From assembly GCA_965224465.1 (NCBI GenBank), contig OZ245049.1, positions 2,460,001-2,492,000 on the forward strand: a DNA stretch of 32,000 nucleotides. The letters are read 5' to 3'. Below are positions 1 through 32,000 of the stretch, piece after piece (position 1 is the stretch's first letter; the number at the start of each line of letters is the position of its first letter). The notes beneath the pieces were generated by a model. The model saw only the letters and a program-made list of their open reading frames with translations. It searched no databases and was not told the DNA's origin. Source of the DNA: Flavobacteriaceae bacterium (lineage in GTDB: Bacteria > Bacteroidota > Bacteroidia > Flavobacteriales > Flavobacteriaceae). The translations under genes were made by a program, and so were the position numbers.

Positions 1-708
1 AAACTGTAAAACCACATCTACCATGTGCTCCAAAATTTTGGGCCCCGCAATACTTCCTTCTTTATTGATATGACCAATTAACAGTACAGGTGTAGACGTT
101 TCTTTTGCAAATTTGGTCAACTCTGCAGTGGTTTCTCTAATTTGAGAGATACTACCAGGAGATGCCTCAATAAAATCGGTAAACAACGTTTGAATAGAAT
201 CGATCACCACCACATCAGGCCTTTCTTTTTCTATATGTTTAAAAATGTTTTGCGTATTGGTTTCTGTAAGGATCAAACAATCATTATTGTTACATTTTAA
301 ACGATCCGCACGCATTTTAATTTGAGATTGACTCTCTTCACCAGAAACATACAGGATTTTTTTAGGAATGGTTAAAGCTACTTGCAACAACAATGTAGAC
401 TTCCCGATACCCGGTTCACCACCCAGTAATATAACAGATCCTCTAACAATACCACCGCCTAAAACGCGGTCTAACTCTTGGTTATTTGTTGTAATACGAT
501 CCTCCTTTTGTATAGAAATCTCATTAATACTCAAGGGAATCACTTTCCTTTTTTTATCGGAAGACTGTTTCCATTCCCGTTTTTCTTCTTTTTGTGTAAT
601 TTCTTCAACCACGGTATTCCACGCATTGCATGTTGTGCATTTCCCTAACCATTTAGGAAACTGTGCACCACAATTTTGACATAAAAAAATTGATGTTGTT
701 TTTGCCAT
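1..708 (-). CDS. radA: DNA repair protein RadA/Sms, N-terminal 236 aa (gene runs off the left edge)
   Basis: Reverse-strand translation from the ATG (complement of 706-708) reads MAKTTSIFLCQNCGAQFPKWLGKCTTCNAWNT, a C4 zinc ribbon. Further on it reads LLGGEPGIGKSTLLLQ (Walker A) and ends EHMVDVVLQF at the window edge. It is absent from the ORF track because it is open-ended. Confidence 0.9.
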   Translation of the reverse strand, partial: MAKTTSIFLCQNCGAQFPKWLGKCTTCNAWNTVVEEITQKEEKREWKQSSDKKRKVIPLSINEISIQKEDRITTNNQELDRVLGGGIVRGSVILLGGEPGIGKSTLLLQVALTIPKKILYVSGEESQSQIKMRADRLKCNNNDCLILTETNTQNIFKHIEKERPDVVVIDSIQTLFTDFIEASPGSISQIRETTAELTKFAKETSTPVLLIGHINKEGSIAGPKILEHMVDVVLQF

Positions 709-741
709 ATCTATTCAAATCTTAGGACAAAGAAAGGAAAT

Positions 742-1713
742 TTATGACTTCTTATTATAAATCGGAAGGAATAAAAATGACAAAAGTCCAAAAACCAGTA
801 CCATCAAAGTTTGTGCAGTCCACATAATCCAACCAAAAGCTCTTGCAGCATTGTCGTCTACATTGTATAAAATAAGTGCACTCGCAACAAAAACAGGATA
901 TGTCCCCAAGCCACCATTGGTCAATGCCATACTGAGTCCTCCGACTACAAAACCGACAATTATAGCTGTAAAAGGCAAATTTGTAGTTTCTGGCAATGCA
1001 AAAGTCACTGCATAAAACATGGCTAAGTACATCAACCAAATAAAAACAGTATGAAAAACAAACGATCCTTTGTTTTTCATTTTAAAAACACTGATTGCGC
1101 CTTCCATTAACCCGTTGATAAAATGAATGATTTTTACAATAAATGGATGCTTAGATTTTTTTAAATACCTAAAAAGCACAAACCCTACAGCAGGAACGAC
1201 CAAAATAAACATAATTTTAAACCAAACATTACTTCCTCCATCCGCTTTAAATAAATAGCTACTTATCAAATCTGCTTGTAAGAAAAAAGCCAATCCAATA
1301 ATCCCCAAAAGCATTATAACATCCGAAACCCGTTCAGCCACAATAGTTCCAAAAGCTTTTTCAAAAGGAATGCCTTCATATTTTTTTATAGCAGCTGCTC
1401 TTGCCACTTCCCCAGATCTTGGCACTAATAAATTCAATAAATAGGCCAACAAAACAGTCATTACACTATTTGCAAATCTAGGTTTATAACCTAAAGGAGC
1501 CAACAGAAACTGCCAACGATAAGCACGCGAAAGATGACTTAAAACACCAAAAACCAAGGACAAACCTACCCACCAATAATTGGCTGTTCTAAAAGAATTT
1601 TTTATAGATGCCAGATCCGTATCAGATAATTTGGACAAAGAGTACCAAATTAAAAATACTCCCAATAAAATTGGAAGTATTGCAAATATTGATTTTTTAA
1701 GTTTTTTTTTCAA
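742..1713 (-). CDS. Polytopic membrane protein, flippase-like / lysylphosphatidylglycerol-synthase TM-region (UPF0104) family
   Basis: 323-aa ORF with multiple hydrophobic helices. The motif region RAYRWQFLL...LVPRSGEVARA is typical of the UPF0104 family. Confidence 0.55.
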   Translation of the reverse strand: MKKKLKKSIFAILPILLGVFLIWYSLSKLSDTDLASIKNSFRTANYWWVGLSLVFGVLSHLSRAYRWQFLLAPLGYKPRFANSVMTVLLAYLLNLLVPRSGEVARAAAIKKYEGIPFEKAFGTIVAERVSDVIMLLGIIGLAFFLQADLISSYLFKADGGSNVWFKIMFILVVPAVGFVLFRYLKKSKHPFIVKIIHFINGLMEGAISVFKMKNKGSFVFHTVFIWLMYLAMFYAVTFALPETTNLPFTAIIVGFVVGGLSMALTNGGLGTYPVFVASALILYNVDDNAARAFGWIMWTAQTLMVLVFGLLSFLFLPIYNKKS

Positions 1714-1718
1714 AAGGA

Positions 1719-2069
1719 TTATTTCAATAAATTGTTATTTTCATTTGGAAAAACAAGCGCTGGTTTAAACGTTTTTGCTTCGTCTAAATCCATAAAAGCA
1801 TAGGTGATTAAAATAAGAACATCTCCCACAGCAACCAACCTTGCAGCGGCACCATTTAGCGTTATTTCCCCACTATTTCTAGGTCCAGGAATAGCATAAG
1901 TTTCCAAACGCGCCCCATTATTATTATTCACAATCTGCACCTTCTCTCCTTCAATAATTTTGGCGGCATCCATTAAATCTTCATCAATAGTAATACTTCC
2001 GATATAATTTAAATCAGCTCCCGTTACTTTAACTCTATGAATTTTTGATTTTACTACATTTACTAACAT
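1719..2069 (-). CDS. panD: Aspartate 1-decarboxylase
   Basis: 116 aa. The sequence [30 protein letters not shown] contains the conserved G-S self-processing site context. It lies directly downstream of panC. Confidence 0.93.
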
Positions 2070-2103
2070 GACGCAAAAATACTGTTTTTTTTTAATTAAT
2101 TTG

Positions 2104-2943
2104 TTATAGTTCTATATTATCAATCAATCTGATACTTCCTGCCATTACGGCAACAAAGCCACGATATGCATGATTATGAACTCTTTGAGACACAGGTCTT
2201 AACGTTTCTTCATCCGCAATAGAGAAATACTCCAAGTCCAACAAGGGGTGTTTTTTAAACACATCCTCAACCCATTTCACAACAGAAACAGCATTTTCTG
2301 TGCCAAACTTTTCTTTTGCCATTAGCAGTGTTTTTCTAATAAATGGCGCCGCATTTCTATGATTTTTTGTCAATCTGGCATTTCTAGAACTCATCGCCAA
2401 ACCATCCGATTCTCTAAAAATAGGACAGCCTATTATTTGAATATTCATTTTTTCTACCTTTACCAATGCTTTGATAATTTGCAATTGCTGAAAATCTTTT
2501 TCACCAAAGTACGCATCCGCTGGTTTTACAATTTGAAACAAACGTTTTACAACAGTTCCTACGCCATCAAAATGACCTTTTCTAAAAGCACCTTCCATTT
2601 CATACTCAATCCCACCAAAGTCAAAATGCTCCGACAGCAAACCATCCGCATACATTTCCAAAGCAGAAGGAGTGAAAACAATATCGCAGCCCATGGTCCT
2701 CAACAATTCCATATCTTGATCCATGGTTATTGGATAATTGTCTAAATCTTCTTTTTTATCAAACTGAGTTGGATTGACAAAAATACTGACAACAACAATG
2801 TCATTTTTCTCTTTTGCCTGTTTAATCAATGATAAATGACCTTGATGCAATGCACCCATGGTAGGAACAAAACCGACAGTCATATCAGGGCTAAAGGAGG
2901 CTAATTTTTCTTGTAACAAGTTAATTTTAGCGTATACAAGCAT
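2104..2943 (-). CDS. panC: Pantoate--beta-alanine ligase
   Basis: 279 aa with [14 protein letters not shown] (HxGH nucleotidyltransferase motif), FGEKDFQQ and SSRN motifs. Confidence 0.93.
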
Positions 2944-2975
2944 AGTTTTATGGTGTTAATATCTGTTAAAGCGCG

Positions 2976-2983
2976 CAAACTTA
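2976..2983 (-). promoter_or_regulatory. Candidate Bacteroidota -7 promoter box for panC-panD
   Basis: The reverse strand reads TAAGTTTG, matching the TAnnTTTG consensus, about 33 nt upstream of the panC ATG. Confidence 0.35.
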
Positions 2984-3017
2984 CGTTTTTTAGCTTCGGA
3001 ATGTACATAAATTATTG

Positions 3018-3025
3018 TAATTTTG
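3018..3025 (+). promoter_or_regulatory. Candidate Bacteroidota -7 promoter box for the glycogen-synthase-like gene
   Basis: TAATTTTG matches TAnnTTTG, about 30 nt upstream of the ATG at 3055. Confidence 0.4.
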
Positions 3026-3054
3026 CATATTGTTTGAAATATTAGACCAATTTT

Positions 3055-3864
3055 ATGAAAGATAAAAGAGTATTATTTGTTTCTGCCGAGGTTGTCCCTT
3101 ATTTACCAGAAAATGAAATGTCAAGAATGTCGTTCGAAAGCGCAAAAAAAGTGCATAGTAAAGGTGGTCAAACACGTATTTTTATGCCCCGATTTGGACT
3201 TATAAACGAGCGTAGACACCAATTACATGAAGTAATCAGACTTTCTGGAATGAATTTAATAATCAATGACATGGACATGCCGTTGATTATAAAAGTTGCC
3301 TCGATCCCTAAGGAACGAATGCAAGTTTATTTTATAGATAACGATGAGTATTTTAAAAGAAAAGCCTTGTTTACAGACGAAGATGAAAAAATGTTTGATG
3401 ACAATGACGAACGAGCTATATTCTTTGCAAAAGGAGTGATAGAGACCGTCAAAAAATTAAACTGGGCACCAGATATCATTCATGTACATGGATGGATGGC
3501 TTCTTTACTCCCCTTATACTTAAAAGAATACTACAAAGACGACCCATTATTTACCAACAGTAAAATTGTCACATCTGTCTATGACAATGGGTTTGAAGGT
3601 ACTTTAAACACAGCACTTACAAAAAAGATTAAATTTGATAACGTGAGTGAAGATAAAATAGCGATTCTGGAAAGTCCTAGTCACTTAAACCTTCTTAAAA
3701 GTGCTATTGATAATTCTGATGCTATTATTAAAGGAAGCAGCACATTGCCAGACGAATTGATCGAACACTTGAATAACAGCAACAAGCCTGTGTTAGATTA
3801 CCAGCCAATGGATGAATTCGGGGAAGCTTATTTAGAGTTTTACAATACGAAAGTATTTGTATAA
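3055..3864 (+). CDS. Short glycogen/starch synthase-like protein (GT5 N-terminal domain type)
   Basis: 269 aa. VLFVSAEVVPY...GGQ...PRFG...HVHGWMASLLPLYLK resembles the starch synthase catalytic N-domain. This short form next to a DUF4270 gene is common in Flavobacteriia. Confidence 0.7.
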   Translation: MKDKRVLFVSAEVVPYLPENEMSRMSFESAKKVHSKGGQTRIFMPRFGLINERRHQLHEVIRLSGMNLIINDMDMPLIIKVASIPKERMQVYFIDNDEYFKRKALFTDEDEKMFDDNDERAIFFAKGVIETVKKLNWAPDIIHVHGWMASLLPLYLKEYYKDDPLFTNSKIVTSVYDNGFEGTLNTALTKKIKFDNVSEDKIAILESPSHLNLLKSAIDNSDAIIKGSSTLPDELIEHLNNSNKPVLDYQPMDEFGEAYLEFYNTKVFV

Positions 3865-3893
3865 ACATTTATAAAACCAAATTATTTATAACA

Positions 3894-5429
3894 ATGAAAA
3901 TTAAAAAATATTTCGCATACCTAGGACTGGCTTCTATAGCTGTCCTAAGCATCGTATCTTGTGAAAAAGAAATAGATAATATTGGAGTAGATTTGATCAA
4001 CAATAAAAAATTCACGACTCAAAGCATCACTTCAAACATTCAATCTAAGACACTAGATATTGAAAGCGTAAAAGCTACAGGAGTTGGACAATACTTACTT
4101 GGAATCTATAAGGACTCAGAAATGGGAAGCCTTAAAGCATCTATCATTGCCCAACTAAGTGTTTCTAGTACTGGAAGTAAATATACCTACGGGACTAATA
4201 TGATTATTGATGAAGTGATTATTGACCTCCCTTACCAAGCAACAAGGTCTAGTAAGAATTATAAGGATGGAAAACCAAAGTACAGCATTGATTCTGTTTT
4301 TGGAAATACAACTCAATCATTCAAAATAAACGTTTATGAACTGGGGACTTATTTGAACAAATTAGACCCAGAACACCCAGAAAAAAAAGCGACGTATTTG
4401 AGCAATAAAACATATGCAAAAGGAACTAGTTTATATGGTGAAAGTTTTAAAATAAACGCAAACGACACTGTTGCGTATGTAAAAAGACATCGATTGGATG
4501 GATCTGTATATGACACAGACACCATAAAAACAAGTAAGGTTACGCCTTCTATTAAATTAAAACTGGACAAATCTGAAATTAAAAAGATTTTTGTTGACAA
4601 CACTAACGGAATTGATTTTAGTTCTTTAGAATCTTTTAGAAAAGGATTCCGAGGATTATATATAGAACCAGAAGCTGAGAACGCCAATCAAACACATTTG
4701 ATATCATTGCTTTTAAATGCTGCCAATATGAAAATTTACTATTCGAATGATGTTGTAAAGGATGAAGGCGCAAAAGAAGACTTAAATGGAAATGGGGTAA
4801 AAGGAGAAAAAGGCGTAACTGTGAGAACAAAACAAACATTTACATTCTCTTTTACAGGGATAAAAACAAACAAGCTTGAGCATGACTATGCCGTCTCAAA
4901 ATCTAGCGGAAACGACCGAATTTACCTCCAAGGAGCAGCTGGAACCGAATCCGTAATTGAATTGTTTATTGACGAAGATACCAAAAAATTAAGAGCTGAA
5001 AACCTATTGATAACAGAAGCTTCACTTATCTTACACATAGATCAAAACGCAGACACTGATTTAATTCCAAAACAGTTGTTTATTTATGACTATTCTAAAA
5101 ACGAACATATTAGAGATATTTTCACAGAAGGAATCTCTGTAGTTGGCGGAACATTGATGAAAGATAGCAAAGGAAAATCCTTGCACAAATACAAATTTAG
5201 TATCACTGATTATATTGCAGATATATTAACTTCTGATAAAGATTTTGAAAGCTTAAAGCTAGGTCTTAGAGTATACAATGGTCCTTCAGAAATGCCTGCA
5301 AACGCTAACGATATTGCTATAAAAAATCAAAGTTGGACTCCAAAAGGAGTGGTTCTATACAATGAATCAGAAACCAACGGAGATAAAAAATTAAAACTAG
5401 ACATTTACTACTCTAAATTAAATAAGTAG
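3894..5429 (+). CDS. Lipoprotein, DUF4270-like
   Basis: 511 aa. The signal peptide has the lipobox LSIVSC. Its position after the glycogen-synthase-like gene and before glmS is conserved. The family assignment is from memory of this synteny. Confidence 0.5.
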   Translation: MKIKKYFAYLGLASIAVLSIVSCEKEIDNIGVDLINNKKFTTQSITSNIQSKTLDIESVKATGVGQYLLGIYKDSEMGSLKASIIAQLSVSSTGSKYTYGTNMIIDEVIIDLPYQATRSSKNYKDGKPKYSIDSVFGNTTQSFKINVYELGTYLNKLDPEHPEKKATYLSNKTYAKGTSLYGESFKINANDTVAYVKRHRLDGSVYDTDTIKTSKVTPSIKLKLDKSEIKKIFVDNTNGIDFSSLESFRKGFRGLYIEPEAENANQTHLISLLLNAANMKIYYSNDVVKDEGAKEDLNGNGVKGEKGVTVRTKQTFTFSFTGIKTNKLEHDYAVSKSSGNDRIYLQGAAGTESVIELFIDEDTKKLRAENLLITEASLILHIDQNADTDLIPKQLFIYDYSKNEHIRDIFTEGISVVGGTLMKDSKGKSLHKYKFSITDYIADILTSDKDFESLKLGLRVYNGPSEMPANANDIAIKNQSWTPKGVVLYNESETNGDKKLKLDIYYSKLNK

Positions 5430-5454
5430 TAATTAACTATAAAAACACAATGCT

Positions 5455-7302
5455 ATGTGTGGAATTACTGGATATATAGGGTTTAGGCAAGCCTACCCTA
5501 TAGTTATAAAAGGATTACAACGTCTCGAATACCGTGGGTATGACAGTGCAGGAGTTATCACATACGATGCAAATGTACACGTGACAAAAACAAAAGGAAA
5601 AGTAAGTGACCTTATGGAGGTTGCCAAAAACGCAAACACCAATGGTACCTTAGGTTTTGGACATACACGATGGGCTACCCATGGTGTTCCAAACGACATC
5701 AATTCTCATCCACACGTATCTAACTCTGGAAACATAGTTATTGTACACAATGGAATTATTGAAAATTACGACAGTATTAAGCAAGAACTTAGTACTCGTG
5801 GCTATACTTTTCAAAGTGATACAGATACGGAAGTACTCGTAAATTTAATCGAAGACACCAAAAAACAAAACAACTGTTTATTGGGGCAGGCCGTTCAAAT
5901 TGCATTAACCAATGTAATAGGCGCTTATGCCATTGCTGTATTTGACAAGGAAAAACCAGACGAAATAATTATTGCTCGTTTAGGAAGTCCTATTGCTATT
6001 GGTATTGGAGAGAACAACAAAGAATTCTTTTTCGCCTCAGATGCTTCACCTTTTGTTGAATACACAAAAAACGTGATTTATTTAGACGATGAAGAACTTG
6101 CCATTTTAAAAGTAGGTCGTGAAATCAAAATACGCAAAATAAATGATGACAGCCCCGTAACTCCATACATTCAAGAACTTCAATTAAACTTAGAAGAAAT
6201 TGAAAAGGGAGGTTATGAACATTTCATGCTCAAAGAAATTCACGAGCAACCAGACGCCATACGAGATACCTTAAGAGGTAGATTGTTAGCAGATGAAGGA
6301 CTTATAAAAATGGGAAGTGTAGACGATCATTTGGACAAATTTACCAATGCAAACCGCATAATTATTGTGGCATGTGGTACCTCTTGGCATGCAGGACTCG
6401 TAGCTGAATATCTCTTTGAAGATTTTGCTCGCGTCCCTGTAGAAGTAGAATACGCCTCTGAATTTAGATACAGAAATCCTATTATTACTCGCAATGATAT
6501 TGTAATTGCCATTTCTCAATCTGGAGAAACAGCAGACACATTAGCCGCTATTAAATTAGCAAAATCAAAAGGAGCATTTGTATTTGGAGTCTGTAATGTA
6601 GTAGGTTCGTCTATTGCTAGAGAAACCGATTCTGGCGCGTACACACACGCTGGCCCTGAGATAGGAGTCGCATCTACCAAAGCCTTTACTACCCAAATGA
6701 CTGTGCTAGCATTGATGGCATTGAAAGTAGGGAAAGCAAAAGGAAACCTGTCACGTTCTATGTATCATTCTTACCTACAAGAATTAAGCTTAATCCCATC
6801 TAAGGTAGCAGAATTATTAAAGCAAAACGACATTATTAAAGAAATAGCTGCCATCTACAAAGACTCGCCTAATTGCTTGTATTTAGGACGTGGTTATAAT
6901 TTCCCAGTAGCCCTTGAAGGCGCTTTGAAATTGAAGGAAATTTCTTATATCCATGCAGAAGGATATCCCGCTGCAGAGATGAAACATGGACCTATTGCTT
7001 TGATTGATGAAAACATGCCTGTGGTAGTAATTGCTACACGTAAAGGACATTATGAAAAAGTAGTAAGCAATATCCAAGAAATAAAATCTAGAGAAGGAAA
7101 AATAATTGCCATTGTTACCAAAGGTGATACTACTGTAAAAGCAATTGCGGATCATGTTATTGAAATCCCAGAAACAGAAGAAGCTTTTACTCCATTTTTA
7201 ACAACAATTCCATTGCAGTTATTGTCTTACCACATTGCAGTAATGAGAGGTTGTAATGTAGATCAACCACGTAACTTAGCAAAATCCGTGACTGTAGAAT
7301 AA
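5455..7302 (+). CDS. glmS: Glutamine--fructose-6-phosphate aminotransferase (isomerizing)
   Basis: 615 aa starting MCGITGY (N-terminal nucleophile Cys), with two SIS domains (GTSWHA, SQSGETADT) and the C-terminal KSVTVE. Confidence 0.97.
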   Translation: MCGITGYIGFRQAYPIVIKGLQRLEYRGYDSAGVITYDANVHVTKTKGKVSDLMEVAKNANTNGTLGFGHTRWATHGVPNDINSHPHVSNSGNIVIVHNGIIENYDSIKQELSTRGYTFQSDTDTEVLVNLIEDTKKQNNCLLGQAVQIALTNVIGAYAIAVFDKEKPDEIIIARLGSPIAIGIGENNKEFFFASDASPFVEYTKNVIYLDDEELAILKVGREIKIRKINDDSPVTPYIQELQLNLEEIEKGGYEHFMLKEIHEQPDAIRDTLRGRLLADEGLIKMGSVDDHLDKFTNANRIIIVACGTSWHAGLVAEYLFEDFARVPVEVEYASEFRYRNPIITRNDIVIAISQSGETADTLAAIKLAKSKGAFVFGVCNVVGSSIARETDSGAYTHAGPEIGVASTKAFTTQMTVLALMALKVGKAKGNLSRSMYHSYLQELSLIPSKVAELLKQNDIIKEIAAIYKDSPNCLYLGRGYNFPVALEGALKLKEISYIHAEGYPAAEMKHGPIALIDENMPVVVIATRKGHYEKVVSNIQEIKSREGKIIAIVTKGDTTVKAIADHVIEIPETEEAFTPFLTTIPLQLLSYHIAVMRGCNVDQPRNLAKSVTVE

Positions 7303-7325
7303 ACACAGCTTATTTTTAACTCCCT

Positions 7326-7356
7326 AAAAAACACCTCTAAAGAGGTGTTTTTTTTA
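7326..7356 (+). terminator. Rho-independent terminator after glmS
   Basis: ACACCTC-taaa-GAGGTGT hairpin followed by a run of about 8 T. Confidence 0.75.
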
Positions 7357-7558
7357 TAAAAAGAGACAGCTAACGATTTACACAATCCTAAAAGAATACC
7401 CTAGATCTACCATAAAGTAACAATGCATACGATCGCATAGTATCAACAAGTACAAAAATCAATACTTTAAATAAATAAAAATAATCGTATTTTGCATTAT
7501 TCGTAAAATATACCCTTTTAATAAAGTCATTTTTATATTAATCTCAGAAAAACTTAAT

Positions 7559-7566
7559 TATATTTG
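7559..7566 (+). promoter_or_regulatory. Candidate -7 promoter box for the ThrE-family gene
   Basis: TATATTTG matches TAnnTTTG, about 25 nt upstream of the TTG start at 7592. Confidence 0.35.
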
Positions 7567-7591
7567 TCGTCTCAACAATAAAATTAAGACT

Positions 7592-8794
7592 TTGAAAATT
7601 CCAAGAAAATATCAATTTATCATCCAATTGGGAAAAGCCTTGCACCTATACGGGGTTCCTTCCTACAAAATACAGCGCTACTTGCAACAAGTTTCAAAAC
7701 GCAAAAACATTTCAGGTAGTTTTATGGATTCACCAACGCGCATTAACTATGTGTTTTACGATAAACACACAGAAGAATCTTTTAGTTATTTAGAATGTGT
7801 AGAACCTGGACAACTTAATTTAGGTGCTATGGCAAAAGTTGTTGAAGTCACAGAACGGGTATTAAACAAGAGCTTGGATTTTGAAGTTGCAAAACGCGCC
7901 TTAAAAATCATCAACCAAAAAACACAACATGTAAATCACATCGTACTAATCCTAGCATATACATGTGGTGCAGCTGCTTTCAGTTTGCTATTGGGCACCA
8001 ATTGGATTTCCTGTTTTGTTTCATTTTTAATGGGCGGAGTGGTGTATTTACTTTCCTTTTTAGGAAGTAAATTTACGTTTATCAATAATACGTTCGAGGC
8101 ATTGGCTTCCTTTACGGTAAGCATACTAATAGGAGTACTATCGCTTTACTTTCCAACAATAAATGTTCCACTCACAATATTAGCAGCCATCATAATATTG
8201 ATCCCTGGAATGGCAATTACAACAGCATTAGAAGAGATTACCTATAAAAGTTTAGTGTCTGGCTCTGCAAAGTTTTTTGATGCCTTTATGTCGCTCTTCA
8301 AACAGTTTTTTGGTGTTTTATTAGCCTTCTCTATTTTTAAAATGATTCATGATATAGACATTGTTAGACCCGCAATACATGACATCCCAAAATGGGTAAG
8401 TTACATGGGAATTCCATTACTTTCTGTCTGCTTACTCCCTATTTTTCAAGTAAGAAAAAAGGATATGTTTTTCAGTATTCTCACATGCATTATTAGCTAT
8501 AGTATTAGTGTCTTTTTCTCATTTTCCGGAATATTACTCAGTACTTTTATTGGTAGTTTAACTGTCGTAATTATCAGTAATATTTTTTCTAGAATTACAG
8601 GATCTCCAAGACTCGTATATATCACTCAGGGAATTATAATGCTTGTACCTGGAAGTAAAGCATTTATTGGAATAAGCTCTGTGTTTTTAGACACCCCTGT
8701 TCAAAATACAGAAAGTATTGGAATGCAAGTTGCATATATATTGATGGGTGTAATTGGCGGCTTGTTATTTTCCGGTCCTCTTAACACAAAATAA
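7592..8794 (+). CDS. Threonine/serine exporter (ThrE) family membrane protein
   Basis: 400 aa with a soluble N-terminal part (LGKALHLYGVPSYKIQRYL) followed by about 10 hydrophobic helices. The start codon is TTG. Confidence 0.6.
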   Translation: MKIPRKYQFIIQLGKALHLYGVPSYKIQRYLQQVSKRKNISGSFMDSPTRINYVFYDKHTEESFSYLECVEPGQLNLGAMAKVVEVTERVLNKSLDFEVAKRALKIINQKTQHVNHIVLILAYTCGAAAFSLLLGTNWISCFVSFLMGGVVYLLSFLGSKFTFINNTFEALASFTVSILIGVLSLYFPTINVPLTILAAIIILIPGMAITTALEEITYKSLVSGSAKFFDAFMSLFKQFFGVLLAFSIFKMIHDIDIVRPAIHDIPKWVSYMGIPLLSVCLLPIFQVRKKDMFFSILTCIISYSISVFFSFSGILLSTFIGSLTVVIISNIFSRITGSPRLVYITQGIIMLVPGSKAFIGISSVFLDTPVQNTESIGMQVAYILMGVIGGLLFSGPLNTK

Positions 8795-8860
8795 AAACAC
8801 CCTGAACAGTATCGGTAATATGTACACACCTGAACAGACGCTCTTTTTTCTTAAATATTA

Positions 8861-8890
8861 AACCTCGTTCAAAACATCGAGGTTTTTTTA
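8861..8890 (+). terminator. Rho-independent terminator after the ThrE-family gene
   Basis: AACCTCG-(10 nt loop)-CGAGGTT hairpin followed by a T run. Confidence 0.6.
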
Positions 8891-9306
8891 TTTATTTTTG
8901 CTAAGTAGCATCATTATAATGATTTTTTTATACAAAAAAACCTAAAAACAACTCCCATAACAACAGTCACCCTAACTTTTTTTACGTATTAGAAAGACAC
9001 CTTCTATAATTTTTAATTTAAAAAAATTACAGGTTCAGCGGAAAACCTGCACCGTAACACCTCAAATAAACGCCGATTTTTCCGGTAACAATCCCCTTTT
9101 ATAGCAAAAAAAATAAATTCTTTTTCAAAACTTAGTATTAGCTAGTGACAATTGTAAATTTTTACGTGTATTTTATATGAAAAAACGAGTATTTTAGTTG
9201 CAAAACCCCTGAATAACCATTGCAAAACCAAAAGCAATACCTTAACATAAAGTTATACGCTCAATATCAAATAAAAGAATATCTTCGCCAAAAAAATAAA
9301 AAATAA

Positions 9307-10818
9307 ATGACGATCAGACACTCAAACCAACGATTAATCTATTTATTATCACCCTTATTTTTATTCATAAACTGCGAAAAAGACGAACTCATATTTGAGC
9401 ACAAACTAACAACCACTATAAGTCCAAAAGAAGGAGGAACAGTAACACCTTCTTCGGGAACTTACGAGGCAGATAACACGATAACACTTAAAGCAACTCC
9501 CTCTAAACATTATACTTTTAAGAACTGGAGTGGCAGTGCATCTGGTTCTAAAAATTCCATTTCAATAACACTAAACACAAACAAAAATATTGATGTAATC
9601 TTTGTAAAAAAAGACACTGATAACGATGGTGTCACAGATGATATTGATACATGCCCAAACACTCCCCCTGGAGAAGAGGTAACCAAGTATGGCTGTGCTA
9701 CTTCACAAACAGACACAGACAAAGATGGTGTTATGGACTCGCTAGACAGATGCCCAAACACACCAGAAAAAGAAAAGGCAAACAGCAAAGGATGTTCTAG
9801 TTCACAACTAGATTCTGACGGAGACGGAGTCGCAGACAACATTGATGATTGTCCAAATACCACAAAAGGCATCCCTGTAGATAAAAACGGTTGTACTAGT
9901 AAACAAAAAATACATATACCTGACGTTAATTTTGAGAAAAGGCTAATCGCTTTAGGCTATGACGATGTTTTGGACAACTATGTGTTTTACAAGAACATTA
10001 AAGAGGTATTGTATTTAGATGTATCCGGATTAAATATTAGCAATTTAACAGGCATAGAAGCCTTTGAAAACTTGACAATTTTAAACTGTAAGAAAAACAA
10101 ACTTACCCAACTAAATCTAACTAAAAACATAGCCCTAAAAGAATTATACACACGCAAAAATCAACTCAAAAACCTAAACATAAGTAACAACTCTGAGTTA
10201 GTAAAACTATACTGTTCCAATAATAAATTAGCAAAATTGGATGTAAGTAGCAATACAAAATTGACTCAAATAATGTGTAACAATAACCGATTAACACGCT
10301 TACATTTAAGAAGTAACACAGAATTAAAAGAGTTAATATGTGATTCTAACAAACTCCCCAGTTTAGATTTGAGTAACTGTAATAAATTGGTACGGATTTG
10401 GTGTGGATTTAACCAACTCGAACAATTAAACATACGTAAAAACACACAGCTACGGTATTTAATTTGCGCTAACAATAAAATTACAAGTTTGGATGTAAAA
10501 AGCAATCTTCAATTGTCTGAATTTGCTTGTGGAAACAACCTAATTACCGATCTGAACCTCGTCAACAATACACTCTTATCAGAATTTGCATGTGGACAAA
10601 ATCGAATTAAAAAGTTAGACATACGTAACAACAAACAGTTAAAGCAATTAAGTTGCGGTAAAAACCAACTCACTCGTTTAGATTTAAGTAAGAATCGTCG
10701 ATTAACAGACTTGTTTTGTTCTTACAATAAATTATTTTGTATAAAAGTGGCTCCAAACCACAATTACAGTTCATGGATTAAAGATACTGAGACTATATTT
10801 TCTCTGAATTGTAATTAA
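9307..10818 (+). CDS. Surface lipoprotein with an InlB-B-repeat-like domain, three thrombospondin type-3 Ca-binding repeats and about 11 leucine-rich repeats
   Basis: The lipobox is LFINC. GGTVTPSSGTYEADNTITLKATPSKHYTFKNWSG resembles a Listeria-Bacteroides repeat. DTDNDGVTDDIDTCPNTP, DTDKDGVMDSLDRCPNTP and DSDGDGVADNIDDCPNTT are TSP3 repeats. About 11 units of 21 aa follow the pattern LxxLxCxxNxLxxLDLxxNxx. Confidence 0.8.
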   Translation: MTIRHSNQRLIYLLSPLFLFINCEKDELIFEHKLTTTISPKEGGTVTPSSGTYEADNTITLKATPSKHYTFKNWSGSASGSKNSISITLNTNKNIDVIFVKKDTDNDGVTDDIDTCPNTPPGEEVTKYGCATSQTDTDKDGVMDSLDRCPNTPEKEKANSKGCSSSQLDSDGDGVADNIDDCPNTTKGIPVDKNGCTSKQKIHIPDVNFEKRLIALGYDDVLDNYVFYKNIKEVLYLDVSGLNISNLTGIEAFENLTILNCKKNKLTQLNLTKNIALKELYTRKNQLKNLNISNNSELVKLYCSNNKLAKLDVSSNTKLTQIMCNNNRLTRLHLRSNTELKELICDSNKLPSLDLSNCNKLVRIWCGFNQLEQLNIRKNTQLRYLICANNKITSLDVKSNLQLSEFACGNNLITDLNLVNNTLLSEFACGQNRIKKLDIRNNKQLKQLSCGKNQLTRLDLSKNRRLTDLFCSYNKLFCIKVAPNHNYSSWIKDTETIFSLNCN

Positions 10819-11424
10819 AAATTATGGATCGACCATAGAAAAACATGCTTAAAAATACGCTTCGGTAAATTCTCCTGTAAAATAAGCCTTAAATTTACAG
10901 AAGGATCATCCCGTTTGCGGTGTATTCAAAAGTTTTACTTCCTAGAGATATAAAACAGCTTAATAAAACACAATCTGCATCAACATCGTGTTTTAAAGGT
11001 TCTTTCCAATACAGATAATTCGCTTAAATACATCCATTAAGTACTCATAACCGTTGTGTCATAAGCGAAGCGTATCCATAGCAATTATTGTTTATTTTGC
11101 TAGGTTAGAAGAATACTACTTAATTAGAGCCTTCCTTAATTCATGTTTTTAAAAAGCAGAAAAATAGGAGCCCACCCTTTAGGAGAACCATATAAACACA
11201 AACACCTAGAATTAAAACACAAAAAACACGTGCGTATAACTATTTTTTGTACATTTGATTACTGCTTATAGATATATACGTCTTAATAATTAAAATGACC
11301 CAATGCTACATCGTAGGTTAAATGGATATGACATCTTGTTTAGCACTGCTACTGTGAGAATATGGGATTTTAAGTAATTTAACGCACTCAAGCGGTAGAA
11401 CATAACATAAAAAACAAATAAATT

Positions 11425-11907
11425 ATGCCAGAAAGATCCGTAGCAACAGTAGGCAGCATGCATGTGTGTCCAATGTGTTCAGGAACTGTTCCTCATGTAG
11501 GAGGGACTATTATTCAAGGAGAGAGCAATGTTTTAGTAAATGGTAATCCCGTTGCAACTATGGGGAGTATATGTACTTGTATAGGTGCTATCGGCACAGT
11601 TATACAAGGTTCGCCCACTGTTTTTGTTAATGGTAAGCCTATTGCTTGTGTTGGTGATATGACCCAGCACGGAGGGATAATTACCTCAGGCTCTCCGAAT
11701 GTTTTTATAGGTAGCTCGCCGGAAACCCCTACAAAAACAAATAACCTTCAAGAGATAGCGTTTCCTGAAATCTCCTTAGTTAATAGGATACAAGCAGTGG
11801 TTACAGGTAATAATGATGCATTAAAAGAAGCAGCACAGAATATGGAGAAAATAAAAAATGAGGCTGATAAAAATGGTTTTTTAAACGCTATAGATTTTAG
11901 TTTTTAA
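11425..11907 (+). CDS. PAAR domain protein (spike-tip protein of a contractile injection system) with a C-terminal extension of about 60 aa
   Basis: The sequence VGSMHVCPMCSGTVPHVGGTIIQGESNVLVNGNPVATMGSICTC...GSPTVFVNGKPIACVGDMTQHGGIITSGSPNVFIG shows three PAAR-type repeats with the classic GDxxxHGGxIxxGSxxVxI ending. The stop codon is 2 nt before the next start. Confidence 0.85.
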   Translation: MPERSVATVGSMHVCPMCSGTVPHVGGTIIQGESNVLVNGNPVATMGSICTCIGAIGTVIQGSPTVFVNGKPIACVGDMTQHGGIITSGSPNVFIGSSPETPTKTNNLQEIAFPEISLVNRIQAVVTGNNDALKEAAQNMEKIKNEADKNGFLNAIDFSF

Positions 11908-11909
11908 CG

Positions 11910-14900
11910 ATGAAAGAAATTACACATCCTGAAAAAGGAAAAAAGGTAGGCGCTAAAGTTAGTTCTACAATTTTCGGCACATACCCAATAGGAAAATTTA
12001 ACACTTGGCACGGAGGCACACACTTAGAGAGTATGTCTGAATTAGTAGCCATTGCAGACGGTAGAATAATAGCCTATCAAATTACAGACAATTACGAATC
12101 CGTAGCTTTTGAAGGGAAAGACCAAGTGTATTCAAAATGCTTTGTACTAATACAGCACGACTACGTAATTAAAAAGACAGAGGACGATACTAAAGAAGGT
12201 AAACCTATTCGGTTTTATTCTTTTTATCAACATCTAATGCCTTTATCTAAAATAAAAAAAACAAATAAATTCCCTTACTTTTTCTGTGATAAAAAGCACG
12301 TTATCAAAGCTAAAGAACAGGTAAAGGGTGCTAAAATGTACAGGTTTATAAAGGGTAAAAAAACCGAAAAAACATTTATCCCTAATGGCACAACCATTAA
12401 GTTAAACAAAACGGATAAAGTCACAAAAAATAAACATTCCTATACTAGAGTAACTTCTGTTGATGGTATTGCTCTTACAAATAAACACTATATAAGTGAA
12501 AGTTTTATTGGTACAGATCTCATTAAAAAATATAGTTATGTACGTACAGAATATTATACAGACCCTAATAATGATACCAAAGGAGGGCGTATTCGTGAAA
12601 AGGCAAGTGGTACATCTAAAATTGTAAATCTAATCCCCTACGGAAAAGTGGTTGCTATAGATATGTCTACAAAAGATAAATCTTGGATAAAATTAGCCGA
12701 TGGTAGCGGGTATACTTTCAAAAAAAGTTTAGAATATAAAAGTGTATTAAATAATAAAAAAATCACAAAAGATAAAGTTATAGGTTGTGATATCCCTGTA
12801 AAAGCAAACCAAACCATTGGACATGCAGGAAAAAACGGCACTTTAGGATTCGAAAATTACAGAAACTGTCATTTTGAAATTTTTACGGATGCAAGTGATA
12901 GCGACCTAAAATATTTTATAAATAATAAAGCAAAAAACAGTTTTAAAACGCCTCGCTTTTTTGAAATAGAAAACGGAGCTAAGTTAAAAGCTAATATTGT
13001 TAAATCGCTTGATATCAGCGCTAATACCCCTATAAAAGTACTCAAGGTAAAAGATTGTTCGATAAAAGTAGAAATAATTGAAATTATGGCTACCATTGCG
13101 TATTCTGATGTAATTGATAATAATGACAAAGCGAGTAGTTACAACCTAAAAGCGGATACTTTTGACACGGTTAATACCGCTTTTAATAATACATTAAAAG
13201 TAACAGATAAACTCTATTATATAGAGCGTTGCGATGAAAGCGGTAAAAAAATATCTAATAAAGAAAACGACCAACGTATAAAGGATAAACTTGCCCAATA
13301 CAGAAATGTAAAGTTTAACCCTAAACATATAAAACAACTATTTTGGGTAAAGGAAACCGATATTGACGTATGTACAGCCGGTGAAAAAGGGAAAATTACA
13401 ACTGCTTTAACCCAAGTGTATATTTATGAGCCTAAAGATGAAACCGAAGATTTAACCATAAACGAAGCATTGCTTATAGAAAATAAAGGATTAAAAACCT
13501 ATACCAATAAAAGCACTAAAGAAAAATGGTATGCTATTACATGTAGCTATATAGAAAACAATAAATTGGTTAGTAAAAAAGGATGGATAAGTGAAAATAA
13601 CAGTAAGTTTACTGCAAAAAACCCACATAATTGGAAAGAGTTTGGTTTTGAAATTATAGATGCAGGAAAAGATTATGTATATGAGGTAGAAGGCTATAAT
13701 AGAGCAGAAAACAGTGGTGATTTTATTAACAAAATGTGGGAATTAATAGATACCGACGGCAACAAACGTATTAATAGAGTGGAGATAATTAATGCATTTT
13801 CAGATAGTAAAAAACTAAATAAAATAGCTAAATTTATCTGCAAGCACAAGAGTGAATGGTCGTACACTATTGATAAAATAAAAGAAGAAGCCGAGCAGTT
13901 TTATAAAATAGGAATAGACGAAGCTACAGGTATAAAAAAAGATAAATTAACCGAAAAAAAAGATAAACTTATTGATGTGTTTGTATCTAAATTAGAAAAT
14001 TTATTGTGTTGGAAAGAGATACAAAATGCCAACTATACACCACCTGTAATAAAACAGAAAACGAAAACAAAAGATACGTTTAGGTTTTTCCCTAAAGATT
14101 TTCAAGAAATTATTGATGATAAAGAACCGCAAAATTTATTTATAGAAGAAATGATGCAAATTATGGATGAAAAGAAGAAAGAAGAAGAAAAACCAAAACG
14201 TGTAGTGCCTAAAGGTGATGTGTTTCATTATTTTCATCCTATTGCTTTTTTACAGCATATGAAGTTGATTACTGCAACAAATGTTATTTATATTTATTCT
14301 GATGGCACAATTAGTAAATTAGATTTAAAAGGGCTTAACGAAATAACTTATGTCTATGTAAGTTCTAATGGTAAAGAATATAAAATTTGCACTTGTGAAT
14401 TATTAGAAATTGATGAAAGGTTAAAAGGAGTTGCACATGATCAAGCAACAGCTCATGCTGTTAAATCAGGATATGATGCTGGTAATATTGTGAGTTACTC
14501 TCATGCTTCCTCACGTAAAAAATATACATATCCCGATGGGACTATAAGAACTTACGGGAAATATGATGGAGAATTTAGACGAGTTGTTTATAATAAAGGA
14601 GCAAGAAAAACACACATAGTTAAACTTCCTAATGGATTAAATACAAAAGTAAATAATAAATCTGTGAAATTTGCATTTACATCAACAGCAAGAACATATT
14701 GTGGGCCTGAACATTTTGCTTGTTTTATAGGAGCTTTAACAGAAGTAGGTTATGCTGATATTGTTTCAGGAGGAATGTGTGAAGAGGACGGAACATGCTT
14801 TCCTAGTATATCGCACAATAATGGTCAGAGTGTTGATACTAGTTATTTAGATGATGATATTAGAGAACAAAACTTTATAAATGCTATGAATAAATTTGGA

Positions 14901-15011
14901 TTTGATGGTCAGCTTAGAGGTTATGCAAAGAAGAAATTTGATCATACGACTGCTAAATCTCATCACAATTCGCACCTGCATTCAGGGGTGTTAAAACCAA
15001 AATATAAATAG
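11910..15011 (+). CDS. Large polymorphic effector: split LytM/M23-like domain with an SH3b-like insertion, an unknown central region with an EF-hand-like loop, a K/E-rich linker, and a C-terminal LAS-type (HxxGxxxD...HxH) putative peptidoglycan peptidase toxin domain
   Basis: 1033 aa with no signal peptide. The M23-like blocks are WHGGTHLE, VAIADGRIIAY, FYSFYQHL and, about 190 aa later, VKANQTIGHAGKNG and NCHFEIF. GGRIREKASGTSKIVNLIPYGKVVAIDMSTKDKSWIKLADGSGY is SH3b-like. DTDGNKRINRVE is an EF-hand-like loop (13749-13784). The linker is DEKKKEEEKPKR. The C-terminal motifs are SHNNGQSVD (14811-14837) and HLH (14973-14981). Confidence 0.7.
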   Translation: MKEITHPEKGKKVGAKVSSTIFGTYPIGKFNTWHGGTHLESMSELVAIADGRIIAYQITDNYESVAFEGKDQVYSKCFVLIQHDYVIKKTEDDTKEGKPIRFYSFYQHLMPLSKIKKTNKFPYFFCDKKHVIKAKEQVKGAKMYRFIKGKKTEKTFIPNGTTIKLNKTDKVTKNKHSYTRVTSVDGIALTNKHYISESFIGTDLIKKYSYVRTEYYTDPNNDTKGGRIREKASGTSKIVNLIPYGKVVAIDMSTKDKSWIKLADGSGYTFKKSLEYKSVLNNKKITKDKVIGCDIPVKANQTIGHAGKNGTLGFENYRNCHFEIFTDASDSDLKYFINNKAKNSFKTPRFFEIENGAKLKANIVKSLDISANTPIKVLKVKDCSIKVEIIEIMATIAYSDVIDNNDKASSYNLKADTFDTVNTAFNNTLKVTDKLYYIERCDESGKKISNKENDQRIKDKLAQYRNVKFNPKHIKQLFWVKETDIDVCTAGEKGKITTALTQVYIYEPKDETEDLTINEALLIENKGLKTYTNKSTKEKWYAITCSYIENNKLVSKKGWISENNSKFTAKNPHNWKEFGFEIIDAGKDYVYEVEGYNRAENSGDFINKMWELIDTDGNKRINRVEIINAFSDSKKLNKIAKFICKHKSEWSYTIDKIKEEAEQFYKIGIDEATGIKKDKLTEKKDKLIDVFVSKLENLLCWKEIQNANYTPPVIKQKTKTKDTFRFFPKDFQEIIDDKEPQNLFIEEMMQIMDEKKKEEEKPKRVVPKGDVFHYFHPIAFLQHMKLITATNVIYIYSDGTISKLDLKGLNEITYVYVSSNGKEYKICTCELLEIDERLKGVAHDQATAHAVKSGYDAGNIVSYSHASSRKKYTYPDGTIRTYGKYDGEFRRVVYNKGARKTHIVKLPNGLNTKVNNKSVKFAFTSTARTYCGPEHFACFIGALTEVGYADIVSGGMCEEDGTCFPSISHNNGQSVDTSYLDDDIREQNFINAMNKFGFDGQLRGYAKKKFDHTTAKSHHNSHLHSGVLKPKYK

Positions 15012-15013
15012 AA

Positions 15014-15763
15014 ATGTATAAATTAATACAAATATTTTTTGCACTAGGGTTATTGACTAGTTGTCTTGATTCTAAAAATCACAAAGAAAAATTAAAAGAT
15101 AATAATTTAGCAGAAATAAAAGTAGAATTAACAGATAGCACCTCGTTAAGAGTAAAACAATTATCTAATTTCAACTTAAGTCAGTTATCATTAGGAAATG
15201 ATAAGATTACTGATAAAGAGTTTAGAGGCAAAAATAGTTTTTACATTAAAAAAGGAACAGATGTAGAATTAAATAATGAATTTATTTACTCTTCAAAAGG
15301 TGAAATTTTAAAAGATTATTTTCATAACTTTTATAAACCGACAGCTTTATCATCAGTTGAAGAAGATAAATATCCTTTATATGATGATAAAGATTATATT
15401 CAAAAAGTAGGTATTAAATCTTCAGGACTAGAAAATATTATAAAAAATAAAGATGGAGTATACTTATGTGTGTTTTTTGTAAATTTTAATTATGATAAAG
15501 AATATGAGTCTTTTATTAAACCTATCAGGTATTTAGTTTCTTTTGATGAAAATTTAAATATTTTGAATGAATTCACTCTTAGTTTTTTTTATGAAACAGA
15601 AACAAAGAGTTTCATAAAATTATTTTATTTAGATGAAAACTTAAATATTTACACTAATTATTACAGGAACAAAGAGGATAAAGACGGAAATATAAAGGAG
15701 ACCTTTTCAGACTTATATAGGTATACCGTATTGTCTAATGGTACAATTTCAGAGAAGAAATAA
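15014..15763 (+). CDS. Lipoprotein, candidate cognate immunity protein for the 1033-aa effector
   Basis: 249 aa with the lipobox LLTSC. It starts 2 nt after the effector stop. There is no recognisable enzymatic motif. Confidence 0.55.
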   Translation: MYKLIQIFFALGLLTSCLDSKNHKEKLKDNNLAEIKVELTDSTSLRVKQLSNFNLSQLSLGNDKITDKEFRGKNSFYIKKGTDVELNNEFIYSSKGEILKDYFHNFYKPTALSSVEEDKYPLYDDKDYIQKVGIKSSGLENIIKNKDGVYLCVFFVNFNYDKEYESFIKPIRYLVSFDENLNILNEFTLSFFYETETKSFIKLFYLDENLNIYTNYYRNKEDKDGNIKETFSDLYRYTVLSNGTISEKK

Positions 15764-16331
15764 ACCTTACGATTATACACTTCATGAGCATAGAGCTCCA
15801 ACTTTTGGGTATAGAAGAGGCACACCTAGTATAAGGCTACATGCTGCAAGAGATTTATATTATGATGCTGAAGAACCAATTTATGCAATAGCAGATGGTA
15901 CTACAAAAAGAGTTTATGAATTTTATCTCGACACTTATGCTATTGAAGTTGAACATAATTACGAGCACGTCAAAGGACATAAATTGTATGTCCGTTATGG
16001 AGAAGTAAGTAAGAATAATATTTTAGTAAAAGTCGGAGAAGAAGTAAAACAAGGAGACCAAATAGCCGAAATAGGTTTATTATATAGTAAGAAAAAAGAT
16101 AAGTATATTATTCAACCATACCCTGATAAAAGAGGCATGTTGCATTTAGAAATGTACACAGGTGAAGCAAAAGGAAAATTAACTGACAAAACAGTAAAGT
16201 ATACAGATATGCTTTATGCAAAATCAGACAAATACCACAAAGGACGTTCTTTTCAAAGGCGAAAAGATTTATTTGACCCATTACCTTTGTTAAAAATTAT
16301 GTATAACAATTCTAAATCTGATTTTAAATGA
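15738..16331 (+). CDS. Small M23/LytM-like protein without a signal peptide (candidate second effector)
   Basis: 197 aa. LHAARDLY (HxxxD), IYAIADGTT, YAIEVEH, VKVGEEVKQGDQIAEIG and MLHLEMY follow M23 block order. It overlaps the upstream ORF by 26 nt and the downstream ORF by 4 nt (ATGA). Confidence 0.6.
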   Translation: MVQFQRRNKPYDYTLHEHRAPTFGYRRGTPSIRLHAARDLYYDAEEPIYAIADGTTKRVYEFYLDTYAIEVEHNYEHVKGHKLYVRYGEVSKNNILVKVGEEVKQGDQIAEIGLLYSKKKDKYIIQPYPDKRGMLHLEMYTGEAKGKLTDKTVKYTDMLYAKSDKYHKGRSFQRRKDLFDPLPLLKIMYNNSKSDFK

Positions 16332-16891
16332 GAAATATAAAATATTTTTTAGTACTAGTAGTATCCCTTTTTTTTAGTTTGAATTCTTGTATAGAGAAAA
16401 AAACTAATGTTTCTAAATTAACAAATGATACAAAGGCTAATAAAACACCCAAAAAGGAAATAGTAAAGAAAAATAATCCTTTTAAATATATATACAATGT
16501 AGATTTGGTAGGAATGGAAGCTTCTGAAAAAATTAAAGACACTAAGCCTTATGAAAAATATTCTGTTGACTTTACAGCTGCTTGCTATTCTAGTAATCTA
16601 TTGAAAATAAGAATAAACAATGAGATTGTATCAATCTCAAACTATAACGATTCGAGAATTGAACAATCATTTCATATTAGTGATACAAAAATCCAAAATG
16701 ATAGTTTAATAATTGAATCAAATTCTCCAAATTATTTTAAAATAATAATTGTAAAAGTAAAAAATGCTCAGGTTTACTCTTTAGAGTATAAAGGTAATTT
16801 AGAAATAGATGTAAAAATGAGTAAATTTATTTCAAGAGAAACTGACCTTTTTAAATTTGGAGGTATCGATTGTGATGATTTTGGAGGATAA
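16328..16891 (+). CDS. Lipoprotein, candidate immunity protein for the small M23-like protein
   Basis: 187 aa with the lipobox SLNSC. Its start overlaps the stop of the M23-like gene. Confidence 0.5.
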   Translation: MRNIKYFLVLVVSLFFSLNSCIEKKTNVSKLTNDTKANKTPKKEIVKKNNPFKYIYNVDLVGMEASEKIKDTKPYEKYSVDFTAACYSSNLLKIRINNEIVSISNYNDSRIEQSFHISDTKIQNDSLIIESNSPNYFKIIIVKVKNAQVYSLEYKGNLEIDVKMSKFISRETDLFKFGGIDCDDFGG

Positions 16892-16899
16892 GAGCTAGA

Positions 16900-17518
16900 T
16901 TGTGAACAAGATAAAAAAGTAAAGCCACAGTTTAAAAAGCTGTGATATTATGGTTTGTAAATTAAATTTGTTTTTATGAATAACGCTCAATTAAGTAAAT
17001 TATTTAATCCCGATGTTACGGTCTTACTGGACAGGGTAAAAGTGACTGATAAAGATATTAATGTGCATTTACTTTATGCATTGTGTAATGCTGTTAAATG
17101 TTCAATTTCAATAGAAGAGTTTAACCCTTCTATTTATATTGAAGATGTTAATAATCAAATTGCATTTAACAATCAACTAAACATAGAGGCTCCAGAAAGT
17201 ATTAAAGCATCTTTTATAACTACATTTAGGGTAGATTTTATCTATGATGATAATTTAAACAATCATGTATACTGTTTTTTTAAAACGCAACCTTATATCA
17301 CCAATAACGATTGCCCTGTTGAAATCGTTAATTTCAATAAATCCTTATTAGAATTAACACCAAACGATTGCTTACGGTATGTAAATAGTAAATTAAAAGA
17401 ACTCTATCCTAACTTATGGGACGATACATTAAACATTTCTATAAATATAACATTGCATCACTACCAAGCAGCAAAAAACAAGTGGAAAATAATAACACCA
17501 ATATCTGATTAAAAATAA
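16900..17518 (+). repeat. 619-bp direct repeat, copy 1 (contains the 178-aa ORF and 76 bp of its upstream region)
   Basis: Aligns base for base with 21398-22016 at a constant offset of 4498 nt. Only a few substitutions are visible. Confidence 0.9.
16976..17512 (+). CDS. Hypothetical cytoplasmic 178-aa protein, copy 1 of the repeated gene
   Basis: Intact ORF with no signal peptide and no motif I recognise. The paralog at 21474-22010 differs at 4 of 178 residues. Confidence 0.6.
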   Translation: MNNAQLSKLFNPDVTVLLDRVKVTDKDINVHLLYALCNAVKCSISIEEFNPSIYIEDVNNQIAFNNQLNIEAPESIKASFITTFRVDFIYDDNLNNHVYCFFKTQPYITNNDCPVEIVNFNKSLLELTPNDCLRYVNSKLKELYPNLWDDTLNISINITLHHYQAAKNKWKIITPISD

Positions 17519-17532
17519 TATTAAGAAGTATT

Positions 17533-17666
17533 TCAACAAATTATATAGGAAAGCTTTAGATATATACTTTAATAAAAAGGGTATACGAACAAGGAAGACC
17601 TATGGTGTTGAAAAACACATTCAAATGTGGACTTCTAAATAGTCGGATTTATTAGTTGAATTTAAG
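17533..17666 (+). repeat. 134-bp junction repeat, copy 1
   Basis: The stretch TCAACAAATTATATAG...TTATTAGTTGAATTTAAG recurs at 18754-18888 with scattered substitutions and one 1-nt indel. Confidence 0.85.
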
Positions 17667-17746
17667 CATGTCTAAATTCTATGATTTTAAAATATACACT
17701 AAAGACATACCTCAAAGTAAAAGATCTAACTCTTAATAAAGATAAA

Positions 17747-18643
17747 ATGAAACCTTATTATTTAATTATATTAATTTTCTGTTCATGTAAAGAAAAGTCA
17801 GAAAATAAAATTAACGAAAGTCATACAATAATAACTACTCTAGAGGTGCATGAAGAAACCTCTTCTATAGTGATTCCTAAAAGATCTCAAGAAAAAATTG
17901 GTTTAATAAATGATACTGATGGTTATACGAACGCACGTAAAGAACCTTCATCATCTTCTGAAATTTTATTTAAAATATTAGAAGATGAATATTTTATGTA
18001 TACTTCTATAAAAGAATCAAATTGGTCTGAAATACAAACTCTTGATAATAAGGTCGCTTATGTACATAATAGTAGAATAAAAAAAGTAAATCCAAATAAT
18101 GTGATTACTTTTTTTAGTGAATATTATGATGAGGATGAAGAAAAAGACAAGCTTATAAAAAATATTATAACAATAAAATCACTGGATGAATCAAAAGCTT
18201 TTTCTATAAAGGAATTTCCATATTCTAAATTAAAGATTGTTAGTATATCCAATGATACTCTAATTTTATTAAGTGATGACAAAAAAATATCTATTGAAGT
18301 TATAGCAGGTCTTTTTGAAAAAGAGAAGCATTCAATTGAATACAATGAAAATAATTACGTCAACAAAATTGATTCGAAAAATATTTATGGAAATGACCAA
18401 GTACCAGTTAGAGAAATTAAGCAAATAATAATTCAGAAGGATGACATTAAATTTGAGTTAGACACAAAAGTTTTTAGTAATTTATATGAACCAAATTTTG
18501 AACATCTTAATGTTTATATAAAAGGAAATAATCAATTAATTATGTCTATGACAAATGGACATGGAGCAATAAATTCTTATAAATCAATTTTAATATTTGA
18601 TAATTCAAATCTATTAAAACACATAACCTATATTCCTTTTTAA
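17747..18643 (+). CDS. Lipoprotein with an SH3-like N-terminal domain (start taken at the internal ATG that gives a lipoprotein signal peptide)
   Basis: MKPYYLIILIFCSCKEK provides the lipobox. GLINDTDGYTNARKEPSSSSEILFKILEDEYF...WSEIQTLDNKVAYVHNSRI is SH3b-like. The track ORF starts at 17681, but 17747 gives a canonical signal peptide. Confidence 0.55.
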   Translation: MKPYYLIILIFCSCKEKSENKINESHTIITTLEVHEETSSIVIPKRSQEKIGLINDTDGYTNARKEPSSSSEILFKILEDEYFMYTSIKESNWSEIQTLDNKVAYVHNSRIKKVNPNNVITFFSEYYDEDEEKDKLIKNIITIKSLDESKAFSIKEFPYSKLKIVSISNDTLILLSDDKKISIEVIAGLFEKEKHSIEYNENNYVNKIDSKNIYGNDQVPVREIKQIIIQKDDIKFELDTKVFSNLYEPNFEHLNVYIKGNNQLIMSMTNGHGAINSYKSILIFDNSNLLKHITYIPF

Positions 18644-18753
18644 GTTTAGTATGGAATCCAATGTTATTGAAAAAGTTATACATACTGTTTAAAAAAAACG
18701 CATCCTTATAATACCAATATCCAATTAAAAACAATTTAAATAACGATAGCATG

Positions 18754-18888
18754 TCAACAAATTATATAGCAAATCTTTAGATATACACTTTAACAAAAAT
18801 AGTATACGAACAAGGCAAACCTATGGTATTGAAAAAAGACATTCAAATGTTGACTTCTAAATAGTCGCATTTATTAGTTGAATTTAAG
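18754..18888 (+). repeat. 134-bp junction repeat, copy 2
   Basis: Homologous to 17533-17666. It lies immediately upstream of the orphan toxin module. Confidence 0.85.
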
Positions 18889-18932
18889 ATGGGAAATATG
18901 GAAGAAAAGAAGAAGAAAAACCAAAACGCGTA

Positions 18933-19808
18933 GTGCCTAAAGGTGATGTGTTTCATTATTTTCATCCTATTGCTTTTTTACAGCATATGAAGTTGATTAC
19001 TGTAACAAATGTTATTTATATTTATTCTGATGGGACAATTAGCAAATTAGATTTAAAAGGGCTTAGCGAAATAACTTATGTCTATGTAAGTTCTAATGGT
19101 AAAGAATATAAAATTTGCACTTGTGAATTATTAGAAATTGATGAAAGGTTAAAAGGAGTTGCACATGGGCAAAAAATAGCTCATACCATCGAGTCAGGTT
19201 ATGATTCTAGTAATATTGTTACTTATGCACATGCTTCTTCTCGAAAAAAATATACTTATCCAGATGGCACTATAAGAACATATGGTCCTTACGATGGAGG
19301 TTTCAGAAGAGTTGTTTATAAAAAAGGCGCAGAAAAAAAACGAATTATTAAAATGCCTAAAAAAATTGGTGTTAAAATTGATAATAATAAAGTAATTGCA
19401 TTTAAGTTTACAGGCACAGCAAGAACTTATTGTGACCCAGAAGTTTTCGCTGGATTTATAGGTGTCTTAGGTGAAACAGGATATCCATCTACAGATATAA
19501 TATCGACAGGTATGTGTGAAGAAGACGGAACATGCTTTCCTAGTATTACCCACAATAATGGGCAAAGTATAGATATTAAATACCTTAAGAAAAATGGTGG
19601 TATAACAAGTTACATGTACAATAAGGATTTTGATAAAGTTAGAATGCAAAAAATTGTTGATGGATTTGTTAAATTTAATTTTAAATATTTAGCGGCATGG
19701 AAAGATTCTGAAGGTAAGCTGATGACTAATACAAAGAAAGTATCTCATCACCATCATCATTTTCATGCAGGTAATTTAAATAAAACAAAAATAAGAAGAA
19801 ATGATTAA
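18933..19808 (+). CDS. Orphan C-terminal toxin module, paralog of effector residues 766-1033, with no ATG start (probably silent unless recombined)
   Basis: The first 235 nt are nearly identical to 14205-14439. After that the module diverges but keeps THNNGQSID and HHHHHFH (the HxxGxxxD and HxH motifs). The frame opens only after a TAA at 18885-18887. It has no in-frame ATG, and the first possible start is the GTG at 18933. Confidence 0.7.
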   Translation: MPKGDVFHYFHPIAFLQHMKLITVTNVIYIYSDGTISKLDLKGLSEITYVYVSSNGKEYKICTCELLEIDERLKGVAHGQKIAHTIESGYDSSNIVTYAHASSRKKYTYPDGTIRTYGPYDGGFRRVVYKKGAEKKRIIKMPKKIGVKIDNNKVIAFKFTGTARTYCDPEVFAGFIGVLGETGYPSTDIISTGMCEEDGTCFPSITHNNGQSIDIKYLKKNGGITSYMYNKDFDKVRMQKIVDGFVKFNFKYLAAWKDSEGKLMTNTKKVSHHHHHFHAGNLNKTKIRRND

Positions 19809-20475
19809 AATAATATTTAAATTTTTGATAGTGTTTTTTTTGATAAGTTCATGTAAGACGAAAAAAGAGGAACTTAAAAAATCAGCTCAAATTTCATCTA
19901 ATAATTACGAAAAAGATAAAGTACCTTATTTAAAACTTCCAATAGATTATTCTTTTGAAAGAAACAAAAAAAATATTAAAGGAGATGTATTTTATAATCA
20001 ACGAGTAAAAATAAACACAAAAATAAATAATAATTTCAGTTTTATTAGTGAAAAGAATAATCTAAATATTGAAAATGAAATATGTAAAAAGTATAAAGAA
20101 AAATGCAATTCATATTTTACAGAATTTGATTATTCTAAAACGTACAAAATTCAAAATGATTTTGATTTTGATCTTTATTTAATTACTTCCAAATTCAGTT
20201 ATTACTTAAATTTAATATCAATTAAAGACGATAAAGTCATAGATTTATTGAATGTTTATTTAAATTACGTTGATTATGAAGGTCAAGAATGTATCTATCG
20301 AAACTTCTCTGTTGACAAGGATCTTAATGTTTCTATTTTTAATTATATCTATTTTGAATCTACAGGAGAAGTTGAAGAAGACAATAATGAAGCTGATTCC
20401 ATAAACATATATCCACCTGCTACTTTAAAACAAGAATTGTATACATTAACAAAAGAAGGATTATTCAGCAGATGA
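19801..20475 (+). CDS. Lipoprotein, candidate immunity protein for the orphan toxin module
   Basis: 224 aa with the lipobox LISSC. Its start overlaps the orphan toxin stop by 8 nt. Confidence 0.55.
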   Translation: MIKIIFKFLIVFFLISSCKTKKEELKKSAQISSNNYEKDKVPYLKLPIDYSFERNKKNIKGDVFYNQRVKINTKINNNFSFISEKNNLNIENEICKKYKEKCNSYFTEFDYSKTYKIQNDFDFDLYLITSKFSYYLNLISIKDDKVIDLLNVYLNYVDYEGQECIYRNFSVDKDLNVSIFNYIYFESTGEVEEDNNEADSINIYPPATLKQELYTLTKEGLFSR

Positions 20476-20490
20476 TTTTACGTAAAATGA

Positions 20491-20759
20491 TTAAAAGCAG
20501 AAGAAGAAGAAGAAGAAGAAGAAGAAGAAGACTGGGGTATACCGTCAGTAAATAATAATTTAAAACAGGTATGACTCATGGTTTTGGTTGGAAAAGAGGA
20601 CACTTTGGATTAGAACCAGAAAAATTTAACAATGGAGGTTCAGGGGCGACAACTTGGGTTCATTTAGATGTTAGGGAATTTGGGAAAGTAAACCTTAATG
20701 AAAAATTATTCGTTAAAAAACAAAGCTTAATAATTGGAAAAAAACTAACAGAATATTAA
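20491..20759 (+). pseudogene. Degraded third orphan toxin remnant: poly-Glu linker, then a frameshifted fragment ending in a WVHLDVRE motif (M15A-like C-terminus)
   Basis: The linker frame (20491-20574) has no start codon and ends at the TGA at 20572-20574. The 62-aa ORF at 20571-20759 is in a different frame and reads GFGWKRGHFG...GGSGATTWVHLDVRE. That resembles the C-terminal fVHvDvR block of peptidase M15A/DUF882. The upstream HxxxxxxD block is missing. Confidence 0.4.
20500..20529 (+). repeat. (GAA)10 trinucleotide microsatellite
   Basis: Ten perfect GAA units counted in the sequence. They lie in an open frame reading LKA(E)10DWGIPSVNNNLKQV followed by a stop. Confidence 0.95.
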
Positions 20760-20763
20760 AACT

Positions 20764-21369
20764 ATGAAAATGAAAATTGTTTTATTATTTTTTGTCTTAA
20801 TTTTTGGAATATCTTGTAAAGACAAAAACAAAAATAACACATCAATAAAATTAATTACTAGCACTAATAGTCTCATTGAGAACGCTGTAACTGAGAAGTC
20901 AGGACAAAAAAACAATTGTTTAAAGAGTGATGTTAAACCTCTGAAATTGCCAATTGATGGAGGAGAAAACCTTATGTCTTTTACAATTGAAAATGATATA
21001 GAATTACAAGTGTTAAAATGTGATGTAAGTATAATAAAATCTAAATTATGCAATACTGATTTTATAAGTTATTATTCTCTGCCTAATAAAAATGATTTAA
21101 ATCCAATAATTATAGCAGATGAATATGGAGATAATAATAATAGTTACACTTTAGTTATTCATAAAGAGGATAAAATAACCGATTTTGTCCTACTATATAA
21201 TTCTTGGATTGAAATGTCAGAAAACCCAAAAAAAGAAATTACAGATTTTAAAATATCTAAGGAATATGAAATAATTATTTCAAAACAAGAATATAAAAAT
21301 AATATCCAAACAAAACAAGAATCAATTAATTACCAAATTGATAAAAACGGGAAACTATTAATTCAATAG
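20764..21369 (+). CDS. Lipoprotein, candidate orphan immunity protein
   Basis: 201 aa with the lipobox FGISC. It shares the LKLPID motif and a C-terminal Y-x-[IL]-x-K-x-G-x-L type ending with the 19801-20475 lipoprotein. Confidence 0.5.
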   Translation: MKMKIVLLFFVLIFGISCKDKNKNNTSIKLITSTNSLIENAVTEKSGQKNNCLKSDVKPLKLPIDGGENLMSFTIENDIELQVLKCDVSIIKSKLCNTDFISYYSLPNKNDLNPIIIADEYGDNNNSYTLVIHKEDKITDFVLLYNSWIEMSENPKKEITDFKISKEYEIIISKQEYKNNIQTKQESINYQIDKNGKLLIQ

Positions 21370-21397
21370 TCACCTCCAGCTGTCGCAATCGTCTCGC

Positions 21398-22016
21398 TTG
21401 TGAACAAGATAAAAAAGTAAAGCCACAGTTTAAAAAGCTGTGATATTATGGTTTGTAAATTAAATTTGTTTTTATGAATAACGCTCAATTAAGTAAATTA
21501 TTTAATCCCGATGTTACGGTCTTACTGGACAGGGTAAAAGTGACTGATAAAGATATTAATGTGCATTTACTTTATGCATTGTGTAATGCTGTTAAATGTT
21601 CAATTTCAATAGAAGAGTTTAACCCTTCTATTTATATTGAAGATGTTAATAATCAAATTGCATTTAACAATCAACTAAACATAGAGGCTCCAGAAAGTAT
21701 AAAAGCATCTTTTACAACTACATTTAGGGTAGATTTTATCTATGATGATAATTTAAACAATCATGTATACTGTTTTTTTAAAACGCAACCTTATAACACC
21801 AATAACGATTGCCCTGTTGAAATCGTTAATTTTAATAAATCCTTATTAGAATTAACACCAAACGATTGCTTACGGTATGTAAATAGTAAATTAAAAGAAC
21901 TCTATCCTAGCTTATGGGACGATACATTAAATATTTCTATAAATATAACATTGCATCACTACCAAGCAGCAAAAAACAAGTGGAAAATAATAACACCAAT
22001 GTCTGATTAAAAATAA
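21398..22016 (+). repeat. 619-bp direct repeat, copy 2
   Basis: Matches 16900-17518 at a constant offset of 4498 nt. Confidence 0.9.
21474..22010 (+). CDS. Hypothetical cytoplasmic 178-aa protein, copy 2 of the repeated gene
   Basis: Intact ORF. It differs from copy 1 by I81T, I108N, N146S and I176M. Confidence 0.6.
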   Translation: MNNAQLSKLFNPDVTVLLDRVKVTDKDINVHLLYALCNAVKCSISIEEFNPSIYIEDVNNQIAFNNQLNIEAPESIKASFTTTFRVDFIYDDNLNNHVYCFFKTQPYNTNNDCPVEIVNFNKSLLELTPNDCLRYVNSKLKELYPSLWDDTLNISINITLHHYQAAKNKWKIITPMSD

Positions 22017-22134
22017 GCTAAATTCAATAGTAACCTCCCGCTGTCGCAAGCGTCTCGCTTGAGAACAAGATAAAGAAACGAAGCCTCAGTTTAAAAAGCT
22101 GTGATATTATGGTTTGTAAATTAAATTTGGCTTT

Positions 22135-22245
22135 ATGAATAACACTCAATTAAGTAAATTATTTAATCCCGATGTTACGGTATTACTGGACAAGGTAAAA
22201 GTGTCTGATAAAGACATCAATGTGCATTTACTTTATAGGTTATAG
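22135..22245 (+). pseudogene. Truncated third copy of the repeated 178-aa gene (36 codons)
   Basis: MNNTQLSKLFNPDVTVLLDKVKVSDKDINVHLLY is followed by RL and a stop. Homology to copies 1 and 2 starts in the upstream region near 22021 and ends abruptly at 22236, 26 nt from the next gene. Confidence 0.8.
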
Positions 22246-22261
22246 GACTATAATAACACTA

Positions 22262-23401
22262 CTAAGCATTGTATTTTGCTTTCCGAAGCACTCGCATTAC
22301 TTCTTTAAAATTAACATAAGAAGTAAGGTCTTCTAACTTTTTTAAATAGGGCTTGGCAGCTTCCAAATAAGGCAATGCATCTGGCATATTATTAAGAATA
22401 CAAATCATATACTTAGTAGGTAAATCGTGAAGCTGATTTTGTTCATCAACGGACAAGCAAACACCTTGTTTTAAAAGACCTATCAAGTAATTGTTTTGTT
22501 TAAAAATAGCTGTTAAAATTGACTTATTATACTGAGGTGGCTCAAACAAAAACTCCTCTGCAATTTTATAATGACCATTGTTTTTAAAATGAATTACTTT
22601 TTTCTCCAAAGGATACAATCGCTGTACTTCATCAATACCTAACAACACGTATTCTGTACAAATAAACGAATGCTTATTTTGTGTTATTTGCACAAAGTCC
22701 ATCGCGGAGTAAAAAAATCGATTGTTCTCATTGATCAATTCTATATCCACCCTAGAATAATATATTTTTTTATGAATCCGATGTTTCTGCCCTGCCCAAC
22801 AAAGAACAAATTGCTCATGAAACACAGTATAAGAAGGCTCAAACCCATGATGACGATCCATAAAATCAAAAACACCATCTAGGGTTAATTTAATATTATT
22901 ACTCGCCATTTTCTCTATAGCTTTAACGGTATCCCTATTTTGACTGGTCATTTTCTGTTCTAAAAGATACGGCATAGAGTTGCTTCCTTTCCTATAAAAG
23001 AACAATCCTTTGGTGTATTTCCAGCATTGTTTACTCAAACAAGTAGTTTCTGCATTGGCAAAAATAGTAACAAGTCCGACTACCTTATGTCTAGGAAGTC
23101 CGGGAAAATGGACATTCTCGTATATAATTCTTGGAGGATTTACAAAATAAGAATTTACCAAATTTTGAATTTTACTATCATCATAAAAATCAACCCCTAC
23201 AATTTGGTTCGTAGCATCCTCCACTCCTATTACCAAAAAAGAATTATTGTTAGGATTTGAGTTAGACAAGGCACAAATATGTTTTAAAAATTTTGCCTTT
23301 CCTTCGGTTTGGTGCAAGCTGATTTTACGCTTTTTATCATAAAAACAATTTTCATCATTATGAGCAAGTAGATTTCTTATAAGGAGTCGCTTGTTAATCA
23401 T
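22262..23401 (-). CDS. AlbA_2 / Schlafen-like divergent AAA-type putative nucleic-acid-binding protein
   Basis: 379 aa. The N-terminal ...HNDENCFYDKK...FLKHICALSNSNPNNNSFLVIGVEDATNQIVGV resembles the AlbA_2 signature (E..EfK ... icAfaNt.GG.l.iGV.d.g.i.Gv). Its ATG overlaps the SDR stop by 1 nt (TGATG). Confidence 0.5.
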   Translation of the reverse strand: MINKRLLIRNLLAHNDENCFYDKKRKISLHQTEGKAKFLKHICALSNSNPNNNSFLVIGVEDATNQIVGVDFYDDSKIQNLVNSYFVNPPRIIYENVHFPGLPRHKVVGLVTIFANAETTCLSKQCWKYTKGLFFYRKGSNSMPYLLEQKMTSQNRDTVKAIEKMASNNIKLTLDGVFDFMDRHHGFEPSYTVFHEQFVLCWAGQKHRIHKKIYYSRVDIELINENNRFFYSAMDFVQITQNKHSFICTEYVLLGIDEVQRLYPLEKKVIHFKNNGHYKIAEEFLFEPPQYNKSILTAIFKQNNYLIGLLKQGVCLSVDEQNQLHDLPTKYMICILNNMPDALPYLEAAKPYLKKLEDLTSYVNFKEVMRVLRKAKYNA

Positions 23402-24159
23402 CAGGAATTTCTATTCAAAATAGTTGTATTTGCTTGGGCTGTTGGATACACCACTAAATCAGCGATATTGACATGAGAAGGACGGCTAACGACAAAGTAA
23501 ATAATCTCGGCAATATCCAGGGCTTGTAAGGCATCGAATCCCTGATACACCGCTTCCGCCTTTTGGACATCACCTTTAAACCTAACATCAGAGAATTCCG
23601 TTTCGACTGCACCTGGATGAATAGCCGATACTCTGATATGATACGCATTCAAATCTATTCGCATCGCTTTATTCAAGGCATCGACCGCATGTTTTGACGC
23701 ACAGTAAACATTCCCATTCGGATATACTTCTTTTGCAGCAACTGATCCAATGTTTATAATAAATCCCTTGTTTTGAGCAATCATTTTAGGTATGATCGCT
23801 TTAGAAACATATAAGAGGCCTTTGACATTCACGTCTATCATCGCATCCCAATCATCAATAGATCCATTTTGAATGGAGGACAAACCGTGAGCGTTCCCCG
23901 CGTTATTCAATAAGAAATCCACCTCACTAAAACATGAAGGTAACGATGCAATAGCTGCTTCTACAGCGGATCGATTACTCACATCAAACGAAAGCACATG
24001 CACCTCTGTAAACTCCAAAAGTTCTTTTTGAAGCGCAAGTAAACGTTCTTTCCTTCGACCACACAAGATCAATTTAACTTTTTTTTTGGCAAATAATTGA
24101 GCTGTTGCCTTTCCTATCCCTGAAGTTGCTCCTGTAATAAATGCAATTTTTATATCCAT
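23401..24159 (-). CDS. Short-chain dehydrogenase/reductase (YdfG-like NADP-dependent)
   Basis: 252 aa with TGATSGIGKA (cofactor-binding TGxxxGxG), NNAG and the YCASKHA catalytic YxxxK. Confidence 0.88.
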   Translation of the reverse strand: MDIKIAFITGATSGIGKATAQLFAKKKVKLILCGRRKERLLALQKELLEFTEVHVLSFDVSNRSAVEAAIASLPSCFSEVDFLLNNAGNAHGLSSIQNGSIDDWDAMIDVNVKGLLYVSKAIIPKMIAQNKGFIINIGSVAAKEVYPNGNVYCASKHAVDALNKAMRIDLNAYHIRVSAIHPGAVETEFSDVRFKGDVQKAEAVYQGFDALQALDIAEIIYFVVSRPSHVNIADLVVYPTAQANTTILNRNS

Positions 24160-24188
24160 TGTATAACCATTCTTAAAAAGTAAATATA

Positions 24189-24219
24189 CAAAAAAACTGC
24201 TCCCTATTAAGGGAGCAGT
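24189..24219 (-). terminator. Rho-independent terminator after the 24268-25185 lipoprotein gene
   Basis: On the minus strand: ACTGCTCCC-(6 nt loop)-GGGAGCAGT, a 9-bp stem followed by a T run. Confidence 0.7.
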
Positions 24220-24267
24220 CTTTGCTTAACTGGGTATCAATCCAATTAAAAATCAACTAACCAAACT

Positions 24268-25185
24268 TTATCTTTCTGTTCTTATCTTTTGAACTCTTTT
24301 AATTTTTGTTCTTTTTCTTCCTTTAGGAATTGTACTTATTTTTTCAGCAGATTTTTTCATAAATGGAATATATCCAACACCTTCAAAATAATACGAAGTT
24401 CCAGAAGCTATATGAAATAACTTTATTTTATGATCTGTTAAAACGTGCAAATCAAATACCTCTAAATCGCCGTTTCCATAATTCAACGTCAATTCTTTTA
24501 CATCTGCAACATTCTTGTAATCTGCAATGGAATATGCACCTTCAAAATCCCAAATGATATTAGCAATATCTGTGCCAGTTTTGTCTTTCGAAGAATAAAA
24601 TGTCGTATTATTTTTAGCAGTAAAACTTAAAAAGTTTTCTTTATCAAAATCATTAAAGTCACCATCAGCACCTGTGCCCGTTTTTTTCCACAAATCATAC
24701 TCTTGCAAAAAATATTCTATGTTTTCATAAAACACTTTATCCCAATCAAAAGTACTAGAAGAATATCCTTCTAACACATAAGACACATCATGGTATTCAT
24801 CTACTAACTCCAAGGTATCATCATCCAATTGTTTCACAACAAACTCATAACCCCCTTCTTTAAAATGCCCCACTTTTAAAAAATTCAATTGCGTATTATA
24901 CGTTCCAATTTTAACACCATATTTACTACCTGTAGTTCCAAAACCTACCAAGTTATTATTTGCGTACAACTTTCCATTGACAAATGTGATGGTAAACGCA
25001 TTGGATAAAAAAGGAACATCACCCGTACCTTCTTTTTGATGTATATCTACATACCAAATATCATATTGCGTTATCACCTCTTCTAAGGTAACTTCTGGTT
25101 CATTTAAACGAGAATCTGTTACAGTACATGCTGTAAAAAAGAGACTAAAAATAAAGAGACTAAAAAGTAATTTTATTGATTTCAT
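24268..25185 (-). CDS. Lipoprotein of unknown function with a basic C-terminal tail
   Basis: 305 aa with the lipobox FFTAC. The C-terminus is KGRKRTKIKRVQKIRTER. Confidence 0.55.
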   Translation of the reverse strand: MKSIKLLFSLFIFSLFFTACTVTDSRLNEPEVTLEEVITQYDIWYVDIHQKEGTGDVPFLSNAFTITFVNGKLYANNNLVGFGTTGSKYGVKIGTYNTQLNFLKVGHFKEGGYEFVVKQLDDDTLELVDEYHDVSYVLEGYSSSTFDWDKVFYENIEYFLQEYDLWKKTGTGADGDFNDFDKENFLSFTAKNNTTFYSSKDKTGTDIANIIWDFEGAYSIADYKNVADVKELTLNYGNGDLEVFDLHVLTDHKIKLFHIASGTSYYFEGVGYIPFMKKSAEKISTIPKGRKRTKIKRVQKIRTER

Positions 25186-25404
25186 AATATTGCATTTAAT
25201 AGGTTTGTAAGGTTATTTTCAAAAGTTGTGCCAAAAAAACAATGTACGCAAAATTTTAGTACACAAAGATTCAAAACAAAATAAAGACAACAATAAGAAA
25301 TATTCAACTATAAGCGTTTATGATTTTGAATTAATTTGTATTTTTACAATTCTGAACAATAAAATAACTATATTTCGGTTTAAAAAACGTAGTAAAAAAA
25401 CACA

Positions 25405-27588
25405 TTGAAAATAACTTCTAAAATATTCGTCACATTTAGCATCATTCTAGTTGTAAGTTGTTCAACCAAAAAGGATTCACTTATTTCAAGAAATTTCCAT
25501 ACGTTAACAACAAAATACAACGTGTTGTTTAATGGTCAAGAATCTTTCAAGAAAGGATTGGAAGACATAAACGCCTCATACAAGGACAACTACTGGGAAC
25601 TCCTACCTATAGAACCCTTAAAGGTAGAAGAAAAAATAGTGGCAAAAGTACCAGATACAAGCAGTACAAAAGCTACTGGACCATTTGCATTGGCTGAAGA
25701 GAAATCTGTAAAAGCGATTCAGCGCCATTCTATGAACATCAAAGGAAGAGAGCGCAATAGGCAAATAGATGACGCCTATTTACTACTAGGAAAAGCACGA
25801 TATTATTCCAGCAGATTTGTTCCTGCCTTAGAAGCATTCAACTATGTAATTGAACATTACCCAGGTGCAAATTTAATTGCAGAGACTGTAGTTTGGCAAG
25901 CGAAAACACAAATACGCCTACGAAATGAAGAGCAGGCCATCCTTTCTTTAAAAAGGATCTTAAAATGGGAATATATAGATAAAAAAAACACAGAAGACGC
26001 ACATACTGCCTTGGCAATGGCATATCTAAGTACAGACAGTATACAGATGGTAATTAATCATCTCAACAAATCTGTACGTACAGACGAGAATAAGCCTCAA
26101 CATGCTCGGAATTTATTTATCCTAGGACAATTGTACAGAACTCAGCAAAAGATTGACTCTTCTAACTACGCATTTAACAAGGTCCTAAATTATAAAAAAT
26201 CACCTTATAAATATATAATCCACAGTCAAATTGAAAAAGCGAAGAATACATCTAATGGAACTAACAATAAAGAATTAGAACATGTATTCTCAAAACTGGT
26301 TAAAGATCGTGACAATCGTCCATTTTTAGACAAACTCTATTATCATTCAGGTAATATTGCAAAGAAATTGGGAAAGGAATCAGAAGCTATTGCCTTTTAT
26401 AAAAAATCGATACATGCTAAGAGTGCTGAAAACCATCAAAAAAGTTTGTCTTATCAAGCTTTAGGAGATATTAACTTTGATAAATCACACTTTATAGTTG
26501 CAGGTGCCTATTACGATAGCATCCTATCTATAGCCCCCGATAAAAATATCAAACGCATCCGTCAAATCATTCGTAAAAGAGCAAATTTAAACGATGTGAT
26601 AACACAGGAATACATTGCTAGCACCAACGATAGTATCCTAAACGTTATCTCTCTAGATAAACTAGGCAGGATTACTTATTTTGAAGATCACATCGCTCAA
26701 TTAAAAAAAGCGGACGAGGCACTTAAAAAAACAAAAGCAACATACAGCACTGGATTCGGTAAGTCACTAACAGGTGCAAATAAAACAGCCTTAAAAAAAT
26801 CAAACACTTGGTATTTTTACAATGTACAAACCATCGGATTTGGAGCACAAGAATTCACCCAAATATGGGGAACAAGACCCTTGGAAGATAACTGGAGAGT
26901 GTCTAATAAAACAGTATTACACACACAAATCACAACTCTAACAAGTAAAAGCGAAGAAAAAACAAGAGACAGCCTAAGATATAGCGTCGATTTTTACTTG
27001 AGTCAAGTACCCACAGAGAAAAAAGAGATAGACTCTATTACTTTAACACGAAACAAAGCGTACTTTAATTTAGGTCTTATATATAAGGAGCAATTTAAAA
27101 TTGCTAAGGTAGCCATAGATAGATTTGAAAAACTTCTTACACTTCCACAAAACAAGAACTGGAGACTCCCAAGCAATTACCATCTCTACAAATTATACGC
27201 AAAAATAGATTCAGAAAAATCCGAACTGTACAAGCAACACGTATTAACAGAATATGAAGACTCCAAATACGCTCAAATAATTCTAAACCCAAACAAAGTA
27301 GTTGCAGAAGCAAACAGTTCAGATACTCCAGAAAAAATATATGCCACCACCTATTATTTATACAAAGATAACAAGTATCAGGAAGTTGTAACAAAAGCAA
27401 CTAAGTACATACATATATACGAAAGTAAACCTATTGTTCCAAAATTTGAACTCTTAAAAGCCTATAGCATTGGCAAACTAAAAGGCAGTACTGCATTTAA
27501 GGAAGCATTGGAATTTATACAAATAAACTATCCGAACACGGAAGAAGCAGACAAAGCAACCCAATTAATTAATAAACTTAAAAAATAA
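25405..27588 (+). CDS. sprE: T9SS/gliding-motility lipoprotein SprE (PorW-like), TPR-containing
   Basis: 727 aa with a TTG start and the lipobox LVVSCSTKKDS. The SRNFHTLTTKYNVLFNG opening is typical of SprE. TPR-like helical repeats follow. Confidence 0.75.
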   Translation: MKITSKIFVTFSIILVVSCSTKKDSLISRNFHTLTTKYNVLFNGQESFKKGLEDINASYKDNYWELLPIEPLKVEEKIVAKVPDTSSTKATGPFALAEEKSVKAIQRHSMNIKGRERNRQIDDAYLLLGKARYYSSRFVPALEAFNYVIEHYPGANLIAETVVWQAKTQIRLRNEEQAILSLKRILKWEYIDKKNTEDAHTALAMAYLSTDSIQMVINHLNKSVRTDENKPQHARNLFILGQLYRTQQKIDSSNYAFNKVLNYKKSPYKYIIHSQIEKAKNTSNGTNNKELEHVFSKLVKDRDNRPFLDKLYYHSGNIAKKLGKESEAIAFYKKSIHAKSAENHQKSLSYQALGDINFDKSHFIVAGAYYDSILSIAPDKNIKRIRQIIRKRANLNDVITQEYIASTNDSILNVISLDKLGRITYFEDHIAQLKKADEALKKTKATYSTGFGKSLTGANKTALKKSNTWYFYNVQTIGFGAQEFTQIWGTRPLEDNWRVSNKTVLHTQITTLTSKSEEKTRDSLRYSVDFYLSQVPTEKKEIDSITLTRNKAYFNLGLIYKEQFKIAKVAIDRFEKLLTLPQNKNWRLPSNYHLYKLYAKIDSEKSELYKQHVLTEYEDSKYAQIILNPNKVVAEANSSDTPEKIYATTYYLYKDNKYQEVVTKATKYIHIYESKPIVPKFELLKAYSIGKLKGSTAFKEALEFIQINYPNTEEADKATQLINKLKK

Positions 27589-27593
27589 CCCTC

Positions 27594-27989
27594 ATGTTTA
27601 CAGAAAAAACATCAAAACCAGCGCAAGCCCAAGCTCGCAATGTCATAGGACAAAACACACATATAGTAGGAGATATAAAATCCGAAGGAGACTTTAGAAT
27701 AGACGGAAGTGTAGAAGGCACCATTAGTACATCTGGAAGAGTTGTAATTGGTAAAGACGGAAAGGTAAAAGGAAAAGTTACATGTCAAAATGCTGAGATA
27801 GAAGGAGATTTCTCAGGAAACCTTATTGTAAACGATGTTTTAACATTAAAATCAACCTCAAAAATTACAGGAGAAGTCAGCATAGGAAAACTATCTGTAG
27901 AACCAGGAGCTACGTTTAACGCAACCTGTGCCATGAAAGGATCTGTAAAAGAATTGAAACATGGAAAAAAAATCGAAAAAACAGCTTAA
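27594..27989 (+). CDS. Bactofilin family cytoskeletal protein
   Basis: 131 aa. Repetitive beta-helix pattern: GDIKSEGDFRIDGSVEGTISTSGRVVIGKDGKVKGKVTCQNAEIEGDFSGNL...GEVSIGKLSVEPGATF. Confidence 0.8.
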   Translation: MFTEKTSKPAQAQARNVIGQNTHIVGDIKSEGDFRIDGSVEGTISTSGRVVIGKDGKVKGKVTCQNAEIEGDFSGNLIVNDVLTLKSTSKITGEVSIGKLSVEPGATFNATCAMKGSVKELKHGKKIEKTA

Positions 27990-28179
27990 CAAGTATTTAC
28001 AGTTAAGCAGTGTAGGTCTACAAATGGGCATCTCTATATATTTAGGTGCCTATTTAGGTAAAAAACTAGATGCCAAATACCAATTTGAAAAACCCGTATT
28101 CACCATTGCCTTTATTCTAATAGCACTCATTTTCTCAATGTACAGTTTACTACAAAAATTAAAACGATTAGATCCGTAA
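27961..28179 (+). CDS. AtpZ/AtpI-like small membrane protein
   Basis: 72 aa with a basic N-terminus and two helices (LQMGISIYLGAYLGKKLD). It is at the head of the atp cluster and overlaps the bactofilin 3' end by 29 nt. Confidence 0.6.
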   Translation: MEKKSKKQLNKYLQLSSVGLQMGISIYLGAYLGKKLDAKYQFEKPVFTIAFILIALIFSMYSLLQKLKRLDP

Positions 28180-28560
28180 ATGAATCCTATATTAAAATTT
28201 ACACTCAAACTACTCCTTCTCTTGGGCCTCTTATTTATGATACATATAGGTTCTCTCGCTGTTGTGAAGTTTTCTCTATTTGAAAATCATATCATCGCAT
28301 CCTATATCATACACTTTGTATTAGCCGTTTTTATTTATGCCATATTATACATTCGACGAATTCCCCAACACAGTGTGTTAGGCTTTCTATTTATGGCAGG
28401 AAGTATGCTTAAATTTATTGTGTTTTTCGCGATTTTCAGTCCGTGGTTCAAACAAGATGGCGAGATCTCAAAATTAGAATTTGCATCCTTCTTTGTACCT
28501 TATATAGCCTGCTTAGTCTACGAATCTATTGCTTTGAGCAAATTGCTGAATTCTAACTAA
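28180..28560 (+). CDS. Small polytopic membrane protein of unknown function upstream of atpB
   Basis: 126 aa with about 4 hydrophobic helices. It abuts the stop codon of the previous gene. Confidence 0.5.
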   Translation: MNPILKFTLKLLLLLGLLFMIHIGSLAVVKFSLFENHIIASYIIHFVLAVFIYAILYIRRIPQHSVLGFLFMAGSMLKFIVFFAIFSPWFKQDGEISKLEFASFFVPYIACLVYESIALSKLLNSN

Positions 28561-28636
28561 TACTCACATAATATAACGAAGTTTCAATCCTTCAAAACAA
28601 AAGATAAAATATATTTTAGTTTATAAGATAAAAGCT

Positions 28637-28644
28637 TACATTTG
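28637..28644 (+). promoter_or_regulatory. Candidate -7 promoter box for atpBEFHA
   Basis: TACATTTG matches TAnnTTTG, about 35 nt upstream of the atpB ATG. Confidence 0.4.
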
Positions 28645-28679
28645 CACTTATTTTAAAGTGACCACTATAAATAAGTGAT

Positions 28680-29768
28680 ATGCAAATAAGAAACCTAGTT
28701 ACAACACTAACTTTAGTACTTTTTTTTACATGTTTTTCAGCCTTTTCGTCAACGAAAGATGGGCATGAATCCCCTACAGAAAAACCTGATATAAAAACAG
28801 AGATAAAAGAATTTATACAACACCATTTACAGGATTCTTACGATTTTGGAATTACTGCATGGAAGACGGAAGATGGAAGCATGAAGCATTTAGGGCTACC
28901 ATTGCCCATTATTTTATTTGACGATGGCGTTCAAATATTTATGTCTTCTAAGTTTCACCACGGTGAAACGGTGGCAGAAAACAACGGTAATTTTTACAAG
29001 ATTTACCATTCTAAAATTTACAAGACAGATGCTGCTGGAACCATCGATTTAGATGAGCACCACCACGCAACAAATGTAAAACCAATAGATTTTTCGATCA
29101 CAAAAAATGTGGTTGCCATTTTGTTTATAGCTTTAATGATGGTATTACTTTTTAGTAGTCTTGCCAAATCTTATGCTAAAAACAATGGAATTCCTACGGG
29201 AATGGGACGCTTTTTTGAGCCTATCATTTTATACATTAGAGATGACATAGCCATTCCAAACATTGGAGAGAAACACTATAAAAGATACATGAGTTTCCTA
29301 TTAACCGTATTCTTCTTTATATGGTTTGTAAACTTATTAGGATTAACACCATTAGGAGTAAATGTAACAGGAAATATTGCAGTGACATTGGCATTGGCAT
29401 TAATCACCTATTTAATCACCACATTTACTGCGAAAAAAGACTACTGGAAACATATTTTTTGGATGCCAGGAGTACCAAAACTAATGCGACCTATACTCGC
29501 ACCCATAGAATTATTAGGGACATTTATTAAGCCGTTTTCTTTGATGATACGATTGTATGCAAACATGACTGCAGGGCATATCGTACTAGGAAGTATTATT
29601 GGATTAATGTTTGTATTTAAAAGTTGGATAGGAAGTCCATTATCATTTGGATTGGCTTTTGGATTATCATTATTAGAATTATTAGTTGCTGCATTACAAG
29701 CGTATATATTTACGATGTTATCGGCATTATATTTTGGATCTGCTGTTGAAGAGCACGACCAACACTAA
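28680..29768 (+). CDS. atpB: F0F1 ATP synthase subunit a
   Basis: 362 aa. The long N-terminal extension is typical of Bacteroidota. The conserved LMIRLYANMTAGH (essential Arg) is present. Confidence 0.92.
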   Translation: MQIRNLVTTLTLVLFFTCFSAFSSTKDGHESPTEKPDIKTEIKEFIQHHLQDSYDFGITAWKTEDGSMKHLGLPLPIILFDDGVQIFMSSKFHHGETVAENNGNFYKIYHSKIYKTDAAGTIDLDEHHHATNVKPIDFSITKNVVAILFIALMMVLLFSSLAKSYAKNNGIPTGMGRFFEPIILYIRDDIAIPNIGEKHYKRYMSFLLTVFFFIWFVNLLGLTPLGVNVTGNIAVTLALALITYLITTFTAKKDYWKHIFWMPGVPKLMRPILAPIELLGTFIKPFSLMIRLYANMTAGHIVLGSIIGLMFVFKSWIGSPLSFGLAFGLSLLELLVAALQAYIFTMLSALYFGSAVEEHDQH

Positions 29769-29800
29769 CAAGAATGTTTAATTAATTAAATTTATATATT

Positions 29801-29989
29801 ATGACAATTCCAAGTATTATTGGTTCAGGTTTAATCGTAATCGGTGCAGGTTTAGGTATCGGTAAAATTGGTAGTTCAGCAATGGACGCAATTGCACGTC
29901 AACCAGAAGCATCAGGGAAAATTCAAACAGCTATGTTGATTGCAGCAGCGCTAATTGAAGGGATCGGATTTGCAGCATTATTTGCATAA
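29801..29989 (+). CDS. atpE: F0F1 ATP synthase subunit c
   Basis: 62 aa hairpin proteolipid with ARQPE and the carboxylate motif AALIEGI. Confidence 0.93.
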   Translation: MTIPSIIGSGLIVIGAGLGIGKIGSSAMDAIARQPEASGKIQTAMLIAAALIEGIGFAALFA

Positions 29990-29996
29990 ATGATAC

Positions 29997-30033
29997 AAAT
30001 AGCAATTACAACGGTTGGTTGTAATTGCTATTT
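29997..30033 (+). terminator. Strong intra-operon hairpin after atpE (attenuator or mRNA-stabilising structure)
   Basis: Perfect 16-bp inverted repeat AAATAGCAATTACAAC-ggttg-GTTGTAATTGCTATTT followed by ATTT. No long T run follows. Confidence 0.5.
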
Positions 30034-30072
30034 ATTTAAAAAAATTAAACAACATTAAACGATTATCGAACG

Positions 30073-30570
30073 ATGGAAAAATTAATGAATGACTTTTCTT
30101 TAGGCTTATTTGTCTATATGGGCCTAATCTTTATTTTCTTAGTTTTATTGTTAAAGAAATTAGCGTGGAAACCTATTTTAGATGCAGTTAATGAAAGAGA
30201 AGACGGAATTAGAGATGCATTAGCAGCAGCAGAGAACGCAAAGAAAGAATTAGAAAATTTAAACGCAGACAACGAACGTATTTTAAAAGAAGCGCGTGCA
30301 GAACGTGATGCCTTATTAAAAGATGCTCGTGAGATGAAAGATACAATTATTTCAGAAGCAAAAACAGCTGCCAAAGAACAACAAAACATAATTGTTGAAC
30401 AAGCTAAAGTAGCCATCGAGAGCGAAAAGCAAGCAGCCATAGCTGACATCAAAAAACAAGTAGCTACCTTATCTATTGCAATTGCAGAGAAAGTAATACG
30501 TAAAGAATTAGCAAGTGACGAAAAGCAAGCAAGTTTAGTCGCCGACATGTTAAAAGAAGTCAACATTTAA
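30073..30570 (+). CDS. atpF: F0F1 ATP synthase subunit b
   Basis: 165 aa with a single N-terminal TM helix followed by a long A/E/K-rich coiled coil. Confidence 0.9.
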   Translation: MEKLMNDFSLGLFVYMGLIFIFLVLLLKKLAWKPILDAVNEREDGIRDALAAAENAKKELENLNADNERILKEARAERDALLKDAREMKDTIISEAKTAAKEQQNIIVEQAKVAIESEKQAAIADIKKQVATLSIAIAEKVIRKELASDEKQASLVADMLKEVNI

Positions 30571-30580
30571 TAAGTGTACA

Positions 30581-31120
30581 ATGAGTGAAACAAGAGCAGC
30601 AATCCGCTACGCTAAAGCAATGTTAAGTTTTGCACAAGACAAGCAAAACGAAGATGCAATATTTGACGACATGTCGTTAGTAATTGCTACTGTTGAACAA
30701 ACTGTAGCCTTAAAACAATTGCTTTCTAGCCCCGTTGTTAAAAGTGATGTAAAGCAAAACATCTTAACCAAAATTTTTGGTGAAGCAACAACAGAAGCTA
30801 CTGCAAGTTTGATACAATTATTAATCAAAAATAAACGTTTGCCTATTTTGGAAGAAGTAGCCAAGCAATATATTGTTTTATACGATAAGTTAAAAGGAAA
30901 AGAGGTTGCTATTGTTACCACAGCAATCCCATTAACCGAAGCGTTAAATACACAAGTATTAGCCAAAGTAAAAGAAATTACAGGCAAAGAAGCAATAATT
31001 AAAAACACGATAGACCCAACCATTATTGGAGGTTTTATCTTACGCATAGGAGATGTACAATACGATGCAAGTATTGCAAACAAACTAAGTGCATTAAAAC
31101 AAGAATTTACTCAAAACTAA
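30581..31120 (+). CDS. atpH: F0F1 ATP synthase subunit delta (OSCP)
   Basis: 179 aa. It has RYAKAML at the N-terminus and IIGGFILRIGDVQYDASI near the C-terminus, and sits between atpF and atpA. Confidence 0.9.
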   Translation: MSETRAAIRYAKAMLSFAQDKQNEDAIFDDMSLVIATVEQTVALKQLLSSPVVKSDVKQNILTKIFGEATTEATASLIQLLIKNKRLPILEEVAKQYIVLYDKLKGKEVAIVTTAIPLTEALNTQVLAKVKEITGKEAIIKNTIDPTIIGGFILRIGDVQYDASIANKLSALKQEFTQN

Positions 31121-31151
31121 TCAAATTAGATTCGTTTAAAAATAACTAAAA

Positions 31152-32000
31152 ATGGCAGCAATAAAACCAGCTGAAGTTTCAGCAATTTTAAAAGAACAAT
31201 TATCTGGGTTCGATGCATCAGCCTCTCTAGACGAAGTAGGAACAGTACTTCAAATAGGTGATGGAATTGCTCGTGTACACGGACTTTCTAATGTACAGTA
31301 TGGAGAGCTCGTTGAATTTGCAACAGGCTTAGAAGGTATTGTATTGAACTTAGAAGAAGACAATGTAGGAGTTGTATTACTAGGTGATTCAGTAGAAATT
31401 AAAGAAGGAGCTATCGTAAAACGTACCGAAAGAATTGCCTCTATCAATGTAGGTGATGGAATTTCTGGTCGTGTGGTAGATACTTTAGGAAATCCTATCG
31501 ATGGAAAAGGACCTATTGTAGGAGAAACTTTCCAAATGCCACTAGAGCGTAAAGCGCCAGGAGTATTATTTCGTCAACCTGTAACAGAGCCATTACAAAC
31601 TGGTATTAAAGCAATAGACGCCATGATCCCTATAGGACGTGGACAACGTGAGCTTATTATTGGTGACCGTCAAACTGGTAAATCTACCGTGGCGATCGAT
31701 ACAATTATCAATCAAAAAGAATTTTACGATGCAGGGGAACCTGTATTTTGTATCTATGTAGCTATTGGACAAAAAGCTTCTACTGTAGCAGGAATTGCTC
31801 AAATGTTAGAAGAAAAAGGTGCCATGGCTTATACAACTATCGTTGCAGCAAATGCATCAGATCCAGCAGCAATGCAAGTGTATGCTCCAATGGCGGGTGC
31901 GTCTATTGGTGAGTACTTTAGAGACACTGGTCGTCCTGCATTAATTGTATTTGATGATTTGTCTAAACAAGCCGTAGCTTACCGTGAAATTTCATTATTA
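31152..32000 (+). CDS. atpA: F0F1 ATP synthase subunit alpha, N-terminal 283 aa (runs off the right edge)
   Basis: Starts [17 protein letters not shown] and contains [10 protein letters not shown] and the Walker [10 protein letters not shown]. It is open to the window end. Confidence 0.95.

Follow-up and report, generated by a model that had tools for sequence, protein, structure and literature searches.

A locus led by a PAAR gene in the 32-kb window (the whole stretch of DNA analysed) of a marine flavobacterium most probably serves the Bacteroidota type VI secretion system (T6SS-iii) as an auxiliary effector locus, lying apart from VgrG and from the genes of the apparatus. It is a familiar sort of bacterial weapon locus, and its toxin family is one not yet described. 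Observed directly were the gene content, the synteny with VgrG and T6SS-iii genes across the family, a polymorphic architecture, recognisable C-termini that are cell-wall enzymes only, cassette exchange between genera and a recombination handle.

The PAAR gene cluster and its relatives

Five genes are tightly packed, in the order PAAR, effector, lipoprotein, M23 and lipoprotein, with gaps of 2 and 2 nt followed by overlaps of 26 and 4 nt; ORF coordinates thus agree with what a sequence-only reading of the window had described. These genes and all parts of the locus described below lie on the forward (+) strand. The PAAR gene (11425-11907) encodes 160 residues and is followed after 2 nt by the 3.1-kb ORF of the 1033-residue effector (11910-15011), a spacing that suggests a co-transcribed operon. 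Neither the effector nor the M23 ORF has a hydrophobic N-terminus in translation, consistent with the earlier statement that both toxin candidates lack signal peptides, and all five candidate immunity proteins of the locus have a signal peptide ending in Cys (LLTSC, LNSC, FCSC, ISSC and GISC), in line with the lipoboxes that had been noted.

The PAAR protein matches Pfam PF05488 (PAAR_motif) at 1.8e-29, scoring 102 bits where the cut-off is 27. Its PAAR domain (approximately residues 1-97) is followed by a conserved C-terminal extension of ~60 residues. Full-length homologs, 40-53% identical including the extension, lie directly 5' of effector homologs in ~25 related loci from several genera, and the effector family as a whole comprises 284 clusters at E<=1e-30. 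VgrG is encoded directly 5' of PAAR in 15 loci (12 plus L033, L034 and L035). In three (L021, L011 and L017), TssN-TssK-TssO-ClpV-TssE-TssF lie directly 5' of the module, the T6SS-iii genes being assigned by Pfam/NCBIfam in L021 and by protein clusters in common with L021 in the other two.

The effectors of these loci are polymorphic. Scanning 19 C-termini yielded 15 that are recognisable (CHAP, GH19-like, SLT, muramidase, phage lysozyme, M23, YkuD and PG_binding_1), every one acting on peptidoglycan; no nuclease is found among the 15. A lipoprotein gene comes next after nearly every effector. Together with the junction motif described below, the ~25 PAAR-effector loci and the 15 peptidoglycan-acting tips uphold the sequence-only reading's description of a PAAR-led polymorphic cell-wall toxin/immunity locus.

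Within the 32-kb window, by contrast with these relatives, VgrG, TssN, TssK, TssO, ClpV, TssE and TssF have no significant match. Hcp and tRNA genes are likewise absent, as are eCIS genes, and the genes flanking the locus are housekeeping genes with no integrase among them, all as first read. The GC content is 0.24-0.28 across 14.5-22 kb vs 0.33-0.35 in the flanks. The locus is therefore as A/T-rich as had been proposed, but the fall begins within the effector gene, at ~13 kb, rather than at 11.4 kb.

On the T6SS-iii reading, the source genome would encode an apparatus outside the window. No TssF homolog falls on the 5,241,564-bp source contig among the best 120 of 214, nor, among the same 120, on the paralog-bearing contigs of A. 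muelleri or Aquimarina sp. TRL1. In the complete genomes of these last two, moreover, the VgrG-PAAR-effector cluster does not adjoin T6SS core genes. Particles of eCIS (Afp/PVC-like) likewise bear VgrG-like spikes and PAAR-like tips, and both observations would suit a module loaded onto such a contractile injection system rather than onto a T6SS, as would the occurrence of eCIS loci with predicted toxins in some Aquimarina strains (PMC11297309). We nevertheless regard this alternative as very improbable. The module is contiguous with the T6SS-iii-specific TssN and TssO, and with ClpV, in three loci, whereas eCIS-type sheath, tube, baseplate or AAA+ genes are found neither in the window nor near the module in the 35 loci for which neighbouring genes were examined. 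The lipoprotein immunity genes point to self- or kin-directed antibacterial toxins, which are typical of T6SS, and a peptidoglycan hydrolase is a sensible weapon only where the target is a bacterium, reached at its periplasm. Association with T6SS-iii hence remains the preferred explanation.

Effector body, junction and toxin domain

The effector has a conserved N-terminal region (11910..14198; residues 1-763 in family alignment A1). Family-wide this region spans ~785 residues and closes with the motif R..P..HFHPIAF..M, beyond which C-termini vary. Residues ~1-340 form an M23/LytM-like domain interrupted by an SH3-like insertion. The middle part that follows is beta-rich, and a helical part has, besides an EF-hand-like loop at 606-617, an invariant C644-x-H646-x2-E649-W650. 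AF2 models residues 36-710 with pLDDT of 60-90.

The M23 relationship is a tentative one. Comparison of the N-terminal core with genuine M23 toxin domains by hhalign gave a probability of 82.5% (E 9.8e-6); a PDB profile search placed lysostaphin and EnvC at the top, both non-significant (lysostaphin E 0.17), and Pfam returned no match for the domain. Its motif is W-H34-G-G-x-H38, with His in place of the Asp of HxxxD. In several family members of A1 the final zinc-ligand His is replaced by Gln, and no conserved immunity gene corresponds to this conserved domain; on both grounds it may be non-catalytic.

M23-like, SH3-like and peptidase-like modules are typical also of autolysins and endolysins, so the large protein could in principle serve housekeeping or predation as a hydrolase of the cell wall, either an autolysin or a secreted lysin, that leaves the cell through Sec or T9SS, its PAAR neighbour being incidental. 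The effector has neither a signal peptide nor, in a Pfam/NCBIfam scan, a T9SS C-terminal domain. Adjacency to PAAR is kept in ~25 loci across several genera, and autolysins show neither variable C-termini with a lipoprotein gene beside each nor orphan arrays. We consider such a role extremely improbable and treat the protein as a T6SS-iii cargo effector.

The junction, or demarcation, motif (14199..14261; R764..P767..F775-H776-P777..M784) separates conserved body from variable tip. Its columns are invariant or near-invariant in A1, R764, F775, H776, P777 and M784 being invariant, and nothing is conserved beyond. It lies at residue 635-916 of full-length effectors, mostly ~750-830, and at ~82-105 in most orphans (one has it at 368). 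The motif sits within a recombination handle common to the effector gene and a downstream orphan cassette, termed oCT: nt 14216-14395 (180 nt) are 97-98% identical between the two, and nucleotide identity then decays along the cassette to 55% or less. Near-identity of the handle implies recent recombination.

Beyond the junction lies the variable C-terminal toxin domain, CT1 (14262..15011). CT1 is a putative LAS-type zinc peptidase, assigned from motifs only. It carries S-H969-x6-D976 and H1019-x2-H1022-x-H; S-H969-x-N-G-x3-D976, H1019 and H1022 are invariant in alignment A2 and only the last His is not. Only seven CT1 homologs were found, mostly short orphan-like ORFs. Alignment to an M15A-like tip by hhalign falls in the expected register, but at an E of 0.18. 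The AF2 model of CT1 has a pLDDT of 63.8, falling below 50 in the active-site loop. CT1 has no Pfam family, no PDB sequence match and no Foldseek match in PDB or BFVD.

The claim that the effector belongs to no named family needs dividing. It is true for Pfam/NCBIfam, where neither the ~785-residue N-terminal region nor the C-terminal toxin domain matched a curated family, and a literature search found no paper describing this PAAR-linked effector family; the kind of system, however, is well known. A more far-reaching joint proposal is that the known type of T6SS-iii is missing from the source genome, and perhaps also from other Aquimarina genomes with VgrG-PAAR-effector clusters, so that the family is delivered by machinery too divergent to be recognised or of a kind not yet recognised, and that, independently, CT1 is a peptidoglycan hydrolase fold without a solved or curated relative and the N-terminus a new T6SS-iii module. 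This combination seems to us rather unlikely. Were it true, the 785-residue N-terminal region, with the H-x3-H site of its M23-like domain, its EF-hand-like loop and its C-x-H-x2-E-W motif, would be a new T6SS-iii loading or activation module.

The candidate cognate immunity lipoprotein for CT1, LP1 (15014-15763; lipobox LLTSC), begins 2 nt after the effector. Window positions 14443-15760, covering CT1 and LP1, are 92.7% identical in nucleotide sequence to an orphan CT and a 318-residue gene in Cellulophaga (L033), a match that shows cassette exchange between genera, whereas the remainder of the effector is 29% identical in protein sequence to the L033 effector. CT1 and LP1 have thus been transferred as one unit. 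Over residues 1-251 of the L033 gene product LP1 shares 91% identity, and the homology ends at the LP1 stop codon, LP1 being 3'-truncated relative to its homolog. Its function is uncertain since the C-terminal SH3 part of the 318-residue protein is missing.

The downstream cassette array

The M23 ORF (15738-16331, 197 residues), which overlaps LP1 by 26 nt, matches Pfam Peptidase_M23 at 2e-8 (34.7 bits vs a curated cut-off of 28.7). It shares 35-38% identity with the M23 domains at the C-termini of two full-length effectors (P0002 and P0012), contains H35-AAR-D39 and has HxH reduced to M-L-H, as do the toxin tips of both. Its ATG and first eight codons are immunity-gene DNA common with L033, there in another reading frame. 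The small M23 protein is by its sequence an orphan toxin domain that has lost its 5' end and borrows its start codon from other DNA, and we rejected it as an independent, stand-alone second effector on these grounds. It overlaps by 4 nt its candidate immunity lipoprotein LP2 (16328-16891; lipobox LNSC), for which the related loci compared contain no homologs.

A repeat unit, R178, follows (copy A, 16900..17518), with a gene for 178 residues that lack a signal peptide (16976-17512). Copy A is 98.9% identical in nucleotide sequence to 21398-22016 within copy B (21360..22016; gene 21474-22010) and 97% identical to a metagenome contig (L032), where the context is unrelated. Copy C (22021..22236) is truncated, is 92% identical to 21360-21575 and ends 25 nt short of the stop of a convergent SLFN/DUF5929 gene; it is the probable right-hand edge of the array. 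The repeated spacer genes of the sequence-only reading therefore correspond to two copies and a truncated third.

Between copies A and B lie further cassettes. A direct repeat (17492..17666 and 18708..18888, 85% identical) carries fragments of an M15A/LAS-type toxin gene: the first (17550-17612) matches residues 175-195 of the L016 CT by tblastn (E 0.01), the second (18768-18833) residues 174-195 (E 5e-4). The repeats enclose an SH3-domain lipoprotein gene (17681..18643; Pfam SH3_3, 1.1e-6; lipobox FCSC), whose true start is likely Met23 at 17747. Its product is 35% identical to those of the genes that come directly after the effector in L013 and in L033, and shares 63% identity with L028_17599, which marks it, on homology, as an orphan immunity gene.

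The orphan toxin cassette oCT (18888..19808) keeps the junction motif, followed by a diverged CT1-type domain. Its ORF (18933-19808) shares 70% protein identity with effector residues 766-998; an in-frame stop (18885-18887) precedes it, and upstream of the homologous stretch the frame offers no ATG but a single GTG at 18933, so that this copy of the effector C-terminus is start-less, as proposed. It overlaps by 8 nt the gene for LP3 (19801..20475; lipobox ISSC), its candidate immunity lipoprotein, which is unrelated to LP1. The degraded third toxin that had been suspected next to a lipoprotein gene is a remnant (20568..20759) that preserves ~60 codons from the 3' end of a gene for an M15A/LAS-type toxin domain, WVHLDVR included; its 62 residues (20568-20747) are 53% identical to residues 214-273, the last 60, of the L016 effector CT (E 1.3e-18). 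LP4 (20764..21369; lipobox GISC) adjoins it as candidate immunity lipoprotein, and the C-terminal 23 residues of LP4 match, at 100% identity, the sequence immediately 5' of the R178 gene in L032. Orphans with the junction motif recur in L002, L011, L028 and L029, in keeping with the idea of a silent cassette array.

So much debris (LP1 cut short, an M23 fragment that starts on a borrowed codon, the M15A-type fragments and the truncated R178 copy) raises the question of whether the whole locus is a decaying, non-functional relic whose apparatus was lost or never present and of which only the immunity genes are of value. VgrG is missing from the locus, TssF is absent from the source contig among the best 120 of 214 homologs, and the island proteins are all singletons at 90% identity, each of which would fit a relic. 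The PAAR and effector ORFs are nonetheless intact and keep every family-invariant residue, their 2-nt spacing and the near-identical junction handle argue for an operon and for recent recombination, and the same genome holds a second full-length effector paralog (P0006). A relic is accordingly quite unlikely, and we favour a working auxiliary effector locus.

Proposed mechanism and relation to known systems

Under the auxiliary T6SS-iii reading, the PAAR protein would sit on the tip of a VgrG spike whose gene lies elsewhere, and would recruit the 1033-residue cargo effector through its conserved extension of ~60 residues. Sheath contraction would then drive the effector into a neighbour's periplasm, where CT1, as a putative LAS-type zinc peptidase, would bind and cleave peptidoglycan, perhaps along with the N-terminal M23/LytM-like and SH3 module, while LP1, encoded 2 nt downstream, would protect sibling cells. 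The 6.5 kb downstream is a patchwork of displaced toxin/immunity cassettes (the M23 fragment with LP2, the orphan SH3 lipoprotein, the orphan CT with LP3 and the M15A-type fragments with LP4), probably born of recombination at the junction motif. Cassettes that bear the junction could again replace the tip of the expressed gene, and the immunity genes kept in the array could protect against the toxins of relatives.

Known T6SS-iii of Bacteroidota include those of Flavobacterium johnsoniae (Fte1/Fti1) and of Bacteroidales (Bte/Bti, Bfe). As in T6SS VgrG-PAAR-effector-immunity modules generally, the PAAR gene lies directly 5' of the gene for a signal-less cargo effector, which an immunity gene follows, the module in relatives is linked to VgrG, TssN, TssK, TssO, ClpV, TssE and TssF, and toxins aimed at peptidoglycan have partner immunity proteins that face the periplasm. 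The locus departs from them in having no VgrG or apparatus genes within 32 kb, and in an N-terminal region of ~785 residues and a toxin domain that both fall outside curated families.

Target and periplasmic immunity logic are shared with the peptidoglycan-targeting T6SS effectors, namely the Tae amidases, the Tge muramidases and Tlde1, which has an L,D-transpeptidase fold; the tips of the present family include CHAP, muramidase/lysozyme and YkuD. Those effectors are small and single-domain, whereas here interchangeable tips are carried on one large scaffold, and the tip in the window is of an unrecognised type. MIX, FIX and RIX define marker-domain classes of polymorphic T6SS effectors, and these too combine a common N-terminal marker region with diverse C-terminal toxins, often at orphan loci remote from the main cluster. 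The marker here is much larger (~785 residues) and seemingly includes an enzyme-like domain. Moreover, MIX, FIX and RIX belong to proteobacterial T6SS-i, whereas this family belongs to T6SS-iii and always has a dedicated PAAR gene.

Finally, cassette dynamics resemble those of Rhs and CdiA proteins, whose demarcation motifs are PxxxxDPxGL and VENN, respectively. In each case a conserved body ends in a short demarcation motif (here R..P..HFHPIAF..M) and variable tips have their own immunity genes, with start-less orphan cassettes downstream and the junction kept as a recombination handle. The effector is itself neither an Rhs nor a CdiA protein, since Pfam and NCBIfam give no Rhs/YD or FHA/haemagglutinin/TPS match. 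In place of YD/Rhs or haemagglutinin repeats, its body consists of the M23/LytM-like domain, SH3 and an uncharacterised middle. Whereas the tips of Rhs and CdiA are mostly nucleases, all those recognised here are cell-wall enzymes.

Gene content and edges of the locus

The sequence-only reading placed five tightly packed genes at the head of an accessory island, and all five are present, with spacings of +2, +2, −26 and −4 nt. A PAAR gene (11425–11907; Pfam 1.8e-29) is followed by the gene for the 1033-aa effector (11910–15011), a lipoprotein gene that is the candidate immunity gene (LP1; 15014–15763), an ORF for a 197-aa M23 protein (15738–16331; Pfam Peptidase_M23 2e-8, above cut-off) and a second lipoprotein gene (LP2; 16328–16891). 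The effector, whose architecture that reading could place in no named family, has no significant Pfam or NCBIfam match. The downstream elements described in that reading are also real. The start-less copy of the effector C-terminus is an ORF at 18933–19808, within the orphan toxin cassette oCT (18888–19808), that is 70% identical in protein sequence to effector residues 766–998; an in-frame stop lies at 18885–18887 and no in-frame ATG precedes the homologous region. The degraded toxin remnant is a 62-aa ORF (20571–20759), and the repeated spacer gene encodes 178 residues (R178) and occurs in two copies of 98.9% nucleotide identity, with a third, truncated copy ending at 22236. All five candidate immunity proteins carry a signal peptide ending in Cys, the window contains no tRNA, and VgrG and T6SS-iii core proteins gave no significant tblastn match within it.

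The flanks are housekeeping in character (panC, panD, glmS, a ThrE-family gene, SDR, bactofilin and ATP synthase). The proposed A/T-richness holds for 14.5–22 kb, where GC content is 0.24–0.28 compared with 0.33–0.35 in the flanks, but the drop starts at ~13 kb, within the effector gene. The proposed island status is founded on composition, singleton proteins and the differing chromosomal contexts of the family rather than on a syntenic empty site. At the left edge, a 503-aa lipoprotein gene (9307–10818, + strand) with an InlB B-repeat, thrombospondin type-3 repeats and leucine-rich repeats is separated from the PAAR gene by 606 bp of non-coding DNA, and may be accessory too. At the right edge, a convergent Schlafen/AlbA_2 and DUF5929 gene (22262–23401, − strand) is separated by 25 nt from the truncated R178 copy; this possible defence-type gene could be part of one variable region with the array.

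Delivery of the effector family

A database search for effector homologs returned a small family, mostly from Aquimarina, and, on the source contig itself, a second full-length paralog (P0006). An exhaustive profile search revealed a larger family than this first search had indicated, with 284 clusters at 50% identity for E≤1e-30 and 973 for E≤1e-10. Scanning one genome per species yielded 31 loci from Aquimarina, Tamlana, Pseudotamlana, Cellulophaga, Olleya, Capnocytophaga, Fulvivirga and Cytophagales MAGs. In ~25 of these 31 loci the effector homolog is immediately preceded by a homolog that covers the whole 160-aa PAAR protein (40–53% identity), including its ~60-aa C-terminal extension. 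In 12 loci the gene directly upstream of PAAR, of ~610 codons, is VgrG (Phage_GPD, Phage_base_V and NCBIfam VgrG models), and the VgrG–PAAR–effector order is also found in Cellulophaga sp. L1A9, Aquimarina sp. TRL1 and A. muelleri. Immediately upstream of VgrG in locus L021 are TssN, TssK, TssO, ClpV/TssH, TssE and TssF, and the same protein clusters occur in the same order in L011 and L017. TssN and TssO are specific to the T6SS-iii of Bacteroidota. This synteny with PAAR, VgrG and T6SS-iii genes marks the effector family as predicted T6SS-iii cargo, loaded through a dedicated PAAR protein. Variations on the gene order include two tandem PAAR genes before the effector in L022 (3981–5223) and an additional 179-aa gene between PAAR and effector in L008 (1453–1992), which could be an adaptor.

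Detached copies such as that in the window recur elsewhere: four loci of Tamlana and Pseudotamlana carry the PAAR–effector pair inside a glycosyltransferase/Wzy cluster, without VgrG. The conserved neighbours of the Tamlana loci were considered as another injection system and rejected, the genes being glycosyltransferase and Wzy genes. With Aquimarina TssF as the query, neither the source contig (5,241,564 bp) nor the A. muelleri and Aquimarina sp. TRL1 contigs bearing VgrG–PAAR–effector clusters were matched among the best 120 of 214 homologs. The complete Aquimarina contigs that carry the effector family and lack TssF among these best 120 measure 5,241,564, 5,320,888 and 5,351,143 bp. Possible reasons for the missing matches are divergence of the T6SS-iii, limits of the word index and the restriction to the best 120 of 214; a real absence of a T6SS is another. 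[quoted passage not shown] Delivery by T6SS-iii is the reading to which the synteny of the family points.

The effector scaffold and its C-terminal tips

Alignment of 13 homologs shows that ~785 N-terminal residues are conserved and that the C-termini beyond them are unrelated. The conserved part ends in a near-invariant junction motif (R764, P767, F775-H776-P777 and M784; consensus R..P....V.HFHPIAF..QM). Peptidoglycan-acting domains were recognized in 15 of the 19 C-terminal regions scanned, that is, in every recognizable one (CHAP, GH19-like, SLT, muramidase, phage lysozyme, M23, YkuD and PG_binding_1), and neither nucleases nor other toxins of the cytoplasm are among these 15. Almost all effectors are followed by a lipoprotein gene. 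Together, the cell-wall-only C-termini and these lipoprotein genes support delivery of the family to the periplasm.

Effector residues 1–340 resemble an M23/LytM domain into which an SH3-like segment is inserted. Lysostaphin and EnvC ranked top in a profile search of the PDB, with both motifs in register at an E-value of only 0.17, and alignment with the genuine M23 toxin tips of the family gave an hhalign probability of 82.5% (E 9.8e-6). In this domain W-H-G-G-x-H replaces the usual HxxxD, and the last zinc-ligand His is Gln in several members. Because no conserved immunity gene accompanies the domain, we read it as a putative cell-wall-binding or accessory module, and not necessarily a second toxin. 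The full effector found no match in a search of PDB sequences. AF2 pLDDT was ~60–90 over residues 36–710; Foldseek matches of the whole-effector model in the PDB were multi-domain only and were dismissed as spurious (r.m.s.d. >15 Å). Elsewhere in the scaffold, an EF-hand-like loop, D-T-D-G-N-K-R-I-N-R-V-E, occupies residues 606–617 (13725–13760; Pfam EF-hand_6 E 0.022, below cut-off), and an invariant C-x-H-x2-E-W motif occupies residues 644–650 (13839–13859). Capnocytophaga and Tissierellia MAG proteins (L026, L027, L030 and L031) have only residues ~535–690 in common with the effector, and this region is therefore a separate module.

The toxin tip of the window's effector (CT1) is rare, with only seven homologs found; most of these are short 'hypothetical proteins' resembling orphan cassettes of Cellulophaga, Tenacibaculum and Aquimarina. 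The invariant residues are S-H-x-N-G-x3-D followed by H-x2-H, and the order of elements is a helix, S-G-G, H-x6-D, a helix (..KFGF) and the His motif. These motifs suggest that CT1 is a LAS-type (M15/VanY-like) zinc peptidase. We keep this assignment at the level of motifs because the hhalign comparison of the CT1 profile with the M15A-like tip of locus L016 is not significant (E 0.18). Scanned permissively against Pfam, all nine members of the CT family gave nothing relevant, the CT1 profile matched no PDB sequence, and a mediocre AF2 model (pLDDT 63.8) had no Foldseek match in the PDB or BFVD at E≤0.001.

The cassette array and known systems

The array downstream of the effector is best read as a patchwork of displaced cassettes. 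The end of CT1 together with LP1 (14443–15760) is 92.7% identical in nucleotide sequence to an orphan CT and the adjoining gene for a 318-aa SH3 protein in Cellulophaga sp. L1A9 (L033), whereas the window and L033 full-length effectors share only 29% protein identity. This homology ends exactly at the TAA of LP1, and the M23 ORF takes its ATG and first eight codons from immunity-gene DNA in another reading frame. It follows that a single recombination event cut ~67 residues off LP1 and joined it to a 5′-truncated M23 tip. The 197-aa M23 protein has 35–38% identity with the M23 tips that form the C-termini of full-length effectors P0002 and P0012. The earlier view of this protein as an independent second toxin does not survive these observations: it is an orphan fragment with a start borrowed from immunity-gene DNA.

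Further downstream, direct repeats of ~180 nt (17492–17666 and 18708–18888) flank an SH3 lipoprotein gene (17681–18643). Its product shares 35% identity with the protein encoded immediately downstream of the L013 and L033 effectors and 63% with that of an Olleya array gene; the lipoprotein gene is a predicted orphan immunity gene. Both repeats hold residues 174–195 of the M15A-like tip type of L016, and 20568–20747 matches residues 214–273 of the same tip (E 1e-18). With M15A-type fragments on both sides, the cassette formed by oCT and its lipoprotein gene LP3 lies within a broken M15A-type tip, and the lipoprotein gene LP4 is the probable immunity gene of that tip. The effector gene and oCT are 97–98% identical over nt 14216–14395, spanning the junction motif, after which identity decays to 92% up to 14455, 73–78% up to 14635 and ≤55% at the 3′ end; LP1 and LP3 are unrelated. 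This pattern is the signature expected of a recombination handle. Orphan ORFs with the junction motif also occur in L002, L011, L028 and L029.

In the R178 unit (~930 bp), the R178 gene is preceded by the 3′ end of an LP4-like gene and followed by a tail with an M15A-toxin fragment. The unit is found in the window at 16900–17666, 21288–22016 and 22021–22236, and in metagenome contig L032 (9171–10102) with 97–99% nucleotide identity in an unrelated context, adjoining HTH_38, HATPase_c_3 and Bro-N genes. No Pfam family matches R178, which may be a spacer gene that is mobile or prone to recombination. In both full copies TAAATTTG lies 13 nt upstream of the start. Bacteroidetes promoter boxes (TAnnTTTG) were discarded as evidence of silent cassettes, the motif being too short and noted for the R178 genes only. 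Among relatives, the array that follows VgrG–PAAR–effector in L033 (12315–19514) runs into an Rhs protein, a SUKH immunity gene and a Tox-URI2/Imm44 pair; hence one site gathers cassettes from different classes of polymorphic toxin. The A. muelleri array (L035; 12828–22841) is much longer than that of the window, with ~18 small ORFs after the effector, including a CHAP fragment, and junction-motif sequence at about 15478–15597.

T6SS-iii effectors are known mainly from gut Bacteroidales and Flavobacterium johnsoniae, and marine Flavobacteriaceae dominate algal and particle surfaces. Literature searches (Aquimarina, Flavobacteriaceae and Tenacibaculum) returned nothing specific and no paper describing the effector family, and almost nothing on T6SS-iii effectors of marine Flavobacteriaceae. 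The family combines a single scaffold with interchangeable cell-wall enzymes and, always, a dedicated PAAR protein. Evidence of cassette traffic is unusually clear: one toxin/immunity pair serves as the expressed tip in one genus and is found as an orphan in a second genus, the two versions being 93% identical in nucleotide sequence. A near-identical 180-nt handle marks the swap site. The locus reveals no new principle; its most useful specifics are a cell-wall-only T6SS-iii scaffold family, intergeneric exchange of toxin/immunity cassettes and a tip without a recognized fold. Its practical value lies in new peptidoglycan hydrolase/immunity pairs and a tractable model of toxin switching.

Neither Pfam nor NCBIfam contains the N-terminal scaffold, the junction motif or the toxin tip. 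This kind of system is well known; the window member and its effector class appear undescribed. The absence of the repeats proper to Rhs and CdiA proteins (Pfam, NCBIfam) places the effector outside both families. The locus does have cassette dynamics like those of Rhs/CdiA orphan arrays, and it works like the auxiliary PAAR–effector–immunity modules of T6SSs.

Follow-up and report, generated by a model that had tools for sequence, protein, structure and literature searches.

A probable polymorphic T6SS effector of the WHIX/TseP class, with a previously unannotated C-terminal toxin domain, in a Flavobacteriaceae bacterium

Genes at the effector locus

The DNA analysed here, a 32,000-nucleotide stretch that we refer to as the window, comes from a low-GC Bacteroidota genome whose relatives are Flavobacteriaceae and Cytophagales. 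Its plus strand, on which all features described below lie, carries an effector ORF of 1033 aa (11910..15011), divided from its translation and from comparison with homologues into a putative WHIX domain and a C-terminal toxin. The features listed in an earlier sequence-only reading of this DNA (the ORF, HGGTH, NCHFE, H321, an EF-hand-like loop and a K/E linker) are all present at the positions given there. The PAAR association proposed in that reading is also borne out. A gene for a PAAR spike-tip protein of 160 aa (11425..11907; Pfam PF05488, E 2e-29) ends with its stop codon 2 nt ahead of the effector ATG. The C-terminal tail of this protein, of about 65 aa, is conserved in the PAARs of two homologue loci (L001 and L002) that have the gene order VgrG-PAAR-effector, and the PAAR is a candidate carrier of the effector.

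Downstream, a 249-aa lipoprotein with a visible lipobox (MYKLIQIFFALGLLTSC...; 15014..15763) starts 3 nt past the effector stop codon. It has no Pfam or NCBIfam match; because of the position of its gene, it is likely a periplasmic immunity protein. Two orphan cassettes follow. The first (15738..16891) is composed of a 197-aa M23-type toxin ORF (15738-16331; PF01551, E 2e-8), which can be aligned to the M23 toxins at the C-termini of homologues P0002 and P0012, and a lipoprotein ORF (16328-16891). The second (18880..20475; BLASTP 1e-130) is a copy of the linker end, junction and C-terminal toxin of the effector, with a 291-aa ORF (18933-19808) that is 70% identical and a lipoprotein ORF (19801-20475). 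Its DNA homology with the effector gene begins in the K/E linker, a 7-nt indel disrupts the frame upstream, and the junction, copied from 18933 onward, constitutes the 5' homology shared with the effector. A lipoprotein gene follows both copies of the toxin domain, and the two lipoproteins are unrelated to each other. The sequence-only reading was silent on the polymorphic-toxin nature of the locus.

Fifteen Bacteroidota homologues have residues 1-785 in common and then differ in their wall-targeting C-termini, which are lysozyme, CHAP, M23 or C39-like. The locus is of the polymorphic-toxin type, with variable C-termini past an HFHPIAF junction and orphan cassettes downstream. As in Rhs/CdiA loci, the conserved junction marks the variable C-terminus, and displaced C-terminal copies retaining the junction are found downstream with new immunity genes. 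Unlike in those loci, the carrier is WHIX rather than Rhs/YD repeats or filamentous haemagglutinin, and the junction is HFHPIAF instead of PxxxxDPxGL or VENN.

A bipartite N-terminal domain with an M23/LytM-like core

The N-half of an M23/LytM-like core, WHIX region 1 (aa 20-117, 11967..12260), was delimited by invariant columns, BLASTP and hhalign, and contains the blocks NTWHGGTH, AIADGRIIAY, LIQHDY and FYSFYQHL. Its WHxxxH signature, following the motif definition of PMC12135965, is W33-H34-G-G-T-H38 (12006..12023), within which HGGTH occupies residues 34-38 (nt 12009-12023) and H38 takes the Asp position of the M23 HxxxD motif. The C-half, region 2a (aa 292-345, 12783..12944; CDIPVKANQTIGHAG...NCHFEIF), was recognised by hhalign and by collinear HMM matches in Rahnella, E. 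coli and Photobacterium proteins. It carries NCHFE at residues 319-323 (nt 12864-12878), with H321 (nt 12870-12872) aligned with the second His of the M23 HxH motif; the first is missing throughout the family. The insertion of about 190 aa seen in the sequence-only reading between YQHL (residues 106-109) and IGHAG (residues 303-307) counts 193 aa.

On sequence grounds, the N-terminal blocks are beyond chance, because residues are invariant across relatives and the two halves cover adjoining stretches of the M23 profile. W33, H34, G35, G36, H38, G51, A55, Y103, Y106, H108 and G307 are invariant in Bacteroidota and proteobacterial relatives. For H83 and H321, conservation across the two phyla is 90% or higher, with H321 replaced by Gln in 3 of 13 family members. 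With hhalign, residues 32-115 match M23 profile columns 21-83 (E 1.5e-4) and residues 295-327 match columns 87-126 (E 1.5e-6). The M23 profile used, which itself matches LytM and lysostaphin at 1e-9, hits the core at 95.7% (E 8e-9) and 96.6% (E 7e-10), upholding the claim that M23-like blocks occur in the right order. A Paraburkholderia homologue that is naturally unsplit matches the spliced core over the full length (99.5%, E 2e-22), and the core profile has seven PDB matches, six of them M23/LytM proteins. Profile-profile comparison thus relates the WHIX core to M23/LytM, with which (LytM, lysostaphin, EnvC, NlpD; PF01551) it shares block order and register: Hxxx[D/H], ADG-V strand, xxH, YxHL, GxxIGxxG turn, xxHxE. 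Membership in the M23 family itself has to be given up, since Pfam M23 (PF01551) has no match to the effector protein and both defining motifs are altered. In contrast to M23/LytM proteins, the domain is also split by 174 aa and forms part of a larger secretion domain. The profile searches support an M23 relationship for the N-terminal blocks, whereas Foldseek with the 785-aa AF2 model (pLDDT 76.7) does not confirm the fold: its best 50 PDB/BFVD matches contain SH3b-like structures only and no M23 structure.

Insert A (aa 118-291, 12261..12782) separates the halves and consists of two beta modules as judged from AF2 strands, the second of which is SH3b-like (aa 225-273, nt 12582-12728). It is almost missing in the Paraburkholderia homologue, where the halves lie about 30 aa apart. 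Insert B (aa 346-570, 12945..13619; AF2 pLDDT 81-93) contributes further beta-rich SH3b-like modules, and homologue P0014 has an SH3_3 match at the equivalent position. The corresponding columns (349-569) of the 785-aa HMM have no match at E <= 0.1 in the Rahnella, E. coli, Photobacterium and Paraburkholderia proteins, and insert B is missing from the proteobacterial WHIX proteins resolved by block, which are those examined except Gilliamella P0048. Beyond it lies helical region 2b (aa 571-706, 13620..14027), placed by HMM alignment and AF2, with Rahnella 621-668 and Paraburkholderia 334-429 as its aligned counterparts. This region contains the EF-hand-like loop DTDGNKRINRVE (D614-E625, residues 614-625, nt 13749-13784), predicted by AF2 as helix-loop-helix, and a CKHKSEW motif (aa 644-650, nt 13839-13859). 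The SH3b-like module and the EF-hand-like loop of the sequence-only reading both score below the Pfam gathering threshold (SH3_3 at aa 225-273, E 0.0035-0.05; EF-hand, E 0.008-0.05); the SH3b assignment is backed by homologue P0010, in which the equivalent position scores above gathering, and by Foldseek SH3b matches with probabilities of 0.85-1.0. The central 400 or so aa, described earlier as unassignable, are from AF2 and the HMM blocks the second WHIX region, into which additional SH3b-like modules are inserted.

The domain then passes into a K/E-rich low-complexity linker (aa 707-765, 14028..14204; AF2 pLDDT 28-40), delimited also by alignment, of a length that varies among homologues and with a K/E-rich stretch, EEMMQIMDEKKKEEEKPKR, at about residues 745-765, ahead of the C-terminal domain. 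The junction motif VPKGDVFHYFHPIAFLQHMK (aa 766-785, 14205..14264; pLDDT 81-89) has near-invariant H774, F775, H776, P777 and M784, and its Rahnella counterpart is LYHMHPITFLDNFK. No conserved WHIX element follows the junction, and from there on the C-termini diverge.

Probable membership in the WHIX/TseP class

WHIX is a bipartite T6SS secretion and loading domain with a WHxxxH signature (Fridman 2025, PMC12135965), and we assign residues 1-785 to it by homology. Both the N-terminal position of WHxxxH and the bipartite layout are those of the published definition, and WHGGxH is present in all five proteobacterial relatives examined. A tblastn search with residues 1-345 returned 113 records of plasmids or chromids, almost all of them from Proteobacteria, of orders reported for WHIX. 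Rahnella WP_013577834.1, encoded after TssH-VgrG and included in the supplementary sequence file and tree of the WHIX paper (PMC12135965), matches residues 1-785 (BLASTP 4e-14; HMM full E 4e-33) in five collinear blocks: WHGGIH, core, C-half, EF-hand/KHPSEW block and junction. A VgrG-linked Photobacterium protein matches with a BLASTP E of 2e-16. Compared with V. alginolyticus WP_005373349.1, Aeromonas jandaei Awe1 and Rahnella WP_013577834.1 (Fridman et al., PLoS Biol 2025, PMC12135965), the effector has the same WHxxxH close to the N-terminus, a bipartite domain whose insert varies, the end motif YH[FM]HPI[AT]F, an N-terminal WHIX followed by polymorphic C-termini that mostly target peptidoglycan (subclass I layout), neighbour genes with signal peptides and adjacent spike genes. 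Identity to these effectors is about 22-27% over long alignments and up to 37% in the N-terminal block. Unlike in them, extra SH3b-like modules fill both gaps, the domain is about 785 rather than about 480-550 aa, related Bacteroidota loci place a PAAR gene between VgrG and effector, and the host belongs to the Bacteroidota; the available parts of the text and supplements of PMC12135965 name proteobacterial orders only.

TseP, cited among WHIX-containing effectors in PMC12135965, gives the second comparison. With TseP of Aeromonas dhakensis, AHA_1849 and PSPTO_5204 (Wang et al., eLife 2025, PMC11893102), the effector shares a chimeric organisation, a predicted EF-hand and a C-terminal wall hydrolase, the last putative here. 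Going by the published description, TseP H19/H23 (in HxxxH spacing), H109 and H339 plausibly correspond to H34/H38, H108 and H321. TseP is spike-carried; its N-domain, for which a superposition on 3SLU is published, plays a structural part in the T6SS (PMC11893102). The TseP C-domain is a lysozyme, unlike the putative LAS-like domain here, and TseP binds VgrG2 directly, whereas the likely partner here is the PAAR tail. The HxxxH motif, lost HxH His, insertion and EF-hand-like loop, noted in the earlier reading, are shared features of WHIX/TseP N-domains (PMC12135965, PMC11893102), the gap between the two WHIX regions being already known (PMC12135965). Nor is the pairing of two wall-hydrolase-like modules unusual any longer, given the TseP-type chimeric effectors and the WHIX "double-blade" effectors reported in 2025. 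We regard it as quite probable that the protein is a polymorphic T6SS cargo effector of the WHIX/TseP class with an exchangeable C-terminal toxin.

The core could act in either of two ways. It may be a dead LytM-type core like EnvC/NlpD, with a groove that only grips the spike tail and all toxicity in the C-terminal domain, a reading that we hold plausible at somewhat under even chances. The alteration of both M23 signature motifs is consistent with it, and the EnvC LytM domain, which is the sole PDB match of the A2 core profile, comes up again with the A12 profile. A capping of the VgrG4 C-tail has been proposed for the WHIX cavity, and the WHIX domain by itself is sufficient for secretion and, in the case of periplasmic Awe1 WHIX, non-toxic (PMC12135965). 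Against this, Zn-dependent amidase activity is published for TseP-N, AHA_1849-N and PSPTO_5204-N, and the strict conservation of four His seems more than a binding groove requires. The core might alternatively be an active zinc peptidoglycan hydrolase, an amidase like TseP-N with a His3 site of H34/H38/H321, so that the effector would have two wall-cutting activities; we entertain this tentatively. The His conservation and the SH3b-like wall-binding modules within the N-terminal domain favour it, as does the loss of activity in TseP H19, H23, H109 and H339 mutants (PMC11893102). The family-wide absence of the first HxH His and the single candidate immunity gene adjoining the effector speak against it. 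TseP H339A still supports T6SS assembly and killing (PMC11893102), so the conserved role does not require catalysis. The non-toxicity of Awe1 WHIX and the Gln in place of H321 in three members make it uncertain that the N-domain acts as an enzyme. Such an activity is compatible with the preferred WHIX/TseP assignment as an addition to it.

The C-terminal toxin and its proposed delivery

The C-terminal toxin domain (aa 786-1033, 14265..15008) recurs, at E <= 1e-3, in 429 representative proteins and is C-terminal in 149 of 152 family proteins. Among its partners are PAAR-like DUF4280 fusions, and also a Gilliamella protein that has WHGGIH and a WHIX-like N-region. Searches against Pfam, NCBIfam and PDB gave no match at any threshold, and the motif was not found in the available parts of the supplementary sequence files of the WHIX paper (PMC12135965). 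The family is a previously unannotated C-terminal toxin family. The earlier suggestion that this domain has its own metal-binding motifs is confirmed by conserved metal-ligand-like residues, namely R928, P965-S966, H969-x-N971-G972-x3-D976 (nt 14802-14837) and H1019-x2-H1022-L-H1024 (nt 14964-14981), in the signature R...PSxxHxNGxSxD...HxxHLH, which are 98-100% conserved over 142 representatives. Because of the invariant R, H-x6-D and HxxHxH residues, the domain is probably a LAS/M15-like zinc peptidase (VanY/LdcB/MepA-like). As in M15 VanY/LdcB, VanX and MepA (M74), an Arg lies upstream of H-x-N-G-x-[SA]-x-D (H-x6-D), which is followed by a helix that ends in GF and by a His cluster at the C-terminus (HxxHxH, with HxH inside it), in the order and spacing of VanY/LdcB. 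In contrast to LAS peptidases, it has no significant sequence or structure match and has His at the position of the Glu of the VanY ExxH.

It is rather unlikely that the domain is instead another metal-dependent or a non-enzymatic periplasmic toxin with merely similar short His/Asp motifs. In favour of this alternative, besides the empty database searches, the hhalign comparison with VanY/LdcB is in register but weak (P 0.033, probability 1.6%), the AF2 model is poor (pLDDT 53) and gave no Foldseek match, and about 130 beta-rich residues (aa 786-920) without a counterpart in VanY precede the motif region. It has to be set against the registered, conserved residues, the lipoprotein partners, which indicate a periplasmic target, and the wall-targeting nature of every other C-terminus in the effector family.

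The experimentally shown role of WHIX is in T6SS secretion and spike loading (PMC12135965). No VgrG or T6SS core gene was found within the 32-kb window, and VgrG-like and PAAR proteins are also known from eCIS; even so, we consider it highly improbable that the protein is cargo of an eCIS or another phage-tail-like device. More than 98% of genomes with WHIX homologues contain a T6SS (PMC12135965), in Rahnella and Photobacterium relatives are neighbours of TssH, Hcp and TssI, and VgrG-PAAR-effector-immunity with an antibacterial wall-targeting toxin and a lipoprotein for immunity is the standard auxiliary T6SS module.

In our model, the WHIX domain would comprise a bipartite LytM/M23-derived core, the EF-hand-like/CKHKSEW block and the HFHPIAF end motif, with SH3b-like modules, presumably wall-binding, inserted into both gaps in this lineage. 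By analogy with Awe1 and TseP, it would load the effector onto the VgrG-PAAR spike, likely through the conserved PAAR tail, as gene position and analogy suggest. Once fired into the periplasm of a neighbouring cell, the C-terminal toxin would cleave peptidoglycan peptides, and the core may retain a zinc site (H34, H38 and H321, with H108 close by) and a TseP-like peptidoglycan amidase activity. The adjacent lipoprotein would likely protect as the periplasmic immunity protein. The DNA homology suggests that recombination at the conserved junction could exchange the C-terminus for that of an orphan toxin/immunity cassette. The locus would thus place a WHIX-type front end in the Bacteroidota, joined to an uncharacterised toxin domain.

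Membership of the effector in the WHIX class

The effector is encoded by an ORF at 11910..15011 on the forward strand of the window (1033 aa), and the PAAR association proposed by the sequence-only reading is borne out by a PAAR gene (11425..11907, 160 aa, PF05488, E 2e-29) that stops 2 nt before the effector start codon. The motif blocks described by that reading are all present in the ORF translation where it had placed them: HGGTH at residues 34-38, YQHL at 106-109 and IGHAG at 303-307, with 193 residues therefore between the latter two blocks, NCHFE at 319-323, the EF-hand-like loop DTDGNKRINRVE at 614-625, a K/E-rich linker ending near residue 765, and a C-terminal domain with the motifs SISHNNGQSVD and HHNSHLH. 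The whole effector has no significant match in Pfam or NCBIfam, EF-hand (E 0.02-0.05) and SH3_3 (E 0.05) both falling under the cut-offs, and searching it as four segments as well as whole gave only sub-threshold EF-hand, SH3_3 and M23 matches. PDB sequence searches returned nothing significant, whether the query was the whole effector or a profile of the Bacteroidota core or of the C-terminal domain.

Three oddities had been pointed out in the N-terminal M23-like blocks, i.e., HGGTH instead of HxxxD, NCHFE instead of HxH, and a long insertion. These are real but not idiosyncratic, being instead defining features of the WHIX domain published in 2025 (PMC12135965), and the central puzzle is therefore already explained. 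WHIX is a T6SS secretion domain named after its conserved WHxxxH motif (Fridman et al., PLoS Biol 2025, PMC12135965). In most cases it sits at the N-terminus, joined to polymorphic C-termini that mostly target peptidoglycan, genes for signal-peptide proteins flank the effectors that carry it, and in a V. alginolyticus effector it is bipartite, comprising residues 31-126 and 271-476 (PMC12135965). The effector sequence W33-H34-G-G-T-H38 is an exact WHxxxH at the same N-terminal position as in the WHIX definition, and the 17 Bacteroidota homologues and 5 proteobacterial relatives all retain the motif. The layout is likewise bipartite, with region 1 at residues 20-117 and region 2 starting at residue 292, and the split of the M23-like domain is the WHIX bipartite layout. 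The length of the insert ranges from ~30 aa in Paraburkholderia to more than 400 aa in the homologous protein P0008.

A tblastn search of plasmids and chromids with residues 1-345 returned 113 records, nearly all from Proteobacteria (Burkholderia, Escherichia, Pantoea, Enterobacter, Vibrio, Photobacterium, Rahnella and others), with E values down to 1e-10 and a Capnocytophaga plasmid as the top match. The Photobacterium relative is encoded after Hcp-VgrG and matches the effector by BLASTP at 2e-16. The Rahnella aceris protein WP_013577834.1, encoded after TssH-VgrG, is present in the sequence file and tree of the WHIX paper (supplementary files 10 and 28, PMC12135965). It matches the effector by BLASTP at E 4e-14 and the HMM of residues 1-785 at a full E of 4e-33, and it contains five collinear HMM blocks: WHGGIH, the core, the C-half (YQSHIECF), EF-hand/KHPSEW, and the end motif LYHMHPITFLDNFK. 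Because of these direct homology tests, including the five-block match to a published WHIX protein, residues 1-785 are assigned to the WHIX domain, and the effector is established, at the level of sequence, as a WHIX-class polymorphic effector. The HFHPIAF element (residues 766-785) that forms the junction with the toxin is the last conserved WHIX element, and the AF2 pLDDT of 81-89 there fits.

Compared with the proteobacterial WHIX proteins, the effector lineage has additional beta-rich, SH3b-like modules in both gaps of the domain (residues 118-291 and 346-570). The beta-rich character is seen in the AF2 secondary structure, Foldseek gives SH3b matches with a probability of 0.85-1.0 for the AF2 model of residues 1-785, and SH3_3 is found above or near the Pfam cut-off at the equivalent positions of three homologues (P0010, P0014 and P0022). 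Of the SH3b-like and EF-hand-like elements claimed earlier, the former are thus supported by Foldseek and the homologues, but both Pfam matches are sub-threshold in the effector itself. When GTDB as a whole was scanned for two family motifs, 32 loci were recovered, 30 of them in Flavobacteriaceae or Cytophagales; the remaining two are short partial matches in a Tissierellia MAG. What is new here is a Bacteroidota WHIX clade with PAAR-adjacent loci and SH3b insertions.

The source genome itself encodes at least two further WHIX-type paralogues, P0006 and P0022, on the same 5,241,564-bp contig. One is full-length (1047 aa) with another C-terminus, and the other is truncated (510 aa).

Relationship of the WHIX core to M23 peptidases

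The spliced Bacteroidota core aligns with a profile built from bona fide M23 toxin domains (hhalign 95.7%, E 8e-9); searched against the PDB, the same profile finds LytM and lysostaphin at 1e-9. In this alignment H34 corresponds to the M23 His, H38 to the Asp of HxxxD, and H321 to the second His of HxH. The unspliced halves are independently collinear with the M23 profile, residues 32-115 aligning with columns 21-83 and residues 295-327 with columns 87-126. Splicing of the core is justified because an unsplit form occurs naturally: in the Paraburkholderia relative only ~30 aa separate the two halves, and its alignment with the spliced core runs from end to end (99.5%, E 2e-22). A cross-phylum core profile reaches M23 at 96.6% (E 7e-10), and M23/LytM proteins account for six of its seven PDB matches, none of them individually significant (best E 0.066).

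The N-terminal M23-like domain of the sequence-only reading therefore survives as profile-level homology (95.7-96.6%), but it fails the Pfam M23 cut-off, HxxxD and HxH. PF01551 does not match the whole effector, and with residues 1-363 it remains below the cut-off (E 0.51). With the insert removed it reaches E 8e-4 and 19.9 bits, against a gathering cut-off of 28.7 bits, through the C-terminal half of the profile only. HxxxD is replaced by HGGTH, the His at the Asp position being invariant in the family, and HxH by N-C-H, the first position of which is never His among 13 family members and 5 proteobacterial relatives. A Pfam scan of the proteobacterial WHIX relatives gave no M23 match. The structural check proposed earlier was run on residues 1-785 (AF2 pLDDT 76.7, 75-94 in the core) and recovered the SH3b-like domains but no M23 protein among the best 50 Foldseek matches in PDB and BFVD, a negative result that is weakened because the core is split and the query multi-domain. 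On these sequence comparisons we regard the WHIX core as M23-like at the profile level, yet not as a member of the M23 family; new here is the explicit profile evidence for a probable LytM-derived WHIX core. The Pfam M23 matches found in homologues were rejected as support for an N-terminal M23 domain, all of them lying within C-terminal toxins. The essentially unsplit core of the protein encoded at 3926-6220 of the Paraburkholderia largidicola chromid locus (L007) is labeled 'M23 family metallopeptidase' in its record, and that protein has no Pfam M23 match at E <= 0.1.

TseP of Aeromonas dhakensis is one of the effectors cited in the WHIX paper as containing WHIX (reference 68 of PMC12135965). 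The N-domain of TseP, studied by Wang et al. (eLife 2025, PMC11893102), is a Zn-dependent NAM-L-Ala amidase in which H19, H23, H109, H339, H359 and E539 are important, and it was superposed on 3SLU (PMC11893102). The H339A variant loses amidase activity and keeps T6SS assembly, and mutation of the predicted EF-hand has no effect (PMC11893102). Judging from the published description of TseP, the two proteins share the HxxxH spacing, a His near 108/109, a region-2 His and an EF-hand. 3SLU is an M23 peptidase. The amidase activity of TseP argues that the M23-like core of the effector may also be an active amidase. Against this, the WHIX domain of Awe1 from Aeromonas jandaei is non-toxic, and the second His of HxH (H321), kept in 10 of the 13 family members, is Gln in the other three. 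WHIX alone is enough for secretion, and periplasmic WHIX is non-toxic (PMC12135965).

The C-terminal toxin domain and its orphan cassettes

A search of 5.8 billion proteins found 15 relatives of the effector (Aquimarina, Cellulophaga, Cytophagales and metagenomes), alike over residues 1 to ~785 (27-37% identity) and completely divergent beyond, where the homologues carry lysozyme (PF00959), CHAP (PF05257), canonical M23 or C39-like C-termini. The boundary is a near-invariant R-x-FP-x4-V-x-HFHPIAF-x3-MK at residues 764-784.

For the C-terminal domain of the effector (residues 786-1033), a word-index search turned up only six relatives, and an exhaustive HMMER search of 1.84 billion representatives gave 429 matches with E <= 1e-3, of which 257 have E <= 1e-10. 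In 149 of the 152 proteins that were retrieved, no more than 20 residues follow the domain. R928, G941, G955, S966, H969, N971, G972, D976, H1019, H1022 and H1024 are 98-100% conserved over 142 representatives. They include an H-x6-D within SxHxxGx[AS]xD (S966-I-S-H969-N-N-G972-Q-S-V-D976), of which S, H, G and D are 100% and N971 98% conserved, and a C-terminal HxH (H1019-N-S-H1022-L-H1024) whose histidines, each 99-100% conserved, are candidate zinc ligands. Carriers, all annotated as hypothetical, include PAAR-like DUF4280 fusions in Myroides, a Bernardetia plasmid protein, and a Gilliamella protein that combines a WHIX-like N-region (WHGGIH) with the same C-terminal domain.

The domain has no Pfam family match and no PDB sequence match, including with a 33-sequence profile, and its AF2 model from eight sequences (the word-index relatives) is poor (pLDDT 53), with meaningless Foldseek output. 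Its motifs follow the order of LAS zinc peptidases of the VanY/LdcB type: an R, H-x-N-G-x-[SA]-x-D, a helix ending in GF, and then, in the effector, HxxHxH; the VanY domain of the homologue P0039, for comparison, reads SNHQNGIAFD...YGF...EAWH. Single-sequence comparisons to the VanY/LdcB type give E 0.001-0.01 in the same register, and hhalign against a small VanY/LdcB profile, in the right register, does not reach significance (P 0.033, probability 1.6%). The second metallopeptidase-like domain claimed earlier thus has the conserved H-x6-D and HxxHxH motifs, but its similarity to the LAS family is not statistically significant. We describe it as a new, unannotated and widespread putative LAS-like toxin domain; its motif has no match in the part of the WHIX paper supplements available to us (PMC12135965). 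Because lipoprotein genes follow both copies of the domain in the window and all other C-termini of the effector family are wall-directed, a periplasmic target is suggested. The VanY Pfam match of P0039 was rejected as the identity of the family domain, as it belongs to a separate upstream domain.

The candidate immunity gene of the effector is a lipoprotein ORF at 15014-15763, 3 nt downstream. A displaced copy of the end of the effector gene, consisting of the linker end, junction and C-terminal toxin and followed by a lipoprotein ORF, occupies 18880-20475. Its DNA homology begins within the K/E linker, the frame is lost upstream through an indel of 7 nt, and the displaced ORF (18933-19808), with a GTG start at 18933, shows 70% amino-acid identity (E 1e-130). 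The two toxin copies differ mainly downstream of the H-x6-D motif, and the lipoprotein that follows the displaced copy is unrelated to that following the main gene. An orphan M23-type toxin with its lipoprotein ORF lies at 15738-16891 (toxin 15738-16331, 197 aa, Pfam M23 E 2e-8). With a conserved carrier, a junction, variable C-termini, and displaced copies that bear the junction beside different putative immunity genes, the locus has the classic polymorphic toxin layout with orphan cassettes. The effector/orphan island (~9.3-22 kb) has a GC content of 0.25-0.31, compared with 0.33-0.38 in the flanking housekeeping genes (glmS, thrE-like, SDR and ATP synthase), which suggests horizontal acquisition.

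Several other features of the island were observed. The orphan M23 toxin ORF starts before the putative immunity gene has ended, so that the two overlap. It shares with the C-terminal M23 toxins of P0002, P0012 and P0014 the replacement of YxHL by YGE[LV] and of HLH by MLH, and therefore both canonical catalytic His are missing, though Pfam is passed. A ~300-700-nt segment encoding a 178-aa ORF without a Pfam match (16976-17512 and 21474-22010) is present at 16895-17615 and 21393-22110, 4.5 kb apart with 99% nucleotide identity, and in a third, degraded copy (67%) at 22054-22353. A direct repeat of 89 nt (88% identity), possibly left behind by cassette recombination, follows the 178-aa ORF at 17527-17615 and recurs at 18748-18836, immediately before the orphan toxin cassette. 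A probable lipoprotein of 320 aa that contains an SH3_3 domain (17681-18643, Pfam E 1e-6) is encoded between the orphan cassettes, and at the island edge is one of 503 aa (9307-10818) with thrombospondin-type-3-like Asp-rich and internalin-like leucine-rich repeats (NCBIfam internalin_J, E 4e-46).

Proposed loading on the spike and implications

Homologous genes in Aquimarina sp. TRL1 and Cellulophaga baltica form VgrG-PAAR-effector-small ORF modules; no VgrG or core T6SS gene is present within the 32-kb window. The PAAR proteins upstream of these effectors have a conserved C-terminal tail of ~60 aa with the consensus ..FPEISLxNR...EKxKxEAxKxGxL....FSF (window 11725-11907, residues ~100-160; 9528-9989 and 9530-9991 in the Bacteroidota homologue loci L001 and L002, respectively); the WHIX domain may dock on this tail. 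In our model, the WHIX domain would load the effector on the VgrG-PAAR spike, with the tail of the adjacent PAAR as the likely contact. Once fired, the SH3b-like modules would act on target peptidoglycan together with the C-terminal LAS-like peptidase, kin cells would be protected by the downstream lipoprotein, and the orphan cassettes would make the C-terminus exchangeable at the HFHPIAF junction.

According to a published proposal, the deep cavity of WHIX caps the VgrG C-terminal tail (PMC12135965). A joint reading, which we put forward tentatively and consider possible rather than probable, is that WHIX is a repurposed LytM/M23 fold whose former substrate groove is this cavity, with the C-tail of a spike protein gripped there as a pseudo-substrate. 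In the Bacteroidota clade the tail would be the conserved PAAR tail ending in ...FSF, and HFHPIAF would pack back on the core; separately, the C-terminal domain would represent an unnamed family of LAS-like toxins, large (at least 429 sequence clusters) and common to Bacteroidota and Gammaproteobacteria.

For annotation, a protein with WHGGxH...YxHL...xxH[FIL]E followed by ...HFHPIAF should be called WHIX and not an aberrant M23 peptidase. Neither Pfam nor NCBIfam covers the widespread C-terminal toxin domain, which has invariant zinc-peptidase-like residues and is a target for characterization as a putative new wall-degrading enzyme. WHIX-type effectors are placed here in Bacteroidota, in PAAR-adjacent loci, where the cargo-loading rules of T6SS-iii are poorly known. 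The profile evidence and the natural unsplit homologue indicate that the WHIX core probably descends from the LytM/M23 fold, a descent that would join the view of WHIX as a secretion domain with the view of TseP-N as an amidase. If the joint reading is true, WHIX-mediated loading would extend to the Bacteroidota T6SS-iii, and there would be a structural rationale for one domain acting as an amidase in TseP and as a loader in Awe1.

Follow-up and report, generated by a model that had tools for sequence, protein, structure and literature searches.

In the 32-kb window analysed here (32,000 nucleotides, to which all positions refer), a main effector gene and a downstream orphan toxin module are nearly identical over 262 nt and then diverge abruptly within the toxin domain. 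With a probability of about 80%, this is a polymorphic T6SS effector locus in which the near-identical segment, the handle, arose by recent homologous recombination and in which the step in identity is the edge of that event. The step was measured by global and codon-guided alignments, an unbiased change-point scan, 300 permutations and Nei-Gojobori dS. Positions 14178-14439 and 18906-19167 (offset 4728) agree at 257 of 262 bases (98.1%), in line with the near-identity up to 14439 that the initial annotation had claimed. The five mismatches lie at 14201, 14275, 14306, 14315 and 14338, four of them downstream of the VPKGD codons, where about four substitutions had been counted, and the final 101 nt of the handle (14339-14439) contain no mismatch. 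Identity falls directly after GTTGCACATG, whose last base is 14439; beyond it, the codon alignment contains 185 mismatches in 569 aligned nt (67.5% identity), and the abrupt drop that the initial annotation had described, here measured as one from 98.1% to about 68%, is located exactly at 14439/14440. A local blastn comparison of main gene and orphan gives 82.6% identity over a 678-nt hit, in which the handle is counted. The change-point scan placed the best break at 14439 (5/262 versus 185/569 mismatches, Fisher p = 1e-28), which bears out a step rather than uniform divergence, and 0 of 300 permutations matched the observed change-point statistic. dS rises from 0.06 within the handle to 0.93 beyond the step, a 15-fold contrast, and dN/dS beyond the step is 0.36; the step is thus visible at synonymous sites and is therefore not explained by protein constraint.

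The source organism appears to be a marine flavobacterium, and the main gene is predicted to encode a secreted cell-wall-degrading toxin. Along the island, the PAAR gene is followed by the 1033-aa effector, a putative lipoprotein immunity gene and a series of orphan modules for toxin and immunity. The features around the step are:

8796-22259, no strand: island judged to be inserted, with the whole PAAR-effector-orphan array, 13.5 kb
11425-11907, plus strand: PAAR protein gene, 160 aa (Pfam PAAR_motif, E = 1.8e-29)
11910-15011, plus strand: main effector gene, 1033 aa: carrier, aa 1-787; toxin domain with subdomains A (aa 788-843) and B (aa 844-1033)
14178-14439, plus strand: handle copy 1 (K/E linker, junction motif and toxin subdomain A), 98.1% identical to 18906-19167, dS 0.06
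14193-14270, plus strand: junction motif PKRVVPKGDVFHYFHPIAFLQHMKLI at the carrier end, conserved in all 13 carrier proteins retrieved
15014-15763, plus strand: putative immunity lipoprotein after the main gene, lipobox LTSC
18888-19808, plus strand: orphan toxin module, open frame, with handle copy 2 (18906-19167) and B' (19168-19805)

Judging by comparison with three related genomes (L010, L011 and L012), the 13.5-kb block is an inserted island: in these genomes, thrE and the DUF5929/AlbA_2 gene are separated by only 7 nt, and the flanks of the island match theirs at 74-79% nucleotide identity. The GC content is 34-35% in the flanks and 29.1% in the island. The effector gene starts 2 nt beyond the end of the PAAR gene (11907) and is thus encoded directly 3' of it, as is characteristic of a T6SS PAAR-associated cargo effector; the PAAR linkage proposed in the initial annotation is thereby confirmed. 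The same order of PAAR gene and carrier effector, with VgrG and T6SS core genes adjacent (VgrG-PAAR-carrier synteny), is present in Cellulophaga sp. L1A9 (CP047027; L001), in Cellulophaga baltica (CP009887; L013) and in L006 and L007, two near-identical T6SS loci of the same carrier family, and the core genes in the relatives' loci are of the T6SS-iii type. Because the 32-kb window contains no T6SS core genes, we infer T6SS delivery in the source genome from the synteny of these other genomes.

The handle consists of the last 31 codons of the carrier and the first 56 codons of the toxin domain (subdomain A), and the step therefore falls at a linker inside the toxin domain. It does not coincide with the carrier/toxin boundary but lies 56 codons into the toxin domain, at the A/B linker, away from the canonical junction of the family, so that the simple picture of a constant-region handle is incomplete. 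That canonical junction is marked by the motif HFHPIAF..QMK.I, directly past which the 13 carrier proteins diverge completely. Proteins of 946-1539 aa with unrelated C-termini (CHAP, M23 plus lysozyme, SH3) match the carrier at 27-34% identity, and the homology ends at aa 787-793 in every case. Up to the motif, L006 and L007 share 99.8% identity; they then encode unrelated toxin and immunity genes and return to 97.5% identity downstream; the point of this allelic toxin swap is right after the junction motif. Orphans with handles that end at the motif are found in L008/L009 (243 nt, 92%), L013 (352 nt, 94%) and L001 (360 nt, 87%). Judging from these sequences, a conserved delivery region is followed in this family by C-terminal toxins that vary, with a conserved motif marking the boundary, and the 3' end of the carrier appears to be used family-wide as a shared handle. 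No close strain was found in sequence collections, in which the housekeeping proteins are singletons at 90%, and a metagenome scan with the handle as query gave no match.

The toxin domain belongs to a family of 424 representative clusters and is C-terminal in multi-domain matches. The protein sequences of subdomain A and of the junction motif are conserved, and 'CELLEIDERLKG' is nearly invariant across the family. Invariant residues are S966, H969, G972, D976, H1019, H1022 and H1024; the zinc-ligand motifs H969-x6-D976 and H1022-x-H1024, together with H1019, are invariant in 56-66 diverse representatives. They resemble the zinc-ligand pattern of LAS zinc peptidases (M15/M74/Hedgehog-type, a group with lysostaphin, D-Ala-D-Ala carboxypeptidase and the Sonic hedgehog N-domain), H-x(3-6)-D and H-x-H, and the likeness extends to an H-x6-D ... 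H-x-x-H-x-H arrangement (here HNNGQSVD ... HNSHLH). Searches of the toxin domain against Pfam and NCBIfam, including the Peptidase_M15*, VanY and M23 models, gave no match, nor did a sequence search against the PDB. In the AF2 model of the domain (pLDDT 94.9), the best PDB structure matches are the N-domains of Shh, Ihh and Dhh, which have the LAS fold, but these matches are weak (probability 0.5-0.8, E 0.07-0.3, TM about 0.4) and cover only the C-terminal ~130 residues, whereas the beta-rich N-terminal half (A and the first part of B) is unmatched. LAS membership is thus suggested by the motifs together with weak fold matches (E about 0.1, TM about 0.4). We propose a cell-wall-hydrolase-like domain of roughly 245 aa, composed of a beta-rich A and a LAS-type zinc-peptidase-like B, which would attack peptidoglycan. 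The carrier and the LAS-like toxin family are both undescribed.

Beyond the step, toxin subdomain and adjacent lipoprotein gene form a unit with relatives in Cellulophaga:

14443-15760, plus strand: cassette 1, toxin subdomain B and putative immunity lipoprotein, 92.7% nucleotide identity to L001:10010-11334
19164-20459, plus strand: cassette 2, B' and putative immunity lipoprotein, 83.6% nucleotide identity to L013:9812-11107

Both matches are orphan pairs, in Cellulophaga sp. L1A9 and C. baltica, respectively; compared with its L1A9 counterpart, cassette 1 shows dS values of 0.33 (B) and 0.16 (putative immunity gene). B and B' share 57-59% of their amino acids and about 68% of their nucleotides, compared with 96% amino acid identity between A of the main gene and A of the orphan; each cassette is thus closer to one in another genus than to its neighbour. 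At 90% clustering, the GlmS protein of the source genome forms a cluster of its own; Urechidicola and Lutibacter are the named relatives closest to it (81-83%), and its best 120 matches, all at least 80% identical, include no Cellulophaga; the identity of the cassettes is therefore far above the genome background. Both Cellulophaga similarities start within about 17 nt of the step: the junction lies at 14439/14440 between main gene and orphan, at about 14436 for C. baltica and at about 14452 for L1A9, with three different left partners. Furthermore, the relationships of A and B are incongruent, and B' is an outgroup to the whole set. The levels of cassette identity, this incongruence, the L006/L007 swap and the orphans of three other loci with handles ending at the motif support the recombination reading that the initial annotation had put forward. 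At each toxin stop codon, a lipoprotein ORF directly adjoins or overlaps it (starts at 15014 and 19801, the latter overlapping the stop of the orphan), and these ORFs travel with their B domains into the Cellulophaga loci. The lipoproteins 15014-15763 and 19801-20475 are therefore candidate cognate immunity proteins; all putative immunity proteins have lipoboxes. As had been noted, the lipoprotein gene 3' of the orphan is a different one, with no detectable similarity between its product and that of 15014-15763.

The orphan has neither a delivery region nor an ATG start and keeps a piece of the conserved region. Its frame is open from 18888, just past a TAA (18885-18887), and the first in-frame ATG comes at 18987; two earlier ATGs, at 18889 and 18898, belong to the +1 frame, which is terminated by a TAG (18931-18933), and a 7-nt difference within the K/E linker puts the Met codon homologous to that of the main gene out of frame. 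The 31 carrier codons, including the junction motif, are kept at 98% nucleotide identity, as is every invariant residue of the family (THNNGQSID, HHHHHFH). The claim that the orphan lacks its own ATG holds up to 18987; however, an in-frame GTG exists at 18933, where the public annotation starts a 291-aa gene. Because of this GTG, the orphan may not be silent.

The remaining modules of the array are:

15738-16891, plus strand: handle-less orphan M23 toxin domain (15738-16331; Pfam Peptidase_M23, E = 2e-8) and lipoprotein (16328-16891)
16900-17666, plus strand: X178 element copy a, ORF 16976-17512 and 3' spacer, 98.9% identical to 21398-22016
17681-18643, plus strand: orphan SH3 lipoprotein, likely immunity-type (Pfam SH3_3)
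18708-18891, plus strand: X178 3' end remnant and spacer, abutting the orphan, 86% to 17492-17670 and 85% to L005
20764-21369, plus strand: additional orphan lipoprotein, 201 aa, lipobox GISC, weak DUF4969 match
21288-22236, plus strand: X178 copy b (21288-22016) and incomplete copy c (22021-22236), which close the island on the right

The orphan M23 domain shares 34-38% identity with the toxin regions at the C-termini of two carrier proteins, P0012 and P0002, and the SH3 lipoprotein is 34% identical to the product of the gene 3' of the L1A9 main effector. X178 copy a is 97.4% identical to L005, an unrelated ENA contig. The X178 repeats that flank the array have a dS of 0.03, similarly low to that of the handle, which is consistent with recent duplication or homogenisation.

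Several other origins of the repeat have to be considered. An old tandem duplication without later recombination, in which purifying selection kept the 5' part while toxin and immunity genes diverged under diversifying selection, would fit the family-wide protein conservation of A and the junction motif as well as the presence of two near-identical direct-repeat pairs, handle and X178, in the same order. It is very improbable, since the dS contrast cannot be produced by selection on the protein and largely refutes it, and the closer relatives of B and B' in another genus and the incongruence of A and B also speak against it. That the repeat was created by misassembly or collapse of a repetitive toxin locus is the least probable explanation of all: although repeats of 0.26-0.6 kb at 98-99% identity can mislead short-read assemblers, the copies are distinguished by five mismatches and by their flanks, neither reading frame is disrupted, the source contig is replicon-sized (5.24 Mb), and the same architecture occurs in independent genomes.

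The downstream copy might instead be a stand-alone effector, translated independently from GTG 18933 or ATG 18987, with the 5' identity as an incidental gene-conversion tract that has no role in switching. The intact ORF with all its invariant residues, its public annotation as a 291-aa gene and an A-rich leader would agree with this, as would the A+B-only proteins of about 260-300 aa in the family and a B-only ORF with its own ATG in L1A9. Such an effector is nevertheless unlikely: it would have to start without an upstream in-frame ATG, the homologous Met being out of frame, and would have no PAAR, VgrG or carrier portion by which it could be loaded onto the secretion apparatus. Moreover, the 31 carrier codons and the junction motif are retained, as in the orphans of four other loci, and no Bacteroidetes -7-like promoter motif lies upstream, whereas the neighbouring X178 ORFs have one.

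Under the preferred recombination reading, the PAAR protein would be followed by a 1033-aa cargo effector, a carrier ending in HFHPIAF..QMKLI fused to the toxin domain, then by a periplasmic lipoprotein immunity gene and, further downstream, by displaced or spare modules, one of which would be the orphan with its last 31 carrier codons, A, a divergent B' and its own immunity gene. The near-identity over 262 nt would stem from recent homologous recombination, either a crossover that installed a new cassette or gene conversion, and the step at 14439/14440 would be the edge of the event, at the point where the 'B + immunity' cassettes that circulate horizontally also begin. The handle could still mediate RecA-dependent recombination; by analogy with the Rhs orphans of Salmonella, recombination between main gene and orphan would remove 4,728 bp, join the carrier to B' and switch the toxin and immunity type. 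It is conceivable, though doubtful, that exchange is two-tiered, with whole toxin domains swapped after HFHPIAF..QMKLI and a smaller 'B catalytic subdomain + immunity' cassette swapped at the internal linker; three junctions within about 17 nt could then mark a recombination hotspot or dedicated inter-genus sub-domain shuffling and would not be due to chance or to mere selection for domain boundaries.

Module exchange by recombination, as proposed for this locus, is a real but already familiar route by which bacteria vary their weapons. The initial annotation compared the layout with the orphan cassettes of Rhs, CdiA and MafB; this stands for the generic architecture, but the step lies inside the toxin domain, and RHS/YD repeats and CdiA domains are absent. 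MafB loci carry promoter-less alternative toxin C-termini and immunity genes arrayed 3' of the expressed gene, and a downstream array of alternative toxin C-termini with putative immunity genes is likewise found here. The DUF1020 N-terminal domain of MafB is absent here, and secretion route and motif differ. MafB/MafI are polymorphic toxins of Neisseria with alternative C-terminal cassettes (reviewed in PMC4436062).

CdiA-CTs are bipartite, with an entry and a toxin subdomain, which resembles the A/B split; a role of A as an entry domain would be speculative. In CdiA-CT/CdiI systems, the VENN motif marks the constant/variable junction and is kept in orphan modules, and pairs of CT and immunity gene are exchanged between strains and species (PMC3150448). 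A short conserved peptide motif at the junction, retained in orphans, is common to both systems; however, CdiA depends on two-partner secretion, whereas the present locus is T6SS/PAAR-linked. Membership in the CdiA class was rejected, given the absence of Pfam TPS/haemagglutinin-repeat domains and a junction motif of HFHPIAF..QMKLI rather than VENN.

In Rhs loci of Salmonella Typhimurium LT2, a full toxin gene and its immunity gene are followed by a toxin fragment that is truncated at its 5' end and paired with a separate immunity gene. Signals for translation initiation and for export are missing from the fragment, part of the conserved region is common to it and the main gene, and recombination between the two joins the orphan toxin to the delivery part (PMC3967940, PMC3150448). 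The order of main gene, putative immunity gene, orphan and putative immunity gene is the same here. However, the 1033-aa protein has no RHS_repeat, RHS or TEN_YD-shell Pfam match even at E = 5, its carrier of about 790 aa ends in HFHPIAF..QMKLI instead of the PxxxxDPxGL core-tip motif, and membership in the Rhs/YD-repeat toxins was rejected for want of repeats and motif; the Rhs junction, moreover, is at core/tip, whereas the step lies inside the toxin domain.

In Vibrio cholerae, T6SS clusters gain effector-immunity modules through homologous recombination (sequential displacement), leaving older immunity genes and effector 3' remnants as downstream arrays, and modules from different strains and species closely resemble one another (PMC5361080). 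Horizontally acquired modules and a downstream array of leftovers are shared with the present locus, which differs in being flavobacterial (T6SS-iii lineage), in an orphan with a complete toxin domain and a handle, in exchange between genera and in an island that lies away from any T6SS core genes within the window.

The main effector gene and the orphan downstream of it share a near-identical repeat, referred to as the handle, which breaks off abruptly at a linker within the toxin domain. The parts of the two genes are located as follows:

11425-11907: gene for a PAAR protein (Pfam E = 1.8e-29); the effector ORF starts 2 nt later
11910-15011: main effector gene, 1033 aa, consisting of a carrier (aa 1-787) and the toxin subdomains A and B
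14178-14270: handle, carrier part, the last 31 carrier codons with the linker and the junction motif
14271-14438: handle, toxin part, the first 56 codons of the toxin domain, equal to subdomain A
14443-15760: cassette 1, subdomain B and a 249-aa putative immunity lipoprotein gene
18888-19808: orphan, with subdomains A' and B'
18906-19167: second copy of the handle, in the orphan
19164-20459: cassette 2, subdomain B' and a 224-aa lipoprotein gene

Global alignment of the two handle copies, which are offset by 4728 nt, revealed 257 identical bases out of 262; the mismatches are located at 14201, 14275, 14306, 14315 and 14338, the final 101 nt are free of differences, and the uninterrupted identical runs comprise 101 and 73 nt. 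The near-identity up to 14439 described in the initial annotation is thereby confirmed, with five mismatches in 262 positions. Downstream of GTTGCACATG, which ends at 14439, a codon-guided alignment contains 185 mismatches in 569 aligned positions. A change-point scan, which was run blind to the expected break position, placed the optimum at 14439 (Fisher p = 1e-28; the statistic was reached in 0 of 300 permutations), so that the sharp break claimed for this site holds and the copies differ by a step rather than by uniform divergence. The handle pair is one of several direct repeats in the window. Since the handle reaches through subdomain A, the step falls within the toxin domain, at the A|B linker, and not at the constant/variable junction of the effector family.

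A step of this kind might be attributed to purifying selection without any recombination; however, dS between main gene and orphan is 0.06 within the handle and 0.93 downstream of it (dN/dS downstream 0.36). The step is thus visible at synonymous sites, protein conservation cannot account for it, and this explanation is excluded. The same applies to the suggestion that the repeat is an assembly artefact, as the copies differ from each other at five positions, have distinct flanks and follow a design that recurs in other loci. At the level of sequence, it is established that recent recombination made 14178-14439 and 18906-19167 near-identical, ending at 14439|14440, either by a crossover at the installation of the cassette or by gene conversion.

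The 1033-aa effector has no relevant match in Pfam (E up to 5), NCBIfam or a PDB sequence search. Its toxin domain (aa 788-1033) belongs to a family of 424 representative clusters at 50% identity, 259 of them with E < 1e-10, and is located C-terminally in multi-domain matches, behind diverse N-terminal partners including LysM, DUF4280/PAAR-like domains and the present carrier. Seven residues, S966, H969, G972, D976, H1019, H1022 and H1024 (HxNGxSxD ... HxxHLH), are invariant in this family and constitute the zinc-ligand pattern of LAS peptidases, from which enzymatic activity is predicted. An AF2 model of the toxin, derived from a 36-sequence alignment, reached a pLDDT of 94.9, and its best fold matches in the PDB, which are weak (probability 0.5-0.8, E about 0.1), are to the N-terminal domains of Hedgehog proteins, which possess the LAS fold. 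The 36-sequence model replaced an earlier one from a 7-sequence alignment, which was discarded because of a pLDDT of 63 and meaningless fold matches. All putative immunity genes (5/5) encode lipoproteins with a lipobox, which fits a cell wall toxin acting in the periplasm. Neither the ~790-aa carrier, nor the junction motif, nor this widespread toxin domain with its LAS-type zinc-peptidase motifs has a Pfam or NCBIfam model, and the toxin domain is also without a relevant PDB sequence match.

Proteins of 946-1539 aa that match the carrier at 27-34% identity come from named species of Aquimarina and Cellulophaga, from a metagenome bin labelled Opitutaceae and from other sources; their C-termini are mutually unrelated (CHAP, M23 + lysozyme, SH3 and others). 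In Cellulophaga sp. L1A9, C. baltica and a pair of further loci, L006 and L007, the carrier genes directly follow VgrG and PAAR genes, within or beside T6SS-iii clusters, and the clusters at the relatives' loci contain TssN, TssO, ClpV and TssE. The end of 13 out of 13 carriers is marked by the strongly conserved motif P.R..P....V.HFHPIAF..QMK.I, which follows a linker rich in K/E or P/T and beyond which the proteins have nothing in common. The motif string does not occur in the searchable literature, which likewise holds nothing specific on Aquimarina T6SS effectors; with respect to its position, the motif behaves like VENN or DPxGL. L006 and L007 represent the same T6SS locus in two genomes and are 99.8% identical to nt 12447, directly after ..HHFHPIGFIRQMRL. 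Past this position, the toxins (M23 + lysozyme versus CHAP) and the immunity genes are unrelated, and identity returns downstream at 97.5%; toxin and immunity genes have thus undergone a clean allelic replacement at the junction motif. Furthermore, orphan handles ending exactly at the motif are present in other loci of the family:

L008/L009, two JGI metagenome contigs: 243 nt, 92%, followed by an M23 toxin in place of the A/B type
L013, C. baltica: 352 nt, 94%
L001, Cellulophaga sp. L1A9: 360 nt, 87%

Judged from these loci, the orphan of the window is one case of a recurring design. As the old and the new toxin of the window belong to the same family, homology runs on through A and the tract stops at the A|B linker. 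The L008 and L009 contigs, which stem from independent samples, carry an in-frame TAA between the upstream A/B-type toxin gene and its carrier part (L009:1-135, L008:2140-2382), where the downstream orphan handle has CAA (Gln); either the gene is genuinely split or the TAA is a nonsense mutation. Alternative fusions were sought by scanning JGI metagenomes with the handle, which gave no match, and in a scan of genome contigs, where just three distant loci came up, with different carriers (LysM, DUF4280-linked); looking up the exact sequences of the main protein and of its paralogue P0006 yielded no contig.

The two halves of the toxin domain have different relationships. A and A' share 96% amino acid identity, and each shares 58-62% with other family members. 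For B and B', the value is only 57%; B shares 91% identity with the L1A9 family protein P0020 and 76% with P0016, and B' is an outgroup to all compared family members (47-58%). These incongruent relationships are the first of three lines of evidence, next to the cassette boundaries and the genome background, which show that the step is in all probability a recombination junction. At the nucleotide level, cassette 1 matches a pair of orphan genes of Cellulophaga sp. L1A9 at 92.7% identity (dS 0.33 for B and 0.16 for the immunity gene), and cassette 2 matches such a pair of C. baltica at 83.6%; both matches start a few bases from the step, with unrelated sequence to the left. GlmS (5455-7302) places the genome in the Flavobacteriaceae, with a MAG near at 92%, Urechidicola/Lutibacter as the closest named relatives (81-83%) and no Cellulophaga protein within the best 120 matches; GlmS and the housekeeping proteins are singletons at 90% clustering. 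An origin of the window in Aquimarina or Cellulophaga, which the named carrier homologues had suggested, is rejected on the basis of GlmS. The PAAR protein and the carrier are only ~46% and ~29% identical to their Cellulophaga counterparts, respectively. Set against this low background, the identity of the cassettes indicates that they moved across genera and carrier contexts, and near-identical toxin-immunity cassettes are thus documented across different marine Flavobacteriaceae genera. Three junctions of B-type cassettes, which look independent, fall within ~17 nt at the A|B linker, at ~14436, 14439|14440 and ~14452, with left partners that are all different; the Cellulophaga counterparts are L013:9803-9815 and L001:10001-10025. 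This clustering may stem from a hotspot, from selection favouring a domain boundary, or from ancestry that the Cellulophaga junctions partly share. In L1A9, B is joined in frame to the first seven codons (MSRKHKS) of an ORF start, which is also found at the head of a 556-aa orphan in C. baltica; there, the B' frame is intact (217 codons), lacks a start codon and is not in frame with the ORF preceding it.

The initial annotation had described the orphan of the window as lacking its own ATG. This holds in so far as the reading frame is open only from 18888 and the first in-frame ATG is not found before 18987, but an in-frame GTG is present at 18933, from which the public annotation starts a 291-aa gene. 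The K/E linker of the orphan lacks 7 nt relative to that of the main gene; this shifts the ATGs at 18889 and 18898 into the +1 frame and also puts the Met codon homologous to the main gene's out of frame. The leader (18889-18935) contains a short +1-frame uORF from either ATG, whose stop codon TAG (18931-18933) overlaps the GTG by one base. Expression of the orphan itself, starting at GTG 18933, is a serious alternative: the ORF is intact, it has been annotated as a gene, and family members consisting of A and B alone exist. Scanning for the Bacteroidetes -7 motif (TAnnTTTG) gave candidates ahead of the PAAR gene and ahead of the ORFs of X178, a repeated element, and none before the orphan, which is weak evidence. 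We regard expression as improbable; if it occurred, the silent cassette would become a second effector gene, and the conclusion on recombination would be unaffected.

The array is an inserted island of 13.5 kb (~8796-22259) with a GC content of 29.1%, compared to 34-35% in the flanks. It is located between convergent thrE and DUF5929/AlbA_2 genes, which are 7 nt apart in three related genomes (L010, L011 and L012). A search for integration signatures revealed no tRNA, integrase ORF or convincing target-site duplication. The order of genes and the copies of X178 (~0.9 kb, a 178-aa ORF and a 3' spacer) are:

Left half: LRR/TSP3 lipoprotein, PAAR, effector (carrier-A-B), 249-aa immunity gene, M23 orphan and lipoprotein
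Right half: X178, SH3 lipoprotein, X178 remnant, orphan (handle-A'-B') and 224-aa lipoprotein, 201-aa lipoprotein, X178 copy b, partial copy c
16900-17666: X178
18708-18891: X178 remnant
21288-22016: X178, copy b
22021-22236: X178, partial copy c

The lipoprotein at the left end, upstream of PAAR (9307-10818, 503 aa), contains Flg_new/InlB-B-repeat, thrombospondin type 3 and leucine-rich repeats. There is also a second toxin module of the orphan kind (15738-16891), which encodes a 197-aa M23 peptidase domain, which is 34-38% identical to C-terminal toxin regions of other carrier-family effectors, and a 187-aa lipoprotein; it possesses neither junction motif nor handle, and it begins before the first immunity gene has ended. 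X178 accounts for 2.4 occurrences at 92-99% identity in the island, with one repeat pair being 98.9% identical (dS 0.03), and a Bacteroidetes -7-like TAAATTTG lies directly upstream of its ATG. The element is also found in an unrelated context on an ENA contig (L005:9171-10099; 97-98.6% identity), beside Bro-N and HTH_38 genes. The X178 repeats bracket the array in an order that matches that of the handles and could equally mediate deletions; X178 may be mobile, a cassette separator or a recombination substrate.

Taken together, the loci compared establish, as far as sequence can, that cassettes of B and an immunity gene circulate horizontally and that the 3' end of the carrier is the shared segment for toxin replacement in the carrier family. 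The last event in the window was either a conversion of the orphan by the main gene or a crossover when B was acquired; crude distance ratios weakly hint that A was native to the B clade and then copied into the orphan. With its identical runs, the 262-nt repeat would be long enough for RecA-dependent recombination, and a crossover between the handles would remove 4,728 bp, bringing B' and its lipoprotein into position behind the carrier. This yields a concrete prediction of toxin switching, namely a 4.7-kb deletion joining the carrier to B'.

The proposed crossover corresponds to the process demonstrated for the Rhs orphans of Salmonella, in which an orphan toxin is fused to the delivery part by recombination (PMC3967940), and is consistent with the displacement model of V. 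cholerae T6SS modules (PMC5361080). A different lipoprotein gene indeed follows the orphan (19801-20475), unrelated to the one behind the main gene (15014-15763), and the orphan layout initially likened to Rhs, CdiA and MafB is borne out by the same main/orphan logic and by the carrier 3' end as the shared exchange segment in family loci. Although it works like these systems and like effector-immunity displacement in V. cholerae, the locus belongs neither to the Rhs family, as it lacks YD repeats and the DPxGL motif, nor to the CdiA family, as it lacks a TPS region and the VENN motif. The logic of a main gene, an orphan and a recombination handle known from Rhs, CdiA and MafB would thus extend to a flavobacterial T6SS cargo effector.

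What the first reader, a model, noticed from the sequence alone, without database searches (positions are those of the whole stretch)
14205..15011. C-terminal toxin domain carries LAS-type zinc peptidase motifs and may define an undescribed toxin family
Both paralogs conserve C-x-E-E-D-G-T-C-F-P-S-I-[ST]-H-N-N-G-Q-S-[VI]-D, which is H-x2-G-x3-D, that is H-x6-D. Both also conserve a terminal H-x-H (SHLHSG in one, HHFHAG in the other). That is the metal-ligand pattern of the LAS group: lysostaphin-type, D-Ala-D-Ala carboxypeptidase/M15 and hedgehog-type enzymes. The conserved N-terminal half of the domain (FHYFHPIAFLQHMK...YKICTCELLEIDERLKGVAH) matches nothing I recognise. Lipoprotein immunity candidates fit a periplasmic target.
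Basis: partly seen in the sequence, partly recalled or inferred. Interest (0 to 1): 0.65.

Follow-up and report, generated by a model that had tools for sequence, protein, structure and literature searches.

The report
Uncatalogued cell-wall-cutting T6SS toxin domain
The flagged stretch is the toxic tip of a bacterial "harpoon" (type VI secretion) protein. It most likely works as a zinc enzyme that cuts a rival's cell wall, and it belongs to a widespread family that no curated database yet lists, though the kind of weapon is already well known.

Summary
Window 14205-15011 encodes residues 766-1033 of a 1033-aa protein that follows a PAAR gene. A 71%-identical orphan copy lies at 18933-19808.

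- **Motifs.** The motif pair alone occurs in 16.5% of shuffles. However, R928, H969, D976, H1019, H1022 and H1024 are invariant or nearly so in 139 diverse homologues.
- **Family.** An exhaustive profile search finds 440 clusters. The domain is almost always C-terminal and is fused to at least 8 unrelated N-terminal regions. It occurs in Flavobacteriia and in Gilliamella.
- **Databases.** No Pfam, NCBIfam or PDB sequence match was found.
- **Fold.** A confident AlphaFold model has as its best structural matches only LAS enzymes: Hedgehog-N, VldE, LdcB, VanXYc and the Streptomyces DD-peptidase. All these matches have weak E-values. hhalign places the HxNGxSxD motif on the VanY zinc motif (P about 1e-4).
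- **Context.** Homologues sit beside Hcp, VgrG or PAAR genes. Every downstream gene found (15 of 17 loci, counting the window) encodes an exported protein. Toxin and immunity subtypes co-vary between genomes. The same N-terminal scaffold carries a muramidase or a YkuD-like tip in Cellulophaga relatives.

Verdict: a type VI-delivered, periplasm-acting, LAS-type metallopeptidase toxin, probably cutting peptidoglycan. It is a new, uncatalogued family of a known kind of weapon. The first 23 flagged residues are the scaffold's swap junction, not toxin.

The parts
11425..11907 (+). PAAR spike-tip protein (160 aa). Its gene ends 2 nt before the effector gene starts.
   Evidence: Pfam PAAR_motif, E 1.8e-29. 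NCBIfam T6SS_PAAR_dom, E 2.9e-11 but 43.4 bits against a curated cut-off of 124, so below threshold. Cellulophaga relatives have the order VgrG-PAAR-effector.
11910..14222 (+). N-terminal delivery scaffold of the 1033-aa effector (residues 1-771).
   Evidence: About 29% identical (E 2e-84 and 2e-80) to the N-terminal ~780 aa of the C. baltica 985-aa and Cellulophaga sp. L1A9 970-aa effectors. Those carry a Muramidase tip and a faint YkuD tip respectively. Only weak SH3_3 (E 0.0033) and M23 (E 0.41) signals were found.
14223..14273 (+). Junction motif FHYFHPIAFLQHMKLIT (residues 772-788), the point where tips are swapped.
   Evidence: Homology to the Cellulophaga effectors runs to about this motif in one (to residue 802) and becomes weak and gapped after it in the other. 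It is identical in the orphan copy, where DNA homology starts 27 nt upstream of the GTG at 18933. pLDDT is below 50 for CTD residues 1-23.
14274..14678 (+). Beta-rich subdomain of the toxin (residues 789-923).
   Evidence: The AF2 model is all beta-strand here with pLDDT 84-97. Most family members have it, but a minority match only the catalytic half. No informative fold or family match.
14679..15011 (+). LAS-like alpha/beta catalytic subdomain (residues 924-1033 plus the stop codon). Proposed active-site residues: R928 (14691-14693), H969 (14814-14816), D976 (14835-14837), H1019 (14964-14966), H1022 (14973-14975), H1024 (14979-14981).
   Evidence: These residues are invariant in 133-139 of 139 homologues. 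Foldseek top hits are Hedgehog-N, VldE, LdcB, VanXYc and 1lbu. hhalign against VanY gives P 9.5e-5.
15014..15763 (+). Cognate immunity lipoprotein, type A (249 aa; MYKLIQIFFALGLLTSC...).
   Evidence: It starts 2 nt after the toxin's stop codon and has a signal peptide with a lipobox Cys. It is 91% identical to the gene downstream of the 93%-identical toxin copy in Cellulophaga sp. L1A9. It is 29-31% identical to the partners in Flavivirga and Aquimarina.
18906..19808 (+). Orphan toxin cassette, type B (ORF 18933-19808, 291 aa). It has no delivery domain and only a GTG start.
   Evidence: 71% identical in protein to residues 766-1033. The first 300 nt are 94% identical in DNA and divergence increases towards the 3' end. 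All catalytic residues are retained.
19801..20475 (+). Cognate immunity lipoprotein, type B (224 aa). It overlaps the orphan gene by 8 nt.
   Evidence: Lipoprotein signal MIKIIFKFLIVFFLISSC. It is 73% identical to the gene that overlaps the type-B orphan in C. baltica by the same 8 nt. It is only ~20% identical to type A.

Best explanation
Residues ~789-1033 are the interchangeable toxic tip of a PAAR-associated type VI secretion effector.

**Proposed mechanism.** The N-terminal ~770 residues load the protein onto the VgrG/PAAR spike. After the spike is fired into a neighbouring Gram-negative cell, the tip acts in the periplasm as a Zn2+-dependent peptidase of the LAS type. I propose the following roles:
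- H969 and D976 (the H-x6-D motif) and H1024 hold the metal.
- H1022, probably together with H1019, activates the water.
- R928 stabilises the substrate or the transition state.
- The preceding beta-rich module helps to bind the substrate.

The most likely substrate is the peptide part of peptidoglycan, and cleaving it weakens the wall. The producer protects itself with the lipoprotein encoded immediately downstream. The orphan cassette with its own lipoprotein is a spare tip that can replace the resident one by recombination through the shared junction sequence.

**Shown here:** the gene arrangement, the family, residue conservation, T6SS linkage, export signals on the partner genes, toxin-immunity co-variation and tip swapping.

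**Inferred:** zinc binding, the role of each residue, the substrate and the bond that is cut.
For: 1. Residue conservation. R928, H969 and D976 are present in 139/139 homologues, H1019 and H1022 in 135/135, and H1024 in 133/135. These are also invariant or nearly invariant columns in the 48- and 52-54-sequence alignments.
2. Structure. The AF2 model has pLDDT 88.6 and pTM 0.85. It shows an alpha-beta-beta-alpha-beta-beta-beta unit, with D976 on one strand and H1022/H1024 on the last strand.
3. Fold search. The top 15 PDB hits for the full model are all Hedgehog-N domains (E from 0.045, probability up to 0.85). For the separately modelled catalytic half, 13 of the top 25 hits are LAS enzymes: VldE, LdcB, VanXYc and 1lbu.
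4. Profile comparison. hhalign of the family against a VanY alignment gives P 9.5e-5 and 1.5e-4. It places HxNGxSxD on HQNGxAxD and FGF on YGF.
5. T6SS linkage:
   - PAAR lies directly upstream in the window.
   - Homologues follow TssD inside T6SSiii clusters in Flavivirga and Tenacibaculum.
   - A homologue follows VgrG in Gilliamella.
   - Cellulophaga has VgrG-PAAR-effector islands.
6. Periplasmic target. In the 15 of 17 loci (counting the window) where a downstream ORF was found, every one has a lipoprotein or Sec signal peptide.
7. Cognate pairing. Toxin type A goes with immunity A (93% / 91% identity) and type B with immunity B (73% for the immunity protein) across genomes.
8. Swappable tip. 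The same scaffold carries a Muramidase or a YkuD-like tip in relatives, both peptidoglycan-directed enzymes. Some homologues carry LysM, or VanY and GH19 domains.
9. Polymorphic-toxin behaviour. The domain lies within 15 residues of the C-terminus in 136/139 homologues and is fused to at least 8 unrelated N-terminal groups.
Against: - No individual fold hit reaches a conventional threshold. Foldseek found no match at E <= 0.001, and hhalign probability is only 52-59%.
- Pfam M15, M23 and Hedgehog models do not match, even at E <= 10.
- HMM searches of PDB sequences return only noise.
- The catalytic half modelled alone is only moderately confident (pLDDT 73), and it is weakest around the metal loop.
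- I could not inspect model coordinates, so the clustering of the His and Asp residues in space is unverified.
- The acidic general base of VanX/VanY (E-x-x-H) and of Shh (E177) has no conserved counterpart. A histidine (H1019) sits nearby instead.
- Neither the substrate nor metal dependence has been tested.
Confidence: 0.68

Rival explanations
1. The fold and delivery are the same, but the toxin does not lyse the cell. It would be a carboxypeptidase-type editor that trims stem peptides (as LdcB, VanY or Tlde1-type enzymes do) and so starves the target of cross-linkable substrate, rather than an endopeptidase that cuts existing cross-links.
For: LdcB (an LD-carboxypeptidase), VanXYc and the Streptomyces DD-carboxypeptidase are among the structural hits. 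The profile match is to VanY. A sister effector on the same scaffold carries a faint YkuD-like tip.
Against: Nothing here discriminates between bond specificities. VldE, the best subdomain hit, is an endopeptidase as far as I know (one search gives only its name). Many LAS toxins and lysins are endopeptidases.
Confidence: 0.18
2. It is a LAS-like metallohydrolase that acts on a different periplasmic target. Candidates are the Braun lipoprotein-peptidoglycan link, an envelope protein or a lipid-linked precursor. The beta-rich module would provide the new specificity.
For: Exported immunity proteins show only that the target is periplasmic. The ~135-residue beta-rich module has no recognisable relative. 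The active site has four invariant histidines and lacks the usual Glu.
Against: All characterised bacterial LAS enzymes that I know of cut peptidoglycan peptides. Alternative tips on the same scaffold (Muramidase, YkuD-like) and co-occurring LysM and VanY domains point to the wall.
Confidence: 0.1
3. The motif resemblance is coincidental. The domain would be a non-peptidase, such as a His-rich metal-dependent nuclease (the HNxHLH motif recalls His-Me/HNH sites) or a non-catalytic binding module.
For: The motif pair arises in 16.5% of shuffles. There is no significant database match. All fold E-values are weak.
Against: A cytoplasmic nuclease would not be paired with exported immunity proteins at every one of the 15 loci where a partner gene was found. 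No nuclease or HNH fold appears among the hits. LAS enzymes dominate the top hits of two independent models. Six invariant polar residues argue for catalysis.
Confidence: 0.04

Closest known systems
MEROPS M15 / 'Hh/DD-peptidase' LAS enzymes: Streptomyces albus Zn DD-peptidase 1lbu, VanY/LdcB, VanX(Y), and the S. pneumoniae VldE C-terminal domain
   Same: - It has H-x6-D plus H-x-H, the pattern that defines DD-peptidases and the LAS arrangement (PMC6027127).
- The H-x-x-G-x-[AS]-x-D core aligns with the VanY motif.
- There is an invariant upstream Arg.
- These enzymes are the top structural hits for the catalytic half.
   Different: - No HMM-level similarity to these families.
- The last motif is H-x-x-H-x-H, not E-x-x-H (VanX/VanY).
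- There is a ~20-residue insertion between the FGF strand and the last strand, compared with VanY.
- There is an extra ~135-residue beta-rich module.
- It is used as a secreted interbacterial toxin with a dedicated immunity lipoprotein.
Hedgehog N-terminal signalling domain (ShhN) and bacterial Hh-like domains
   Same: - It is the best Foldseek match for the full model (probability up to 0.85, TM about 0.41 on the target).
- The alignment to ShhN is ungapped over 51 columns. It pairs EDG...S..H..G.[SA]VD in both sequences, and the H-x-H falls on the last strand.
- Bacterial Hh domains are also C-terminal parts of larger proteins (PMC6027127).
   Different: - The ShhN alignment is not significant (P 0.075, probability 0.8%).
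- No counterpart of E177 was found.
- The Ca2+-site residues were not examined here.
- There is no Pfam HH_signal hit.
Predicted T6SS peptidoglycan-peptidase effectors with LAS domains, e.g. Acinetobacter baumannii Tpe14AB (LysM + Peptidase_M15_3 + M23) and Tpe4/18/24AB (M23), and B. cenocepacia BCAL1166 (M23 + SH3_3)
   Same: These are spike-associated cargo effectors with a metallopeptidase domain aimed at the wall. They often carry LysM or SH3 modules and have an adjacent immunity gene (PMC6833914; PMC6612558).
   Different: Those effectors are recognised by the standard Pfam M23 and M15 models, whereas this domain is not. This family spans Bacteroidota T6SSiii and gammaproteobacterial T6SSi, and it behaves as a recombining C-terminal cassette with orphan copies.
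Polymorphic toxin systems (Rhs/CdiA-type C-terminal toxin cassettes with orphan toxin-immunity modules; Zhang et al. 2012, PMC3482391)
   Same: - A variable C-terminal toxin follows a conserved junction.
- The immunity gene lies immediately downstream.
- Promoter-less orphan tip-immunity pairs keep 5' homology for recombination.
   Different: The scaffold is neither Rhs nor CdiA. It is a PAAR-linked ~770-aa region specific to Flavobacteriaceae. Its junction motif FHPIAF..(H/Q)MKL is not one I recognise. A word search of that paper found no LAS, M15 or VanY toxin class.

Membership tests
LAS arrangement (lysostaphin / D-Ala-D-Ala carboxypeptidase / Sonic hedgehog) | First two metal ligands in an H-x(6)-D motif (M15/Hh) or an H-x(3)-D motif (M23) | tested here: met
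   H969-x6-D976 is present in both window copies and in 139/139 homologues. The definition is taken from PMC6027127.
LAS arrangement (lysostaphin / D-Ala-D-Ala carboxypeptidase / Sonic hedgehog) | H-x-H near the C-terminus, on a beta-strand, with the second His as the third ligand | tested here: met
   H1022-L-H1024 is present in 133-135 of 135 homologues. It lies on the final strand, residues 257-263 of the model. Its ligand role is inferred.
LAS arrangement (lysostaphin / D-Ala-D-Ala carboxypeptidase / Sonic hedgehog) | Shared core fold: an antiparallel sheet with flanking helices that brings the three ligands together | tested here: inconclusive
   The top Foldseek hits are only LAS proteins, for two separate models. 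However E is 0.045-2 and TM is 0.25-0.48. Model coordinates could not be inspected.
LAS arrangement (lysostaphin / D-Ala-D-Ala carboxypeptidase / Sonic hedgehog) | Bound Zn2+ and peptide-bond hydrolysis | not testable with these tools
   Needs metal analysis and enzymology.
Pfam M15 families (VanY PF02557, Peptidase_M15_3, Peptidase_M15_4, VanX) | A match to the family HMM at or near the gathering score | tested here: not met
   None of 9 members matched at E <= 10, and none of 52 matched at E <= 0.001 apart from P0042's separate VanY domains.
Pfam M15 families (VanY PF02557, Peptidase_M15_3, Peptidase_M15_4, VanX) | Remote homology detectable by profile-profile comparison | tested here: inconclusive
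   hhalign against a 19-sequence VanY alignment gives P 9.5e-5 and 1.5e-4 with probability 52-59%. The match covers 38-43 columns over the zinc motif, the helix and the next strand.
Pfam M15 families (VanY PF02557, Peptidase_M15_3, Peptidase_M15_4, VanX) | Third ligand within E-x-x-H (VanX/VanY), with the Glu acting as general base | tested here: not met
   The motif here is H1019-x-x-H1022-x-H1024, and no conserved Glu is found at that position.
Hedgehog N-terminal domain (HH_signal) | Sequence-level homology and the E177 general base | tested here: not met
   There is no Pfam hit. hhalign against verified human ShhN gives P 0.075. The Glu is not conserved.
Peptidase M23 (lysostaphin type) | An H-x(3)-D motif and a match to PF01551 | tested here: not met
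   The toxin domain has H-x6-D and no M23 hit. By contrast, the neighbouring orphan at 15738-16331 does match M23 (E 2e-8).
T6SS cargo effector with cognate immunity (polymorphic toxin logic) | Genetic linkage to spike or tube genes (PAAR, VgrG, Hcp) in independent genomes | tested here: met
   Linkage to PAAR, to TssD inside T6SSiii clusters, to VgrG in Gilliamella, and to VgrG-PAAR in Cellulophaga.
T6SS cargo effector with cognate immunity (polymorphic toxin logic) | A C-terminal toxin on varied N-terminal carriers, with the tip replaced on one and the same carrier | tested here: met
   The domain is terminal in 136/139 homologues. There are at least 8 N-terminal groups. The same scaffold carries a Muramidase or a YkuD-like tip in relatives.
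T6SS cargo effector with cognate immunity (polymorphic toxin logic) | An adjacent immunity gene that co-varies with the toxin subtype and is localised in the target compartment | tested here: met
   The downstream gene encodes an exported protein at all 15 loci where one was found. Type A and type B pairs are conserved between genomes.
T6SS cargo effector with cognate immunity (polymorphic toxin logic) | T6SS-dependent secretion, toxicity, and neutralisation by the immunity protein | not testable with these tools
   Needs competition and co-expression assays.

The most novel reading that the evidence does not exclude
This family is not just another M15-like lysin. On this reading it is the toxin-world lineage closest to the Hedgehog N-terminal domain. 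Its catalytic site would be unusual, built from four invariant histidines plus one aspartate with no Glu base, and it would be coupled to a new beta-rich recognition module. If so, the Hh/DD-peptidase domain, like HINT, would have circulated as an interbacterial toxin cassette before animals acquired it.
Probability: 0.08. Interest if true: 0.7.

Novelty: new variant of a known kind. Interest (0 to 1): 0.45.

Why it matters
- It gives a working function to a widespread but unannotated toxin domain: 440 clusters at 50% identity, all labelled 'hypothetical' or only 'LysM domain-containing'. No Pfam or NCBIfam model detects it.
- The domain is shared between the poorly studied Bacteroidota T6SSiii of marine and fish-associated Flavobacteriia (Tenacibaculum, Cellulophaga, Aquimarina, Chryseobacterium) and the T6SSi of the bee-gut symbiont Gilliamella.
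- It also defines a recombination junction (FHPIAF..MKL) and a PAAR-linked scaffold. These could be used to find further tips in Flavobacteriaceae.
- If the enzyme cuts a defined peptidoglycan bond, it adds a new lysin scaffold, and with its lipoprotein partners a new inhibitor scaffold.
- The concept itself, a T6SS-delivered wall-degrading metallopeptidase with periplasmic immunity, is well established. A specialist would find this useful rather than surprising.

Tried and rejected
- **Sequence databases.** Pfam at E <= 1-10 on the window copies and 9 homologues, and at E <= 0.001 on 52 full-length homologues, gave nothing for the domain. NCBIfam also gave nothing.
- **PDB sequence searches.** I searched with the single sequence, the 9-sequence profile and the 48-sequence catalytic profile. 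Only noise came back: thermonuclease, CPAP/SAS-4 G-box, McrB and a viral methyltransferase, at E 0.09-2. I rejected these because they are non-significant and inconsistent with one another.
- **Tcp10_C/G-box hit.** The weak hit (E 0.07) on 'KKYTYPDGTIRTYG' may reflect the beta-hairpin character of the N-terminal module, but it is not evidence of homology.
- **Foldseek against viral structures.** Uninformative. The beta-rich half pulled in glycoproteins with TM about 0.1.
- **Catalytic half modelled alone.** This gave a poorer model (pLDDT 73) than the full domain.
- **ShhN as a single-sequence hhalign target.** Suggestive in register but not significant.
- **P0042's C-terminal VanY domain against PDB.** No hit.
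- **The search for related loci with the 48-sequence alignment.** Failed because no stretch was conserved enough. It was rerun with A1.
- **Exact look-up of the window's own effector.** It is not on record.
- **P0008 context.** Uninformative.
- **Effector N-terminus as a homologue of the neighbouring M23 orphan.** BLAST does not support this. Only a weak M23 HMM signal is present (E 0.41).
- **Nuclease (HNH-like) reading of HNxHLH.** Rejected because the immunity proteins are exported.


Full report
**1. What is at the coordinates**

The window is a low-GC, Flavobacteriaceae-like chromosome segment. Housekeeping genes (panC, panD, glmS, ATP synthase and others) flank an island of even lower GC. 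The island runs from about 11.2 to 22 kb and has 25-31% GC, against 32-38% outside it.

The island opens with a PAAR gene at 11425-11907 (Pfam PAAR_motif, E 1.8e-29). Two nucleotides later comes a 1033-aa ORF at 11910-15011. The finding covers residues 766-1033 of this ORF.

A second copy of this part alone lies at 18933-19808. It has only a GTG start and is 71% identical over 250 aa.

**2. Is it more than chance?**

The bare pattern, H-x6-D followed by H-x-H, turns up in 16.5% of shuffles of this sequence. It proves nothing on its own. Conservation does.

- A word-seeded search found only 7, then 18, relatives.
- An exhaustive HMMER scan of 1.84 billion cluster representatives found 440 at E <= 1e-3 and 284 at E <= 1e-10.
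- I aligned 139 complete catalytic halves to a family HMM. Using protein numbering:
  - R928, G955, S966, H969, G972 and D976 are present in 139/139.
  - H1019 and H1022 are present in 135/135.
  - H1024 is present in 133/135.
  - N971, Y979 and P965 are present in 135 or more.
- The family signature is R-x-[YF] ... A-x-F-I-G-A-L ... D-G-[TS]-x-[FY]-P-S-x-x-H-x-N-G-x-[SA]-x-D-x-x-Y ... F-G-F ... H-x-x-H-L-H-[SCA]-G.

**3. Domain limits**

The N-terminal ~785 residues of the window protein are ~29% identical (E 2e-84 and 2e-80) to two Cellulophaga effectors:
- the 985-aa effector of Cellulophaga baltica, whose tip is a Pfam Muramidase domain;
- the 970-aa effector of Cellulophaga sp. L1A9, whose tip gives a faint YkuD match.

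Both follow VgrG and PAAR genes. Convincing similarity runs to the motif FHPIAF(L/V/I)(Q/E)(H/Q)MKL. After it, one alignment ends at residue 802 and the other continues only weakly with many gaps.

So 'FHYFHPIAFLQHMKLIT' (14223-14273) is the scaffold's junction, not part of the toxin. Three other observations agree:
- The AlphaFold model is disordered for the first 23 residues.
- Family-wide homology starts at about profile position 12-23.
- DNA identity between the resident and orphan copies starts 27 nt upstream of the orphan's GTG. It is 94% over the first 300 nt and then decays.

This is the classic layout of a recombining orphan cassette.

**4. Structure and fold**

With a 20-sequence alignment, AlphaFold2 gives pLDDT 88.6 and pTM 0.85. 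The model has two parts:
- a beta-rich module, CTD residues ~24-158;
- an alpha/beta unit, with helix 168-181, strands 187-190 and 210-213, helix 218-230, and strands 233-239, 248-251 and 257-263.

D976 (CTD 211) lies on a strand. H1022 and H1024 (CTD 257 and 259) lie on the last strand, where alternate residues face the same side.

Fold and profile searches gave these results:
- Foldseek against the PDB with the full model: the first 15 hits are all Hedgehog N-terminal domains. E starts at 0.045, probability reaches 0.85, and TM is about 0.41 on the target.
- Foldseek with the catalytic half modelled on its own (pLDDT 73): the top hits are the S. pneumoniae VldE C-terminal domain, LdcB, VanXYc and the Streptomyces Zn DD-peptidase 1lbu. 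These account for 13 of the top 25 hits, with E 0.3-3.
- None of these hits is significant alone. However, two separate models retrieve only LAS-fold proteins as their coherent hits.
- hhalign of the family against a 19-sequence VanY alignment gives P 9.5e-5 (probability 59%). Using all 139 sequences gives P 1.5e-4. It places H-x-N-G-x-S-x-D on VanY's H-Q-N-G-x-A-x-D, and F-G-F on Y-G-F.
- Against human ShhN, whose sequence I verified against the PDB, the alignment runs ungapped for 51 columns. It pairs EEDGTCFPSISHNNGQSVD with DEDGHHSEESLHYEGRAVD. With a single target sequence it is not significant.
- Pfam, NCBIfam and HMM searches of PDB sequences give nothing.

I conclude that this is a LAS-arrangement domain that is too divergent for the current family models. 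H-x6-D plus H-x-H is the DD-peptidase/Hedgehog version of that arrangement (PMC6027127). The extra invariant H1019, and the absence of a conserved Glu, recall the two non-ligand histidines of lysostaphin-type sites. That last point rests on my own knowledge and was not tested.

**5. It is a T6SS toxin that acts in the periplasm**

Linkage to T6SS genes is seen in several independent genomes:
- In Flavivirga aquatica, a LysM-bearing homologue follows tssD inside a T6SSiii cluster with TssC, gp25, ClpV, TssN, TssO and TssR.
- In Tenacibaculum, a homologue follows tssD next to tssR.
- In Aquimarina, an orphan copy sits in an effector island with Tle1-like, DUF4280 and M23 genes and a VgrG.
- In Gilliamella, a gammaproteobacterium, the domain ends a 1181-aa protein directly after a VgrG gene.

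The domain lies within 15 residues of the C-terminus in 136/139 proteins. It is fused to at least 8 unrelated N-terminal groups.

At 15 of the 17 loci examined (counting the window) an ORF follows the toxin gene, and every one begins with an export signal. In Flavobacteriia these are lipoprotein signals, and in Gilliamella they are Sec signals of the VHS|NE or VYA|TE type.

The partner proteins form a family and co-vary with toxin subtype:
- The window's 249-aa lipoprotein is 91% identical to the partner of the 93%-identical toxin copy in Cellulophaga sp. L1A9.
- The lipoprotein paired with the orphan is 73% identical to the partner of the type-B copy in C. baltica, with the same 8-nt overlap.
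- The two types are only ~20% identical to each other.

Exported immunity proteins, alternative tips that are wall enzymes, and LysM, VanY and GH19 companions all point to the cell wall as the target.

**6. Mechanism proposed**

See Best explanation for the full statement.

Shown here: anatomy, conservation, linkage, export signals, co-variation and tip swapping.

Inferred:
- Zn2+ is held by H969, D976 and H1024.
- H1022, with or without H1019, acts as the catalytic residue.
- R928 acts as the stabiliser.
- The substrate is the peptidoglycan peptide.
- The downstream lipoprotein inhibits the toxin.
- The tip can be replaced by recombination at the junction.

The bond specificity (endopeptidase or carboxypeptidase) is open.

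**7. Comparison and novelty**

LAS-type wall peptidases are already known as predicted T6SS effectors. Examples are Acinetobacter Tpe14AB with LysM + Peptidase_M15_3 + M23, several M23 Tpe groups (PMC6833914), and B. cenocepacia BCAL1166. The kind is therefore known.

What is new is the family:
- it is invisible to curated models;
- it has its own beta-rich module and an H-x-x-H-x-H motif;
- it is spread over two phyla and two T6SS subtypes;
- its partners form a lipoprotein immunity family.

A word search of the 2012 polymorphic-toxin survey found no LAS, M15 or VanY toxin class. My other literature searches found no description of the family either. This is absence of evidence within an open-access library only.

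I rate it a new variant of a known kind, with interest 0.45.

Noticed in passing
window 15738-16331 and 16328-16891: The 197-aa ORF is a second orphan toxin tip of a different type. It matches Pfam Peptidase_M23 (E 2e-8) and is 52% identical to the C-terminal 190 aa of a 684-aa Aquimarina effector in a T6SS island. A lipoprotein gene follows it and overlaps it by 4 nt, and is presumably its immunity gene.
   Followed up: partly
window 17681-18643: This 320-aa lipoprotein has an SH3_3 domain. It is 35% identical to the gene directly downstream of the YkuD-like effector in Cellulophaga sp. L1A9. It is probably an orphan immunity gene against a toxin type that this genome does not carry here.
   Followed up: partly
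window 11910-12950 (effector residues 1-347): The delivery scaffold keeps the motifs WHGG[TI]H[LI]E and [CA]H[FV]E[IV]F in all three Cellulophaga-type effectors. It gives weak SH3_3 (E 0.0033) and Peptidase_M23 (E 0.41) signals. It may be a divergent LytM-like domain split by an SH3 insertion, with altered ligand residues.
   Followed up: partly
window 20500-20759 and 20764-21369: A (GAA)10 run at 20500-20529 is followed by a 62-aa ORF at 20571-20759. The ORF contains GGSGATTWVHLDVREFG, which from memory resembles the C-terminal GG...H-[VL]-D motif of Peptidase_M15_3. It has no Pfam hit. A lipoprotein follows (DUF4969, E 6e-5, below the gathering score). This is possibly the decayed remnant of a third LAS-type cassette.
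   Followed up: partly
window 16976-17512 and 21474-22010 (repeat 16895-17194 / 21393-21692; degenerate copy 22054-22353): Two 178-aa ORFs differ at only 4 residues. The DNA repeat that starts upstream of them and runs into their 5' ends is 99% identical over the 300 nt compared, and a third copy is 67% identical. They have no signal peptide and no family match. Their function is unknown, and they mark a duplicated module boundary in the island.
   Followed up: no
window 17527-17666 and 18748-18888: A ~140-nt intergenic repeat (88-95% identical) precedes both the SH3 lipoprotein gene and the orphan toxin cassette. It may be a module boundary or a regulatory element.
   Followed up: no
protein P0042 (1567 aa, from the representative library): One homologue carries this domain internally, at residues 595-855. 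It lies between two motif stretches of canonical VanY type (SNHQNGIAFD...EAWHWEY and SNHTAGNAVD...EEWHWDY), and Pfam VanY matched one member of that 52-protein set. It is apparently a multi-headed wall-hydrolase protein.
   Followed up: partly
L018 10001-10579 (Cellulophaga sp. L1A9, protein P0001): The 93%-identical orphan copy is truncated: it lacks the junction and roughly the first third of the beta-rich module. It has Tyr in place of the last histidine (HLYSG). Even so, its immunity gene is intact and 91% identical, and it is extended by an SH3_3 domain. The toxin appears to be decaying while immunity is retained.
   Followed up: partly
window 9307-10818: A 503-aa lipoprotein just upstream of the island contains Flg_new_2, thrombospondin type-3 and leucine-rich repeats. 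It appears unrelated to the toxin system.
   Followed up: no
protein P0011 (450 aa): In this homologue the toxin ORF runs on past HLHSG into a sequence that looks like a lipoprotein signal (MTLSLLAIFLVSCSKK...). Either toxin and immunity are fused, or a stop codon was missed in the assembly.
   Followed up: no

What the first reader, a model, noticed from the sequence alone, without database searches (positions are those of the whole stretch)
16900..22236. Three direct copies of a 619-bp unit encoding a conserved 178-aa unknown protein bracket the orphan array
Copies 1 (16900-17518) and 2 (21398-22016) are collinear at a fixed 4498-nt offset. They differ by only 4 amino acids and both ORFs are intact, which suggests recent duplication, gene conversion or selection. 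Copy 3 (22021-22236) retains the upstream region plus 34 codons and then stops at the island edge. It also retains the last few nucleotides of an immunity-gene 3' end (compare AATTCAATAG at 22021 with the stop region of 20764-21369), implying that a whole cassette was deleted there. Recombination between copies 1 and 2 would excise or duplicate the 4.5-kb orphan block. The protein has no signal peptide and no motif I can name. It may be a cytoplasmic immunity protein, a chaperone, or a cassette-delimiting gene.
Basis: seen in the sequence. Interest (0 to 1): 0.7.

Follow-up and report, generated by a model that had tools for sequence, protein, structure and literature searches.

The report
Repeated unknown gene in toxin array
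The three repeats are real, but they are best read as the conserved downstream end of stacked toxin-immunity blocks in a type VI secretion island, reshuffled by recombination and an IS30 insertion sequence; the 178-aa protein belongs to a small undescribed family whose function is still unknown.

Summary
U1 (16895-17518) and U2 (21393-22016) differ at 9 of 624 nt and 4 of 178 aa. U3 (22019-22236) keeps the leader plus 34 codons at about 92% identity.

- The full module is about 0.77 kb: leader, gene, a roughly 105-nt tail, and a solo left end (IRL) of an IS30-family insertion sequence (17631-17666; 18853-18888).
- A fourth, 3'-only remnant lies at 18708-18888.
- U pairs with a second interleaved repeat, the effector pre-toxin region (14178-14841 / 18906-19578).

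The island therefore holds two alleles of one "effector C-terminus ... U" block in tandem.

Unrelated sequences abut the exact outer edge of the IRL three times. One of them is the truncation point of the orphan toxin. This implicates IS30 transposase.

A conspecific metagenome contig (L001) carries imm201-3'-end / U / tail / IRL / SH3-3'-end next to an active-looking IS30 at another locus. That is the junction order expected of a U1xU2 circle or amplification.

The 178-aa protein looks real: dN/dS is about 0.3 and there are 10 remote homologues. It has no hit in any family or structure library, and its homologues mostly lie outside toxin loci. "Cassette-delimiting gene" holds as local anatomy, not as a demonstrated function. 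Interest is moderate to low.

The parts
11425..11907 (+). PAAR protein (160 aa), start of the T6SS effector island
   Evidence: Pfam PAAR_motif, E=1.8e-29. The upstream 221 nt (11231-11451) are 94% identical to the leader of a second PAAR island in a conspecific contig, L081.
11910..15011 (+). Main effector (1033 aa). Its C-terminal ~270 aa form the toxin domain.
   Evidence: The ORF lies immediately after PAAR. The C-terminus is 70.8% identical to orphan ORF 18933-19808. No Pfam hit. A VanY/LAS-like SxHxxGxxxD...HxH motif was seen by eye only (inference).
14178..14841 (+). Left conserved arm (pre-toxin and early toxin region), copy A
   Evidence: Repeat families D2 (94% over 300 nt) and D4 (81%), spacing 4728-4737.
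15014..16891 (+). Lipoprotein-like immunity ORF (249 aa), free-standing M23 peptidase ORF (15738-16331) and lipoprotein-like ORF (187 aa)
   Evidence: ORFs. Peptidase_M23, E=2e-8. Lipobox-like N-termini (LLTSC, SLNSC) read from the translations.
16895..17518 (+). U1: leader plus intact 178-aa gene (ORF 16976-17512)
17519..17666 (+). Tail (~105 nt, hairpin-prone) ending in a solo IS30-family left inverted repeat (IRL, 17631-17666; 19-nt tip 17648-17666)
   Evidence: Repeats D3/D5. The tip is identical to the outer end of verified IS30-family elements. Fold z-score is -2.6.
17681..18643 (+). SH3_3 lipoprotein ORF (probable start at the Met at 17747); orphan immunity-like gene
   Evidence: SH3_3, E=1.1e-6. 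Its last 50 nt reappear directly after the IRL in L001.
18708..18888 (+). u': fourth, 3'-only remnant of the module (last ~20 nt of the 178-aa gene, then tail and solo IRL at 18853-18888)
   Evidence: 84% identical to L001 9872-10052, E=5e-52. Alignment. Motif hit.
18889..19808 (+). Orphan effector C-terminus. It is truncated exactly at the IRL outer edge, has a 7-nt gap/frameshift in its linker, and the first in-frame start is GTG at 18933. Right copy of the left arm is 18906-19578.
   Evidence: It is 83% DNA-identical, together with the next gene, to a Cellulophaga baltica VgrG-PAAR island.
19801..21369 (+). Lipoprotein-like immunity ORF (224 aa), 62-aa toxin fragment (20571-20759) and lipoprotein-like ORF (201 aa, 20764-21369)
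   Evidence: The last 82 nt of ORF 20764-21369 precede U in L001.
21370..22016 (+). U2: full leader (with a small GC-rich stem-loop) plus intact 178-aa gene (ORF 21474-22010). No tail or IRL.
22019..22236 (+). U3: last ~10 nt of a lost immunity gene, leader and the first 34 codons; truncated at the island edge
   Evidence: It was called as a 36-aa protein, P0002, in public data.
17098..17146 (.). 49-nt imperfect palindrome inside the 178-aa gene (also at 21596-21644)
   Evidence: These are the only such palindromes in the 32-kb window, against 0 in 20 dinucleotide shuffles. The palindrome is not conserved in remote homologues.

Best explanation
The repeats are copies of a ~0.77-kb module: leader, 178-aa gene U, a ~105-nt tail, and a solo left end (IRL) of an IS30-family insertion sequence. 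This module forms the conserved downstream end of a variable T6SS block made of effector C-terminus, immunity, second toxin and second immunity.

The ~11-kb low-GC island contains two alleles of that block in tandem. The order is arm A (14178) - variable p - U1 - q - arm A' (18906) - variable r - U2. Relics of at least two more blocks (u' and U3) are also present.

**Shown**
- The interleaved conserved arms with unrelated immunity genes between them.
- The fourth remnant.
- IS30 IRL tips whose exact outer edge abuts three different sequences, including the truncation point of the orphan toxin.
- A conspecific strain in which a piece of the array with an intact U sits beside a complete IS30 at another locus.

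**Inferred**
- Blocks were stacked by homologous recombination in the conserved arms, through insertion of a second allele or a circular intermediate rather than replacement.
- Blocks were then cut down by IS30-transposase-mediated adjacent deletions and by illegitimate deletions (the U2/U3 joint and the U3/core joint).
- As 624-bp direct repeats at 98.6% identity, U1 and U2 can now delete, amplify or circularise the 4.5-kb block. Arms A and A' can likewise fuse the main effector to the orphan toxin.

U encodes a real, mildly constrained cytoplasmic alpha/beta protein of an undescribed family restricted to a handful of (mostly marine) Bacteroidota sequences. Its role in the array is most likely that of a conserved flanking gene, a homology arm, and not a dedicated toxin partner. 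Its biochemical function is unknown.
For: - **Repeats and coordinates:**
- **Interleaved second repeat:** effector versus orphan C-terminus at 94% DNA identity over 300 nt and 70.8% amino-acid identity over 250 residues, while the immunity ORFs are unrelated.
- **Fourth remnant:**
- **IRL tip is a true IS30-family end:**
  - The 19-mer occurs twice in the window against 0.19 expected and 3 times in L001.
  - A GTDB genome scan gave at least 65 stretches, mostly Bacteroidota, often near contig ends, sharing the extended consensus AAATCTAAAAGTTGCA+tip.
  - The tip lies about 125 nt outside the start of IS30 transposase genes (NF033563, E=1e-86).
  - A matching IRR is present.
- **Junctions at the exact IRL edge:** 17666|SH3 leader, 18888|effector linker, L001 10051|SH3 3' end and L001 9170|imm201 3' end. 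Deletions starting at an IR edge and insertion next to IRs are documented for IS30 (PMC9333248).
- **L001 is conspecific:** 99-100% protein identity in shared genes. It is collinear with sister contig L081 up to the IS30 insertion in a HATPase_c_3 gene. In L081 that gene is intact and followed by a second PAAR island.
- **Island character:** GC 25-31% against 33-38% in flanks made of housekeeping genes.
- **U is a real gene:**
  - 10 non-synonymous to 8 synonymous changes among copies; dN/dS about 0.3, P=0.014.
  - 10 remote full-length homologues with invariant P51, N65, I70, H161 and W170.
  - AlphaFold model with pLDDT 80 and pTM 0.80 from that alignment.
- **Related array:** the Cellulophaga baltica VgrG-PAAR-effector-orphan array shares the orphan toxin/immunity pair, lacks U and ends in IS debris.
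Against: - No strain with a single block ending in U next to the core gene was found, so "U is the ancestral downstream flank" is inferred from one genome plus one fragmentary contig.
- U2 and U3 lack the tail and IRL, so not all joints are IS30-made.
- A solo IRL cannot transpose alone, and no IS30 copy lies in the window.
- Three intact, constrained copies could instead reflect selection for U dosage or function.
- Two unrelated family members (window, L068) both sit at the distal edge of PAAR islands. That may be more than coincidence.
Confidence: 0.55

Rival explanations
1. U-tail-IRL is a non-autonomous, IS30-mobilised passenger element. IS30 transposase supplied in trans uses the solo IRL to move or copy the 178-aa gene. 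It scatters copies through the array and to other loci, and the toxin blocks are bystanders.
For: - Three different right-hand junctions lie at the precise IRL tip.
- An intact U lies at a second chromosomal locus in a conspecific strain, 260 nt from a complete IS30 and bounded on both sides by IRL tips.
- IS30 is known to join distant IRs and to target IRs (PMC9333248).
Against: - No inverted partner end (IRR or inverted IRL) lies upstream of any U. A search with 3 mismatches found none in the window, and all IRLs are in direct orientation.
- U2 and U3 have no IRL.
- The L001 copy carries flanking pieces of array genes (imm201 and SH3 3' ends). Array DNA was therefore moved or deleted, not a discrete element.
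- Remote homologues have no IS30 ends nearby.
Confidence: 0.2
2. U is a functional component of each toxin block and is kept in several intact copies by selection. It could be a cytoplasmic orphan immunity protein, an effector chaperone or adaptor, or a regulator.
For: - Two intact copies in the window plus one in L001, with dN/dS about 0.3.
- Each surviving block ends with U or a relic of it.
- A 27%-identical homologue (P0010) also lies at the distal end of a PAAR/Het-C effector island.
- Other homologues sit next to ParE toxins or integrases, as orphan immunity genes often do.
Against: - The toxins here look periplasm-acting. The evidence is an M23 hit and an LAS-like motif seen by eye. The neighbouring immunity candidates are lipoproteins, whereas U has no signal peptide.
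- Known adaptors lie upstream of their effector.
- There is no match to any Pfam, NCBIfam, PADLOC or PHROG family or to PDB folds.
- Most remote homologues are solitary genes in housekeeping-like neighbourhoods.
- The related C. baltica island has no U.
Confidence: 0.15
3. The repeats are an assembly duplication or collapse artefact.
For: Near-identical repeats in a low-complexity, AT-rich island are a classic place for assembly errors. No read data were available here.
Against: - The copies differ at 9 positions and have four different flank combinations.
- The source is a 5.24-Mb contig.
- An independent contig carries a third, distinct allele of U with the same tail and IRL.
Confidence: 0.03

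Closest known systems
Orphan toxin/immunity modules downstream of Rhs, CDI and T6SS effector genes (polymorphic toxin loci)
   Same: A full-length effector with immunity is followed by 5'-truncated toxin C-termini. These keep homology to the conserved region just before the toxin domain, and each is followed by its own immunity gene. Direct repeats allow recombination to swap or delete modules. That recombination with orphans activates them in Rhs loci is established knowledge recalled from memory and was not tested here.
   Different: The block also has a conserved 3' arm made of an intact duplicated gene (U). The orphan's 5' truncation point coincides with an IS30 end rather than a plain recombination scar.
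Recombinase-associated acquired interbacterial defence clusters (rAID-1) of Bacteroidales and, more loosely, integron cassette arrays
   Same: Arrays of orphan immunity or toxin-fragment genes in Bacteroidota with skewed GC and repetitive sequences between genes (bioRxiv 10.1101/471110).
   Different: No XerD-like or any tyrosine recombinase lies in or beside the island. The repeat is a 0.6-0.8-kb gene-bearing module present only at block ends, not a short motif between every gene. The array hangs on a PAAR effector gene.
IS30-family transposition products (IR-targeting, deletions starting at an IR edge)
   Same: Solo IRLs match genuine IS30 ends. Several unrelated sequences abut the exact IR tip. 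Tandem IRLs lie 62 nt apart next to a complete IS30 in L001 (PMC9333248).
   Different: No transposase gene or IRR is in the window. The activity is inferred from scars only.
Cellulophaga baltica CP009887 VgrG-PAAR-effector island (L080)
   Same: Same layout of PAAR, large effector, immunity and orphan fragments. Its orphan toxin/immunity pair is 83% DNA-identical to window 19164-20465. The array ends in IS elements.
   Different: No U gene and no IS30 IRL. Its IS debris belongs to the IS3, IS4 and IS1595 types.

Membership tests
Polymorphic-toxin orphan array (T6SS PAAR effector island) | PAAR/VgrG-linked full-length effector followed by an immunity gene | tested here: met
   PAAR_motif, E=1.8e-29, directly upstream of the 1033-aa ORF. 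A lipoprotein-like ORF follows.
Polymorphic-toxin orphan array (T6SS PAAR effector island) | Downstream 5'-truncated toxin C-terminus that shares the conserved pre-toxin region with the main gene and is followed by a different immunity gene | tested here: met
   18889-19808 versus 14153-15011: 94% DNA identity over 300 nt and 70.8% amino-acid identity. imm249 and imm224 are unrelated.
Polymorphic-toxin orphan array (T6SS PAAR effector island) | Toxic activity and specific neutralisation by the adjacent gene | not testable with these tools
   Only an M23 Pfam hit for ORF 15738-16331 and a LAS-like motif seen by eye.
rAID-1 / integron-like immunity array | 5' XerD-like tyrosine recombinase (or integron integrase) | tested here: not met
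   Pfam scans of the larger window ORFs, those that look like genes, found no Phage_integrase or recombinase.
rAID-1 / integron-like immunity array | Short repetitive recombination-site-like sequence between successive genes | tested here: not met
   Repeats occur only at block ends and are 0.14-0.77 kb long. There is no common motif between every gene.
IS30-family insertion sequence | Terminal inverted repeats of the family | tested here: met
   17631-17666 and 18853-18888 match the IRL of elements that carry NF033563 transposases.
IS30-family insertion sequence | Transposase gene and a second, inverted end (complete or MITE-like element) | tested here: not met
   No transposase homology in the window. 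No IRR or inverted IRL within 3 mismatches. These are solo ends.
Known T6SS adaptor/chaperone or immunity protein families (DUF4123, DUF1795, DUF2169, Imm/SUKH families in Pfam) | Significant match of the 178-aa protein or its relatives to the family model | tested here: not met
   No Pfam or NCBIfam hit for U. No consistent hit for 13 family members at E<=1. The PDB profile search gave nothing below E=0.15. Foldseek gave nothing significant.
Anti-phage defence or phage protein families | Match to PADLOC or PHROG models | tested here: not met
   Only chance-level hits. No relatives in viral contigs.

The most novel reading that the evidence does not exclude
U is not a passive flank but the working 3' anchor of a recombinase-free cassette-exchange system. 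A conserved gene at the end of every toxin-immunity block, carrying its own 49-nt palindrome and a tail with an IS30 end, would let whole blocks leave as circles and re-enter other PAAR islands of the species. This would work by homologous recombination or through IS30 transposase supplied in trans. L001 would be a captured intermediate at a second PAAR locus. Alternatively, U is the first member of a new cytoplasmic orphan-immunity or T6SS-accessory family with a fold not present in the PDB.
Probability: 0.12. Interest if true: 0.6.

Novelty: new member of a known kind. Interest (0 to 1): 0.35.

Why it matters
If the reading is right, this island is a clear worked example of how T6SS effector repertoires in marine Flavobacteriia grow and shrink. 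Conserved arms on both sides of a variable toxin-immunity core allow alleles to stack. An IS30 element does the cutting that creates "orphans". That gives testable predictions: deletion, circle and effector-fusion junctions should be detectable in long reads. The 178-aa protein is a rare, undescribed family with a confident model and no structural relatives, which makes it a modest target for structure and function work. Nothing here overturns current views of polymorphic toxin loci.

Tried and rejected
**Function of U**
- Pfam, NCBIfam, PADLOC and PHROGs searches for U and for all 13 family members gave nothing.
- PDB sequence and profile searches gave nothing.
- The single-sequence AlphaFold model was useless (pLDDT 35).
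- The alignment-based model was good. Foldseek against the PDB and BFVD still gave only E>=0.3 / E>=0.011 and TM<0.31, with weak RNase-H/ASKHA-like partial hits that I do not trust.

**More relatives and contexts**
- The word-indexed protein search finds only the near-identical L001 copy. Run with the profile, it finds only 3 proteins.
- My degenerate DNA pattern found nothing in JGI metagenomes.
- The single-protein scans of viral and metagenome contigs found no relatives.

**RNA and signals**
- No Rfam family and no tRNA in the window.
- The sigma-70 promoter and terminator scan was uninformative.
- The leader fold is no better than shuffles (z=-0.28).
- The tail hairpin has z=-2.6, but only 3 copies exist and there is one compensatory pair, so it is inconclusive.

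**Ideas rejected**
- A composite transposon or MITE, because there is no inverted end.
- rAID or integron, because there is no recombinase.
- Gene conversion between U1 and U2, because the SNP pattern is explained more simply by a three-way star tree.
- PDB hits of the orphan toxin, because they are His-tag artefacts from its HHHHH run.

- In one search my minus-strand coordinates cut off start codons, so four look-ups were wasted.
- The window's own contig could not be retrieved.

Full report
**1. Observation**

The repeat finder reports a three-copy family with 4498-nt spacing. Reading the sequence and aligning the copies gives:
- U1 is 16895-17518 and U2 is 21393-22016. They differ at 9 of 624 positions. 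Seven differences are in the ORF: 4 amino-acid changes and 3 synonymous.
- U3 (22019-22236) is 91-92% identical. It keeps the leader and 34 codons.
- U3 is preceded by AATTCAATAG, the 3' end of an immunity-type ORF as at 21360-21369.
- U3 stops 26 nt from the stop codon of the convergent core gene 22262-23401 (SLFN_AlbA_2/DUF5929).

The window comes from a 5.24-Mb contig. The copies have private SNPs and different flanks, and an independent contig carries a third allele. An assembly artefact is therefore very unlikely.

**2. Setting**

The flanks are housekeeping genes: panCD, glgA, glmS and ThrE on one side; an SDR, a TPR protein, bactofilin and ATP synthase on the other. Between about 11.2 and 22.2 kb the GC content falls to 25-31%, against 33-38% outside.

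The island runs in this order:
- A PAAR gene (E=1.8e-29) and a 1033-aa effector, then a lipoprotein-like ORF.
- A free-standing M23 peptidase ORF and a second lipoprotein-like ORF.
- U1.
- An SH3_3 lipoprotein ORF.
- A 5'-truncated copy of the effector C-terminus (70.8% amino-acid identity), its own lipoprotein-like ORF, a 62-aa toxin fragment and another lipoprotein-like ORF.
- U2 and U3.

There is no recombinase, tRNA or Rfam element. A Cellulophaga baltica VgrG-PAAR island (L080) has the same layout. It shares the orphan toxin/immunity pair at 83% DNA identity but has no U.

**3.

(a) *The module is longer than 619 bp.* U1 is followed by a 148-nt stretch (17519-17666). This stretch recurs at 18748-18888 (repeats D3/D5) and after the U copy on contig L001.

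(b) *There is a fourth relic.* Region 18708-18747 is the last ~20 nt of a U gene and the sequence just after its stop codon (84% to L001, E=5e-52).

(c) *The 148-nt stretch ends in an IS30-family left end.* It ends in TTTATTAGTTGAATTTAAG.
Most are Bacteroidota, often several per genome and often near contig ends.
- Oriented flanks show a shared extension, AAATCTAAAAGTTGCA, on one side and unrelated sequence on the other.
- On the conserved side, about 125 nt in, lie genes for IS30-family transposases (NF033563, E=1e-86).
- A related right end, AAAAGTTGCATTTGTGACTTGAATTCAG, closes those elements.
- The window therefore holds two solo IS30 left ends (IRLs). It has no transposase and no inverted partner end.

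(d) *U interleaves with a second repeat.* The effector pre-toxin region repeats at 14178-14841 and 18906-19578, with spacing 4728. The architecture is therefore A-p-U1-q-A'-r-U2: two alleles of the same block with conserved ends (94% and 98.6%) and unrelated middles.

**4. Evidence for IS30 activity**

The exact outer edge of the IRL (...TTTAAG|) is joined to different DNA at each occurrence:
- The leader of the SH3 gene (17666|17667).
- The effector linker region (18888|18889). Homology to the main effector starts at the very next bases. The orphan's truncation point is therefore an IS30 end.
- In L001, the last 50 nt of the SH3 gene (10051|10052).

A further IRL tip in L001 (9152-9170) abuts the last ~82 nt of the coding sequence of ORF 20764-21369. 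A complete IS30 sits 62 nt upstream of that tip. Deletions that start at an IR edge, joining of distant IRs, and insertion next to existing IRs are all documented behaviours of IS30 (PMC9333248).

**5. The L001 contig**

L001 is from the same species: shared genes are 99-100% identical at the protein level. It is collinear at 99.4% with a sister contig, L081, from the same metagenome assembly. Collinearity ends where an IS30 interrupts a HATPase_c_3 gene at codon 354. In L081 that gene is intact and is followed by a second PAAR plus CHAP-effector island.

In L001 the order after the IS30 is IRL, 62 nt, IRL | imm201 3' end - U - tail - IRL | SH3 3' end. The flank combination is copy 2 upstream and copy 1 downstream. 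It could equally be an ancestral order.

U1, U2 and the L001 copy form a star (9, 11 and 8 differences). At all seven sites that distinguish U1 from U2, L001 matches one or the other. Private mutations explain this more simply than gene conversion does.

**6. The 178-aa protein**

- *It looks like a real gene.* Changes among the copies run 10 non-synonymous to 8 synonymous, giving dN/dS of about 0.3 and P=0.014.
- *It is rare.* The word-indexed search of 5.8 billion proteins finds only the L001 copy. An exhaustive HMMER pass over 1.84 billion cluster representatives finds ten full-length relatives of 176-194 aa at 23-32% identity.
- *It has conserved positions.* P51, N65, I70, H161 and W170 are invariant. 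P12, L36, D57 and C100 are nearly so.
- *It is cytoplasmic.* There is no signal peptide or transmembrane segment.
- *It matches no known family.* No match in Pfam, NCBIfam, PADLOC, PHROGs or PDB sequences.
- *Its fold has no known relative.* With the 13-sequence alignment, AlphaFold gives a confident alpha/beta model (pLDDT 80, pTM 0.80). Foldseek finds nothing significant in the PDB or BFVD.

Contexts of the relatives:
- One (P0010) lies at the distal end of a PAAR/Het-C effector island, behind an IS3 relic.
- Two lie near ParE toxins, integrases or a primase.
- Three are solitary genes in housekeeping-like neighbourhoods.
- The others are on contigs too short to judge.

There is no conserved neighbour. 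U is therefore not an obligate toxin-cassette partner, and its function is unknown.

**7. Mechanism proposed**

*Shown:* the block structure, the conserved arms, the IS30 scars and the relocated fragment.

*Inferred:*
- Alleles of the "effector C-terminus ... U" block were stacked by homologous recombination in the arms.
- IS30 ends then produced the 5' truncations.
- Ordinary deletions trimmed u', the U2/U3 joint and the island edge.

Direct repeats of this size and identity predict ongoing deletion, amplification and circularisation of the 4.5-kb block. The A/A' pair predicts effector switching.

Rivals and their weights:
- IS30-mobilised passenger element: 0.2.
- Functional toxin partner (immunity, chaperone or regulator): 0.15.
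- Assembly artefact: 0.03.

**8. Comparison and verdict**

The island meets the sequence-level definition of a polymorphic-toxin orphan array. It fails the rAID/integron definition because there is no recombinase and no per-gene repeat (10.1101/471110). It holds only solo ends of an IS30 element.

The novelty is limited to three things: a duplicated intact gene serving as the 3' arm, an IS30 end at the orphan's truncation point, and an undescribed protein family. I rate it a new member of a known kind, interest 0.35.

Noticed in passing
window 14178-14841 and 18906-19578: The main effector and the orphan toxin share a 94%-identical 300-nt stretch, 4728 nt apart. Recombination there would delete U1 and the SH3 gene and fuse the effector N-terminus to the orphan toxin, which is a toxin switch.
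   Followed up: partly
window 17648-17666 and 18870-18888; L002-L066: The 19-mer TTTATTAGTTGAATTTAAG is the outer tip of an IS30-family element spread across Bacteroidota (Polaribacter, Tenacibaculum, Kordia, Flavicella, Ichthyobacteriaceae, Cyclobacteriaceae, Chlorobiota MAGs). Many solo copies and contig-end copies occur.
   Followed up: partly
window 17098-17146 and 21596-21644: A 49-nt imperfect palindrome (24-nt arms, 1-nt spacer, 20/24 paired) lies inside the 178-aa gene, over codons 41-57. These are the only such palindromes in the window, against none in 20 dinucleotide shuffles. The L001 allele has one more paired position. It is not conserved in remote homologues.
   Followed up: partly
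window 17519-17640: The tail after U1 folds into a long imperfect hairpin (-28.6 kcal/mol, z=-2.6). With only three copies the pairing support is inconclusive.
   Followed up: partly
window 11231-11451; L081 12867-13084: The 221 nt upstream of and into the PAAR gene are 94% identical to the leader of a second PAAR island in the same species. This may be a shared promoter or a 5' homology arm for PAAR islands.
   Followed up: no
window 20497-20530 and 20571-20759: An (AGA)n purine run of about 34 nt precedes a 62-aa ORF ending ...GATTWVHLDVREFG. This looks like the C-terminal scrap of a LAS/M15-type peptidase (by eye; no database hit).
   Followed up: no
window 15738-15763: The M23 peptidase ORF overlaps the preceding lipoprotein ORF by 26 nt and has no delivery domain. 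It is a free-standing second toxin or an orphan.
   Followed up: no
window 19770-19790 (orphan toxin C-terminus): A natural HHHHH run (SHHHHHFH) in the orphan toxin pulls His-tagged PDB entries as false hits.
   Followed up: yes
L001 7964-9170 versus L081 10569: In one haplotype of the same metagenome an IS30 interrupts a 663-aa HATPase_c_3 gene at codon 354. The sister haplotype has the gene intact, followed by a PAAR + 1264-aa CHAP effector island ending at an IS66 transposase.
   Followed up: partly
L068 8844-9029 (minus strand): A C-terminal scrap of an rve-type (IS3-like) transposase lies between a PAAR/Het-C effector block and the remote U homologue P0010. This is another case of IS debris at the distal edge of a PAAR island.
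   Followed up: no
window 5455-7302: GlmS and four other window proteins checked are alone in their 90%-identity clusters among about 15 billion proteins. The source genome appears to be the only sequenced representative of its species-level lineage. Its nearest named relatives seen here are Cellulophaga.
   Followed up: partly
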